From contig CAVRGH010000004.1 in NCBI GenBank assembly GCA_963720675.1, positions 135,531 through 199,530 of the forward strand: 64,000 nt of DNA, written 5' to 3'. Numbering within the stretch: the stretch's first letter is position 1; every line of letters starts with the position of its first letter. Shown piece by piece: positions 1 to 64,000 of this stretch. Source of the stretch: an uncultured Acidimicrobiia bacterium. GTDB taxonomy: Bacteria > Actinomycetota > Acidimicrobiia > IMCC26256 > PALSA-555. The notes under the pieces were generated by a model. That model searched no databases and was not told the DNA's origin. It saw only the letters and a program-made list of their open reading frames with translations. The translations under genes were made by a program, and so were the position numbers.

Positions 1-630
1 GACCGGAACGGTGAGAACCTGCCCGGCTACGCCTGGATCTTCCCGGTCGGCGACGGCACCATCAACGTGGGTGTGGGCCTGCTGTCCACGTTCTCGGGCT
101 GGAAGGACATCAACACGAGCCAGCTCATGGAGGCCTTCTGCGAGACCGCACCCTCTTATTGGGGCATCTCACCGGAGACCGCTTGCGGCGCCCCGACCGG
201 CGGGAAGCTGCCGACCGGACTCTCGGTCAAGCCGTCGTCGGGGCCCACGTGGCTCAGCGTCGGGGACGCCGCCGGGACGATCAACCCGTTCAACGGCGAG
301 GGGATCTCGGTCGCCTACGAGACCGGGCGCTTCGCGGCCGAGGCCCTCGACGAGGCGTTGCGCACCGGCGACGGGCTCGCACTGCGCGGGTACGACGCCC
401 GGCTCGAGGAGACCTACGCGCTCTACTTCAAGGTGGCGCGGGCGTTCGTGCGGGTGATCGGCAATCCGGCGGTCATGCGTGAGCTCACCCGGGTCGGCTT
501 CCAGAGCCGCACCTTGATGGAGTGGGTGCTGCGGATCATGGCGAACCTGCTCCGCCCCGACGAGCTCGGGCCCGCCGAGGTCGCCTACCAGATGGTCGCC
601 GCCATGGTCGCCGTCGCCCCCGAGCCCTGA
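1..630 (+). CDS. Geranylgeranyl reductase family FAD oxidoreductase (MenJ-like), 5'-truncated by the window
   Basis: Frame 1 is open from base 1 (PGYAWIFPVGDGTINVGVG ... VGDAAGTINPFNGEGISVAYETG), which are GGR family motifs; it lies upstream of nuo as in other actinobacteria. Confidence 0.85.
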   Translation, partial: DRNGENLPGYAWIFPVGDGTINVGVGLLSTFSGWKDINTSQLMEAFCETAPSYWGISPETACGAPTGGKLPTGLSVKPSSGPTWLSVGDAAGTINPFNGEGISVAYETGRFAAEALDEALRTGDGLALRGYDARLEETYALYFKVARAFVRVIGNPAVMRELTRVGFQSRTLMEWVLRIMANLLRPDELGPAEVAYQMVAAMVAVAPEP

Positions 631-655
631 GGCCACTCTTTCTGGTCGCGCTCGC

Positions 656-680
656 TCGGCGCCGGGGTACCCGGCGCCGA
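656..680. repeat. GC-rich hairpin with CCGGG-GTA-CCCGG core (terminator/REP-like)
   Basis: tcggcgccggg-gta-cccggcgccga, perfect 11-bp stem just after a stop codon; same core at 18584 and 31782. Confidence 0.55.
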
Positions 681-762
681 TCCTGCGGAGGCGCTCGGCT
701 GCTCCGATGCGCGCGAACGCACGGTCACGTCGGGGGGTGCTGCGAACGGCGAGACTGACGCC

Positions 763-2928
763 GTGAACGTCGCGGTGCGGAAGGCGTTGCGGGTCGCCAT
801 CGTCATGCCGGCGCTCTACGCGCTCATGCTCTACCTCGTCGACGACCCGTTCGCTGCCCTCTTCGCCGCGTTCGCCTGCTTCTCGCTCCTGGTCTTCGCG
901 GACTTCAGCGGCTCCCGCGCCGCCCGCGCGCGGGCGTACCTGATCGCCACCGCGGTCGGCGCGGTGCTGGTGGCCCTCGGGACCGCGCTCTCCGAGGAGT
1001 TCGTGCTCGCCGCGCTCGTGATGGTCGTCGTGGCGTTCGTGATCCGCTACCTCGGCGTGTTCGGCGGGGCCTGGGCCGCCGGTGCGAACGCCGTCATCCT
1101 GGCCTATGTGCTCGCGGCGACCGTGCCGGGCCCGTTGTCCGACGTCGGTCAGCGAGTGCTCGGGTGGACCATCGGTGGGATCACGGCGACGGCCGCGGCG
1201 ATCCTCCTGTGGCCGGTGTTCGAGCGCGACGTGCTGCGGATGCGCATCGCCGACGCCGTGCGCGCGACCGCGGCGCTGGTCCGCGCGTACTGGGAGGACG
1301 ACGGCGATCGGACCGCGGCGCACGATGCTGCAGTGGCCTCGGTCGTCGACATGCGTCAGGCATTGGACTCGACCACCCTCCGACCTTCAGGACCGGCGGT
1401 TCGCGACCGCGCGATGGTCGCGGTCGTCGAGGGCGTCGAGCGGCTCGTCTCGATCGTGGGGGAGGAGGCCACCGACGCGGCCGCGGGCATCGCCAGGAGC
1501 CTCGGCGACTGTCTCCGGCTCTGCGCCGTCACCGCGACGGTCCTCGACGACGCGGCCTCGATGCTCGAAGGCGGTGCCCCGATCCCCGACTACCTCGCCC
1601 TCGAGTCGGCGCGTGCCGATCAGCTGATGACGCTCGACACATGGACCGGTGAACGGCTGCAGGCGGGCGACGATCCCGAGGTGGTCGTGACCCACCTCGA
1701 GGCCGTGTTCTGGACCCGGATCACCTCGTACCTCGCGCTCGGAATCGCGGCCGACTCGGCGATCGCCCGCGGCGGGAGCGCCGCCCAGTCCAACCTGACC
1801 TCGGCACTGCACACCCCCGTGATGTCCTTCGGGAGCCTGCGCGAGCGCGTCACCTACCTGCTGCACGCGCACAGCCAGATCCGCTCGGCGCGCTTCGCGG
1901 ACGCGGCGCGCGCCGGCATCGGTCTCGGGATCGCGGTGGTCGTCGCCGGGCTCACAGGGGTCGACCACGGCTTCTGGGTCGTGCTCGGCACGCTCTCGGT
2001 CCTGCGCTCCAATGCGCTCGCGACCGGGCGGACCGCGTTCGAGGCCGTCGGTGGGACGTTGCTCGGGTTCGTCGTCATCACGCCGTGCGTGGTGCTGTTC
2101 GGCGACGACGCCAGGGTGCTGTGGGTCCTGCTGCCGATCACCGTGTTCCTCGCGGCATACGCGCCGACCGCGATCTCGTTCCTCATCGGTCAGGCGGGAT
2201 TCACCATGTTCGTCGTGGTGTTGTTCACGATCCTCGAGCCCGAGGGCGTGAGCACCGGTCTCGCGCGCGTGCAGGACATCGCGATCGGGGCGGCGCTCAG
2301 TGTGGTGGTCGGCGTGCTGCTGTGGCCGCGCGGCGCGAGGGGGATGGTGCGACGCGCCCTCGCTGATCAGTGCCGGACCGACGCAGCGTTCCTCGAACGC
2401 GCCATGCAGGGGATCGTGGGCGACGCAGTGAACACCGACGCGGCCCGGACGCGAGCGGTGGAGGCCGGCCTCCGCGCCGGGGAGGCGTTCGACCAGCTCA
2501 AGACCGAGCCGGGTGCTCACGCGGTGGACGAGGAGACGGTCGCTGACGTCGCAGTCAGTGCCCGGCGGGTTCGCGCGGTGGCGGAGCTCATGTGCAGCCA
2601 GGCCGACTTGGGCTTCGTCGTCGAGCAACCCGAGGCTCGCGAGGCGTTGCGGGAGGAGTGCCGCGTGCTCTCGCAGATCCTGCGCGGCGACGGCGACGCG
2701 ATCGCCGACGGGGGAACGGCACCGGTGGTGACCGAGGACCCGCCGGTCGGTGTCCGGAACGCGGCAGTCGACGCGCTCGTCGCGTGGGGCGGCGAGGGAC
2801 CGGGGCTCGCGGCGCTCGGATCGTTGTGGGCGTGGGAGTGGGTGCGCCTGGTCCACCTCGCGCTCGTCCGGGCCGAGCCCGGCGTGGAGGCGATCGCGGC
2901 CGCCATGGACGCTCCGTGGTGGCGCTGA
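763..2928 (+). CDS. FUSC-family (fusaric acid resistance/aromatic acid exporter-like) membrane protein
   Basis: Two hydrophobic blocks separated by a helical soluble region; HGFWVVLGTLSVLR, GTLLG and VLLWPRG motifs. Confidence 0.8.
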   Translation: MNVAVRKALRVAIVMPALYALMLYLVDDPFAALFAAFACFSLLVFADFSGSRAARARAYLIATAVGAVLVALGTALSEEFVLAALVMVVVAFVIRYLGVFGGAWAAGANAVILAYVLAATVPGPLSDVGQRVLGWTIGGITATAAAILLWPVFERDVLRMRIADAVRATAALVRAYWEDDGDRTAAHDAAVASVVDMRQALDSTTLRPSGPAVRDRAMVAVVEGVERLVSIVGEEATDAAAGIARSLGDCLRLCAVTATVLDDAASMLEGGAPIPDYLALESARADQLMTLDTWTGERLQAGDDPEVVVTHLEAVFWTRITSYLALGIAADSAIARGGSAAQSNLTSALHTPVMSFGSLRERVTYLLHAHSQIRSARFADAARAGIGLGIAVVVAGLTGVDHGFWVVLGTLSVLRSNALATGRTAFEAVGGTLLGFVVITPCVVLFGDDARVLWVLLPITVFLAAYAPTAISFLIGQAGFTMFVVVLFTILEPEGVSTGLARVQDIAIGAALSVVVGVLLWPRGARGMVRRALADQCRTDAAFLERAMQGIVGDAVNTDAARTRAVEAGLRAGEAFDQLKTEPGAHAVDEETVADVAVSARRVRAVAELMCSQADLGFVVEQPEAREALREECRVLSQILRGDGDAIADGGTAPVVTEDPPVGVRNAAVDALVAWGGEGPGLAALGSLWAWEWVRLVHLALVRAEPGVEAIAAAMDAPWWR

Positions 2929-3031
2929 CCGGGATCCCTTCCCGGCCCGCCTTGCCTTGCCTCTCCGGCGGGCGCCTCGGATAGCCTGCGCATCGCAGCC
3001 CATCGAGATGTGAGAGGCGAGAGGGGAGCTC

Positions 3032-3508
3032 GTGGAGCAGTACTTGCCGATCTTCTCGATGGTCGTGCTCGTGATCCTGTTCGCCGCCGTGTCGTTCGTC
3101 GCGTCCAGGCTGCTCGGTCCTCGTCGTCCGACGAACGCGAAGCAGGCACCGTACGAGTCGGGCATCGTGCCCGAGGTCGAGAACGTCGAGCGCTTCCCGG
3201 TGAAGTTCTACCTGGTGGCGATGGCGTTCATCATCCTCGACGTCGAGATCATCTTCCTCTACCCGTTCACCACGATCCTGAAGGACCTCGGTGCGTATGG
3301 GTTGATCACGATGGGCGTGTTCCTGATCGTGCTCCTGGTGCCGTTCGCGTACGTGCTCTCGACCGGTGCGGTGTCGTGGGGCCCGGTACGCCAGGTCGCC
3401 TCGCAGATGCCGGCACGCGTCCTGCACGCCGTGGGTCGCCCTGGCCGCGACGGCATGGACCCTGCGGCGCCACCCGCGGACCCGGACGCCGAGGAGCAGG
3501 TCGCCTAG
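3032..3508 (+). CDS. nuoA: NADH-quinone oxidoreductase subunit A (operon 1)
   Basis: [24 protein letters not shown] motifs. Confidence 0.95.
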
Positions 3509-3510
3509 CC

Positions 3511-4068
3511 ATGGGCATGGAGCAGATCCCCCACAACTTCCTCACCGGGCGGCTCGAGGACCTCGTGAAGTGGGCGCGTCGCAACTCGATGTGGCCCGCG
3601 ACGTTCGGTCTCGCGTGCTGCGCCATCGAGATGATGGCGACGGGCGCGGCGCACTACGACCAGGCCCGCTTCGGCATGGAGGTCTTCCGCGCGAGCCCGC
3701 GCCAGGCCGACCTCATGATCGTCGCCGGTCGGGTGAGCCAGAAGATGGCGCCGGTGCTCCGGCAGGTCTATGACCAGATGGTCGAGCCCAAGTGGGTCAT
3801 CTCGATGGGCGTGTGCGCCAGCAGTGGCGGCATGTTCAACAACTACGCGATCGTCCAGGGCGTCGACCAGATCGTTCCGGTCGACGTCTACGTGCCCGGC
3901 TGCCCGCCCGGCCCCGAGACCCTGCTGCACGGGATCCTCACGCTCCATGAGCAGGTGCGCTCCGGCGAGATCATGCGCCGGCGTGGCGAAGGGCACGGCG
4001 CCGGCATCCGGGTCGACCAGATCGACGGCACGCCGTCGCACGTCCAGCCCGTCAACACTCCCGCCTGA
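3511..4068 (+). CDS. nuoB: NADH-quinone oxidoreductase subunit B (operon 1)
   Basis: [23 protein letters not shown]; ATG at 3511 just after the nuoA stop. Confidence 0.96.
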
Positions 4069-4104
4069 TCGCCCCACGGAACCGTTCCAGAGGATCACCG
4101 GACC

Positions 4105-4683
4105 ATGCCCGAAGCACCGCCGACCGACGACGAGGCTCGTGAAGAGATTCACAATTCCGAGCTCGCCCAGACTGCGGCGTCCGACGAGGTCGCGGCCGCA
4201 GTCCTCGACCGCTTCCCCGACTCCGTGTTCCACGACTCCCACGGTCAGCCGGTGGTCTACGTGGAGCGCAGCGCGTGGCACGACGTCGCGGCCTTCCTGC
4301 GTGACGAGCAGGAGTTCACGCAGTGCGTCGACGTCACTGTCGTCGACCACTCGCACGACGCCGCACGTCTGCAGATCGCGGGCGTCGCTCCGGAGCGCTT
4401 CGAGGTCGTGGCGAACTTCCTCTCGCACCCGCGTAACCGGCGGCTCCGCATGATCGCCGAGGTGCCCGAGTCGGAGACGACCGTGGCGAGCCTCACCGAC
4501 CTGTACCCCGGGGTCGACTTCGCCGAGCGCGAGGTCTACGACCTGCTCGGCGTGACCTTCGACGGCCACCCCGACCTCACGCGCATCCTCCTGCCCGACG
4601 ACTGGGAGGGGCACCCGCTGCGCAAGGACGACTACCCCGCGCGGGTGCCGGTCACCTTCAAGGAAGACCCAGGGCCCAGATGA
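4105..4683 (+). CDS. nuoC: NADH-quinone oxidoreductase subunit C (operon 1)
   Basis: EREVYDLLGVTFDGHPDLTRILLP..GHPLRKD. Confidence 0.95.
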   Translation: MPEAPPTDDEAREEIHNSELAQTAASDEVAAAVLDRFPDSVFHDSHGQPVVYVERSAWHDVAAFLRDEQEFTQCVDVTVVDHSHDAARLQIAGVAPERFEVVANFLSHPRNRRLRMIAEVPESETTVASLTDLYPGVDFAEREVYDLLGVTFDGHPDLTRILLPDDWEGHPLRKDDYPARVPVTFKEDPGPR

Positions 4684-4693
4684 GGGGACTGGG

Positions 4694-5998
4694 ATGAGTG
4701 AAGAGATCATCACGAGCGACCCGGACCAGAACCGGCTCGAGGCGCAGACCGACGAGGGCGCGCAGGTCCTGCGGCCGACGGGGGGTGCGAGCGAGCACGA
4801 GCTGGTGCTGACCGGTGGGCTGTGGCCCGACGAGGCCGAGACCACGATCATCAACATGGGTCCGCAGCACCCGTCGACCCACGGGGTGCTGCGGGTCATG
4901 CTCGAGCTCGACGGCGAGACGGTGCTGCGCGTGAAGCCCGTCATCGGGTACCTGCACACCGGCATGGAGAAGACGGCCGAGGAGCTCACCTACGTCCAGG
5001 GCGCGACCAACGTCACGCGCATGGACTACGTCTCTCCGCTCTCGAACGAGCTGGTGTGGTCGACCGCGGTCGAGCGGCTGCTCGACGTCGAGGTGCCGAC
5101 GCGCGCGGTGTGGATCCGGATGCTCCTCGTCGAGCTCAACCGCATGGCGTCGCACCTCCTCTTCCAGGCCACGAACGGCATGGACATCGGCGCGCTGTCG
5201 ATGATGATCTACGGCTGGCGCGAGCGAGAAGAGGTGCTTCGTCTGCTCGAGATGTTCACCGGGCTGCGGATGAACAACAACTTCATCCGACCCGGCGGAG
5301 TTGCTGCCGACCTCCCCGACGGGTGGGAGGCCGCGACGCTCGAGGTCTGCGACATCGTCGAGAAGGGTGTGCGCGAGTACTCCGAGCTGCTCACCCAGAA
5401 CCCGATCTGGATGGAGCGCCTCGTCGGCGTCGGGGTCATCACCACCGAGCAGGCGCTCGCGCTCAGCATCACCGGGCCGATCTTGCGCTCGACCGGCTTC
5501 CCGTGGGACCTCCGGAAGGCGCAGCCGTACCTGGCCTACGACGAGGTCGACTTCGACGTCGTCTACACGGAGAACGGTGACTGCTACGACCGTTTCCTGA
5601 TCCGGCTCAACGAGATCCACGAGTCGGTGAAGATCGTCCGGCAGTGCGTGGAGCGCATGCCCCGCGGCGACTACCGCCTCCAGGACGCAAAGATCACCCC
5701 GCCGCCGCGTGCGCGCATCGACGAGTCGATGGAAGCGCTGATCCACCACTTCAAGCTGTTCACCGAGGGCTTCAAGGTGCCGGCCGGCGAGACCTACTGC
5801 GCAGTCGAGTCGCCACGCGGTGAGATCGGCTGCTATCTCGTGTCGGATGGATCGGGAAAGCCGGCTCGGATGCACATCCGAGGCCCGTCGTTCTACAACC
5901 TGCAGTCGGCGGGGCCGATGACCGAGGGTTCGTTGATCGCCGACGCGGTCGCGATCATCTCGAGCGTCGACCCGATCCTCGGAGAGGTGGACCGGTAG
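4694..5998 (+). CDS. nuoD: NADH-quinone oxidoreductase subunit D (operon 1)
   Basis: NMGPQHPSTHGVLR, GYLHTGMEK, RMDY, ends GEVDR. Confidence 0.97.
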   Translation: MSEEIITSDPDQNRLEAQTDEGAQVLRPTGGASEHELVLTGGLWPDEAETTIINMGPQHPSTHGVLRVMLELDGETVLRVKPVIGYLHTGMEKTAEELTYVQGATNVTRMDYVSPLSNELVWSTAVERLLDVEVPTRAVWIRMLLVELNRMASHLLFQATNGMDIGALSMMIYGWREREEVLRLLEMFTGLRMNNNFIRPGGVAADLPDGWEAATLEVCDIVEKGVREYSELLTQNPIWMERLVGVGVITTEQALALSITGPILRSTGFPWDLRKAQPYLAYDEVDFDVVYTENGDCYDRFLIRLNEIHESVKIVRQCVERMPRGDYRLQDAKITPPPRARIDESMEALIHHFKLFTEGFKVPAGETYCAVESPRGEIGCYLVSDGSGKPARMHIRGPSFYNLQSAGPMTEGSLIADAVAIISSVDPILGEVDR

Positions 5999-6555
5999 TG
6001 GCGTTCACCGACGCGGATCGCCGACGGGCGAAGGACGTCATCGCCAGGTACCCGCACGCGCGGTCCGCGCTGCTGCCGCTGCTGCTGATGGCGCAGGACC
6101 GAGACGGATGGGTCACGCCCGAGGCGATGGAGGAGATCGCGTCGCTGCTCGACCTCACCCCGGCACTCGTGCTCGGGACGTGCTCCTTCTACACGATGCT
6201 CAAGCGCGAGCGAGTCGGAGAGCTCGTCGTGTCGGTGTGCACGAACGTGTCGTGCCTGGTGAACGGCGGACCGAACCTCCTCGACGGTCTGCGTGCGCAG
6301 TTCTCCGACGACGACGACGTCTTCGTCGAGGAGGTCGAGTGCCTCGCGGCATGTGACCTCGCGCCGGTGCTGCAGGTGAACTACGAGTACCACGGCAAGC
6401 TCACGACCGAGACGGCGGTCGACCTCATCGAGCAGTACAAGCGTGGCGAGCTCGTCGCCCGCACGGTGTCCGGCACGAACACGGGCAAGGCACCCGCGAA
6501 GTCCGCCTCGACCGGCTCTTCCACCGGCGCCTCGGCAGGCAGAGGAGTGTCCTGA
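5998..6555 (+). CDS. nuoE: NADH-quinone oxidoreductase subunit E
   Basis: 2Fe-2S ligands CTNVSC ... ECLAAC. Confidence 0.93.
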   Translation: MAFTDADRRRAKDVIARYPHARSALLPLLLMAQDRDGWVTPEAMEEIASLLDLTPALVLGTCSFYTMLKRERVGELVVSVCTNVSCLVNGGPNLLDGLRAQFSDDDDVFVEEVECLAACDLAPVLQVNYEYHGKLTTETAVDLIEQYKRGELVARTVSGTNTGKAPAKSASTGSSTGASAGRGVS

Positions 6556-7877
6556 TGGCCGTCGAAGAGACGCGCATCGTCACCAAGTTCCTGCGGACGC
6601 GCGAGAAGGACTCCTGGACCTTCGAGTCGGCGCGCAAGAACAACAAGGCGTACTCCGCGCTCGAGAAGGCGCTGAAGATGGACCCGGCCAAGATCGTCGA
6701 GGAGGTGCAGACCTCAGGCCTGCGGGGCCGCGGCGGCGCCGGGTTCGGCACCGGGCAGAAGTGGTCGTTCCTCCCGAAGGGCGTCTTTCCGCGCTATCTG
6801 GCGGTGAACGCCGACGAAGGCGAGCCTTCGACGTTCAAGGACCACATGCTCATCGAGCGCGACCCCCACCAGATCATCGAAGGCGCCGCGATCACCGCCT
6901 TCGCGATCCAGGCGCACCACGCGTTCATCTACATCCGGGGTGAGTTCGGGCTCGGCGCCGAGCGCCTCCAGCAGGCGGTCGACGACGCGTACGCCAACGG
7001 GTTCCTCGGCAAGGACATCCTCGGCTCGGGGTTCGACGTCGACCTCGTCGTGCACCGGGGCGCGGGCTGCTACATCGCGGGCGACGAGACCGGCCTGCTC
7101 TCGAGCCTCGAGGGCGAGCGCGCGATGCCTCGGATCAAGCCGCCGTTCCCCGCGGCCCAGGGCCTCTACGCCGCGCCGACCGTGGTGAACAACGTCGAGA
7201 CCATGTCGACCATCCCGCACATCATCCGGCGGGGTGGCAAGTGGTACTCGGGCCTCGGCGTCAACAAGTCGACGGGCACACGCATCTTCTCGGTCTCCGG
7301 GATGGTCGAGCGTCCGGGCAACTACGAGATCGAGCTGGGCATGACGTTCCGCGACCTCATCGAAGGACTCGCGGGTGGGGTGCGCGACGGCAAGCAGATG
7401 AAGTTCTTCATCCCGGGTGGCGCGTCGGCACCGTGGCTCATGCCCGAGCACCTCGACGAGCCACTCGACATGGACCGCGCGAGTGAGCTGCGGACGATGT
7501 TGGGGTCGGGCGCGATCATGGTGTTCGACGAGACGGTCGACCCGTTGCTCGTGTCGTGGCGGCTCGCGAAGTTCTTCGCACACGAGTCATGTGGCAAGTG
7601 CACACCCTGTCGCGAGGGATCCGGGTGGATCGACAAGATCCTCTACCGGATGTCGCACGGCCTCGGTCGCCCCGACGACCTCGACCTGTTGCTCGACTTC
7701 GGCAACAACATCGTTCCGGGGCTCAACGCACCGTTCGCGCAGACGACGATCTGCGCGCTCGGTCCTTCGACCATGAGCCATGTCGTGAGCCTCGAGCGCT
7801 GGTTCGGCGACGAGATCCGTGACCGCCTCAAGCGCGACTTCGACAAGCGCGCCGTCCTCCAGGTGGCAGCATCGTGA
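6555..7877 (+). CDS. nuoF: NADH-quinone oxidoreductase subunit F
   Basis: LRGRGGAGF, NADEGEP, HESCGKCTPCREG. Confidence 0.97.
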   Translation: MAVEETRIVTKFLRTREKDSWTFESARKNNKAYSALEKALKMDPAKIVEEVQTSGLRGRGGAGFGTGQKWSFLPKGVFPRYLAVNADEGEPSTFKDHMLIERDPHQIIEGAAITAFAIQAHHAFIYIRGEFGLGAERLQQAVDDAYANGFLGKDILGSGFDVDLVVHRGAGCYIAGDETGLLSSLEGERAMPRIKPPFPAAQGLYAAPTVVNNVETMSTIPHIIRRGGKWYSGLGVNKSTGTRIFSVSGMVERPGNYEIELGMTFRDLIEGLAGGVRDGKQMKFFIPGGASAPWLMPEHLDEPLDMDRASELRTMLGSGAIMVFDETVDPLLVSWRLAKFFAHESCGKCTPCREGSGWIDKILYRMSHGLGRPDDLDLLLDFGNNIVPGLNAPFAQTTICALGPSTMSHVVSLERWFGDEIRDRLKRDFDKRAVLQVAAS

Positions 7878-10597
7878 GCACCAACGCCGTCCCCATGAGC
7901 CAGTGGCCGTCGGATCACCGGTACACGATTCCGGTCGCCGGCGACCAGGACGTCGTCACGGTCACGATCGACGGCAAGGAGGTGCAGGCCCCGCGCGGCG
8001 AGCTGCTCATCAAGGTCGCGCAGGAGCACGGCACCTACATCCCGCGGTTCTGTTACCACGAGCGCATGAAGCCGGTCGGCATGTGCCGGATGTGCCTGGT
8101 CGAGGTCGAGGGCATGCGCGGCATGCAGATCAGCTGCGCGACACCGGTCGTCGAGGGCATGGTCGTCAACACCCAGTCCGAGGGCGTGAAGACCGCGCAG
8201 GACGGTGTGCTCGAGTTCCTGCTCATCAACCACCCGCTCGACTGCCCGGTCTGCGACCGCGGTGGCGAGTGTCCGCTGCAGGACCAGACGCTCGCGTTCG
8301 GGCCCGGCGAGTCGCGCTACGTCGAGGAGAAGCGGCACTTCGAGAAGCCGATCCCGATCAGCGACCTCGTGCTGCTCGACCGGGAGCGCTGCATCCAGTG
8401 CGGCCGTTGCACCCGGTTCGCGGCAGAGGTCGCCGGCGACCCGCTGATCGATTTCGGCGGCCGCGGCGACAGCACCGAGGTCATCACCTATCCCGACGAG
8501 CCGTTCACGTCGTACTTCTCCGGCAACGTCGTCCAGATCTGCCCGGTCGGCGCGCTCACCGCGCGGCCCTACCGGTTCAAGGCCCGCCCGTGGGACCTCG
8601 AGGCGATCGAGACCTCCTGCCAGACGTGCGCGGTCGGCTGCCGCGGGACGCTCGACTCGACGTCGAACCAGATCGTGCGGCTCCTCGGCGTCGACTCCGA
8701 GCCGGTGAACCAGGGCTGGCTGTGCGACAAGGGCCGGTACGGCTACGAGTGGGTGCACAACGAGACGCGCGTGCGTGCGCCGATGGTTCGGAAGGGCGGT
8801 CGGCTCGTCGAGAGCTCCTGGCCCGAGGCACTCGAGGCCGCAGCGACCGCGATCCGCCGCGTCCGCGACGAGTCCGGTGCCGGGGCGGTCGCGGTGCTCG
8901 GTGGTGCGCGCGGTACGAACGAGGACGCCTACGCCTGGGCCCGCCTGGCCAAGAGCGTCATCGGCACCGACCACGTCGACGCCCAGCTGGGTGACGGCCT
9001 ACCTGCTGACGTCGTGCTCGGGATGTCGCGCGCCACGATCGCCGACCTCGACCGCGCGAAGGCGATCGTCCTGCTCGGCGCAGACCTCAAGGAGGAGCTC
9101 CCGGTCCTCTCCCTGCGTGTGCGGCGAGCCGCCGTCGACCTCGGCGTCCCGCTCGTCGAGGTCGGCGCGCGCGAGACCGGGTTGACCCGGTACGCGACGA
9201 CCGTCCTCCAGCACCTTCCTGGCGCCAACGCAGACGTGGTCGCGAAGCTCGTGTCGGCACTCGGGGGCCGCAAGACCCGCACCAAGGCGATCGACGAGCT
9301 CGTCGACGCGCTCGCGGATCGCGAGGGTCCGATCGTCGTCGTGCTCGGGCGGCCGTCGGTGGCGGAGTCGGCCGACGCGACCGTGCACGCGGCGTCACTG
9401 CTCGCCGCAGCGGGACCCGACGTCCGCTTCCTCTCGGCCCTGCGCCGCGGCAACGTCCACGGGGCACTCGACCTCGGGCTCACGCCCGGGTTCCTGCCCG
9501 GACGCGTCACCCTCGACGCCGGCAGGGAGCACTTCACCGACGCGTGGGGGAGCGTGCCCGATGCCCCCGGTCTCGACGCCGCGGGCATCCTGCGTGCCGC
9601 CGCCGAGGGCTCGGTGAAGCTGCTCGTCCTGCTCGGTTGCGATCCACTCGCCGACTTCCCGGACCGCGCGCTCGCGGAAGCCGCGCTGTCGAAGGTCGAG
9701 CGCATCGTGTGCGTCGGCGCATTCCCCGACGACGGGGCGGCGCGCGCCGACGTCCTGCTCCCGCCCACCGTGTGGGGCGAGCAGCGCGGCACGATGTCCA
9801 ACCTCGAGGGTCGCGTCGAGCGCCTCGGCCGCAAGGTCACGCCCGAGGGCACGACCATGGAGCCGTGGCGCATCGCCGGGGAGCTCGCCGCGCGGCTGGG
9901 TGCAGACTTCGACCTCGAGCTCGTCGACGAGGTCCAGGACGAGATCGCGCGGCTGGCGCCGGCGTTTGCCGGGGTCGACGCCGCGCTCGTGCGTCGAGCG
10001 CGTGACGGGGTGGTTCTGCCGCTCGCCGATCACGTCGATGAGCTGACCTTCGGCGTCGGCCCGACCGGTCCCGGGCTGTCGTGGGAACCGATCCCGACGA
10101 CGGCGGAGGAGCCACTGCCCGAGGGCGCAGATCCTGCCGCGGGCCAGACACCGGTCCCGGCGGTCGTGGCGAGCCCGCCGACACCGGCGATCCCGCTCAC
10201 CGTGTGGTCCGGCGAGGCGCCGGCACCCGCCGGGGTCCCCGTCGACGCGTACAGTCTCCGCCTCGTGGCCGCGCGCACCCTGTACGGATCCGACCGGGTG
10301 GTCGCGGCCTCACCGTCGCTGGCGCGCCTCGCCCAGGACGGCGCTCGCCTCCTGGTGCATCCACGAGACCGCGACACGCTCGGCGTCGCCGAGGGTGAGG
10401 TCGTGCGCGTGACGACGTCGCACGGCACGGTCGAGCTGGCCGTCGAGGACGACACGCGGACCCAGCAGGGCACCGCGTTCGTCGCGAGCAACCGCACCGG
10501 TCCCGGCTCCGGCGACCTGGTCGACATCACCGCGCAGGTCACCGACCTCCGCGTCGAGACGCTCGCTCCAGGCGGCCCCGCGGGCGGTGGCTCATGA
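7874..10597 (+). CDS. nuoG: NADH-quinone oxidoreductase subunit G
   Basis: IPRFCYH..GMCRMCLVE, HPLDCPVCDRGGECPLQD, CIQCGRC, CQTCAVGC..LCDKG Fe-S motifs. Confidence 0.96.
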   Translation: MSTNAVPMSQWPSDHRYTIPVAGDQDVVTVTIDGKEVQAPRGELLIKVAQEHGTYIPRFCYHERMKPVGMCRMCLVEVEGMRGMQISCATPVVEGMVVNTQSEGVKTAQDGVLEFLLINHPLDCPVCDRGGECPLQDQTLAFGPGESRYVEEKRHFEKPIPISDLVLLDRERCIQCGRCTRFAAEVAGDPLIDFGGRGDSTEVITYPDEPFTSYFSGNVVQICPVGALTARPYRFKARPWDLEAIETSCQTCAVGCRGTLDSTSNQIVRLLGVDSEPVNQGWLCDKGRYGYEWVHNETRVRAPMVRKGGRLVESSWPEALEAAATAIRRVRDESGAGAVAVLGGARGTNEDAYAWARLAKSVIGTDHVDAQLGDGLPADVVLGMSRATIADLDRAKAIVLLGADLKEELPVLSLRVRRAAVDLGVPLVEVGARETGLTRYATTVLQHLPGANADVVAKLVSALGGRKTRTKAIDELVDALADREGPIVVVLGRPSVAESADATVHAASLLAAAGPDVRFLSALRRGNVHGALDLGLTPGFLPGRVTLDAGREHFTDAWGSVPDAPGLDAAGILRAAAEGSVKLLVLLGCDPLADFPDRALAEAALSKVERIVCVGAFPDDGAARADVLLPPTVWGEQRGTMSNLEGRVERLGRKVTPEGTTMEPWRIAGELAARLGADFDLELVDEVQDEIARLAPAFAGVDAALVRRARDGVVLPLADHVDELTFGVGPTGPGLSWEPIPTTAEEPLPEGADPAAGQTPVPAVVASPPTPAIPLTVWSGEAPAPAGVPVDAYSLRLVAARTLYGSDRVVAASPSLARLAQDGARLLVHPRDRDTLGVAEGEVVRVTTSHGTVELAVEDDTRTQQGTAFVASNRTGPGSGDLVDITAQVTDLRVETLAPGGPAGGGS

Positions 10598-11805
10598 GCT
10601 GGGTGCTCGGGGCCGACCCGCTCCTCCAGGGCGACATCGACCTCACGGTCGTCCTGATCGTGATCGGCAAGACGATCGTCATCTTCGCCCTGCTCCTGAT
10701 CGGCGTCATGTTCTACGTGTGGTTCATGCGCAAGGTGATCGCCGACATGCAGAACCGCATCGGGCCGGCGACCGCGGGACCCTTCGGGATCCTGCAGACG
10801 CTCGCCGACGGCATCAAGCTGTTCTTCAAGGAGCAGTCGACGCCGAAGATGGCCGACAAGCGCGTCTACCTCCTCGCGCCGTACCTCTCCATCATCCCCG
10901 CGTTCCTCGCGTTCGCGATCGTGCCGATCGGTGGCACGGTCTCGATCGCCGGGCACGTCACCGAGCTGCAGCTCGCGGATCCGGCGATCGGGATCCTCTT
11001 CCTCCTGATGATGTCGGGCATCGGGCTCTACGGCGTGATGCTCGCCGGCTGGTCGTCGGGTTCCAAGTACCCGCTGATCGGGTCGGTGCGCGCGTCCGCG
11101 CAGCTGCTGTCCTACGAAGCCGCGCTCGGGCTCGCGATCGTCGGCGTGCTCATCCACACGGGCACGCTCTCGACGCGCGCGATCGTGAACCAGCAGGTGT
11201 GGACCGGCCTCGACTCCATCGTGAGCGAGTGGTACTGGCTCCCGGCGATCGGCGCCTTCATCATCTTCATCATCGCGGCGCTCGCCGAGACCAACCACCC
11301 GCCGTTCGACCTCGTCGAGGCCGAGCAGGAGCTCGTCGGTGGCTTCCACACGGAGTACACGGGCATCCGCTTCGCGCTCTTCTTCCTGGCCGAGTTCATG
11401 AACCTCATCACCATGTGCGCGATCGCGGTCACGCTCTTCCTCGGCGGACCGAACGGGCCGGGCCTCACCGGGCTCGGAGTCCCCGCCGACAGCTGGCTGA
11501 ACACGTGGGTCATGCCGATCTTCTGGTTCATGTTCAAGCTGCTCGTGCTGCTCTACGGCACGGTGTGGATCCGGGCGACGCTGCCCCGGCTCCGCTACGA
11601 CCAGCTGATGGACGTCAGCTGGAAGGTGCTCATCGAGGCCGCGTTCCTCTGGGCGATGGTCACGGGTGTGATCGTCGTCGGGCGCGACCAGGGGTGGAAC
11701 CTCTGGATCGTGACGCCCGCCGCGGCGCTCGGTGCACTGGTGATCTACGGGATCCTGATGGCCTGCGTCCCCCGGCGCGGCGAAGTGACTGAAGAGATCA
11801 AGTAG
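10594..11805 (+). CDS. nuoH: NADH-quinone oxidoreductase subunit H (operon 1)
   Basis: MQNRIGP, PFDLVEAEQEL, PRLRYDQLM. Confidence 0.96.
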   Translation: MSWVLGADPLLQGDIDLTVVLIVIGKTIVIFALLLIGVMFYVWFMRKVIADMQNRIGPATAGPFGILQTLADGIKLFFKEQSTPKMADKRVYLLAPYLSIIPAFLAFAIVPIGGTVSIAGHVTELQLADPAIGILFLLMMSGIGLYGVMLAGWSSGSKYPLIGSVRASAQLLSYEAALGLAIVGVLIHTGTLSTRAIVNQQVWTGLDSIVSEWYWLPAIGAFIIFIIAALAETNHPPFDLVEAEQELVGGFHTEYTGIRFALFFLAEFMNLITMCAIAVTLFLGGPNGPGLTGLGVPADSWLNTWVMPIFWFMFKLLVLLYGTVWIRATLPRLRYDQLMDVSWKVLIEAAFLWAMVTGVIVVGRDQGWNLWIVTPAAALGALVIYGILMACVPRRGEVTEEIK

Positions 11806-12459
11806 ATGGGGAAGTTCACGGGGTTCCGCGTCACCATCCAGCAGGTCTTCCGGAAGAAGCTCACCGGTGACTACCCGAAGCACAAGCGCCCGAAGCCGGA
11901 GCGCTTCCACGGTCGCCACGTCCTGAATCGCTACGAGGACGGCATGGAGAAGTGCATCGGATGCGAGCTGTGTGCCGGCGTGTGCCCGGCGAAGTGCATC
12001 TATGTGCGCGGCGCCGACAACCCACCTGACGCGCCCGTGTCACCGGGCGAGCGCTACGGCTTCGTCTACGAGATCAACTACCTCCGGTGCATCCACTGCG
12101 ACCTGTGCGTGGAGGCGTGCCCGACCGAGGCCATCACCGAGACGAAGCTGTTCGAGTTCTCGTTCGCCAACCGCGAGGACGCGATCTACACGAAGCGCGA
12201 GCTCGTCGTCGACGACAACGGACGGGCCCGCCGCCAGCCTTGGGAGCTGTGGCTCGGGGGAGAGGACGACCACACGAGCGCGTGGATGCGTGCCACTGCG
12301 CCTTCGGGCCAGGCCGCGTTCGAGGGCAAGGTCGCGTGGTCCGGTGAGCTGGGCTTCGGTGTGCGCGACCCCGAGCTCGGCCAGTCGGTCACGCCGGCTC
12401 TGACTGCTGCACCCACCGATGCCGAGGCGCAGGCCGATCCGGAGATCGACCTCGGGTGA
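11806..12459 (+). CDS. nuoI: NADH-quinone oxidoreductase subunit I (operon 1)
   Basis: Two CxxCxxCxxxCP motifs. Confidence 0.96.
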
Positions 12460-13025
12460 CGGTCTTCCTGTTCTTCCTGTTCGGCGGCCTGACGCTCGCC
12501 GGGGCGCTCGGCGTCGTGCTCTCGCGCAACCCGGTGCACTCGGCGCTCTTCCTCGTGCTGACGCTCCTGAGCGTCGCGGTCCTCTTCCTGCTCCAGGACG
12601 CGCAGCTCGTCGCGGCCGTGCAGGTGATCGTCTACGCCGGTGCCATCGTGGTGCTCTTCCTCTTCGTGATCATGCTGCTGGGCGTCGACCGGCGAGAGGC
12701 GCTCACCGAGGCGTTGCGCTTCCAGCGCCCGATCGCGCTCGCGCTCGGCGCGATCCTCCTGGCCGAGCTGCTCTTCCTCGGTGGCAACCAGTGGGCGACC
12801 GGAGCCAAGACCGTCAGCGGCGTACCCGTGAACGGCGGCGGCGACTTCGGCAACAACATCCAGCGCGTCGCACGGGTGCTGTTCACCGACTTCCTCTGGC
12901 CGTTCCAGCTCACCGCGGTCCTGCTCGTCATCGCCGTCGTCGGCAGCGTCGCCGTCGCGCGGCGCAGCGGCCAGTCTCCCGACCAGGCGCCCGACTCCGA
13001 CCCGAGCCGGGGGTCGACCCCGTGA
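12456..13025 (+). CDS. nuoJ: NADH-quinone oxidoreductase subunit J (operon 1)
   Basis: [29 protein letters not shown]. Confidence 0.95.
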
Positions 13026-13351
13026 GCAACCCCGTGCTGGCCGCGTTCGAGATCACGCCGACGTACTACCTCGTCCTCGCCGCGGGGCTGTTCACGATCG
13101 GGGCCGTCGGTGTGCTCGTCCGCCGCAACGTGCTCGTGATGTTCATGAGCGTCGAGCTGATGCTCAACGCGGTGAACCTGACGTTCGTGGCGTTCGCCTC
13201 GGCACTCAACGACACCGCCGGCCAGGTGCTGGTGTTCTTCACGCTCGTGGTCGCGGCCGCCGAGGTCGCGGTCGGACTCGCGATCATCGTCGCGATCTTC
13301 CGTCGCCGTCGCGGAGCGACCGCCGACGATCTCACGGTGCTGAAGGGATGA
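13022..13351 (+). CDS. nuoK: NADH-quinone oxidoreductase subunit K (operon 1)
   Basis: [26 protein letters not shown]; GTG start overlaps the nuoJ stop. Confidence 0.95.
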
Positions 13352-13355
13352 CGGC

Positions 13356-15446
13356 GTGAACGCGCACGATCTGCTCCAGACGGTCGGCATCGTGCCGCTG
13401 TTGCCGTTGCTCGGCGCGGTGCTGCTGCTGTGCTTCGGGAAGCGCATCGGCGAACCGCTCGCCGGCTGGATCGCGACCGGCCTCATGGGCCTCGCGTTCC
13501 TGTGGTCGCTCGTGATGCTCGCAGCGGCGCTGAGCCTTCCGCCCGACGAGCGGTCGGTGTCGACCGTGCTGTTCACCTGGCTCCCGGCGGATCAGCTCAA
13601 GGTCGACATGGCGTTCCTGGTCGACCCGCTCTCGATCACCTGGATCCTGCTCGTCACCGGCGTCGGGATGCTGATCCACATGTACGCGATCGGGTACATG
13701 CACGGAGATCCCGGGTTCGGTCGCTTCTTCGCGTACTTCAACCTGTTCGCGGCGTCGATGCTGATCCTGGTCCTCGGGAACAACTACCTGGTCACCTTCC
13801 TCGGGTGGGAAGGCGTGGGCGTCTGCTCGTACCTCCTCATCTCGTTCTGGAACCAGCGGGAGAGCGCGGCCCTCGGCGGCAAGAAGGCGTTCATCTACAA
13901 CCGCGTCGGTGACTTCGGGTTCATGCTCGCGATGTTCCTGTTGATCGCGGAGTTCGGCACGCTCGACTACGGCGCGACCTCACAGGCCGCGGCGACCGCG
14001 GCCGGTGGCGTGGTGACGGCCGTCGCGCTCCTCCTCTTTCTCGCGGTCACCGGGAAGAGCGCACAGATCCCGCTCTTCCCGTGGCTCGCCGACGCGATGG
14101 AAGGTCCGACACCCGTCTCCGCGCTCATCCACGCGGCGACGATGGTGACCGCCGGGATCTTCCTCGTCGCACGAACCCACGCGTTCTTCGACGCGAGCCA
14201 GGACGCCTCCACGGTCGTCGCATGGATCGGCGGGCTCACCGCGTTGCTCGCGGGGACGGTCGCCTGCCTCCAACCCGACATCAAGCGCGCGCTGGCGTAC
14301 TCGACGATCAGCCAGCTCGGGTACATGGTCCTCGCGCTGGGTTTGCACGCGTACACGGCCGCGGTGTTCCTCGTCCTGATGCACGCGTTCTACAAGGGCT
14401 GCCTGTTCCTCGGTGCCGGGTCGGTCATCCACGGCAACGACGAGAACCAGGACATGCGGGTCATGGGCCGCCTCAGGGGTTTCCTCCCGGTGACTGCTGC
14501 GGGGATGGTGATCGCGTGGCTCGCCATCACCGGGGTCCCGCCGTTCGCCGGCTTCTGGTCGAAGGACCTCGTGATCGAGTCGGCGTTCGAGGCCGGCGAC
14601 TACGGGCTGTGGGTGACGGCGACGCTCGCGGCCGTCATGACCGGTCTGTACATGACGCGGCTCATCTACCTCACGTTCTTCGGCAACGCTCGCTTCAACG
14701 ATCTGCCCCAGCCCGACGCGGTCCCCTCGGTCAGCGGGGGCTCCGACGACGACGCCGCGGTTGCGGTCGCCGATCCCGACGCCGCTGTGTACACGGAGGC
14801 CGACCTCGGGTACGACCCGGACTTCTCGCCGACCGTCGACTACCGCGAGCCGGCACGCGCACCCCGGCTGCACGGCCACGAGCCGCACGAGAGTCCGACG
14901 GTGATGCTCGTCCCCATCGGCGTGCTCGCGTTCCTCGCCGCCATCGGCGGCCTGCTCAACCTGCCGATCCAGGGCCTCGAGTTCCTCGGCGAGTGGCTCG
15001 ACCCGGTGTTCCAGGGGGTCGACCAGCCCCACCCGTCGAGCTTCGACGAAGGGTTGGCGCTCACCGGCATCGCGTTCCTGTTCGCGGCGATCGGTATCGG
15101 CATCGCGTACCTCATCTACCGACGCGGGCTGCGGGCTCCGAACGACGACCCGTTGCGCAAGAACCTCGGAAGCGGCGCGAACGTGGCGGGGAACGCCTAC
15201 TACCTCGACTCCGGGGTCTCGGCGTTCGTCGACAAGCCCGGACGGGCGACCGCCGGCTTCCTCGACGAGACGGTCGACACCAAGGTCATCGACGGCAGCG
15301 TCAACGGGGTCGGGCACCTCGTGAAGCGCGCCGGTGACGGTCTGCGCGCGGTGCAGGACGGCCACGTTCGTCGCTACGCGATCGGCATCGTGCTCGGCGC
15401 GACCGCGTTGCTCATGTACCTCCTCGTCTACGTGGCGCGCTCGAGC
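13356..15446 (+). CDS. nuoL: NADH-quinone oxidoreductase subunit L (operon 1); reads in frame into nuoM as sequenced
   Basis: WEGVG, GKSAQIPL..WLADAMEGPTPVSALIHAATMV; no stop before the nuoM ATG. Confidence 0.92.
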
Positions 15447-17048
15447 ATGGGCGACTTCCCGATCCTCTCCGCGATCATCGTCACGCCCCTGATCGGTGGG
15501 ATCATCGTGATGTTCCTCCCGGCCGAGCGGCCCGAGGTCATCAAGGCGGTCGGCTACCTGTTCACGATCGCGACGCTCGCACTGAGCCTCTGGATGCTCT
15601 GGGAGTTCTCGACGACCGACTACTTCTTCCAGTTCGTCGAGGACCACGCCTGGATCCCCGGCATCGGCACGCGCTACATCGTCGGCGTCGACGGCATCAG
15701 CCTCTTCATGATCGTGATCACGGCGGTGCTCATGCCGATCGGGTTGGTCGCGTCGGCGAAGTACCCCACGCATCGGCCGAAGGCGTTCGTGGCGTGGTTC
15801 CTGGTCCTCGAGTTCACGATCATGGGCGTCTTCCTCTCCCTGGACCTCATCCTCTTCTTCGTGTTCTGGGAGCTGCTGCTCGTCCCCATGTACTTCCTGA
15901 TCCAGGGCTGGGGGCACGAGCGCAAGAACTACGCCGCCACCAAGTTCTTCCTGTACACGGCCGCCGGTTCGGCGCTGATGTTCGCGAGCATCCTGACGCT
16001 CGGCTTCCTCCACCAGTCCGACACGGGTGTCCTCTCGTTCGACTACCGCGTGCTCGCGGAGTGGGGCTGGACCGGGCTCGGCGGGACCACCGAGGTGCTC
16101 CTGTTCCTCGGGTTCATGGCCGCCTTCGCGATCAAGGCACCGTTGTTCCCGTTCCACACCTGGCTCCCCGACGTGCACACCGAGGCCCCCACGGCGGGAT
16201 CAGTCGTCCTGGCCGGCGTGATCATCAAGATGGGTGCCTACGGGCTGCTGCGGTTCTCCTTCGAGCTGTTCCCGCAGGCCTCGGTCGACCTGGCGCCGGT
16301 GATGCTCACCCTCGGCGTGATCGGCATCGTCTACGGGGCAGTCGTCGCCGCGATGCAGAAGAACGCGAAACGGGTGATCGCCTATTCATCCGTCGCGCAC
16401 ATGGGCTTCATCGTGCTCGGGATCTTCTCGCTCACGGTGTTCGGGCTCGATGGCGCGGTGTTCACGATGCTGAGCCATCCGCTCACCACCGGCGCACTGT
16501 TCCTCACGGTCGGCTTCCTGTACGAGCGGCGCCACACCTACGAGATGGCCGAGTACGGCGGCATCTGGAAGTCCGCGCCGATCCTCACCGCGATGTTCAT
16601 GATCGCGATGTTCGCCGGCATCGGCCTGCCCGGGTTCTCCGGCTTCATCGGCGAGTTCCTGTCGCTCCTCGGGACGTTCGTGTCCGAGCGACCCTGGGCC
16701 GTGGTCGGTGCGACCGGGGTGATCCTCGCGTCGGTCTACATGCTGTGGTCGTTCCAGAAGGTCTTCACCGGCAAGCCGAACCCACGGCATCCGAAGCTCA
16801 AGGATCTGCACCTGCGTGAGATCGCCGTGGTCGCGCCCCTGCTCGCGCTCAGCCTCTTCCTCGGTCTCTACCCGAAGCCGGCGCTGGACCGCATCGAGCC
16901 CTCGGTGCAGCGGTCGATCGTGAACCTCCAGCTCAAGACCGACTACAAGGAGACGCGACCCGCGGGCTCTGACGAGACCGAGCTCCATGGCGTCAAGCCG
17001 GGTGCCTCGGTCCACCTGGGTCGCACCGGGCGCGGGGGGCAGCAGTGA
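15447..17048 (+). CDS. nuoM: NADH-quinone oxidoreductase subunit M (operon 1)
   Basis: MGDFPILS start, GVDGISL, FPFHTWLPDVHTEAPT, AYSSVAHMG. Confidence 0.93.
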   Translation: MGDFPILSAIIVTPLIGGIIVMFLPAERPEVIKAVGYLFTIATLALSLWMLWEFSTTDYFFQFVEDHAWIPGIGTRYIVGVDGISLFMIVITAVLMPIGLVASAKYPTHRPKAFVAWFLVLEFTIMGVFLSLDLILFFVFWELLLVPMYFLIQGWGHERKNYAATKFFLYTAAGSALMFASILTLGFLHQSDTGVLSFDYRVLAEWGWTGLGGTTEVLLFLGFMAAFAIKAPLFPFHTWLPDVHTEAPTAGSVVLAGVIIKMGAYGLLRFSFELFPQASVDLAPVMLTLGVIGIVYGAVVAAMQKNAKRVIAYSSVAHMGFIVLGIFSLTVFGLDGAVFTMLSHPLTTGALFLTVGFLYERRHTYEMAEYGGIWKSAPILTAMFMIAMFAGIGLPGFSGFIGEFLSLLGTFVSERPWAVVGATGVILASVYMLWSFQKVFTGKPNPRHPKLKDLHLREIAVVAPLLALSLFLGLYPKPALDRIEPSVQRSIVNLQLKTDYKETRPAGSDETELHGVKPGASVHLGRTGRGGQQ

Positions 17049-18578
17049 TGCTCGGTTCCCTGCCCCTCGGCGTCACTCCGATCGTCACGCCCGACGTCGA
17101 CTGGCTCGCGATCAGCCCCGTCATCGCGCTCGCGGCGGCGGGCATCCTCATCGTGCTCTCGAAGGCGCTGCTGCGTGGCCACCGCGCCGCGATGCCGGTC
17201 GCGGTCGTGCTCGCCTTCGCCGGGGTCATCGCTGCCGGCGTCCTGGAGCTCATCCTCTGGAACGACGTCCACGACGACGGTGCGATCACGACGGTCGCCG
17301 GGATGGTGCGGGTCGACCCGTTCGGTGTGTTCCTCGGCGTCGTGGTGGTGATCGCCACGTTCCTCGCCGTCCTGCTCTCGATCGCGTACCTCCGGCGTGA
17401 GGGTCTGGAGAGCTCCGAGTACCTCGGGCTGCTCCTCCTCTCGGGGGCCGGGATGCTCGCGATGACGACGGCCAACGACCTCATCGTGGTGTTCCTCGCG
17501 CTCGAGGTCCTGTCGATCCCGCTCTACGTGCTCGCAGCCTTCGACCGGCGGCGCGGCATCCTCGCAGGAGGCGGGCATCAAGTACTTCGTGCTCGGCGCG
17601 TTCTCGTCGGCCGTCTTCTTGTACGGCGTCGCGCTCACCTACGGGGCGACGGGCACGACGTCGCTCACGGGGATCCACGACTTCCTCGCCCAGAACACGC
17701 TGCTGGAGCAGGGGACCCTCCTCGCCGGGTTCGCGCTCCTCCTCGTCGGCCTGGGCTTCAAGGTCGCGGCGGTGCCGTTCCACATGTGGACGCCCGACGT
17801 GTACCAGGGCGCTCCGACGCCGATCACCGCCTTCATGTCGGCGGCGGTCAAGGCCGCGGCGTTCGCCGCGCTGCTGCGGGTGTTCGGGGTGGCGTTCCCG
17901 CTCTACAGCACCGACTGGAAGCCGGCGATCATCACCCTGTCGGTGCTGTCGCTCGTCGTCGGGAGCGTGGCCGCGGTCGTCCAGACCGACATCAAGCGCA
18001 TGTTGGCGTACTCGTCGATCGCTCATGCCGGGTATGTGTTGATGGGCTTCGCCGACAACACGGCGCGGGGTCGCGAGGCCGCGCTCTTCTACCTGTTCGT
18101 GTACACGTTCATGTCGATCGGCGCGTTCGCGGTGATCACGCTCGCGACGCGCAAGGGCGACGACAGCCACGAGCTCGACGACTACCGGGGCCTCGCGCTG
18201 CGGCGCCCGGTGCTCGGCGGGTTCCTGATCTTCTTCGTGCTGGCCCAGGCGGGGATCCCGCTCACCGGAGGGTTCGTCGCGAAGCTCGAGATCTTCTCGG
18301 CGACGGCTCGCGCCGAGCAGTACGGCCTGCTGATCGTCGGTGTGCTCGCGGCGGTCGTGACGGCGTTCTTCTACCTGCGGATCTCGATGACGCTGCTCAG
18401 CTCGCCGGAGGGTGACGCGGAGATGCCGGCGGAGGAGCCGGGGCGGTCGGTGGTGCTGCGCCGGGTCGACGCCTGCAGCGCCGTAGTCCTGGTCGCGACC
18501 GGCGTGATGGTGCTCTGGATCGGTGTCGCCCCCGACATGTTCGTCCAATGGGCGAGGGACGCCACCTTCCTCCTGTGA
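17045..18578 (+). CDS. nuoN: NADH-quinone oxidoreductase subunit N (operon 1), one frameshift near 17554
   Basis: FLALEVLSIPLYVL, then shifted frame EAGIKYFVLG..PFHMWTPDVYQGAP..KRMLAYSSIAHAGY. Confidence 0.92.
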
Positions 18579-18583
18579 CGGGA

Positions 18584-18621
18584 TGCGTCTCTCACCCGGG
18601 TATCCCGGGGTGAGAGACGCA
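18584..18621. terminator. Long hairpin after nuoN1 (terminator/REP-like)
   Basis: tgcgtctctcacccggg-tat-cccgg(g)gtgagagacgca, ~17-bp stem starting a few nt after the stop. Confidence 0.65.
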
Positions 18622-18685
18622 GGTCCACCAGTGTTGGCCCGTTCGGTGCTCGACACGGACGTTGGACGCGGGGGAGGCTCGACGG

Positions 18686-20324
18686 ATGCCTGAACAGCCG
18701 TCCCAGAAGATCAACGAGACACCCGAGTGGCAGGCCCTCGAGGCCCACTTCGAGCAGGCGCGCGACGTCCACCTGCGCGACCTGTTCGCCGGCGACCCCA
18801 CCCGCGGGGAGGCGATGACGGTCGAGGCGGGCGATCTCTACCTCGACTACTCGAAGAACCGGCTGACGCCCGAGACGATCGCGCTGCTGATCGCGCTCGC
18901 CCGTCGGGCCGACGTCGAGGGCTTGCGGGACGCGATGTTCGCCGGCGAGAAGATCAACATCACCGAGCAGCGTGCAGTGCTCCACGTCGCGTTGCGCGCC
19001 CCCGAAGGCGAACAGATCCTCGTCGACGGGGTCGACGTCGTGCCCGAGGTGCATCGCGTCCTCGACAGAGATGGCCGACTTCTCCAACCGCGTCCGCTCC
19101 GGCGACTGGAAGGGCCACACCGGCAAGACGATCCGCAACGTCGTCAATGTCGGGATCGGCGGCAGCGATCTCGGCCCCCGCATGGCCTACGAGGCGCTCA
19201 AGGATTTCAGCCGTCGCGACATGACGTTCCGGTTCGTCTCGAACGTCGATGGGAACGACTTCTGGGAGGCGACCGCCGACCTCGATCCGGAAGAGACGCT
19301 CTTCATCATCGCCTCGAAGACGTTCACGACGCTCGAGACGATGACCAACGCGCGCTCGGCGCGGGAGTGGTCGCTCGCGAAGCTCGGCGACGATGCCGCG
19401 GTCGCGAAGCACTTCGTCGCGGTCTCGACCAACGCCGACGAGGTGGCGAAGTTCGGGATCGACACCGCGAACATGTTCGAGTTCTGGGACTGGGTCGGTG
19501 GACGGTACTCCTACGACTCCGCCATCGGGCTCTCGCTGATGCTCTCCATCGGCCCCGAGGCCTTCCACGACATGCTCGCCGGCTTCCGCACGATCGACGA
19601 GCACTTCCGCACCACCCCGATCGAGTCGAACCTGCCGATGCTCCTCGGGCTCATCGGCATCTGGTACGACAACTTCTTCGGCGCCGAGACGGTCGCGATC
19701 CTGCCGTACAACAACTACCTGTCGAAGTTCAGCGCCTACCTGCAGCAGCTCGACATGGAGAGCGACGGCAAGTCGGTCGACCGCCAGGGCAACCCGGTCG
19801 ACTGGCAGACCGGCCCGATCGTGTGGGGCCAACCGGGGACCAACGGCCAGCACGCGTACTACCAGCTGATCCACCAGGGTACGAAGCTCATCCCCGCCGA
19901 CTTCCTCGCCTGCTGTGAACCCGCGCACCAGGTCGGCGATCACCAGAACCTGCTGATGGCCAACTTCTTCGCCCAGCCCCAGGCGCTCGCGTTCGGGAAG
20001 ACCGCCGCGGAGGTGGCCGCCGAAGGGGTGCCCGCCGCACAGGTTCCGCACCGCACGTTTGCCGGCAACCACCCGACGAACTCGATCCTGGTCACGAAGC
20101 TGACGCCGAACACCCTCGGCCAGCTCGTTGCGATGTACGAGCACAAGGTCTTCACCCAGGGTGCGATCTGGAACATCAACAGCTTCGACCAGTGGGGCGT
20201 CGAGCTCGGCAAGAAGCTCGCGATGGACATCGTGCCGGAGCTCGACGCGATCGATGAACCCGAGCTCGCGCACGACTCGTCGACGAACGCGCTGATCCGC
20301 CGCTACCGCCGCCGACGCGTCTGA
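18686..20324 (+). CDS. pgi: Glucose-6-phosphate isomerase, frameshift near 19068
   Basis: [43 protein letters not shown]. Confidence 0.95.
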
Positions 20325-20337
20325 TCGACCGCGGGGC

Positions 20338-21225
20338 TCAGCTCGCGAGGCGCTTCCACCACCGGCGCTTGCGCTGCCGACCCGGGCGTTCGGCGAGATC
20401 GTCGAGGGCCTGGACCGTGAGGTCATACGCACCCTGGATCAGCTCCGCGGCGCCGGAGAAGTCGAGGAAGTCGCGGTCGTCGCGCGGCGGTGGGAGCACG
20501 ACCACCTCGATCTCCTTCGGTACCCACTGGAGCTCGAGCTCGAACCGCTGGTCGCGAGAGATCGCGAACGCGCGCACGGCGACGTCGAGCGGTGATCGGA
20601 TCGGGCGGTCGCTGATCGGGTCGGAGACGTCGAGCACGAAGATGCGGTCGATCGGCCCGGCGAGGGCGTGCGAGATCGGTACGAGGTTCACGACCGCGCC
20701 GTCGACGAGCGTGTGGCCGTTGAGCACCACCGGCGGGAAGAGCCCGGGCAGCGCGGAGCTGGCCAGCAGCGCAGCGGGAAGGTCGCCCCGAACGATGACG
20801 TGCTCGTCGCCGGTGATGAGGTCGGAGGCGACCACCCGGAGGGGGATCTGAAGATCGGCGAACGAGGACGCGACCCCCACGCGGTCGATCAACGACGTGA
20901 GTCCGTCGGCCGGGATCAGGTGGTCGTCGCGCCGGAGCAGGTTCCAGGCCCGGCGCAACGTGTTGCCCGGGAAGACCTCGTCGCCCTTGAGGGTGCACCA
21001 GACGCTCTCGAGGTGGTCGACCTGGGCCAGGGTCGGTGCCGTGGCGATGACCGAACCGTTGAGCGCACCGACCGAGGTCCCGATGATCACGTCCGGTCGG
21101 ATTCCCCGCTCGAGCAGGGCGCGGAGCATGCCGACCTGGCTGACGCCCTGGTTGCCCCCGCCCGAGAGGACGAACGCGGTGATCGGTCCGGTCCGGTCCC
21201 GGACGGCTCGCAGGGTGGCAGTCAT
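20338..21225 (-). CDS. Patatin-like phospholipase family protein
   Basis: [13 protein letters not shown] (GxSxG), VDGA; AGGAGG RBS upstream of the ATG at 21225. Confidence 0.9.
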
Positions 21226-21421
21226 CGGTCCTCCTCGCCCGATGAGATCGTCGCGCATCCGGGGCCGGATCCCGGACCCGACCCCCGGATCCGACCCAGG
21301 ATCTGGGCACCGGGATCCCGAGATCCGTGGTCAGGAACCGACCCTTCGGTTTGTGGCTGCCGAGAATCCGCTGGGTATGCTCCGGGCGCACCGGCCTCGG
21401 GGGAGGGAAGGCACCAGCGCC

Positions 21422-21784
21422 GTGACGGAGTTCTACCGGGAGTACCTCGCGGTCGCGCTGTTGATCGTGGCTGCGATGCTCATGGTCGGCGCGATGCTCG
21501 GCTTGGGTCGCCTCGTGCGTCCCAACCGCCCGCAGTCCGAGAAGTACATCACCTACGAGGCGGGTTCGGACCCGGTCGGCGGCTGGGGCCAGTCGAACGT
21601 CCGCTACTACGTCTACGCGCTGCTCTTCGTCATCTTCGACGTCGAAGCCGTGTTCATCTTCCCGTGGGCCGTCAACCTCGAGTCGCTCGGGGTCTTCGGG
21701 CTCGTCGAGATGATCGCGTTCATCGCGATCCTCGCGTTCGGTCTCGTCTATGCGTGGCGAAAGGGAGTGCTGCGGTGGGCCTGA
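21422..21784 (+). CDS. nuoA: NuoA-like subunit (operon 2)
   Basis: [32 protein letters not shown]; GTG start with RBS and TATGCT -10-like box at 21376. Confidence 0.94.
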
Positions 21785-22290
21785 TCGAGAGCGGGCGGAT
21801 GCCGAAGCCGCTCACCCACCTCCTCAACTACAGCCGCAAGTACTCGCTCTGGATGTTCCAGTGGGGACTCGCGTGCTGCGCGATCGAGATGGGCGCCGCA
21901 CTGGCGAGCCCGCGCTACGACATGATGCGCCTCGGCGTCATCCCCTTTCCCGCCAGCCCGCGCCAGGCCGACCTCGTCGTCATCTCCGGCACCGTCACCG
22001 ACAAGATGGCCCCGGCGATCAAGCGGCTCTACGAGCAGATGCCCGACCCGAAGTACGTCATCTCGATGGGCTCGTGCGCGAACTGCGGCGGCCCGTACTG
22101 GGACTCGTACTCGGTCACGAAGGGCGTCGACCAGGTGATCCCGGTCGACATCTACGTGCCCGGCTGTCCGCCCCGTCCCGAGGCGCTGTTGCAGGCGATC
22201 GTCATGCTGCAGGAGCGGATCCAGCACGAGGGCATCGACAACGACCAGCTGGCCAAGCGTTGGCGCGGGGAGCCGATCACCGTTGCCTGA
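21775..22290 (+). CDS. nuoB: NuoB-like subunit (operon 2)
   Basis: [26 protein letters not shown]. Confidence 0.95.
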
Positions 22291-23059
22291 CGACATGACG
22301 ACGCCGGTGAGCGAGCGACCCGAAGGGTCGGACGGGGTACCCCCGTCCGAAGCGAGCGAGCCCATCGAGGAGGACGCTGCGGCCGCGCCCGAAGCCGAGG
22401 CCACCCCGGAGCCGCCGGCGCTCAGCGAGCGGCAGGAGGCCGTGCTGTCCCGCGTCGCCGAGCACCTCGGCGACGCGGTCATCGAGGCGCTGCCCGTGTT
22501 CGACGACGTCGTCGTCCGCGTGCGGCACGACGCGTGGCGCCAGGCGGCCGAGGTCGCGAAGACGCAGATGGACTGCGACTACCTCTCGTTCATCGCCGGG
22601 ATCGACTGGTCGCCGGCGCCGAAGGAGGGTGGCGACGACGCCGGGAGCGACACCTCCTCCCCGGTGCAGCCCACCGAGATGACGTTCGGCGCCGCCGGCT
22701 CGGCGGGCCGGTTCCAGGTCTTCGCGCACGTGCAGTCGACCCACCGCCACTGGGGCGTCACGTTCAAGGTCGACCTCGACGAGGCCGAACCGCGCGTGGC
22801 GTCGTGGGTCCCGGTGTACCCGGGCGCCGACTGGCACGAGCGGGAGTGCTGGGAGATGTACGGGTTCGTGTTCGACGGGCACCCGAGCCTCCGCGGCCTC
22901 TACCTCCCGGCCGAGTTCGAGGGGCACCCGCTCCGCAAGGACTTCCCACTGCTCGCCCGGGTCGTGAAGCCGTGGCCCGGCCTCGTCGACGTCGAGGGCA
23001 TGCCCGATGAGCCGGAGGACGCGGCCGACGCTGCGGCAACCGAAGAGGCCGGCGCATGA
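22283..23059 (+). CDS. nuoC: NuoC-like subunit (operon 2)
   Basis: [26 protein letters not shown]; start uncertain (22283 or 22295). Confidence 0.92.
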
Positions 23060-24243
23060 GCACCACCGAGACGCCGAACACCCCGCAGTTCGAGGTCGAC
23101 CCGGTCGCGCTCACGCCCCTGGGCGACGCACGCATCAACGTCGAGCTCGACACCGGCGACATGATCCTCAACATGGGGCCGCAGCACCCCGCGACGCACG
23201 GCACGCTGCGCCTCGTCGTGCGCCTCGACGGCGAGCGGGTCGTCGCCGCCGACCCGGTCATCGGGTACATGCACCGCGGCTACGAGAAGCTCGCCGAGTT
23301 CCGCACCTACCCGCAGGTGACGACGCTCATCAACCGGATCGACTGGCTCTCGAGCTTCGCCAACGAGGTCCCCTTCATGGAGGCCGCCGAGAAGCTCATG
23401 GACGTCGAGGCGCCGCCGCGCGCCAAGTACATCCGCACGATCCTCACCGAGCTGTCCCGGATCGCGACCTTCCTCCTCTTCCTCGGCGAGATGGGACTGC
23501 AGGTCGGCGCGCTCACGCCCGCGTTCTACGGGTTCCGCGACCGGGAGCACATCCTCAACCTCATCGAGGCCGTCACCGGGGGTCGGTTCCACCCGAACTT
23601 CAACCGCATCGGTGGCGTGAAGGACGACCTGCCCTGGGGCTGGCTCGCCGAGTGCCGGTCGGCCATGCAGATCGTGTTCGACGCGTGCGACGTGTTCGAG
23701 GACCTCGTCCTCGGCAACGAGATCTTCGAGGCCCGCTGCCGGGGCATCGGGATCATCCCCGCCGAGCTGGGTGCGGCCTACGGCGTGTCCGGCTCGAACC
23801 TGCGGGCGTCCGGCGTGGACTGGGACCTCCGACGCGACGGCGAGCCCTACCTCGCGTACCCGGACCTCGACTTCAAGGTGTGGACGCACCCCGACGGCGA
23901 CTCGTACTCGCGGTACTGGGTGCGACTCCAGGAGACGCGCGAGTCCGCGCGCATGGTGCTGCAGTGCCTCGATGCGATCCCCGCCGGCGCGGTGATGGCC
24001 AAGGTGCCGCGCATCATCAAGGTGCCCGAAGGTGAGATCTGGGTCGAGACCGAGAACCCGCTCGGGCAGATGGGCTACTACGTCGTGTCGAAGGGTGCGA
24101 CGGGCCCGTTCCGGGTGAAGATCCGCTCGGCCTCGTTCAGCAACGTCTCGATCCTGCCGTGGCTCCTGCAGGGCGTCTACGTGCCCGACATCATCACGAT
24201 CCTCGCGGGCCTGTACTTCATCCTCGGGGACATCGACCGATGA
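23056..24243 (+). CDS. nuoD: NuoD-like subunit (operon 2)
   Basis: NMGPQHPATHGTLR, GYMHRGYEK, ends GDIDR; no NiFe-binding CxxC pairs. Confidence 0.95.
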   Translation: MSTTETPNTPQFEVDPVALTPLGDARINVELDTGDMILNMGPQHPATHGTLRLVVRLDGERVVAADPVIGYMHRGYEKLAEFRTYPQVTTLINRIDWLSSFANEVPFMEAAEKLMDVEAPPRAKYIRTILTELSRIATFLLFLGEMGLQVGALTPAFYGFRDREHILNLIEAVTGGRFHPNFNRIGGVKDDLPWGWLAECRSAMQIVFDACDVFEDLVLGNEIFEARCRGIGIIPAELGAAYGVSGSNLRASGVDWDLRRDGEPYLAYPDLDFKVWTHPDGDSYSRYWVRLQETRESARMVLQCLDAIPAGAVMAKVPRIIKVPEGEIWVETENPLGQMGYYVVSKGATGPFRVKIRSASFSNVSILPWLLQGVYVPDIITILAGLYFILGDIDR

Positions 24244-24302
24244 GCCGCAGCGGAGCCGTGGCCGGATGGCCGGGACGGCGTAGCGAAGGCGACCGAGCAT
24301 GA
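24240..24302 (+). repeat. MIRU-like intergenic unit carrying a 20-codon ORF ([20 protein letters not shown])
   Basis: Starts at ATGA overlapping the nuoD2 stop and ends at ATGA overlapping the nuoH2 start. Confidence 0.55.
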
Positions 24303-25351
24303 TGAGCGGCGCAATCGCCAACCACGCGGTGCTCGCGCTCGAGGTCGGGTGGGGCACCACGATGGCCATCAAGACGCTGGTCATCCTGATGATCATCCCG
24401 TTGGGCGCGCTGATCCTCGGGTACACGTTCCTGCTCAAGATGATGAGCCACATGCAGAGCCGCCTCGGGCCGATGGACCCCGGCGGCTTCCACGGCTGGT
24501 TCCAGCTCGTCGGTGACGGCCTGAAGTTCCTCCAGAAGGAGGACATCATGCCGGGCGAGGCCGACCGGCGGGTCTTCGCCGCCGCGCCGGCCGTCGTCGT
24601 CCTCTCCACCTTCCTGGTGTTCGCGGTGATCCCGATGGGGCCCGACCTCGTCGTGAAGGATCTCGACGTCGGTGTCTTCTACGCCCTCGCGGTCTCGAGC
24701 CTCTCCGTCATCGGTGTGCTCATGGCCGGGTGGGCGAGCGCGAACAAGTTCGCCCTCCTCGGTGCGCTGCGCGCCGCCGCGCAGCTGATCGCGTACGAGC
24801 TCCCGCTGATCCTCGCGGTGGTCGGCGTCGTCATGCAGGCGGGCACGATGAGCCTGCAGGGGATCGTCTACGCGCAGCGCGACGGTTCGATGTTCGGCAT
24901 CGAGGCGCTCGGCAACCCCTTCATCTTCACGCAGTTCATCGGCTTCGCCCTGTTCCTCGTCGCGGCCCAGGCCGAGCTCACCCAGACCCCCTTCGACATG
25001 CCGGTCGCCGAGAGCGAGCTCGTGTCCGGGTACATGGTCGAGTACACGGGTTTCCGCTTCCTCTTCTTCTTCATCGGGGAGTTCGGCACCGCGTTCGCGT
25101 TCTCCGCGCTCGCGGCCACCCTCTTCCTCGGCGGCTGGTCGATCCCCGGCGTCACCGGCGACATGGCGAACATCCTCGGACCGTTCGCGCTGTTCGCGAA
25201 GCTCATGTTCGTGGCGTTCCTGATGTTCTGGGTCCGCTTCACCTATCCGCGTTTGCGTGAAGACCAGCTCCAGCAGCTGGCATGGAAGGTGCTGATCCCC
25301 ATCGGTCTGCTGAACATCCTGGTGACCGGCATCCTGAAGGTGGCCGTGTAG
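24299..25351 (+). CDS. nuoH: NuoH-like subunit (operon 2)
   Basis: [26 protein letters not shown]. Confidence 0.94.
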
Positions 25352-25836
25352 TGCCGAAGCTTCCCGGACTCATCGGTGGGTTGGGCATCACGCTCAAGAC
25401 GATGTTCAAGCCCGCCGTCACGGTGCAGTACCCGCACGAGAAGGAGGCGCCGGCCCCGCGCGCCCGTGGGGTCATCGCGCTCAAGGAAGAGAACTGCACG
25501 GTCTGCATGCTGTGCGCCCGGTCGTGTCCCGACTGGTGCATCTACATCGAGGGCCACAAGGAGCAGCGCCCGCCGCGTCGCGAAGGCGGACGGCCGCGCT
25601 CGGTGAGCGTCCTCGACCGCTTCGACATCGACTACGCGCTGTGCATGTACTGCGGCATCTGTGTCGAGGTGTGCCCGTTCGACGCGCTGTTCTGGTCGCC
25701 CGAGTACGAGTACTCCGAGAACAGCATCGCCAAGCTGCTGCACGACAAGCAGAAGCTCGGCGAGTGGATGGAGAGCGTGCCCGAGCCCGAACCCCTCGAG
25801 GTCGGCGCCCTGCCCCCGAAGGGGGCGAAGAAGTAG
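25351..25836 (+). CDS. nuoI: NuoI-like subunit (operon 2)
   Basis: [12 protein letters not shown] and [12 protein letters not shown]. Confidence 0.94.
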
Positions 25837-25838
25837 CC

Positions 25839-26345
25839 ATGTGGGAGCAGCAGGTCGCGTTCTGGATCCTTGCCGTCGGCATGGCCGTCGCCGCGATCGG
25901 GGTCGTGCGATCGAAGAACATCGTGCACGCCGCGCTGTTCCTCGTAGTCGTGCTCGCGGGCGCGGCGGCGCAGTACATCCTGCTGGCCGCCGAGTTCGTC
26001 GCGTGGGTGCAGGTGCTCATCTACATCGGCGCGGTGGTCATCCTCTTCCTCTTCGGCATCATGCTCACCCGCGCGCCCATGCGCGGAGAAGGCGGGAAGC
26101 TCGACAACGACCAGCGCTGGGCAGCCGCCGCGGTGGCGCTGCTCGTCTTCGGCGTCCTCGTCGCGCTCCTGGTCGACGCCTTCGGGGGCCAGGAGATCCG
26201 GTTCGGCCACGAGCTCGTCGCGCAGGGGAGCACGGAGTCGGTCGGGAGCGACCTGTTCCGCAGCTTCGTCGTGCCGTTCGAGGTCGTCTCGATGTTGCTC
26301 CTCGCCGCGCTCATCGGCGCCGTCGTCCTGGCGAGAAGGGACTGA
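25839..26345 (+). CDS. nuoJ: NuoJ-like subunit (operon 2)
   Basis: [34 protein letters not shown]. Confidence 0.94.
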
Positions 26346-26349
26346 CGCG

Positions 26350-26649
26350 GTGGAGCTGAACCAGTTCTTGATCCTCAGCGCGTTCCTGTTCGGGACCGGC
26401 ATCTACGGCGTGCTCGCCCGACGCAACGGCGTGCTCGTGCTCATGAGCGTCGAGCTGATGCTGAACGCCGTGAACATCAACCTGGTCGCGTTCTCGGCGT
26501 TCAACCACGACGTCGGTGGCCAGATCTTCGCTCTCTTCATCATTGCGATCGCTGCTGCCGAGGTGGGAGTCGGCCTCGCGATCGTCCTGCTCATCTACCG
26601 GAACCTGCGTAGTCCCGACCTCGACGAGGTCGACCAGTTGAAGGGCTGA
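26350..26649 (+). CDS. nuoK: NuoK-like subunit (operon 2)
   Basis: [27 protein letters not shown]. Confidence 0.95.
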
Positions 26650-26659
26650 GACTCACCCG

Positions 26660-28729
26660 ATGATGCTCGACTCCGTCTGGATCGTCGTGGCGCTCCCCGC
26701 GCTCTCGTTCCTCGTCATCCTCTTCTTCGGCAAGCGCTTGCCGAAGGGTGGTGCCTGGATCGGGATCGGGGCCGTCGGCGCGTCGTTCGTCCTGTCCTGT
26801 GTCACCGCTGCGCAGTGGATCAGCCGCGTCAGCGATGCCGAAGGGCACTCGGTCGGCCTCGGGGCCTTCGGCAAGGGCGTGCTGCTCTCCGGTGGCGAGC
26901 ACGCCGTGGTGCAGCCGGTGGTGCACTCGATCACGTGGTGGCGGACCGGCGGCGTCACCTTCAGCGTCGGCACGTACGTCGACGGCCTCACCGTGATGAT
27001 GCTCTTCGTCGTCACGATCATCTCGCTGCTCGTGCACATCTACTCGACGGGGTACATGCGCGGCGACCACCGCTACACGTGGTTCTTCGCCTGCCTCTCG
27101 CTCTTCACCTCCTCGATGCTGCTCCTGGTCGTCGCCGACAACACGCTGCAGATGCTGGTGGGCTGGGAGCTGGTCGGCCTCTGCTCGTTCATGCTCATCG
27201 GCTTCTGGTGGGAGGACCCGGCCAACTCGCGCGCCGCGATCAAGGCGTTCCTCACCACCCGCACCGGCGACATCGGCCTGATGATCGGCGTGATCATCCT
27301 CTTCTTCGCGGTCGGCTCGTTCGGGATCGAGCAGACGAACCTCTACGCCAACGGCCCGCTCGGTCAGCACGACATCCTGCTGGCCGCCTCGGTCTGCCTG
27401 ATGATCGCGATCATGGGCAAGAGCGGCCAGTTCCCGCTGCACACCTGGCTGCCCGACGCGATGGCCGGCCCGACGCCGGTCTCCGCGCTCATCCATGCCG
27501 CCACGATGGTCGTCGCCGGCGTCTTCCTCGGCGCCCGCCTCTACCCGGTGTTCTACGAGGGCTTCTCGATCGGCGACGGCGGCGTGAACATGATGGCGTT
27601 GATCGGCGGCATCACGATCCTGATCGGCGCGGTGCTCGCGTTCGTCCAGAAGGACATCAAGAAGGTCCTCGCGTACTCGACGATCAGCCAGCTCGGGTAC
27701 ATGGTGATGGCGCTCGGTGTCGGGGCCTGGGTGGCCGCGGTCTTCCACCTCTTCACCCACGCGTTCTTCAAGGCGCTGCTGTTCCTCGGCGCCGGCTCGG
27801 TCAGCCACGGCGGGACGCACCACAGCTTCGACATGGGCGAGATGGGTGGGCTGCGCAAGCCGATGCCCATCACCTTCTGGACCTTCATGATCGGGTCGCT
27901 GGCGCTCTGGCGGGCGTCTTCCCGCTCGCGGGGTTCTGGTCGAAGGACGAGATCCTCGTCAACGCCGGGTCGAACGGCTTCGAGGTGTTCATGGTCGTCG
28001 GGTTCGTCGGCGCGTTCCTCACCGCGGCCTACATGACCCGCTGCGTGTACCTGACGTTCTTCGGGGAGTACCGGGGGACGCACCACCCGCACGAGTCCGA
28101 GCGCTCGATCACGATCCCGCTCGATCATCCTGGCCGGGTTCTCGATCTTCGTCGGGCTCATCAACGCGGCTCCCTCGGGCCTCGAGAAGTTCACCGAGTA
28201 CGTGGAGCCGACGTTCGCGTTCCCCGATCTCGCCCACGCCGAGTTCGACTACCCGAAGGCGATCATCTCGCTCGCGATCGTGGCGCTCGCGATCGGCGTC
28301 GCCGGGTTCTTCTGGTTCCGCCACGAGGAGTTCGGCAAGCTCAAGGGGCTCACGGAGCGCAACCGGGCCGCGCACGCGGGCTACACGTTCCTCGAGAACA
28401 AGTACTACCTCGACCACCTCTACGAGAACGTCATCGTCGGCGGTATCACCGGACCGGTGGCCCGCGCCTCGTACTGGGTCAACCAGCACGTCATCGACGG
28501 TGTGGTCAACGGTGCCGGTCGCGGTGCCCGTGCGTTCGGGCAGGTCGCGTACGACACCTTCGATCAGCGAGTGGTCGACGGTGCGGTCAACGCGCTCGCG
28601 ACCGAGACCGGCGCGGCCGGTGAAGAGCTGCGCAAGATCCAAACGGGACAGGTACAGCGGTACGCATTGCTGTTGTTCGCATCGGTGGGGCTGCTCAGCC
28701 TCATCCTGTTCCTGACGAACGTCCTCTAG
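26660..28729 (+). CDS. nuoL: NuoL-like subunit (operon 2), frameshifts near 27907 and 28123
   Basis: WELVG, GKSGQFPLHTWLPDAMAGPTPVSALIHAATMV; C-terminal QTGQVQRY in a shifted frame. Confidence 0.9.
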
Positions 28730-28755
28730 ATCGGCATCGGAAGGGCTACGGAGCG

Positions 28756-30304
28756 ATGGACTGGTTCGACGACTCGGCGTTGACGCTGGCGGTGTTCGTA
28801 CCGCTCGTCGGCATGGCGCTGGTGCTGCTCATCCCGAAGGTCCACGAGACTGCGATCAAGTCGATCGCCCTGCTCACCGCGGTCATCACCGGTGCGGTGG
28901 GGATCGGGATCCTCGCGCGCTTCGACTACGGCGCGTCCGGGAAGCTGCAGTTCCAGATCAACAAGCCATGGATCCCGCTCATCCACAGTCGGTACCACCT
29001 CGGCATCGACGGCATCTCCCTGCCGTTGCTGATCCTCTCGATGCTCATGGTGATCCTGTGCATCATCTACTCGTGGGACCACTTCCCCGAGCCGCACAAC
29101 CCGAAGGCGTTCCTCGCGCTGATCCTGCTGCTGCAGGTCGGGATGAACGGCACGTTCGTCGCGCAGGACCTGATCCTCTTCTTCATCTTCTTCGAGCTCG
29201 TCCTGCTGCCGATGTTCTTCATGATCGGCGTCTGGGGCGGACCGAACCGCGAGTACGCGTCGATCAAGTTCTTCCTCTTCACGCTCTTCGGCTCGGCGCT
29301 CATGTTGGTGAGCTTCCTGGCCATCTACTTCGTGTCCGACGTGCAGACGTTCGACATGGTCGCGTTGTCGCGCCTCGGTGCCGCGGGGATCACGCAGTCG
29401 ACCCAGGTGCTCCTGTTCGCGGGCCTGTTCCTCGGCTTCGCGATCAAGGTGCCGATGTTCCCGTTCCACACGTGGCTGCCCGATGCGCACACCGAGGCGC
29501 CGACCGTGGGCTCGGTGCTCCTGGCCGCGATCATGCTGAAGCTCGGCACCTACGGCTTCATCCGGATCGCCCTGCCGATCCTGCCCAAGGGGGCGGAGGA
29601 GTGGGCCCCCTGGATCGGGCTGCTCGCGGTGATCGGCATCATCTACGGGGCGCTGTGCTGCCTCGCGCAGAAGGACATGAAACGGCTCATCGCCTTCTCG
29701 TCCGTCTCGCACATGGGCTTCGTGATGCTCGGCATCGCGACGCTCACCAGCTTCGGGCTCAACGCGGCCGATCTTCGGGATGGTCGCGCACGGTTTCATC
29801 ACCGGCATGCTGTTCTTCCTCGCCGGTTCGGTCCAGGAGCGCTACGGCACCCGCGAGATGAGCCGCCTCGGCGGCCTGCTCACGCAGGCGCCCAAGCTCG
29901 GGTGGATCCTCGGCTTCACCGCGATGGCCTCGCTCGGGCTCCCGGGCCTGGCGGGCTTCTGGGGTGAGTTCCCGGCGGTGCTCTCCGCGTACGACCCGTC
30001 GAAGCTCGCCCAGGGCCTGTTCGGCTCCGACAACAACCTGTGGACCTATCGGACCTTCATGGTCGTCGCGGCGATCGGCACCGTGCTGGCCGCGGGCTAC
30101 CTGCTCATGATGCTGCAGAGGGTCGCGTTCGGGAAGGTGAAGCCGGAGTTCGAGCACGCCCACATCCACGACGTGCACGTGCTCGAGTGGGTCGCGTGGA
30201 CGCCACTCCTGCTGCTCACCGTGATCCTCGGCTTCTACCCCGACCTGCTCTTCTCGATCACCGACGGTGCCGTGAACAACGTGACGAAGGTCTTCGGGGG
30301 ATAG
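28756..30304 (+). CDS. nuoM: NuoM-like subunit (operon 2), frameshift near 29770
   Basis: GIDGISLP, FPFHTWLPDAHTEAPT, then MVAHG..LPGLAGFWGEF. Confidence 0.92.
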
Positions 30305-30307
30305 CGC

Positions 30308-31772
30308 GTGAACCCCTCGATCGACTACCACGCGCTCGCGCCGGAGATCGTCCTCACCGGGACGATCATCGTGTGCCTGCTCGTGGACCTCTTCGTCTCC
30401 GGGCGGCCCGCAGCTCGTCCCGCGGCTCGCGAGCTTCGGGGTGCTCGGCGCGCTCATCCCGGTGCTCACGCTCGCGGCCGACGGCACCGACCGCTCGATG
30501 TTCGGCGGCGCGATCGTCGTCGACAACTACGCGCTCGCGTTCCAGGGCTTCTTCCTGATCGTCGCGTACCTCTCGCTGCTGCTCTCGTTCGACGAGATCT
30601 CGGAGGGCGACTACTACCGCGGCGAGTACTACGTGCTCATGCTCACGTCGGTGCTCGGGCTCCTCGTCATGGCGATGTCCCGCGACCTGATCTCGATCTT
30701 CGTGGCCCTCGAGACGATCTCGATCCCGACGTTCGTCCTCGCCGCGTGGCGCAAGCACGACACCAAGTCGAACGAGGCCGGCCTGAAGTACTTCCTCATC
30801 GGCGTGCTCTCGTCCGCAGTGATGCTCTACGGCATGTCGCTGGTCTACGGGCTGTCGAGCTCGACGCTGCTCACCGACATCAACCGCTACGCGCTCAGCA
30901 ACACGCCGGCCCTGTTCGCGGTCGCGATCTTCCTCACCCTGGTCGGCTTCGCGTTCAAGGTGAGCGCGGTGCCGTTCCACTTCTGGGCGCCGGACACCTA
31001 CGTCGGCGCTCCGCTCCCGGTCACCTCGTTCCTGTCGGTGGCGTCGAAGGCCGGCGGGTTCGTCGCCCTGCTCACGATCATCAAGTTCGGGTTCTTCAAC
31101 TCGACCGACTCGTGGGAGCCGATCCTCTGGATCCTCGCCGCGGCGTCGATGACGCTCGGGAACCTGGCCGCGCTCAAGCAGACGAACGTGGTGCGGATGC
31201 TGGCCTACTCGTCGATCGCCCAGGGTGGGTTCATCCTGGTGCCGCTGGCGGTGGCGGGCGACGTGGTGGGCAACTCGGCGTGGGAAGCCGTCATCATCTA
31301 CATCATCATCTACGGCGCGATGAACATCGGCGCCTTCGCCGCCGTGATCGCCGTGGCGCGACGCACGCGCTCGGCCGAGATCAAGAGCTTCTCGGGTCTC
31401 GGGACGACCGACTCGCGCACTGCGGTGCTGCTCTCGATCTTCCTGTTCTCGCTCGCCGGCATCCCGCCGTTCGCGGGGTGGTTCGCGAAGTTCGTGATGT
31501 TCCGAGCCGTCTTCGACGCCGGCACCACGTCGGCCGTCGTGCTGGGTGTGATCGCGGCGGTCAACTCGGTGATCGCGTTCTACTACTACATGGCAGTGGT
31601 CCGCCGGATGTGGTTCCACGAGGCGGAGGAGCCGGTCGTGACGGCCGCGTCGTCGCCGGTCCCGGTCGCCCTCACCGCGGCGATGTTCCTCTCGACCGCG
31701 GTCGTGATCATCTGCGGTGTCGCACCGCACATCGTCGCCCGCGTCGGCGAGCTCGCCTTCACGCCTGGCTGA
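30308..31772 (+). CDS. nuoN: NuoN-like subunit (operon 2), frameshift near 30407
   Basis: LAPEIVL N-terminus; EAGLKYF, PFHFWAPDTY, RMLAYSSIAQGG, GIPPFAGWFAKF. Confidence 0.92.
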
Positions 31773-31781
31773 TCTCGCTCA

Positions 31782-31808
31782 CCGCGGGCCGGGATACCCG
31801 GCCCGCGG
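31782..31808. terminator. Hairpin after nuoN2 with CCGGG-ATA-CCCGG core
   Basis: ccgcgggccggg-ata-cccggcccgcgg, perfect 12-bp stem. Confidence 0.55.
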
Positions 31809-31871
31809 CCGTTCGCTCGCTGGCGGACTCACTCCGCTGCGCTTCGTTCGCCGCGCGCGTAGCGTCGGCGC

Positions 31872-33049
31872 ATGTCCCTGGAACATGTGCTCGGCGATCG
31901 GATCCGCCGGAACGGCCCGATCACGTTCGCGGAGTTCCAGGACGCCGCGCTCTACGACCCCGAGGGCGGGTTCTTCACCACCGGTGGCGGTGCGGGACGC
32001 GCCGGACGCGACTTCGTCACCAGCCCCGAGGTCGGCACGTTGTTCGGTGCCCTCGTGGCCCGGCACCTCGACCGGACGTGGACGCGTCTGGGCGCGCCGG
32101 ATCCCTTCGTCGTGGTCGAGGTCGGTGCCGGGCGCGGCCGGCTCGCAGCCGACGTCCTCCGAGCGGCGCCCGGCGTGCGCGCGCGGCCCTGCGATACGTG
32201 CTGGTCGAGCGGTCCGAGCTGCTGCGGACCGAGCAGCGCGATCTCCTCGCGGTCGAGCCGGCCGACGAGGCGCTCGGACCGGTGCTCCGCAGCGCCGACC
32301 CGGACGAGGACGACGAGCGGGTCCCGGGGACGGGGCCGATCGTGGCCTCGATCGACGAGCTGCCGGGCGTGGTGTTCCAGGGCGTCGTGCTCGCGAACGA
32401 GCTGCTCGACAACCTGCCCGTGCGCATCGTGCAGGCCACGGCGGACGGCTGGGCCGAGGTGCGGGTCGGCCTCGAGGCCGAGCGACTCGCGGAGGTGCTC
32501 GTGCCGGCCGATCCGACGCTCGCGGCCGAGGCGGCGGTCGTGGCCGACGGCACGCCGGTCGCCGAGGGTGTGCGCCTCCCGGTGCCGACCGCGATCGCCG
32601 ACTGGCTGGCGGCGGCTGCCGCGGTGCTGCGTCGGGGGGAGGTCGTGCTGCTCGACTACGCGGACGGGGCCGCCGGCCTCGCCCGCCGACCGCCCACCGG
32701 CACCGACGGATGGCTCCGCACCTATCGCCTCCACGAGCGGGGCGGCGACGCGCTCGACCGGCCCGGCACCCAGGACATCACCGCCGACCTCCCGCTCGAG
32801 TACCTGCGGGCGGTGGCCACGCGATCGGGCTTCGCCGTCGCGGCCGAGGTCTCCCAGGCCGAGTGGCTCCGAGGGCTCGGGGTCGACGACCTGGTGGAGG
32901 AGGGCCGTGCGGTCTGGCGGGAGCGGGCCCACCTCGGCGACCTCGAGGCGATCGCCGGGCGCAGCCGGGTCGGCGAGGCCGAGGCCCTGCTGGACCCGGC
33001 CGGTCTGGGCGCCCACCGGGTCATCACGCTCGAGCGGTCGTTCCGATAG
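31872..33049 (+). CDS. NDUFAF7/MidA-family SAM-dependent methyltransferase, frameshift near 32170-32185
   Basis: GPITFAEF..ALY.P..GFF, DFVTSPEV, VEVGAGRG, then ANELLDNLP, LDY, GTQDITA, SQAEWL. Confidence 0.88.
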
Positions 33050-33114
33050 CGTCACCCCCGCCTTTCCCGGGCCAACAGGTTCGGGTCATCTACAGGCTGT
33101 AGGGGGAGAACGAC

Positions 33115-33693
33115 ATGGTCGAGACGCAAGCGGCGGCCGCCGACATCAAGCAGGCCGCCAAGGCCTGGTGGCTGTTCCTCGTCACCGGGATGCTCTGGTT
33201 CATCATCTCGCTCGTCGTGCTGCGCATGAACGACCGCTCGATCACGACCGTGGGGGTCATCCTCGGGATCGTGTTCATCATCGGGGCGTTCAACGAGTTC
33301 CTGATGATGGGGGCCGACAGCACCGGATGGAAGGTCCTGCACGGGATCCTCGGTGTGCTGTTCATCCTTGCCGGGATCTGGGCGTTCGTGCAGCCCGAGG
33401 AGGCGTTCTGGGCGCTGGCGTCGGTGCTCGGGTTCCTGCTGCTCTTCATGGGGCTCTTCGAGATCATCGCCGCGGTGGCCACCAAGGAGATCAACCCGCT
33501 CTGGTGGCTCGGCCTGATCGCCGGGATCCTGTTCCTCGTGCTGGCGTTCTGGACGTCGCAGCAGCTCGTCACGACGAAGGGGCAGCTGCTCCTCTTCTAC
33601 GTCGGCCTGATGGCGATGTTCCGGGGGATCAGCCAGATCGTGTTCGCGTTCGGCATCCGCCACGTGGGCAAGGAAGCCGCCAAGCTGGCCTAG
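33115..33693 (+). CDS. HdeD/DUF308-type membrane protein
   Basis: About six TM segments in a repeated pattern (WWLFL..G..G..) typical of HdeD. Confidence 0.7.
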   Translation: MVETQAAAADIKQAAKAWWLFLVTGMLWFIISLVVLRMNDRSITTVGVILGIVFIIGAFNEFLMMGADSTGWKVLHGILGVLFILAGIWAFVQPEEAFWALASVLGFLLLFMGLFEIIAAVATKEINPLWWLGLIAGILFLVLAFWTSQQLVTTKGQLLLFYVGLMAMFRGISQIVFAFGIRHVGKEAAKLA

Positions 33694-33728
33694 CCGGCAC
33701 CGGCTCCACCGAAAGCACGTTCGCGATG

Positions 33729-33766
33729 CTCCCGCCGGGTCCGCCCGGCGGGAGCGTCGCGTCCGG
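33729..33766 (+). repeat. 38-bp direct repeat, copy 1 (hairpin)
   Basis: ctcccgccgggtccgcccggcgggagcgtcgcgtccgg, 37/38 identical to 34949..34986. Confidence 0.9.
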
Positions 33767-33849
33767 ACCCCCGCTGACCGTCGGTCGGGTGGCTAGAGTC
33801 TGCCGATCACCCTCCGGGCGGAGGGTCGTGAGCGGGGAGCGGTCATGAG

Positions 33850-34920
33850 ATGAGCAAGTTCCTGCGCGTCGCCGTGATCGGACGCGATGGTCGTGGTCGC
33901 ATGCATCGTTCGGCGCGATCGCCAGCGCGGTCGAGCACGCCGCTGCCGACCGAGTTCACGAGCGGTGGCGTGCTCTGGGGCGACCTCACCGACGACACCA
34001 CCGGTTTCTACAACGAGGGGCGCACCTGCGACCGTCCCCGAGGACGCCTTCGCGATGGGTGACGCCAGCTCCTCGCGACCGGGCAGGACGACGCGTTCGA
34101 CGACGCCGGCATGGTGCAGGTCGACGGCACGATACTACGCCGCTGCCGGGTGGCTACGAACGCACCGGTCGACCTCACCGGCACGACCCTCACAGACGCC
34201 GACCGGTGCCGACCGGTCCGCTGAACGTGAGCGTCCAGTGGCAGGGTGCAGGACCCGGCACGATCCGCGAGCTGGTGAGCCTCACCAACCCGACGGCGCG
34301 ACCGATCTCGCCACAGGACGATCGTCATCGAGACGAACTCGGATCCGACTCCAACCGGTAACGCACGATCCTCCAGGCGTCGAGCACCGGCGACATCTCG
34401 CGGCTACCCCACCTCGGCTCGCTGGTTCACGACCATCGGACGACGCACACCGAGCCGCTACGACCCGCCGATCGTGTCGGTCGCCACCGGGCCGGGCATC
34501 GGTGCAGTCGCCCGCGACGATCGTCAGGACTGCGCCCGACAGCGACAGCCCGGATCGGCCAAGCCCGAGAAGAACGGCCGCAGGCCGACGCCGAGACCAC
34601 GACCGACGGCACCGTCGGCCGCTGCCGCACCCGAAGCGGCCGCCGCCGGACGTGGCCGCGGCCGGCACACGCTGCTCGGCACCGACGCAGTTCAACTACC
34701 AGCTACACCGTCAGCATCCCCGCCGGGCGAGACCGCGGTACCTGATGGTGTTCTGGTACGCTCTACCCGACGCCGGCCGAGGCCATCGCCGCGGGCCCGG
34801 CGTGGAACACGAACCCGGCGTCGAGCTCGGAGCTGCTCGCCGGGATCTCGCCGCTGTCCAGCTCCAGCAGATCGTGAACTGGGCGTTCCCGCTCGAGCTC
34901 GCACCGCCTTCACCGGCTGA
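33850..34920 (+). pseudogene. Secreted/surface protein gene broken by many indels (pseudogene or locally unpolished sequence)
   Basis: Signal-peptide-like start MSKFLRVAVIG; coding-like pieces in alternating frames (DDAFDDAG, LNVSVQW, RELVSLTNPT, LGSDSN, YLMVFWY, QIVNWAF); ends ..FTG-stop. Confidence 0.6.
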
Positions 34921-34948
34921 TCGCCGCGCCGAGCACCGTTCGTTGACA

Positions 34949-34986
34949 CTCCCGCCGGGTCCGCCCGGCGGGAGTGTCGCGTCCGG
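34949..34986 (+). repeat. 38-bp direct repeat, copy 2 (hairpin)
   Basis: ctcccgccgggtccgcccggcgggagtgtcgcgtccgg; stem extends to gacact/agtgtc. Confidence 0.9.
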
Positions 34987-35030
34987 GCCGATAGCCTGAC
35001 CCCGCTTCGCGACGCCGGACACGGGGGAGA

Positions 35031-36998
<1,968 letters not shown>

Positions 36999-37000
36999 CG

Positions 37001-37486
37001 GTGCGCGACCCCGACCACTGGACCTGGCGGGACGGGCCGGTCGAGCCGGGACCGGCCGCGGTGATCGACATCGACGGCGTGCTGTCCGACGCGGTCAGCC
37101 GCCAGCACTACCTGGAGGCGCCCCGCCGCGACTGGCGGGCGTTCTTCGACGCGTGCGGCGACGACCCGGTCATCGAGGAGGTCAAGGTCCTCTTGGACCT
37201 CCTCGATCCCAGCCTGCGCATCGTGCTCCTCACGGCGCGCCCGCAGCGGGTGCATCCGCTCACCGAGGCGTGGTTGCACCGCTACGCGATCCGGTGGGAC
37301 TTGCTCGTCATGCGCTCGTACGGCGACTACGACGTGTCACGCGACTTCAAGCAGGCGACCGTGTGGGAGCTGCGCACCCGCGGCTTCGACCTGCAGCTCG
37401 CGATCGAGGACGACCGCCGCAACGTCGAGATGTTCCGGGGTGAGGGCATCCCCTGCCTGTACAAGCACTCCGGGTACTACGACTGA
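37001..37486 (+). CDS. HAD-superfamily phosphatase (PNKP-type phosphatase domain)
   Basis: VIDIDGVL, LLTARP, conserved K, EDD motifs; GTG start 2 nt after the acs stop. Confidence 0.75.
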   Translation: MRDPDHWTWRDGPVEPGPAAVIDIDGVLSDAVSRQHYLEAPRRDWRAFFDACGDDPVIEEVKVLLDLLDPSLRIVLLTARPQRVHPLTEAWLHRYAIRWDLLVMRSYGDYDVSRDFKQATVWELRTRGFDLQLAIEDDRRNVEMFRGEGIPCLYKHSGYYD

Positions 37487-37495
37487 CGACGCACG

Positions 37496-38329
37496 TTGCT
37501 CGAGGCGACCCTCCTCGCACTCGGATCCGCGTTCCTCCACGCGGGATGGAACCTGCTCGTCAAGACGAGCGGTGAGCGGTTCCTCACCGCGTGGGGTCAG
37601 TTCCTGGTCGGTGGGATCTGCTTCCTCCCGGTGCTCCTCTTCACGGGCCTGCCCCCCGCTGACGCGGTCCCGTTCCTCGTCGCGTCCAGCCTCGTGCACG
37701 TCGTGTACGTCGGCGCGCTCGTCCGGGCGTACCACCACGGCGACTTCTCGTTCGCATACCCGCTCGCGCGCGGCGGCGGTGCCCTGCTCGCCGCGATCGG
37801 GGGCGTTGCGTTCCTCGGCGACTACCTCTCGGTGCCGTCCTGGCTGTCGATCGCGATCGTCGTGGCCGGCCTCGCCTCGCTCGTGCGCCCGAGTGTGGGG
37901 ATGCTCGCGATCGGGTGGTCGCTCCTCACTGCGCTGACGATCGGTACCTACACCACCATCGATGCCGCGGGCGCCCGGCGCTCGGACAGCGGCTTCGGGT
38001 ACGGCGTGCTGGTCGTGCTCGGGGTCTCCGTGGCCCTGAGTGTCGCCGGCGTCGCCCGGGGCCGCGGGCGCGACCTGGTGGTCCACCTCCGGACGACCGA
38101 TCGGTGGCGGGTGTTGGCCGGCGGGCTCGCTTCGGTCCTCGCCTATTCGATGGTCCTGGCCGCGGTCCGGTTCGCGCCGGTGGGCTACGTCGCCGCGCTC
38201 CGGGAGTCCTCGGTGGTCCTCGGCGCCGCCCTGGGCTGGCTCCTCCTGCACGAACGGCTGGGTCGGGCCCGCCTGGCGTCCTCACTCGTCGTGGCCGCCG
38301 GCCTGGTGGCCCTCATCGCCACCCGCTGA
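37496..38329 (+). CDS. EamA/DMT-family transporter
   Basis: SAFLHAGWN, AYPLARG, AALRESSVV; ~10 TM segments. Confidence 0.88.
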   Translation: MLEATLLALGSAFLHAGWNLLVKTSGERFLTAWGQFLVGGICFLPVLLFTGLPPADAVPFLVASSLVHVVYVGALVRAYHHGDFSFAYPLARGGGALLAAIGGVAFLGDYLSVPSWLSIAIVVAGLASLVRPSVGMLAIGWSLLTALTIGTYTTIDAAGARRSDSGFGYGVLVVLGVSVALSVAGVARGRGRDLVVHLRTTDRWRVLAGGLASVLAYSMVLAAVRFAPVGYVAALRESSVVLGAALGWLLLHERLGRARLASSLVVAAGLVALIATR

Positions 38330-38331
38330 TC

Positions 38332-38360
38332 GGGAACGCGCGCCCCGCACCCGGGCGTTG
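38332..38360 (+). promoter_or_regulatory. SigH/SigE/SigR-type ECF promoter upstream of htpX
   Basis: GGGAAC-N18-CGTTG matches the actinobacterial stress-sigma consensus GGAAY..GTT. Confidence 0.55.
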
Positions 38361-38381
38361 AGAGGGAGAGAGGTGATCGAC

Positions 38382-39201
38382 ATGAGGAACGCACTCAAGA
38401 CCGCCGGCCTGCTCGCCGGGCTCGGCGCCCTGTTCATGGTCATCGGTGCCGCTGTCGGTGGTACCAGCGGCCTGGCGATCGGGCTCCTGCTCGGCGTCGC
38501 CTTCTGTGGCGGCTCGTACTGGTTCTCCGACAAGCTCGCGATCAAGGCCGCCCATGCCGTCCCCGTGACCCGGGAGCAGGCGCCCGACCTCTACGCCATC
38601 GTCGAGGATCTCGCGCGGCGCGCCGACATCCCGATGCCCCGCGTGTTCATGTCCCCGGAGCAGCAGCCCAACGCGTTCGCGACCGGCCGTGGTCCGAATC
38701 ACGCCGCGGTCTGCGTCACCCAAGGGATCCTGCAGGTGCTCGATCAGGACGAGCTGCGGGGTGTGCTCGCCCATGAGCTCAGCCACGTGAAGCACCGCGA
38801 CATCCTCATCGGGTCTGTCGCCGCGGCCGTTGCGCTCGCGATCACGTTCGCGGCGCGCATGGCGTTCTGGTTCGGCGGCGACAACAACGTCATCGCGTCC
38901 CTGCTGATGATGATCCTCGCCCCGATGGCGGCGATGCTCATCCAGATGGCGATCTCGCGGTCTCGCGAGTTCGACGCCGACGCCGGCGGTGCGCACCTGT
39001 GCGGCGGCGGCGAGCCGCTCGCCCGCGCGCTCGAGAAGATCGAGGCCTACGCCAAGCAGGTCCCGATGAACGTGCCCCAGGCCGAGGCGAGCGCGTACAT
39101 CATCAACCCGCTGACCGGCCGCAAGCTCCAGTTCGCGAGCCTGTTCTCCACGCACCCGCCGACCCCCGAACGGGTCCGTCGCCTGCCGCGAGGCGTCCTG
39201 A
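38382..39201 (+). CDS. htpX: Zinc metalloprotease HtpX; 3' end shifted by a +1 indel near 39186
   Basis: QPNAFATGR, HELSH (HExxH), SREFDAD, FSTHPP. Confidence 0.93.
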
Positions 39202-39226
39202 CCCGCTGGAGGGGAAGAGCGCGTCG

Positions 39227-39715
39227 TCAGTCGCGGAAGTTCGTGAACTGCAGCGGGATCCCGAAGTCGTGGTTCCGCATCGCCTCGATCGCCGACTGCA
39301 GGTCGTCGCGCTTCTTGCCGCTCACCCGGAGCTGATCGCCCTGGATCTGGTGGGAGACGCCCTTGAGGCCGAGCTCCTTGACGAACTTGCCGATCTCCTT
39401 GCCCTTCTCCTGGTTGATCCCCACGCTGAGGGTCACGGTCTGGTTGACCGTGCCCTTGGAGGCCTCCTCGATCTTCCCGTAGTCGAGGGCCTTCAGGGAG
39501 ACCTTCCGCTTCACCAGCTTCTCCTCGAGCACCTGCACCAGCGCCTTGAGCCGCTGGTCGCTCTCGGAGTGCAGCTCGATCGTCTTCTCGGTGAGCTCGA
39601 CGGACGAGTCGGTGCCCTTGAAGTCGTAGCGGGTCGAGATCTCCCGGCTCGCTTGGTCGACCGCGTTGCGGATCTCCTGCATGTCGACCTCGGAGACGAC
39701 GTCGAACGTGGGCAT
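39227..39715 (-). CDS. yajQ: YajQ-family nucleotide-binding protein
   Basis: MPTFDVVS, RYDFKG, RVSGKKRDDLQ, LQFTNFRD. Confidence 0.94.
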   Translation of the reverse strand: MPTFDVVSEVDMQEIRNAVDQASREISTRYDFKGTDSSVELTEKTIELHSESDQRLKALVQVLEEKLVKRKVSLKALDYGKIEEASKGTVNQTVTLSVGINQEKGKEIGKFVKELGLKGVSHQIQGDQLRVSGKKRDDLQSAIEAMRNHDFGIPLQFTNFRD

Positions 39716-39775
39716 GGGCGCAGACACCTCGTCAGAAGGAGAAATCGTGACGGCTGCTACTGTACGCGGCCCTCA

Positions 39776-39859
39776 GGGTCGGTACCCGAGTGGCCAAAGG
39801 GGGCAGGCTGTAAACCTGCTGGGAAACCTACGCTGGTTCGAATCCAGCCCGGCCCACCA
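39776..39859 (+). tRNA. tRNA-Tyr(GTA)
   Basis: Cloverleaf GGGTCGG..CT-GTA-AA..long variable arm..TTCGAAT..CCGGCCC-A-CCA. Confidence 0.96.
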
Positions 39860-39900
39860 CTGAGACCAGGCGAGCGCACAGATCAGCGCCCGAGCAGTCG

Positions 39901-40419
39901 CTAGAGCAGCCGCTGCATCAGCACCACGTCGAGCCACCGGTTGAACTTCCGCCCGATCTCGCGCTCGGTGCCGACCACCTCGAACCCGAACGCCTCGTGC
40001 AGCGCGATGCTCGCCTCGTGGCCCCCGACGATGCGGGCCACGACGGCGTGGAACCCGTAGTCGAGCCCGAGCCGGAGCAGCTCGGCGAGCAGGAGCCGCC
40101 CCACGCCGGCGCCCCGGTGGTCGCGGTGCACGTAGACGGAGTCCTCCACCGAGGTCACGTACGCCGGCCGGTCCCGGTACGGCGACAACGAGCCGAACCC
40201 CACGACCGTGCCACCCGACAACGCCACGATCGCCGGGTGGGCGCCCGAGTGGCCGTCGATCCAGGCCACCTGCTCGGCGAGGGTGCGGGGGACCAGGTCG
40301 AAGGTGACCGTCGAGCCGAGCACCTCGACGTTGTAGATCGTCCGGATCGCCTCGGCGTCGGATCGGTCGGCGATGCGGAGCGTGACGCCCGGTGCGGGCG
40401 ACGGATCGGGTGCGGGCAT
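39901..40419 (-). CDS. GNAT acetyltransferase, phosphinothricin/methionine-sulfoximine (YncA/MnaT-like) family
   Basis: IYN..TVTFD, YRDRPAY..SVEDSVYV, RGAGVG, SIALHE.FGF, GRKFNRWLDV. Confidence 0.85.
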   Translation of the reverse strand: MPAPDPSPAPGVTLRIADRSDAEAIRTIYNVEVLGSTVTFDLVPRTLAEQVAWIDGHSGAHPAIVALSGGTVVGFGSLSPYRDRPAYVTSVEDSVYVHRDHRGAGVGRLLLAELLRLGLDYGFHAVVARIVGGHEASIALHEAFGFEVVGTEREIGRKFNRWLDVVLMQRLL

Positions 40420-40520
40420 CGTCGGAGGCTAGCCAGCACCCTGAAACCCCATCACCCTCAACCCCCGACCGCGCCCGGGCTCGGGAGCGTGGAGTTCGGT
40501 TCGACTAGCCTGGGCGCTTC

Positions 40521-40593
40521 GCCCCCTTAGCTCAGTCGGCAGAGCACTTCCATGGTAAGGAAGGGGTCTACGGTTCGAGTCCGTAAGGGGGCT
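40521..40593 (+). tRNA. tRNA-Thr(GGT)
   Basis: GCCCCCT..CTTCC-AT-GGT-AA-GGAAG..TTCGAGT..AGGGGGC; CCA not encoded. Confidence 0.95.
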
Positions 40594-40594
40594 C

Positions 40595-40670
40595 GGCGGT
40601 GTAGCTCAGATGGCAGAGCACGCGGCTCATAATCGCGGCGTCGCGGGTTCGAGTCCCGCCACCGCTACCA
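40595..40670 (+). tRNA. tRNA-Met(CAT), elongator type
   Basis: GGCGGTG..CT-CAT-AA..TTCGAGT..CACCGCT-A-CCA. Confidence 0.93.
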
Positions 40671-40728
40671 GTACCGACACCGCGAGGGTCCCTCGGACCC
40701 TCGCTCTTCACGCGCAGGAGCACGTCCC

Positions 40729-41916
<1,188 letters not shown>

Positions 41917-41938
41917 CCGAGCTCACGGAGCATTCGAG

Positions 41939-42100
41939 ATGGCCAGCGACAAGCGGGTGAAGGTCACCCTCGCCTGCGAAGACTGCAAGCGGCGGAACTA
42001 CATCACCACGAAGAGCAAGATCAACGACCGTGAGCGGATCGAGATGAAGAAGTACTGCCGCTTCGACCGCAAGCACACGGTGCACAAGGAAACTCGGTAG
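41939..42100 (+). CDS. rpmG: 50S ribosomal protein L33 (CxxC..CxxD form)
   Basis: [28 protein letters not shown]. Confidence 0.95.
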
Positions 42101-42138
42101 CTGCCCGGTCGCGGGGCCGCTGGCCCCGCTCGTCGGCA

Positions 42139-42203
42139 CGCCTCTCGGCGACCGAGCCCCGGCTCCCTCGCTGCGCTCGGTCGGGTCTTCGACCCGGGTC
42201 TCG
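42139..42203 (+). repeat. Structured intergenic repeat, copy A
   Basis: 42153..42203 aligns with 56220..56269; 42139..42160 matches 60165..60186 at 21/22. Confidence 0.8.
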
Positions 42204-42407
42204 GGCGCCTTCGGCTTCCCCTCCTCGCGGGTCCCTCGACCCCGCGACCTCCCTGTTGTCCGTGCGTTCGGTTCGCCGTGCTTGCGCTCTTGGGCAGTAC
42301 CGCTGGGGTGGTCGTGTTGGGTGGTTGGTCCTGTGAACGTTGGGTTTCTTTGGGGCTTCTTCGCTGGGCTTACCCCTTGGTAACCCCGTAGCGTCGCTCG
42401 GAGTCAT

Positions 42408-43004
42408 ATGGATGCACATCGAGATTCGCCAGGGGCGCCCGACGAGCTGCACGTGCTCGTCGACGCGGCTCGCCGGGGGGACCGGGGCGCGTTCGACGAG
42501 CTGGTGCGCCGCACCTACGTCGACACGTACACGCTCGCCGTCCGTCTCACCGGGAACGAGGAGGACGCACGAGACGTGGTGCAGGAGGCATACCTCCGAG
42601 CCTGGAAGGGCATTCGGCGCTTCCGTGGTGACGCCGCGTTCACGACGTGGCTCTACCGGATCACCGCGAACTCCTCGTACACGCTGGTGGATCGCCGCAA
42701 GCGACGTCGCACGGTGCACCTCGACGACGTGCCCGAGCAGGCCGACGTCCGCCTCGACGCCCGCCCCGACGACCTCGCTGCCTCGACCGCGGGGCTCGGC
42801 GACGTCGCCGCCGCGCTCGACCAGCTGCCGCCGGCGATGCGCACGACGGTGATCCTCAAGGACGTCTACGGCCTGTCGCACGACGACATCGCCGCCGAGA
42901 CCGGGATCTCGGTCGCGGCGGCCAAGGTCCGCCTGCACCGGGGCCGGAAGCGCCTGCGCGACCTGCTCGACGAGACGGAGGGCAGGTCGGCCCGTGCGGT
43001 GTGA
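42408..43004 (+). CDS. ECF-family RNA polymerase sigma factor
   Basis: GDRGAFDELV, DVVQEAYLRAW, FTTWLYRITAN, C-terminal HTH AKVRLHRGR. Confidence 0.92.
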   Translation: MDAHRDSPGAPDELHVLVDAARRGDRGAFDELVRRTYVDTYTLAVRLTGNEEDARDVVQEAYLRAWKGIRRFRGDAAFTTWLYRITANSSYTLVDRRKRRRTVHLDDVPEQADVRLDARPDDLAASTAGLGDVAAALDQLPPAMRTTVILKDVYGLSHDDIAAETGISVAAAKVRLHRGRKRLRDLLDETEGRSARAV

Positions 43005-43368
43005 AGAGGTCGCCCTCGTCCTGCCCGCGACGGTCGACGGTGAGGCACCCGTCGCGCTGACCGTGCAGCGGCACGTCGAGTCGTGCCTGCGCTGCCAGGC
43101 CGAGCTCGCCCGCTACCGCCGGATGCTCCGGAGTCTCCAGCTCCTCCGCACCCAGTACCTCGAGCCGGCGCCGGGGGTGCTGAGCCAGACGCTCGCAGCG
43201 ATCGGCGAGGCGTCCGAGCAGCGGGCGATCCGCTCCGTGCTCTCGGGCAAGCGCCTCGCCTACGTGGGTGCGATCGGCGGTGCCGTGGCTGCCGCCGGGG
43301 CCACCACCGCGGCGGTGCTCGTCGCCCGGGCCCGTCGGCGGGCCACCCGCGCCACCCTGGCGACCTGA
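42994..43368 (+). CDS. Zinc-binding (zf-HC2/ZAS) anti-sigma factor
   Basis: MRCEEV..HVESCLRC (HxxxCxxC), C-terminal hydrophobic helix; overlaps the sigma gene. Confidence 0.82.
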   Translation: MRCEEVALVLPATVDGEAPVALTVQRHVESCLRCQAELARYRRMLRSLQLLRTQYLEPAPGVLSQTLAAIGEASEQRAIRSVLSGKRLAYVGAIGGAVAAAGATTAAVLVARARRRATRATLAT

Positions 43369-43465
43369 CCGTCGCTCGGAACCGCGTCGGGACGAGCGGT
43401 CCGGCCTCGCCAGAAGGCCGGCGGGGGACCGCTGCTATCCTCGACGGTTCGGCGCCCGGTGCCGG

Positions 43466-43538
43466 AGGGCAGTAGCTCAATTGGTAGAGCACCGGTCTCC
43501 AAAACCGGTGGTTGGGGGTTCGAGTCCCTCCTGCCCTG
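43466..43538 (+). tRNA. tRNA-Trp(CCA)
   Basis: AGGGCAG..CCGGT-CT-CCA-AA-ACCGG..TTCGAGT..CTGCCCT-G, upstream of secE. Confidence 0.96.
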
Positions 43539-43571
43539 CTCTGACCGCAGATCGATAGCGACGACGACGCC

Positions 43572-43865
43572 ATGACACAACCCATGAACCGTCAGACCAA
43601 GCGTCTGATGGCGAAGCAAGAGGCGAACAAGACCGCCGCCAAGCAGTCGCGCCCGGCGCCGGGTTCGGACGTCAAGCGCGAGAAGACCGGTCCGCGCCAG
43701 TTCCTCAGCGAGGTCAGATCCGAGCTCAAGAAGGTCGCCTGGCCGACGCGCAAGGAGGTCGTCAACTCGACGATCGTCGTGCTCATCGCCATCGTGTTCA
43801 CGACCGCACTCATCTTCGGGTTCGACTACGCGTCCTCGAAGTTCGTCCTCTTCCTCTTCGACTGA
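43572..43865 (+). CDS. secE: Preprotein translocase SecE
   Basis: EVRSELKKVAWPTRKE plus one TM. Confidence 0.95.
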   Translation: MTQPMNRQTKRLMAKQEANKTAAKQSRPAPGSDVKREKTGPRQFLSEVRSELKKVAWPTRKEVVNSTIVVLIAIVFTTALIFGFDYASSKFVLFLFD

Positions 43866-43870
43866 GACTC

Positions 43871-44695
43871 ATGGCCATCGAATTCACTGACGAAACCACC
43901 GGCGCGAGCACCTCGACCGGTTCGAGCGAGACCGTCGACGCGAGCGCTGCCGCGGCCTTCCTCGGGCTCGACCCGACCCCCGCGGCCGAAGCACCCAGCG
44001 AGCCCGTCGAGGACGTGCTGGACGAGCCGGTCGCCGAGGTGGAAGTCGAGATCGAGGTGGAGGTCGCCGTCGAGGAGCCTCCCGCCGCCGACCTGACGCT
44101 CGACGAGACCGGCGCGCCGACACCTGCCGAGCCGAGCCCGTTCGACCGCGAGGGCGACTGGTACGTCGTCCACACGTACGCGGGCTACGAGAACAAGGTG
44201 AAGTCGAACCTGCTCAACCGCATCCGGTCGATGCACGTCGAGGAGCGCATCTTCGAGGTCGTCATCCCGATGGAGGACGTCATCGAGTTCAAGGGCGGCC
44301 AGCGGCGCGTCGTCCAGAAGAAGGTCTTTCCCGGCTACCTGCTCGTGCGGATGGACCTCGACGACGACTCCTGGTACGTCGTGCGCAACACGCCGGGTGT
44401 CACCGGCTTCGTCGGTCCGAGTGGCTCCAAGCCGGTTCCGCTCTCGCGCAAGGAGGTCGAGGACATCCTCGGCGTCGCGAAGCCCGAGGGTGCACCGGTC
44501 GTGGAGAAGAAGGTCCGGCCGCGCGTCGAGTTCGAGGAAGGCGAGCAGGTCCGGGTCACCACCGGTCCGTTCGCCGAGTTCAACGGCGCGATCGCCGAGA
44601 TCGACGTCGACCGCTCGAAGCTCAAGGTGCTCGTGAACATCTTCGGTCGCGAGACGCCGGTCGAGCTCGAGTTCGGCCAAGTCGCCAAGCTCTAG
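43871..44695 (+). CDS. nusG: Transcription termination/antitermination factor NusG with acidic N-terminal extension
   Basis: WYVVHTYAGYENKV, FPGYLLV, KOW domain IFGRETPVEL. Confidence 0.96.
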   Translation: MAIEFTDETTGASTSTGSSETVDASAAAAFLGLDPTPAAEAPSEPVEDVLDEPVAEVEVEIEVEVAVEEPPAADLTLDETGAPTPAEPSPFDREGDWYVVHTYAGYENKVKSNLLNRIRSMHVEERIFEVVIPMEDVIEFKGGQRRVVQKKVFPGYLLVRMDLDDDSWYVVRNTPGVTGFVGPSGSKPVPLSRKEVEDILGVAKPEGAPVVEKKVRPRVEFEEGEQVRVTTGPFAEFNGAIAEIDVDRSKLKVLVNIFGRETPVELEFGQVAKL

Positions 44696-44728
44696 TCACC
44701 CTCGCCACAACAAGGATTTTCGTTTCAG

Positions 44729-45157
44729 ATGGCCAAGAAGAAGCTCGCTGCGATCGTCAAGATCCAGATCCAGGCCGGCGCTGCGACGCCCGCACCCCCC
44801 GTGGGGACGGCGCTCGGACCGCACGGCATCAACATCATGGACTTCTGCAAGGCGTACAACGCCGCGACGGAGAACCAGCGCGGGATGGTGATCCCGGCCG
44901 AGATCTCGATCTTCGAGGACCGGACGTTCACCTTCGTCACCAAGACGCCCCCGACGCCGTTCCTCCTCCGGCAGGCCGCCGGCATCGAGAAGGGTGCGGC
45001 GAACCCGCGCACCGACGAGGCCGGAACCGTCACCAGCGCGCAGGTCCGCCAGATCGCCGAGACGAAGATGCCCGACCTGAACGCGATCGACCTCGACGGC
45101 GCGATCCTCCAGGTCGCCGGCACCGCCCGCTCGATGGGCATCAAGGTCACCGGCTGA
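44729..45157 (+). CDS. rplK: 50S ribosomal protein L11
   Basis: [19 protein letters not shown]. Confidence 0.98.
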
Positions 45158-45236
45158 CGCCAGAACACGTACCACGCCCCCGGCCGAGGACCTCGCGGCC
45201 GGACCCGGGCGCCCCAACGAGGGAGGGAGCACCCCG

Positions 45237-45962
45237 ATGACGAAGCACGGCAAGGCCTACGACGACGCGACCAAGCGGTACGACCGCGACCGGCTGCACA
45301 GCCCCACCGAGGCGCTCGAGCTGGTGAAGTCCTTCGCCAAGAAGAAGTTCGACGAGACGATCGAGGCCGCGGTGCGGCTCGGTGTCGACCCCCGCAAGGC
45401 CGACCAGATGATCCGCGGGACGGTCTCGTTGCCCAACGGCACGGGGAAGACCGTGAAGGTCGCAGTCTTCGCGCAGGGCGATCAGGCCCGCGAAGCCGAG
45501 GCGGCCGGTGCCGACGTCGTCGGTGCCGAGGATCTGGTGAAGCGCGTCGAGGAGGGCTTCCTCGACTTCGACATCGCGATCTCGACCCCGGACCTCATGG
45601 GCCAGGTCGGGAAGCTCGGTCGCACCCTCGGGCCGCGCGGCCTGATGCCGAACCCGAAGACCGGCACCGTCACGAACGACATCGGCAAAGCCGTGTCCGA
45701 GTTCAAGGCCGGCAAGGTCGAGTACCGCACCGACCGGTACGGCAACATCCACGTCCCGATCGGGAAGGCGAGCTTCGGCATCGAGGCGCTGGTGGAGAAC
45801 TTCCACTCGGTGCTCGACGAGATCAACCGGGCCAAGCCGGCGTCCGCGAAGGGCCGGTACGTGCGCACGGCATCGGTGTCGTCCACCATGGGTCCCGGCG
45901 TGAAGATCGACCCGGCCTCGGCCGCGGACGACGACTCGCAGCAGGCGGCACTCGCCGGGTAA
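45237..45962 (+). CDS. rplA: 50S ribosomal protein L1
   Basis: [30 protein letters not shown]. Confidence 0.98.
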
Positions 45963-45986
45963 CCTGCTTCGCCTACCACCAATCGT

Positions 45987-46114
45987 TGCCACAGACCTTC
46001 GGTCTCGAACGGGACGAGTTCCCCGGAGAGGTAATGGGTTCCACCCGCCGGACGAGGCGACCTCCGATCCAACCGGGGTGTCTCGCGTGTCTGCGGCACC
46101 CCGTTTCGTTGTTT
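45987..46114 (+). promoter_or_regulatory. Putative L10 leader (rplJ autoregulatory RNA) with terminator-like hairpin
   Basis: CAGACC..GGT and ACC..GAGG segments in the rplA-rplJ spacer; hairpin cggggtg..caccccg followed by tttcgttgttt. Confidence 0.6.
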
Positions 46115-46125
46115 CGGAGTGCTTC

Positions 46126-46848
46126 ATGGCGAGACCAGAGAAGACAGCAGCGGTCGAAGAGATCCGCACGAAGCTGACGGAGTCCGACGCCGCGGTCCTC
46201 ACCGAGTACCGCGGGCTGACGGTCATCGAGCTCGCGGAGCTGCGCGGCGCCCTGCGCCCGGCCGGCACCGAGTACAAGGTGTTCAAGAACACCCTGGCTC
46301 GACTCGCGGTCGAGGCCGCCGGCCTCGAAGAGCTCCTGCCGATGCTGAACGGCCCCACGGCCATTGCGTTCGTGCGTGGTGACGCGGTCGTCGCGGCCAA
46401 GGCCCTCAAGGACTTCGGCAAGGGCAACCCGGCGCTCGTGATCAAGGGCGGCCTGCTCGGCCCCCGCGTGCTGACCCCGGGTGAGGTCGAGTCGCTGGCC
46501 GAGATCGAGCCCCGCGACGTCCTGCTCGCCCGCCTCGCCGGTGGGTTCCAGGCGCCGCTGGTGAAGGCGGCGGGCTTGTTCCAGGCCTTCACCCGGAACT
46601 TCGCGTACGGCGTCAAGGCCCTCGTCGACCAGCGGATCGAGGCCGGCGAGGTGCTCGAGACTCCTGCCGAGCCCGCGGCAGAGGCGCCGGCTGCCGACAC
46701 GACCGACGGCGCGAGGCCGACCGCGGCCGAGGCCCCCGCGGCCGACGCTCCCGAGGCCGAGGCACCTGCTGCCGAGACCGAGACCGAGACCGACGCCGTC
46801 GAGGCCCCCTCGACGGACGAGACCGAGAACAGCACGGAGGAAAGCTGA
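46126..46848 (+). CDS. rplJ: 50S ribosomal protein L10 with acidic C-terminal tail
   Basis: MARPEK..EYRGLTV..VFKNTL..GPTAIAF. Confidence 0.96.
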
Positions 46849-46850
46849 CA

Positions 46851-47240
46851 ATGGCAACCATGGGTACGACTGAGCTGCTGGACGTCTTCAAGAACATGAC
46901 GGTCCTCGAGCTGAACGACTTCCTGAAGGCGTTCGAAGAGGAGTTCGGCGTCACCGCCGCTGCACCCGTGGCCGTCGCCGGCCCCGCTGCGGCCGGCGGT
47001 GGCGAGGCCGCGGGCGGTGCCGAGGAGAAGGACGAGTTCGACGTCGTCCTCACCGCGGCGGGCGACGCGAAGATCCAGGTCATCAAGGAGGTCCGGTCGC
47101 TCACGAGCCTCGGGCTGAAGGAGGCCAAGGACCTCGTGGACAACGCACCGAAGCCCGTCCTCGAGAAGGCTTCGAAGGAAGACGCCGAGAAGGCCAAGAC
47201 CCAGCTCGAGGCCGCCGGCGCCAGCGTCGAGCTCAAGTAG
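46851..47240 (+). CDS. rplL: 50S ribosomal protein L7/L12
   Basis: [27 protein letters not shown]. Confidence 0.98.
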
Positions 47241-47336
47241 CACCAACGCTGCGGTCACGAGCGAGCCGGGTCCCCGGGACCCCGCTCGCTCGCGGCGGAG
47301 CACCGCATGCGGTGGCGCAGGGCCCGGAGAGGGTCC

Positions 47337-47365
47337 TTGACCCGCGCGACCGAGGGTCCTAGGGT
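47337..47365 (+). promoter_or_regulatory. Housekeeping-sigma promoter upstream of rpoB
   Basis: TTGACC-N17-TAGGGT. Confidence 0.6.
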
Positions 47366-47543
47366 CACCCCCGGCTGACCACAGGCCCCCAAGGGGGTCT
47401 GTCCGCTGACGCGTGTTTGCGGCCGGCCTTCGGCGCGTATATCATCTCTGGAGCCGTGTTGTTCCGCCCCGCCTTCTGCTGACCCCAATTTCGGGGTCCG
47501 CGCGCGCCCGTGTCATCTCGTCGCTGCAATTGAGGAGTCGCTA

Positions 47544-55196
<7,653 letters not shown>

Positions 55197-55286
55197 GACT
55201 ATTCTCGACTCTCCCGAACACCGGTCACCGCCGCACCACGTCACTGCCGATCCGGAACTGCCGAAACCCTTACTGAAGGTCACAGA

Positions 55287-55658
55287 GTGCCCACGATCCA
55301 GCAGCTGGTCCGCAAGGGCCGCGAGACCAAGCGAGACAAGTCGAAGACGCCCGCGCTCAAGGGCTCCCCGCAGCGTCGGGGTGTCTGCACGCGCGTCTAC
55401 ACGACGACTCCCAAGAAGCCGAACTCCGCGCTCCGCAAGGTCGCGCGCGTCCGGCTGACGTCGGGCATCGAGGTGACGGCCTACATCCCGGGCATCGGCC
55501 ACAACCTGCAGGAGCACTCGATCGTGCTCGTGCGAGGTGGTCGTGTGAAGGACCTCCCGGGTGTGCGGTACAAGATCATCCGCGGTGCGCTCGACGCGAG
55601 CGGTGTGTCGGACCGCAAGCAGGCCCGCAGCCGCTACGGCGCGAAGCGGGAGGGCTGA
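55287..55658 (+). CDS. rpsL: 30S ribosomal protein S12
   Basis: [20 protein letters not shown]. Confidence 0.98.
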
Positions 55659-55660
55659 GG

Positions 55661-56131
55661 ATGCCACGCAAGGGTCCTGCACCCCGTCGCGACCTGCTGC
55701 CCGACCCGGTCTACCGGTCGGTGGTCGTCACCCAGCTCGTCAACAAGGTCCTGCTCGAGGGCAAGCGCTCGATCGCCGAGCGGCTCGTGTACGACGCCCT
55801 CACCGAGATCGAGACCAAGACCGGTGGCGACCCCGTCCCCACGCTCAAGCGTGCGGTCGAGAACGTCCGTCCCGCCCTCGAGGTGCGCAGTCGCCGCGTC
55901 GGTGGCGCCACCTACCAGGTGCCGGTCGAGGTTCGTCCCCGCCGGGCGACCACGCTCGCGATCCGGTGGATCGTCGGGTACTCGCGTCAGCGCCGGGAGA
56001 AGACGATGGCGGAGCGTCTGGCCGCCGAGCTGCTCGACGCGAGCAACGGGCTCGGTGCCGCGATCAAGCGCAAGGACGACCTGCAGAAGATGGCGGAGTC
56101 GAACAAGGCGTTCGCTCACTACCGTTGGTAA
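55661..56131 (+). CDS. rpsG: 30S ribosomal protein S7
   Basis: [21 protein letters not shown]. Confidence 0.98.
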
Positions 56132-56157
56132 TGCACTTGGTCCTCTTGTCGTTACGT

Positions 56158-56319
56158 TCCTGACCGCCCGGCCCTGCCCTCCGGGGCGCACCTCGGTTCG
56201 TCGCTGCGCCTTGGTCCGGCGAGCCCCTGCTCCCTCGCTTCGCTCGGTCGGGCCTTCGGCCGGGTCTCGCCGGAGTCGGCGCAACTGCTCCTCTCCGAGG
56301 TGCACCCCTGCGGTCAGGA
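56158..56319 (+). repeat. ~160-nt nested stem-loop containing repeat copy B
   Basis: tcctgaccgc/gcggtcagga, ggggcgcacctcgg/ccgaggtgcacccc, tgcgcc/ggcgca and tccggcgag/ctcgccgga pairings. Confidence 0.8.
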
Positions 56320-56421
56320 CCTCGCTGGTGCGAAGCCCCTGGGCCGCGCGGAACGTTCGGCGGTGAGCGAAGCGTTCGAACACTTGTTGACCTGAAGAAC
56401 TCAGCAGAGAAGAAGAAGCAG

Positions 56422-58533
<2,112 letters not shown>

Positions 58534-58590
58534 CGCCCGAGCCCACGTCGTTCATCACCACCGACGCACAGCGAAAGGAACGGCCTCGCC

Positions 58591-59781
<1,191 letters not shown>

Positions 59782-59799
59782 CAGGAACGAGCGCACGCG

Positions 59800-60129
59800 A
59801 TGGCAGCAGGCAGCGGTGGACAGAAGATCCGGATCCGGCTGAAGGCCTACGACCACGAGATCATCGACCAGTCGACGAAGAAGATCGTCGAGACGGTCGT
59901 GCGGACCCAAGCCAAGGTGCGGGGTCCGGTGCCGCTGCCGACGGAGATCCGCCGGTTCTGCGTCGTGCGCTCACCGCACGTCGACAAGGACTCCCGCGAG
60001 CACTTCGAGATGCGGATCCACAAGCGTCTGCTCGACATCGTCGAGCCCACCGGGAAGACCGTCGAGAGCCTCCAGCGCCTCGACCTGCCCGCGGGCGTCG
60101 ACATCGAGATCAAGATCCAGACCGCCTAG
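59800..60129 (+). CDS. rpsJ: 30S ribosomal protein S10
   Basis: [26 protein letters not shown]. Confidence 0.98.
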
Positions 60130-60449
60130 CCCAAACAGGGGCACGAATGCCGTCGTTCCTCGGGCGCCTCTCGGCGGCCGAGCCCCTGGTGGCCGAGAGA
60201 CCCCGCCTGGCGTGAGGGTACGGGGGTCCGATAGTCTTTCCCTTCTGCCGCCACGGCCTTTCCACGCCGGTGGGCAGCGCACGATCAAGTAGGACGCATT
60301 CGCCAACCGACGTCCGCGCAGGCCAGCTGGGAACCGCGCGGCACAACCGACACACGCTCCGCCGGACCGCCGGCCACCAGGCCACGGACCGGGGGAGCGT
60401 TCGCGTGAGCAGCACCAGCTGCCACGAACGAGGACGAGCGAGAGAGACG

Positions 60450-61230
60450 ATGGCTGCCAAGGGGATCCTCGGGCGCAAGCTCGGCATGACCCAGGTCTGG
60501 GATTCGGAGAACCGGGTCGTCCCGGTGACCGTGATCGAGGCCGGGCCGTGTCGTGTCGTGCAGCTCAAGACGCCCGAGCGCGACGGCTACGCGGCCGTCC
60601 AGCTCGCCTTCGGTTCGACGAAGCCCCAGCGCCTGTCGAACCCCGAGCTCGGCCACCTCGCGAAGGCGGGTGCCGAGCCGGCGCGCGACCTCGCCGAGCT
60701 CCGCGTCGAGGACCTCGCCGGCTACGAGGTCGGGATGGTCATCGGTGCCGACGTCTTCGCCGCGGGCGAGCGCGTCGACGTCACCGGCATCAGCAAGGGC
60801 AAGGGCTTTGCCGGCCCGATGAAGCGTCACAACTTCAAGGGTCAGGGCGCCAGCCACGGGAACCACAAGAGCCATCGCAAGCCCGGTTCGATCGGTGCGT
60901 GCGCGACGCCGGCTCGGGTCTTCAAGGGCACGCGCATGGCGGGCCACATGGGCGCGCAGAAGACCACCACGCTCAACCTCGAGGTCGTCGAGGGCGACGG
61001 CGAGCGCGGTCTGCTCCTCATCCGCGGCGCGGTGCCGGGGCCGAAGGGCTGCCTGGTGCTCGTGCGCAACGCGGTCAAGGGCCCCGAGGTCAAGTTCACC
61101 CCGCCCACCAAGGCCGAGCCCGAAGCGGCGCCGGTCGAGGACGAGGCAGTCGTCGACGACGCGCCGGTCGAGGCCGCGACCGACGATGCACCGAGGGCGC
61201 GACGAGGCCGTAGAGGAGGAGCAGTCGTGA
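60450..61230 (+). CDS. rplC: 50S ribosomal protein L3; indel near 61195 in the acidic tail
   Basis: [24 protein letters not shown]; natural end EEEQS-TGA overlaps the rplD GTG. Confidence 0.95.
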
Positions 61231-61985
61231 AGGTCGACATCACCTCCGTGGCCGGCAAGAAGGGCGGGAGCGTGGAGCTCCCCGACGATCTCTTCGGGGT
61301 CGAGCCGAACATCGGGCTCCTCCACCAGGTCGTCACCGCCCAGCTCGCGCACCGACGCGCCGGCACGCACAGCACCAAGACCCGTGCCGAGGTCCGTGGT
61401 GGTGGCGCGAAGCCGTGGCGCCAGAAGGGCACCGGCCGCGCCCGCCAAGGTTCGATCCGCTCACCCCAGTGGCGCGGCGGTGGGGTCGCCCATGGGCCGA
61501 AGCCGCGCGACTACGCGCAGCGCACGCCCAAGAAGATGGTGCGGGCCGCACTGCGCTCCGCACTGTCGGACCGCGCCGCCGAGGGCCGGCTCAAGGTCGT
61601 CGACTCCTGGGGGATCGACGAGCCCAAGACGAAGCAGGCGATCACGGTCCTCGAGACCCTCGGCCTGCGGCCGGCTGGTGAGCGTGCGCCGCGCGTGCTC
61701 ATCGTCCTCGACCGCACCGAGCACGCGGTCTGGAAGTCGTTCCGTAACCTCGGCACCCGGGTACAGATCGTGCTGCCCGAGGAGCTCAACCCCTACGACA
61801 TCCTCGTGAACGACTGGCTCGTCTTCTCCCAGCCCACGCTGGACGCGGCGATCGAGCGCTTCGCCGACCGGCCGGCCGCGGCGACGCCCAAGGCGACGTC
61901 GGCGAAGAGCGAGGCACCGGCACCCGACGCTGGGGCCGACGAGCCGACAGCCGACACCGAGACCGACGCGGAGGCGACGGAATGA
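61227..61985 (+). CDS. rplD: 50S ribosomal protein L4
   Basis: [27 protein letters not shown]. Confidence 0.96.
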
Positions 61986-62275
61986 ACCGCGATCCCCGTG
62001 ACGTCATCATCAAGCCGGTCGTGTCGGAGAAGTCCTACGCGGCCTACGACGGCGAGGTCTACACGTTCGTCGTCGCGCCCGACGCCAACAAGGTGGAGAT
62101 CCGCCAGGCGATCGAGACCATCTTCAACGTCAAGGTCGCGAACGTGAACACCCTCAACCGCAAGGGCAAGCGCAAGCGAAACCGCAAGACCGGCACCTTC
62201 GGGCAGCGCACCGGACAGAAGCGCGCCATCGTGTCCCTCGCCGAGGGCGAACACATCGAGATCTTCGGGAGCTAG
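61982..62275 (+). CDS. rplW: 50S ribosomal protein L23
   Basis: [23 protein letters not shown]. Confidence 0.97.
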
Positions 62276-62280
62276 TGACG

Positions 62281-63117
62281 ATGGCGATTCGCAAGCGCAA
62301 ACCCACCAGCCCCGGCCGTCGGTTCCAGACTGTCTCGGACTTCGCGGACATCACGCGCGATCGTCCGGAGAAGTCGCTCACGACCTCGAAGCCGAAGACG
62401 GGTGGCCGCAACTCGTACGGCCGCATGACCTCGCGCCACCGTGGTGGTGGCCACAAGCAGAAGTACCGCCTGGTCGACTTCAAGCGCGACAAGGACGGCG
62501 TGCCGGCGAAGGTCGCGGCCATCGAGTACGACCCGAACCGCAACGCGCGCATCGCGCTGCTGCACTACCGCGATGGCGAGAAGCGTTACATCATCGCCCC
62601 CGCGGGTCTCGAGGTCGGCGACGTGCTGCAGAGCGGCCAAGGCTCCGACATCCGCCCGGGCAACGCGCTCCCGCTGCGCTACATCCCGGTGGGGACGATC
62701 GTGCACAACGTCGAGCTGAAGCCGGGTGCCGGCGCCAAGATGGGCCGCGGTGCGGGAGCAGCGATCCAGCTCGTCGCGAAGGAGGGAACGTTCGCGACGC
62801 TGCGGCTGCCCTCTTCGGAGATGCGGCGCGTGGCGATCGACTGCCGCGCCACCGTCGGCACGGTCGGGAACGCCGAGGCGTCGCTGATCAAGATCGGCAA
62901 GGCCGGACGCAACCGGTGGAAGGGCAAGCGCCCCCACAACCGTGGTGTGTCCATGAACCCGGTCGACCACCCGCTCGGTGGTGGCGAGGGCAAGAGCTCC
63001 GGTGGACGACACCCCGTGTCGCCGTGGGGCAAGCCCGAGGGCCGGACCCGCAAGAAGGGCAAGAAGTCCGACGAGATGATCATCCGCCGTCGCCGCAGTC
63101 GCGGCTCGCGCCGGTAG
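62281..63117 (+). CDS. rplB: 50S ribosomal protein L2
   Basis: [25 protein letters not shown]. Confidence 0.98.
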
Positions 63118-63128
63118 AGGGAGTCACC

Positions 63129-63407
63129 GTGCCGCGCAGTCTCAAGAAGGGCCCGTTCGTCGACGAACACCTCGAGAAGAAGGTGGACGCGCAGAACGCG
63201 GCCGGCGACAAGAAGGTCATCAAGACCTGGTCGCGTCGTTCGACGATCACCCCCGACATGGTCGGTCACACGATCGCCGTCCACGACGGTCGCAAGCACG
63301 TGCCCGTGTACATCAGCGAGTCGATGGTCGGTCACAAGCTCGGCGAGTTCGCCCCCACCCGCACGTTCAAGTTCCACGCGGGTCAAGAGCGATCGGCGAG
63401 GCGATAG
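63129..63407 (+). CDS. rpsS: 30S ribosomal protein S19
   Basis: [22 protein letters not shown]. Confidence 0.98.
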
Positions 63408-63409
63408 CC

Positions 63410-64000
63410 GTGGCGGACACCATGGCCCCAGAGGCCGACCGCGAGACGACGGCCCGCCTGCGCCACCTGCGCACATCGCCCACCAAGGTCCGTCCCGTCC
63501 TCAAGCTGGTCGTGGGCAAGGATGTGCTCAGCGCGCGCGACACGTTGCGCCTCTGTGAGCGTGGCGTTGCCGACGACGTCGAGAAGGTCCTCAACTCGGC
63601 GATCGCGAACGCCGAGCACAACGACAACGTGCCCGAGGACGAGCTCTTCATCACCCGGGCGTTCGCCGATGAGGGTCCGACGCAGAAGCGCTGGCGTCCC
63701 CGCGCTCGTGGTCGGGGCACCCGCATCCGCAAGCGCACGAGCCACATCACCATCGTGGTGGCGCGCTACGCGGACGACGAGCTCGAGCAACGCCGCCGCC
63801 GTGAGGCCGCCGCGGGTGGTCCGGCGCGTCGCCGCCCGACCCGTCGGCGCACGCCCAAGGCCGAGCCCGAGCACGAGCACGACCACGAGCACGAGCACGA
63901 CACGACGACGAGTCCGCCGAGGCGGCCCCGGCGAAGAAGACGACCGCGAAGAAGACGGCCAAGAAGTCGACGAAGAAGGCCACCAAGAAGGCGACGGCCA
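63410..64000 (+). CDS. rplV: 50S ribosomal protein L22 with long C-terminal extension (3'-truncated; indel near 63901)
   Basis: SPTKVR, SAIANAEHN, DEGPTQKRWRPRARGR, KRTSHITIVV. Confidence 0.93.
   Translation, partial: MADTMAPEADRETTARLRHLRTSPTKVRPVLKLVVGKDVLSARDTLRLCERGVADDVEKVLNSAIANAEHNDNVPEDELFITRAFADEGPTQKRWRPRARGRGTRIRKRTSHITIVVARYADDELEQRRRREAAAGGPARRRPTRRRTPKAEPEHEHDHEHEHDTTTSPPRRPRRRRRPRRRRPRSRRRRPPRRRRP

Follow-up and report, generated by a model that had tools for sequence, protein, structure and literature searches.

A MidA/NDUFAF7-family gene accompanying the arginine-bearing NuoD of an 11-subunit complex I in Acidimicrobiia and other Actinomycetota

The respiratory complex I of cattle, humans, Pichia and Paracoccus carries a symmetrically dimethylated arginine residue, and in E. 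coli this arginine is reported to be unmodified (Carroll, 2013; PMC3750175). The human enzyme responsible has been described as NDUFAF7 (PMC3829151). The NDUFAF7/MidA proteins of humans and Dictyostelium (family PF02636) are both arginine methyltransferases and complex I assembly factors, with Arg85 of NDUFS2 as the target. A bacterial example of the modification is reported for Paracoccus denitrificans, in which the arginine of Nqo4, the NuoD subunit, is symmetrically dimethylated (PMC3750175), in a single 14-subunit complex. Thermus thermophilus has a different arrangement, an inter-subunit switch in which Nqo4 has a threonine and the arginine (Arg83) is provided by Nqo6 (Hameedi, 2021; PMC8042128). 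[quoted passage not shown] In Ca. Actinomarina, from another lineage of Acidimicrobiia, a heliorhodopsin gene (HeR), an 11-subunit nuo cluster (nuoA,B,C,D,H-N), an NDUFAF7 (PF02636) gene, htpX and pspE are reported in this order, with a 14-subunit nuo cluster nearby (bioRxiv 10.1101/2021.02.01.429150). The nuo11-NDUFAF7 gene order is already in print for this lineage, and the available part of the account does not discuss an Arg/Thr difference between paralogues or a NuoB switch. In Streptomyces, the nuo2 operon (nuoA2, B2, H2-N2) is described as lacking nuoD2, which is encoded elsewhere (PMC3765725); the portion of that paper available makes no mention of a midA gene beside it. Neither the paralogue logic described below nor the association of midA with a split-off nuoD2 was found in print.

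The window analysed here, a 64,000-nucleotide stretch of the genome of an uncultured Acidimicrobiia bacterium, contains two complex I gene sets (Table 1). The first, nuo1, encodes all 14 subunits. In the second, nuo2, the Pfam order is nuoA,B,C,D,H,I,J,K,L,M,N, contiguous and without nuoE, F or G, as nuoH2 immediately follows nuoD2; this is the make-up of an "ancestral-type" complex I devoid of the NADH-oxidising module. A patatin-family gene and pgi lie upstream of nuo2 and, unlike in Ca. Actinomarina, neither a heliorhodopsin gene nor afu genes were recognised next to it. The nuoN2 stop codon (TGA, 31770-31772) is followed, after a gap of 99 nt and on the same strand, by the midA start codon (ATG, 31872). 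A reading of the same DNA made without database searches (the sequence-only reading) had placed a MidA/NDUFAF7-family gene about 100 nt past nuoN2, and the family match agrees with it: midA scores 98.1 bits (profile positions 49-245) and 31.5-32.9 bits (positions 1-40) against PF02636 (Methyltransf_28; COG1565), for a gathering cut-off of 23.3 bits. A profile search found one midA and two NuoD genes in the genome, and no PF02636 match in E. coli, which was among the control genomes. The hairpin in the nuoN2-midA gap, to which the same reading had drawn attention, is real. The segment 31765-31875 folds at -59 kcal/mol (z -2.27), and a terminator scan made no call at this hairpin.

Table 1. Positions, within the window, of the complex I genes and of midA discussed in the text.
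Feature	Position	Strand	Basis or remark
nuoB1	3520..4068	+	alignment to 2fug_6
nuoD1 (14-subunit operon)	4694..5998	+	quinone-site Tyr kept (Tyr112)
nuoA2 (Pfam-matched part; start further upstream, uncertain)	21491..21784	+	PF00507, residues 199-294 of ORF 20897-21784
nuoB2	21760..22290	+	PF01058
nuoC2	22283..23059	+	PF00329
nuoD2	23056..24243	+	PF00346; alignments to 2fug_4, 6hum_H
nuoH2, directly 3' of nuoD2	24299..25351	+	PF00146
nuoI2 (start uncertain)	25282..25836	+	Fer4 families; frame plot
nuoJ2, within ORF 25512-26345	25836..26345	+	PF00499, residues 128-273
nuoK2	26350..26649	+	PF00420
nuoL2, three frame segments, shifts near 27905 and 28122	26660..28729	+	PF00361, PF00662; three-frame translations
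nuoM2, shift near 29771	28756..30304	+	PF00361, split 1-201 / 205-274 over two frames
nuoN2, shift near 30405-30410	30308..31772	+	PF00361; N-terminus in frame 2, remainder in frame 0
Hairpin in nuoN2/midA gap: perfect 12-bp stem, G+C-rich, loop ATA, no T tract	31782..31808	+	sequence
midA (MidA/NDUFAF7 family, PF02636)	31872..33049	+	Pfam profile match

The sequence-only reading was right about the presence of midA but overlooked the fact that the gene is not a single open frame in the present assembly: frame 0 runs from 31872 to about 32168 and frame 2 from 32171 to 33049, with a 1-nt shift near 32170, in a GC-rich stretch (32165-32185), and the PF02636 profile is split between the two (positions 1-40 in frame 0, positions 49-245 in frame 2). 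Given that six further 1-nt frameshifts lie within the first 37 kb, two of them in nuoL2 and one each in pgi, nuoN1, nuoM2 and nuoN2, this shift is most likely an assembly indel. Public short-read contigs have one letter fewer at three of the frameshift sites (28122, 29771 and 30405/30410); the letter at 28122 is absent from contigs from three public runs and that at 29771 from a contig from one, and no public contig spans the midA site. The 1-nt shift, together with a shift at the homologous spot in the midA of another genome of the same genus (G001), might instead indicate a decaying pseudogene and a system inactive in this genome. This seems very improbable, because the frameshifts also affect pgi and four nuo genes and the public contigs are short by one letter at exactly such sites, because the conserved residues of midA are all retained, and because the orthologues of two other genomes of the genus (G002 and G003) are intact. 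The marker completeness of G001 is, moreover, only 58% despite an assembly in 7 contigs, as would be expected where indels break many genes. Owing to the frameshifts, several genes of this assembly are liable to be miscalled as pseudogenes in annotation.

The predicted product has the SAM-binding glycine-rich motif (ExGxGxG) in the form VEVGAGRGRL, and keeps 14/14 invariant and 22/22 near-invariant family columns of an alignment of 55 actinobacterial MidA sequences, throughout which GxGxG and each invariant column are conserved. Among PDB entries, the orthologue from G002, which is intact, matches 5ztz, the "protein arginine methyltransferase NDUFAF7 homolog" of Dictyostelium (E 5.9e-17, residues 7-351), as well as 4f3n (E 2.1e-26) and 1zkd (E 6.4e-22). 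Its identity to these PDB homologues is low and, unlike NDUFAF7, the gene studied here is bacterial and tied to a NuoEFG-less paralogue; its activity is predicted by analogy. The presumed target resembles that of NDUFAF7, as it lies in the equivalent HRGxE motif of NuoD/NDUFS2.

The two complexes differ at this site. NuoD2 reads GYMHRGYEK, with Arg74 (CGC, 23275-23277) in the HRGxE motif, and NuoD1 reads GYLHTGMEK, with a threonine (ACC, 4958-4960) in place of the target arginine; translations and codons agree with what the sequence-only reading had given for both. The NuoB subunits, which that reading did not use, provide a further point in favour of paralogue specificity. The arginine of NuoB1 (CGG, 3730-3732, IVAGRVSQK) aligns, by residue count, with Arg83 of Thermus Nqo6 (...VAGRLSKK), and NuoB2 has Thr78 (ACC, 21991-21993) at this position in the PDB alignments, as do the NuoB2 proteins of relatives wherever the match covers the site. 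The arginine of NuoB1 and the threonine of NuoB2 suggest that a MidA-type target is present in complex 2 only. The nuo1 complex is, in this respect, identical to that of Thermus (NuoD1 Thr and NuoB1 Arg) but, unlike in Thermus, both arrangements are found in one genome, 18 kb apart, and the methylase gene is attached to the copy that is not of the Thermus type. In an order-level sample, HRG was found in 34/34 NuoD2-type pieces and HTG in 37/37 NuoD1-type pieces. Among the quinone-site residues of Thermus Nqo4, the equivalent of His38 is kept in NuoD2, and the Tyr87 position is occupied by Trp97 (TGG, 23344-23346); D98-W99 is unchanged across 22 NuoD2-type sequences. The tryptophan marks the NuoD2 clade as atypical, with no bearing on operon membership.

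Absence of synteny in relatives had been named beforehand as an outcome unfavourable to a specific pairing, and the reverse was found. In counts over relatives that are not phylogenetically independent, midA immediately follows nuoN2, in the same orientation, in 27/30 order-level loci, the other 3 being at contig ends, and thus in all 27 loci with enough flank. This adjacency was also observed in 68/77 loci from named Acidimicrobiia, all flanked by 600 nt or more, and in 7/10 of the order- and class-level genomes of a phylum sample of 151 genomes (54 with midA, 97 without). Synteny between nuoN2 and midA is, thus, pervasive in Acidimicrobiia, and elsewhere it is nuoD2 that midA accompanies: in other actinobacterial families with nuoD2 split from nuo2, midA adjoins nuoD2 rather than nuoN2. 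A stand-alone nuoD2-type gene lies 0.03-9 kb from midA in families f31, f37, f42, f49, f52, f57, f59 and f61, with varying neighbours (SelA/SelB, a histidine kinase, STAS proteins or a metallophosphoesterase), and the nuo2 operon of genomes G094 and G054 reads A2-B2-C2-H2...N2, without nuoD. Families f42, which has large genomes, and f37 share with Streptomyces a nuoD-less nuo2 operon and a separate nuoD2, and f42 may be regarded as Streptomyces-like. All 22 of the midA-linked NuoD2-type genes encode GYMHR[GA][YA]EK, and midA was never found beside an HTG NuoD in the phylum sample.

This last pattern also bears on the possibility that the substrate of MidA is another protein or a nucleic acid, its place beside nuo2 or nuoD2 being an inherited order without functional meaning. 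Wolbachia MidA expressed in E. coli reportedly methylates DNA, according to the 2025 paper quoted above, whose wording on the prokaryotic function leaves room for such a substrate (PMC12455994); 29 of the 54 midA-bearing genomes show no linkage of midA to any NuoD gene, and one genome with midA (G118, 98% complete) has HTG as its sole NuoD type. A different substrate nevertheless seems unlikely, as midA is found with nuoD2 in two architectures, one operon-terminal and the other next to a split-off nuoD2 whose neighbours vary, HTG-type genes are never nearby, and in family f31 an extra HRGYEK NuoD is present beside midA in 3/3 midA-bearing genomes and 0/7 genomes without midA. Absence of co-occurrence had also been proposed as evidence against the pairing, and the opposite was seen, with an Arg-type NuoD in 53/54 midA-bearing genomes of the phylum sample. 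A genome with NuoD1 only (G026, 96% complete) lacks midA. An Arg-type NuoD is also present in at least 36/97 genomes without midA, and tandem nuo1 and nuo2 sets without midA occur across whole families (e.g. family f30, midA in 0/8), from which it follows that methylation is no general requirement of nuo2-type complexes. That many relatives have a working Arg-type NuoD2 without midA is also compatible with MidA being, above all, a NuoD2-binding assembly chaperone; methyl transfer would then be dispensable or absent in this lineage. Linkage to nuoD2 would suit binding as well as catalysis. We judge a mainly chaperone role quite improbable, since the SAM-binding GxGxG motif and all the invariant columns are conserved in the 55 actinobacterial sequences and in the copy studied here, which would be unexpected in a protein that had given up the use of SAM.

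The reading we prefer, with a probability of about 0.7, is that the product of midA is a SAM-dependent enzyme that methylates protein arginines, with NuoD2 of the 11-subunit complex I as its client, the 14-subunit complex being no client. Transcribed with nuo2 or right after it, MidA would dimethylate Arg74 in the HRGxE motif facing cluster N2, as the mitochondrial enzyme does at the corresponding residue, probably before or during the docking of NuoD2 onto NuoB2. Complex 1 would remain unmethylated, because NuoD1 has a threonine at the site and the arginine comes from NuoB1, by a Thermus-type inter-subunit switch. The strong hairpin between nuoN2 and midA and the broken midA frame in the assembly speak against this proposal, as do the genomes in which midA is unlinked to NuoD or accompanied by an HTG NuoD alone, the Arg-type NuoD of genomes lacking midA and the DNA methylation reported for Wolbachia MidA. 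The paralogue-specific pairing with the 11-subunit complex suggested by the sequence-only reading is supported in silico by synteny, co-occurrence and the NuoB1 Arg/NuoB2 Thr difference. It is conceivable, if rather doubtful, that selection keeps midA and nuoD2 together as a unit of two genes, one older than, or independent of, the proteobacterial/mitochondrial system.

The locus provides a clean genetic argument for a bacterial enzyme-client pair, in that the methylase stays with the Arg-bearing NuoD paralogue in two gene layouts, while its sister complex in that cell relies on the Thermus arrangement, in which NuoB brings the arginine. The split nuoD2-midA pair in Streptomyces-like large-genome actinomycetes makes the hypothesis testable in a tractable organism. 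If midA and nuoD2 are indeed a selected and old or independent unit, a single cell would hold a natural internal control for the effect of the modification on N2, complex 2 being methylatable and complex 1 not. Arginine methylation by cluster N2 would then go far back in the history of the 11-subunit non-NADH complex I in Actinomycetota, with the enzyme kept beside its single client even once that client has left the operon, and this would speak against MidA-type arginine methylation having arisen in Proteobacteria alone.

Scanning the window with Pfam profiles and plotting GC3 by reading frame revealed two complex I operons in tandem, nuo1 and nuo2, on the same strand. Within nuo2, nuoH2 directly follows nuoD2, so that this operon encodes no NADH-oxidising module. 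The genome contains a single PF02636 gene (midA) and two NuoD genes, the products of which (NuoD1 and NuoD2) are 41% identical. The sequence-only reading had placed a MidA/NDUFAF7-type methyltransferase gene about 100 nt after nuoN2 on the same strand, and had read an arginine in the GYMHRGYEK motif of NuoD2 and a threonine in the GYLHTGMEK motif of NuoD1; all of this was confirmed at the coordinates that it gave, the methyltransferase gene being a match to PF02636. The features concerned are listed in the table below. The NuoL-type and NuoM-type domain sets of nuo1 lie in one open frame, with no stop between nuoL1 and nuoM1 in the assembly, which could be a real fusion or a further assembly error. 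The DUF308 gene downstream of midA is retained only in the nearest relatives (e.g. loci L006, L009, L014-L016, L020 and L022), and thus falls outside the conserved unit.

Features of the two complex I operons and of midA (positions in the window)
Feature	Position	Strand	Remarks
nuo1	~3.0-18.6 kb	+	nuoA to nuoN, all 14 subunits including E, F, G
NuoB1 switch residue	3730-3732	+	Arg, CGG
NuoD1 switch residue	4958-4960	+	Thr, ACC
nuoL1-nuoM1	13356-17048	+	single 1230-aa open frame
nuoN1 frameshift	near 17560		1 nt
pgi, then patatin-family gene	after nuo1		patatin-family gene on minus strand
pgi frameshift	near 19000		1 nt
nuo2	~21.4-31.8 kb	+	order A, B, C, D, H, I, J, K, L, M, N
NuoB2 switch residue	21991-21993	+	Thr, ACC
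NuoD2 Arg74	23275-23277	+	CGC
NuoD2 Trp97	23344-23346	+	
nuoL2 frameshifts	near 27905 and near 28122		1 nt each
nuoM2 frameshift	near 29771		1 nt
nuoN2 frameshift	near 30405		1 nt
nuoN2 stop	31770-31772	+	TGA
Hairpin	31782-31808		perfect, 12 bp, G+C, loop ATA, no T tract
midA	31872-33049	+	ATG start, 99 nt past nuoN2 stop; PF02636 (Methyltransf_28, MidA/NDUFAF7 family)
midA frame switch	32165-32185 (near 32170)		GC-rich
DUF308 gene	33115-33693		PF03729, membrane protein

Three lines of evidence agree in assigning midA to the MidA/NDUFAF7 family: its match to the PF02636 profile, a SAM motif, and homology to 5ztz of Dictyostelium, which the intact orthologue in the same-genus genome G002 matches with E 5.9e-17. 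The frame of midA is split, frame 0 encoding profile positions 1-40 and frame 2 encoding positions 49-245, and this is one of seven single-base frameshifts, traced from split Pfam domains and three-frame translations, within 37 kb of the window. One extra base would restore the frame, as ...AAPG-C-ARAALRYVLVERS, and the two fragments together retain 14/14 invariant and 22/22 near-invariant columns in an alignment of 55 family sequences. The gene is intact in G002 and in a second same-genus genome, G003 (both many-contig assemblies), which read ...DVLRSTPSCASALRYLLVERS... across the shift site; it is shifted at the homologous spot in a third, G001, an assembly of 7 contigs with a marker completeness of 58%. 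A search for public sequencing runs listed 10 DNA runs and no RNA run, and contigs from four public DNA runs (X1-X4) were aligned to 26600-33100. Single letters are absent from these contigs at 28122 (three runs), 29771 (one run) and 30405 or 30410 (one run each), these indels coinciding with three of the shift sites and being in the frame-restoring direction; none was listed at the first nuoL2 shift. At midA, no contig of X1, X3 or X4 covers 32025-32241, and that of X2 stops at 32128. Given the contigs at the other sites, the conserved columns, the intact genes of G002 and G003, the low marker completeness of G001 and the presence of shifts in housekeeping genes too, the shift in midA is read as very probably an assembly indel rather than a sign of gene decay. 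The assembly appears to be indel-prone, and automatic annotation would therefore label its frameshifted genes as pseudogenes.

The arginine of the HRGXE motif of NuoD is described as lying 3.7 Å from cluster N2 and as carrying a symmetric dimethylation in mammals, in yeasts and in Paracoccus; Thermus has a threonine in its place, and Arg83 of Nqo6 (NuoB) occupies the same space there (Hameedi et al., 2021, PMC8042128). This arginine is reported to be dimethylated in Paracoccus Nqo4 and unmodified in E. coli NuoCD (Carroll et al., 2013, PMC3750175). PF02636 was matched in Caulobacter, Synechococcus and Haloferax, and had no match in E. coli, among the 14 control genomes searched. In phmmer alignments with solved structures, NuoD2 Arg74 stands opposite the threonine of Thermus Nqo4 (igymhRgyek vs igylhTgfek) and opposite an arginine in Thermosynechococcus NdhH. 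The reciprocal residues are found in NuoB: NuoB1 (IVAGRVSQK) has an arginine aligned to Nqo6 residue 83, and NuoB2 (VISGTVTDK) has a threonine, as in the bovine subunit. Complex 1 is, thus, of the Thermus/Mycobacterium type (D-Thr/B-Arg) and complex 2, the one of the two with a MidA-type target, of the mitochondrial type (D-Arg/B-Thr). The threonine of NuoD1 could be taken as the mark of a degenerate copy, but this idea was rejected because the arrangement is a regular Thermus/Mycobacterium-type one, the best PDB match of NuoB1 being 8e9g_B, followed by Thermus 2fug_6.

A second difference between the two NuoD proteins concerns the quinone site. NuoD2 has Trp97 at the position of the quinone-ligand Tyr87 of Thermus Nqo4, and NuoD1 retains the tyrosine. 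This D-W pair does not vary among the 22 aligned NuoD2-type sequences, and is shared by four further copies from family f33 of the phylum sample. According to a review, Y87W occurs in piericidin producers and is the same change as a mutation lowering quinone activity. The two complexes may therefore differ in how they deal with the electron acceptor.

The association of midA with nuo2 is conserved in relatives. At order level, 38 of 41 genomes have a PF02636 match (the three misses being 73%, 81% and 96% complete), and the nuoN2 orthologue lies directly upstream of midA on the same strand in 27 of the 30 loci fetched, the other three ending at a contig end. One genome without midA, G026 (96% complete), has NuoD1 only. 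In most genomes of the order in which both NuoD1 and NuoD2 were found, they share a contig and a strand and are separated by ~17-20 kb, indicating that the tandem layout is old in the order. Both motifs are invariant at this level (GYMHRGYEK in 34/34 NuoD2-type pieces, GYLHTGMEK in 37/37 NuoD1-type pieces), so that the order yields no covariation signal. Among named species-representative contigs, mostly labelled Acidimicrobiia, Acidimicrobiales, Iamiaceae or Ilumatobacteraceae and biased towards relatives as best alignment matches, 77 of 80 had a flank of 600 nt or more; of these 77, 68 have nuoN2 no further than 400 nt upstream of midA and five have it 419-9579 nt upstream, and in four it was not seen. 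All 41 NuoD2 genes captured on named contigs encode GYMHRGYEK. A full nuo2 operon followed by midA is also present in the class-level genomes G072, G145, G131 and G102, and in the same-order G117; an insertion of 5-6.6 kb separates nuoN2 from midA in G187 and G159.

The hairpin after the nuoN2 stop raises the alternative that midA is transcribed apart from nuo2. The 111-nt junction fold has a z of -2.27, and a promoter and terminator consensus scan of 31000-33400 gave 0 sites of each kind, a hairpin lacking a T tract falling outside that consensus. The nuoN2-midA gap ranges from 2 to 256 nt across relatives and is as short as 2-17 nt in several of them, below the room needed for such a hairpin, indicating that operon membership of midA is the rule.

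PF02636 was present in 54 of the 151 genomes of an even phylum sample, and nuoN2 lies upstream of midA in only one of the best-scoring 30 of these 54 loci, from the same order. Coordinates from a motif-pattern search nevertheless showed, for many other families, that midA lies near a NuoD motif of the Arg type. In seven of them (f31, f37, f42, f49, f52, f57 and f59), midA adjoins a stand-alone NuoD2-type gene (~390-400 aa, 47-52% identity to NuoD2), usually convergent with it, tail to tail, and no further nuo gene was found near the pair in the regions fetched. The other neighbours vary by family (SelA/SelB, histidine kinase and response regulator, STAS proteins, metallophosphoesterase). Selenocysteine genes lie directly beside split nuoD2 in three genomes of two families, with SelA in L142, L170 and L172 and SelB in L170 and L172. 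In G156 and G142, midA is, by coordinates, 8-9 kb from the NuoD2-type gene. All 22 midA-linked NuoD2-type genes carry GYMHR[GA][YA]EK. G094 and G054 also have a second operon, A2-B2-C2-H2-I2-J2-K2-L2-M2-N2, without nuoD and with a threonine at the switch site of NuoB2, which identifies the "orphan" nuoD2 as encoding the subunit that this split system lacks. The split arrangement, with midA beside the separate nuoD2, is represented by loci L146/L255 of G094, L142/L256 of G054, and L143-L151, L159, L161, L170 and L172. The same layout is described for Streptomyces in a transcriptome paper, in which nuo2 genes are contiguous "with the exception of nuoD2" (PMC3765725). Where nuoD2 has parted from the rest of nuo2, midA stays with nuoD2, and this is the strongest single argument for NuoD2 as the client of MidA.

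Co-occurrence was tabulated by hand, checked, and then refined, as the first DNA motif pattern was blind to HRA.EK, HR..DK and GNLHRG; two patterns and, for exceptions, two protein/profile searches were added. Of the 54 midA-bearing genomes, 25 have an Arg-type NuoD no more than 16 kb from midA and none has an HTG-type NuoD near it, and an Arg-type NuoD was found in 53 of them (47 by the first two patterns, four by the HR..DK variant and two as GNLHRGVEK), the exception being G118 (98% complete). Among the 97 genomes without midA, Arg-type NuoD was found in at least 36, a lower bound because these were searched by pattern only, with two further DK matches doubtful. The first tabulation gave a raw odds ratio of 11, which is descriptive only; the relatives are not independent. 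These counts include seven unpublished genomes (G160, G041, G188, G088, G058, G128 and G122); without them, midA is present in 48/144 and linked in 24/48, Arg-type NuoD occurs in 47/48 midA-bearing and at least 35/96 midA-less genomes, and the arginine is retained in 21/21 linked genes. Within family f31, the three midA-bearing genomes all have an extra HRGYEK NuoD beside midA, in addition to an HTG NuoD only (G063, G078) or to HTG and HRAFEK NuoD (G108), and the seven without midA (G048, G093, G122, G136, G150, G164 and G178) have HTG and operon-borne HRAFEK NuoD only, with no HRGYEK. A strict requirement for midA is argued against by family f30, in which tandem HTG and HRGFEK operons occur with midA in 0/8 genomes.

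A nuo11-NDUFAF7 order, shared with the window, has been described in Ca. Actinomarina, NDUFAF7 being termed there an accessory component of assembly (bioRxiv 10.1101/2021.02.01.429150); this is the sole prior mention found in the literature searched. Nothing relevant was found under COG1565, DUF185 or Methyltransf_28, and an apparent "DUF185" (10.1101/072470) was rejected as it is DUF1854. No prior description was found of the D-Arg/B-Thr versus D-Thr/B-Arg logic within one genome, of midA tracking a split-off nuoD2, or of near-universal Arg-type NuoD in midA-bearing Actinomycetota, although Shahul Hameed et al. (2018) may include analyses of gene neighbourhood or phylogeny that bear on this. 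A complex prediction from the NuoD2 alignment, SAM and the MidA alignment scored 0.00 and was counted neither way. The sequence-only reading had proposed a paralog-specific arginine-methylation and assembly system for the 11-subunit complex; judged from gene order and residue patterns, MidA probably methylates NuoD2 Arg74 (probability about 0.7). For the MidA/NDUFAF7 family, an enzyme of a known kind, the linkage of midA to nuoD2 provides a useful new genetic argument.
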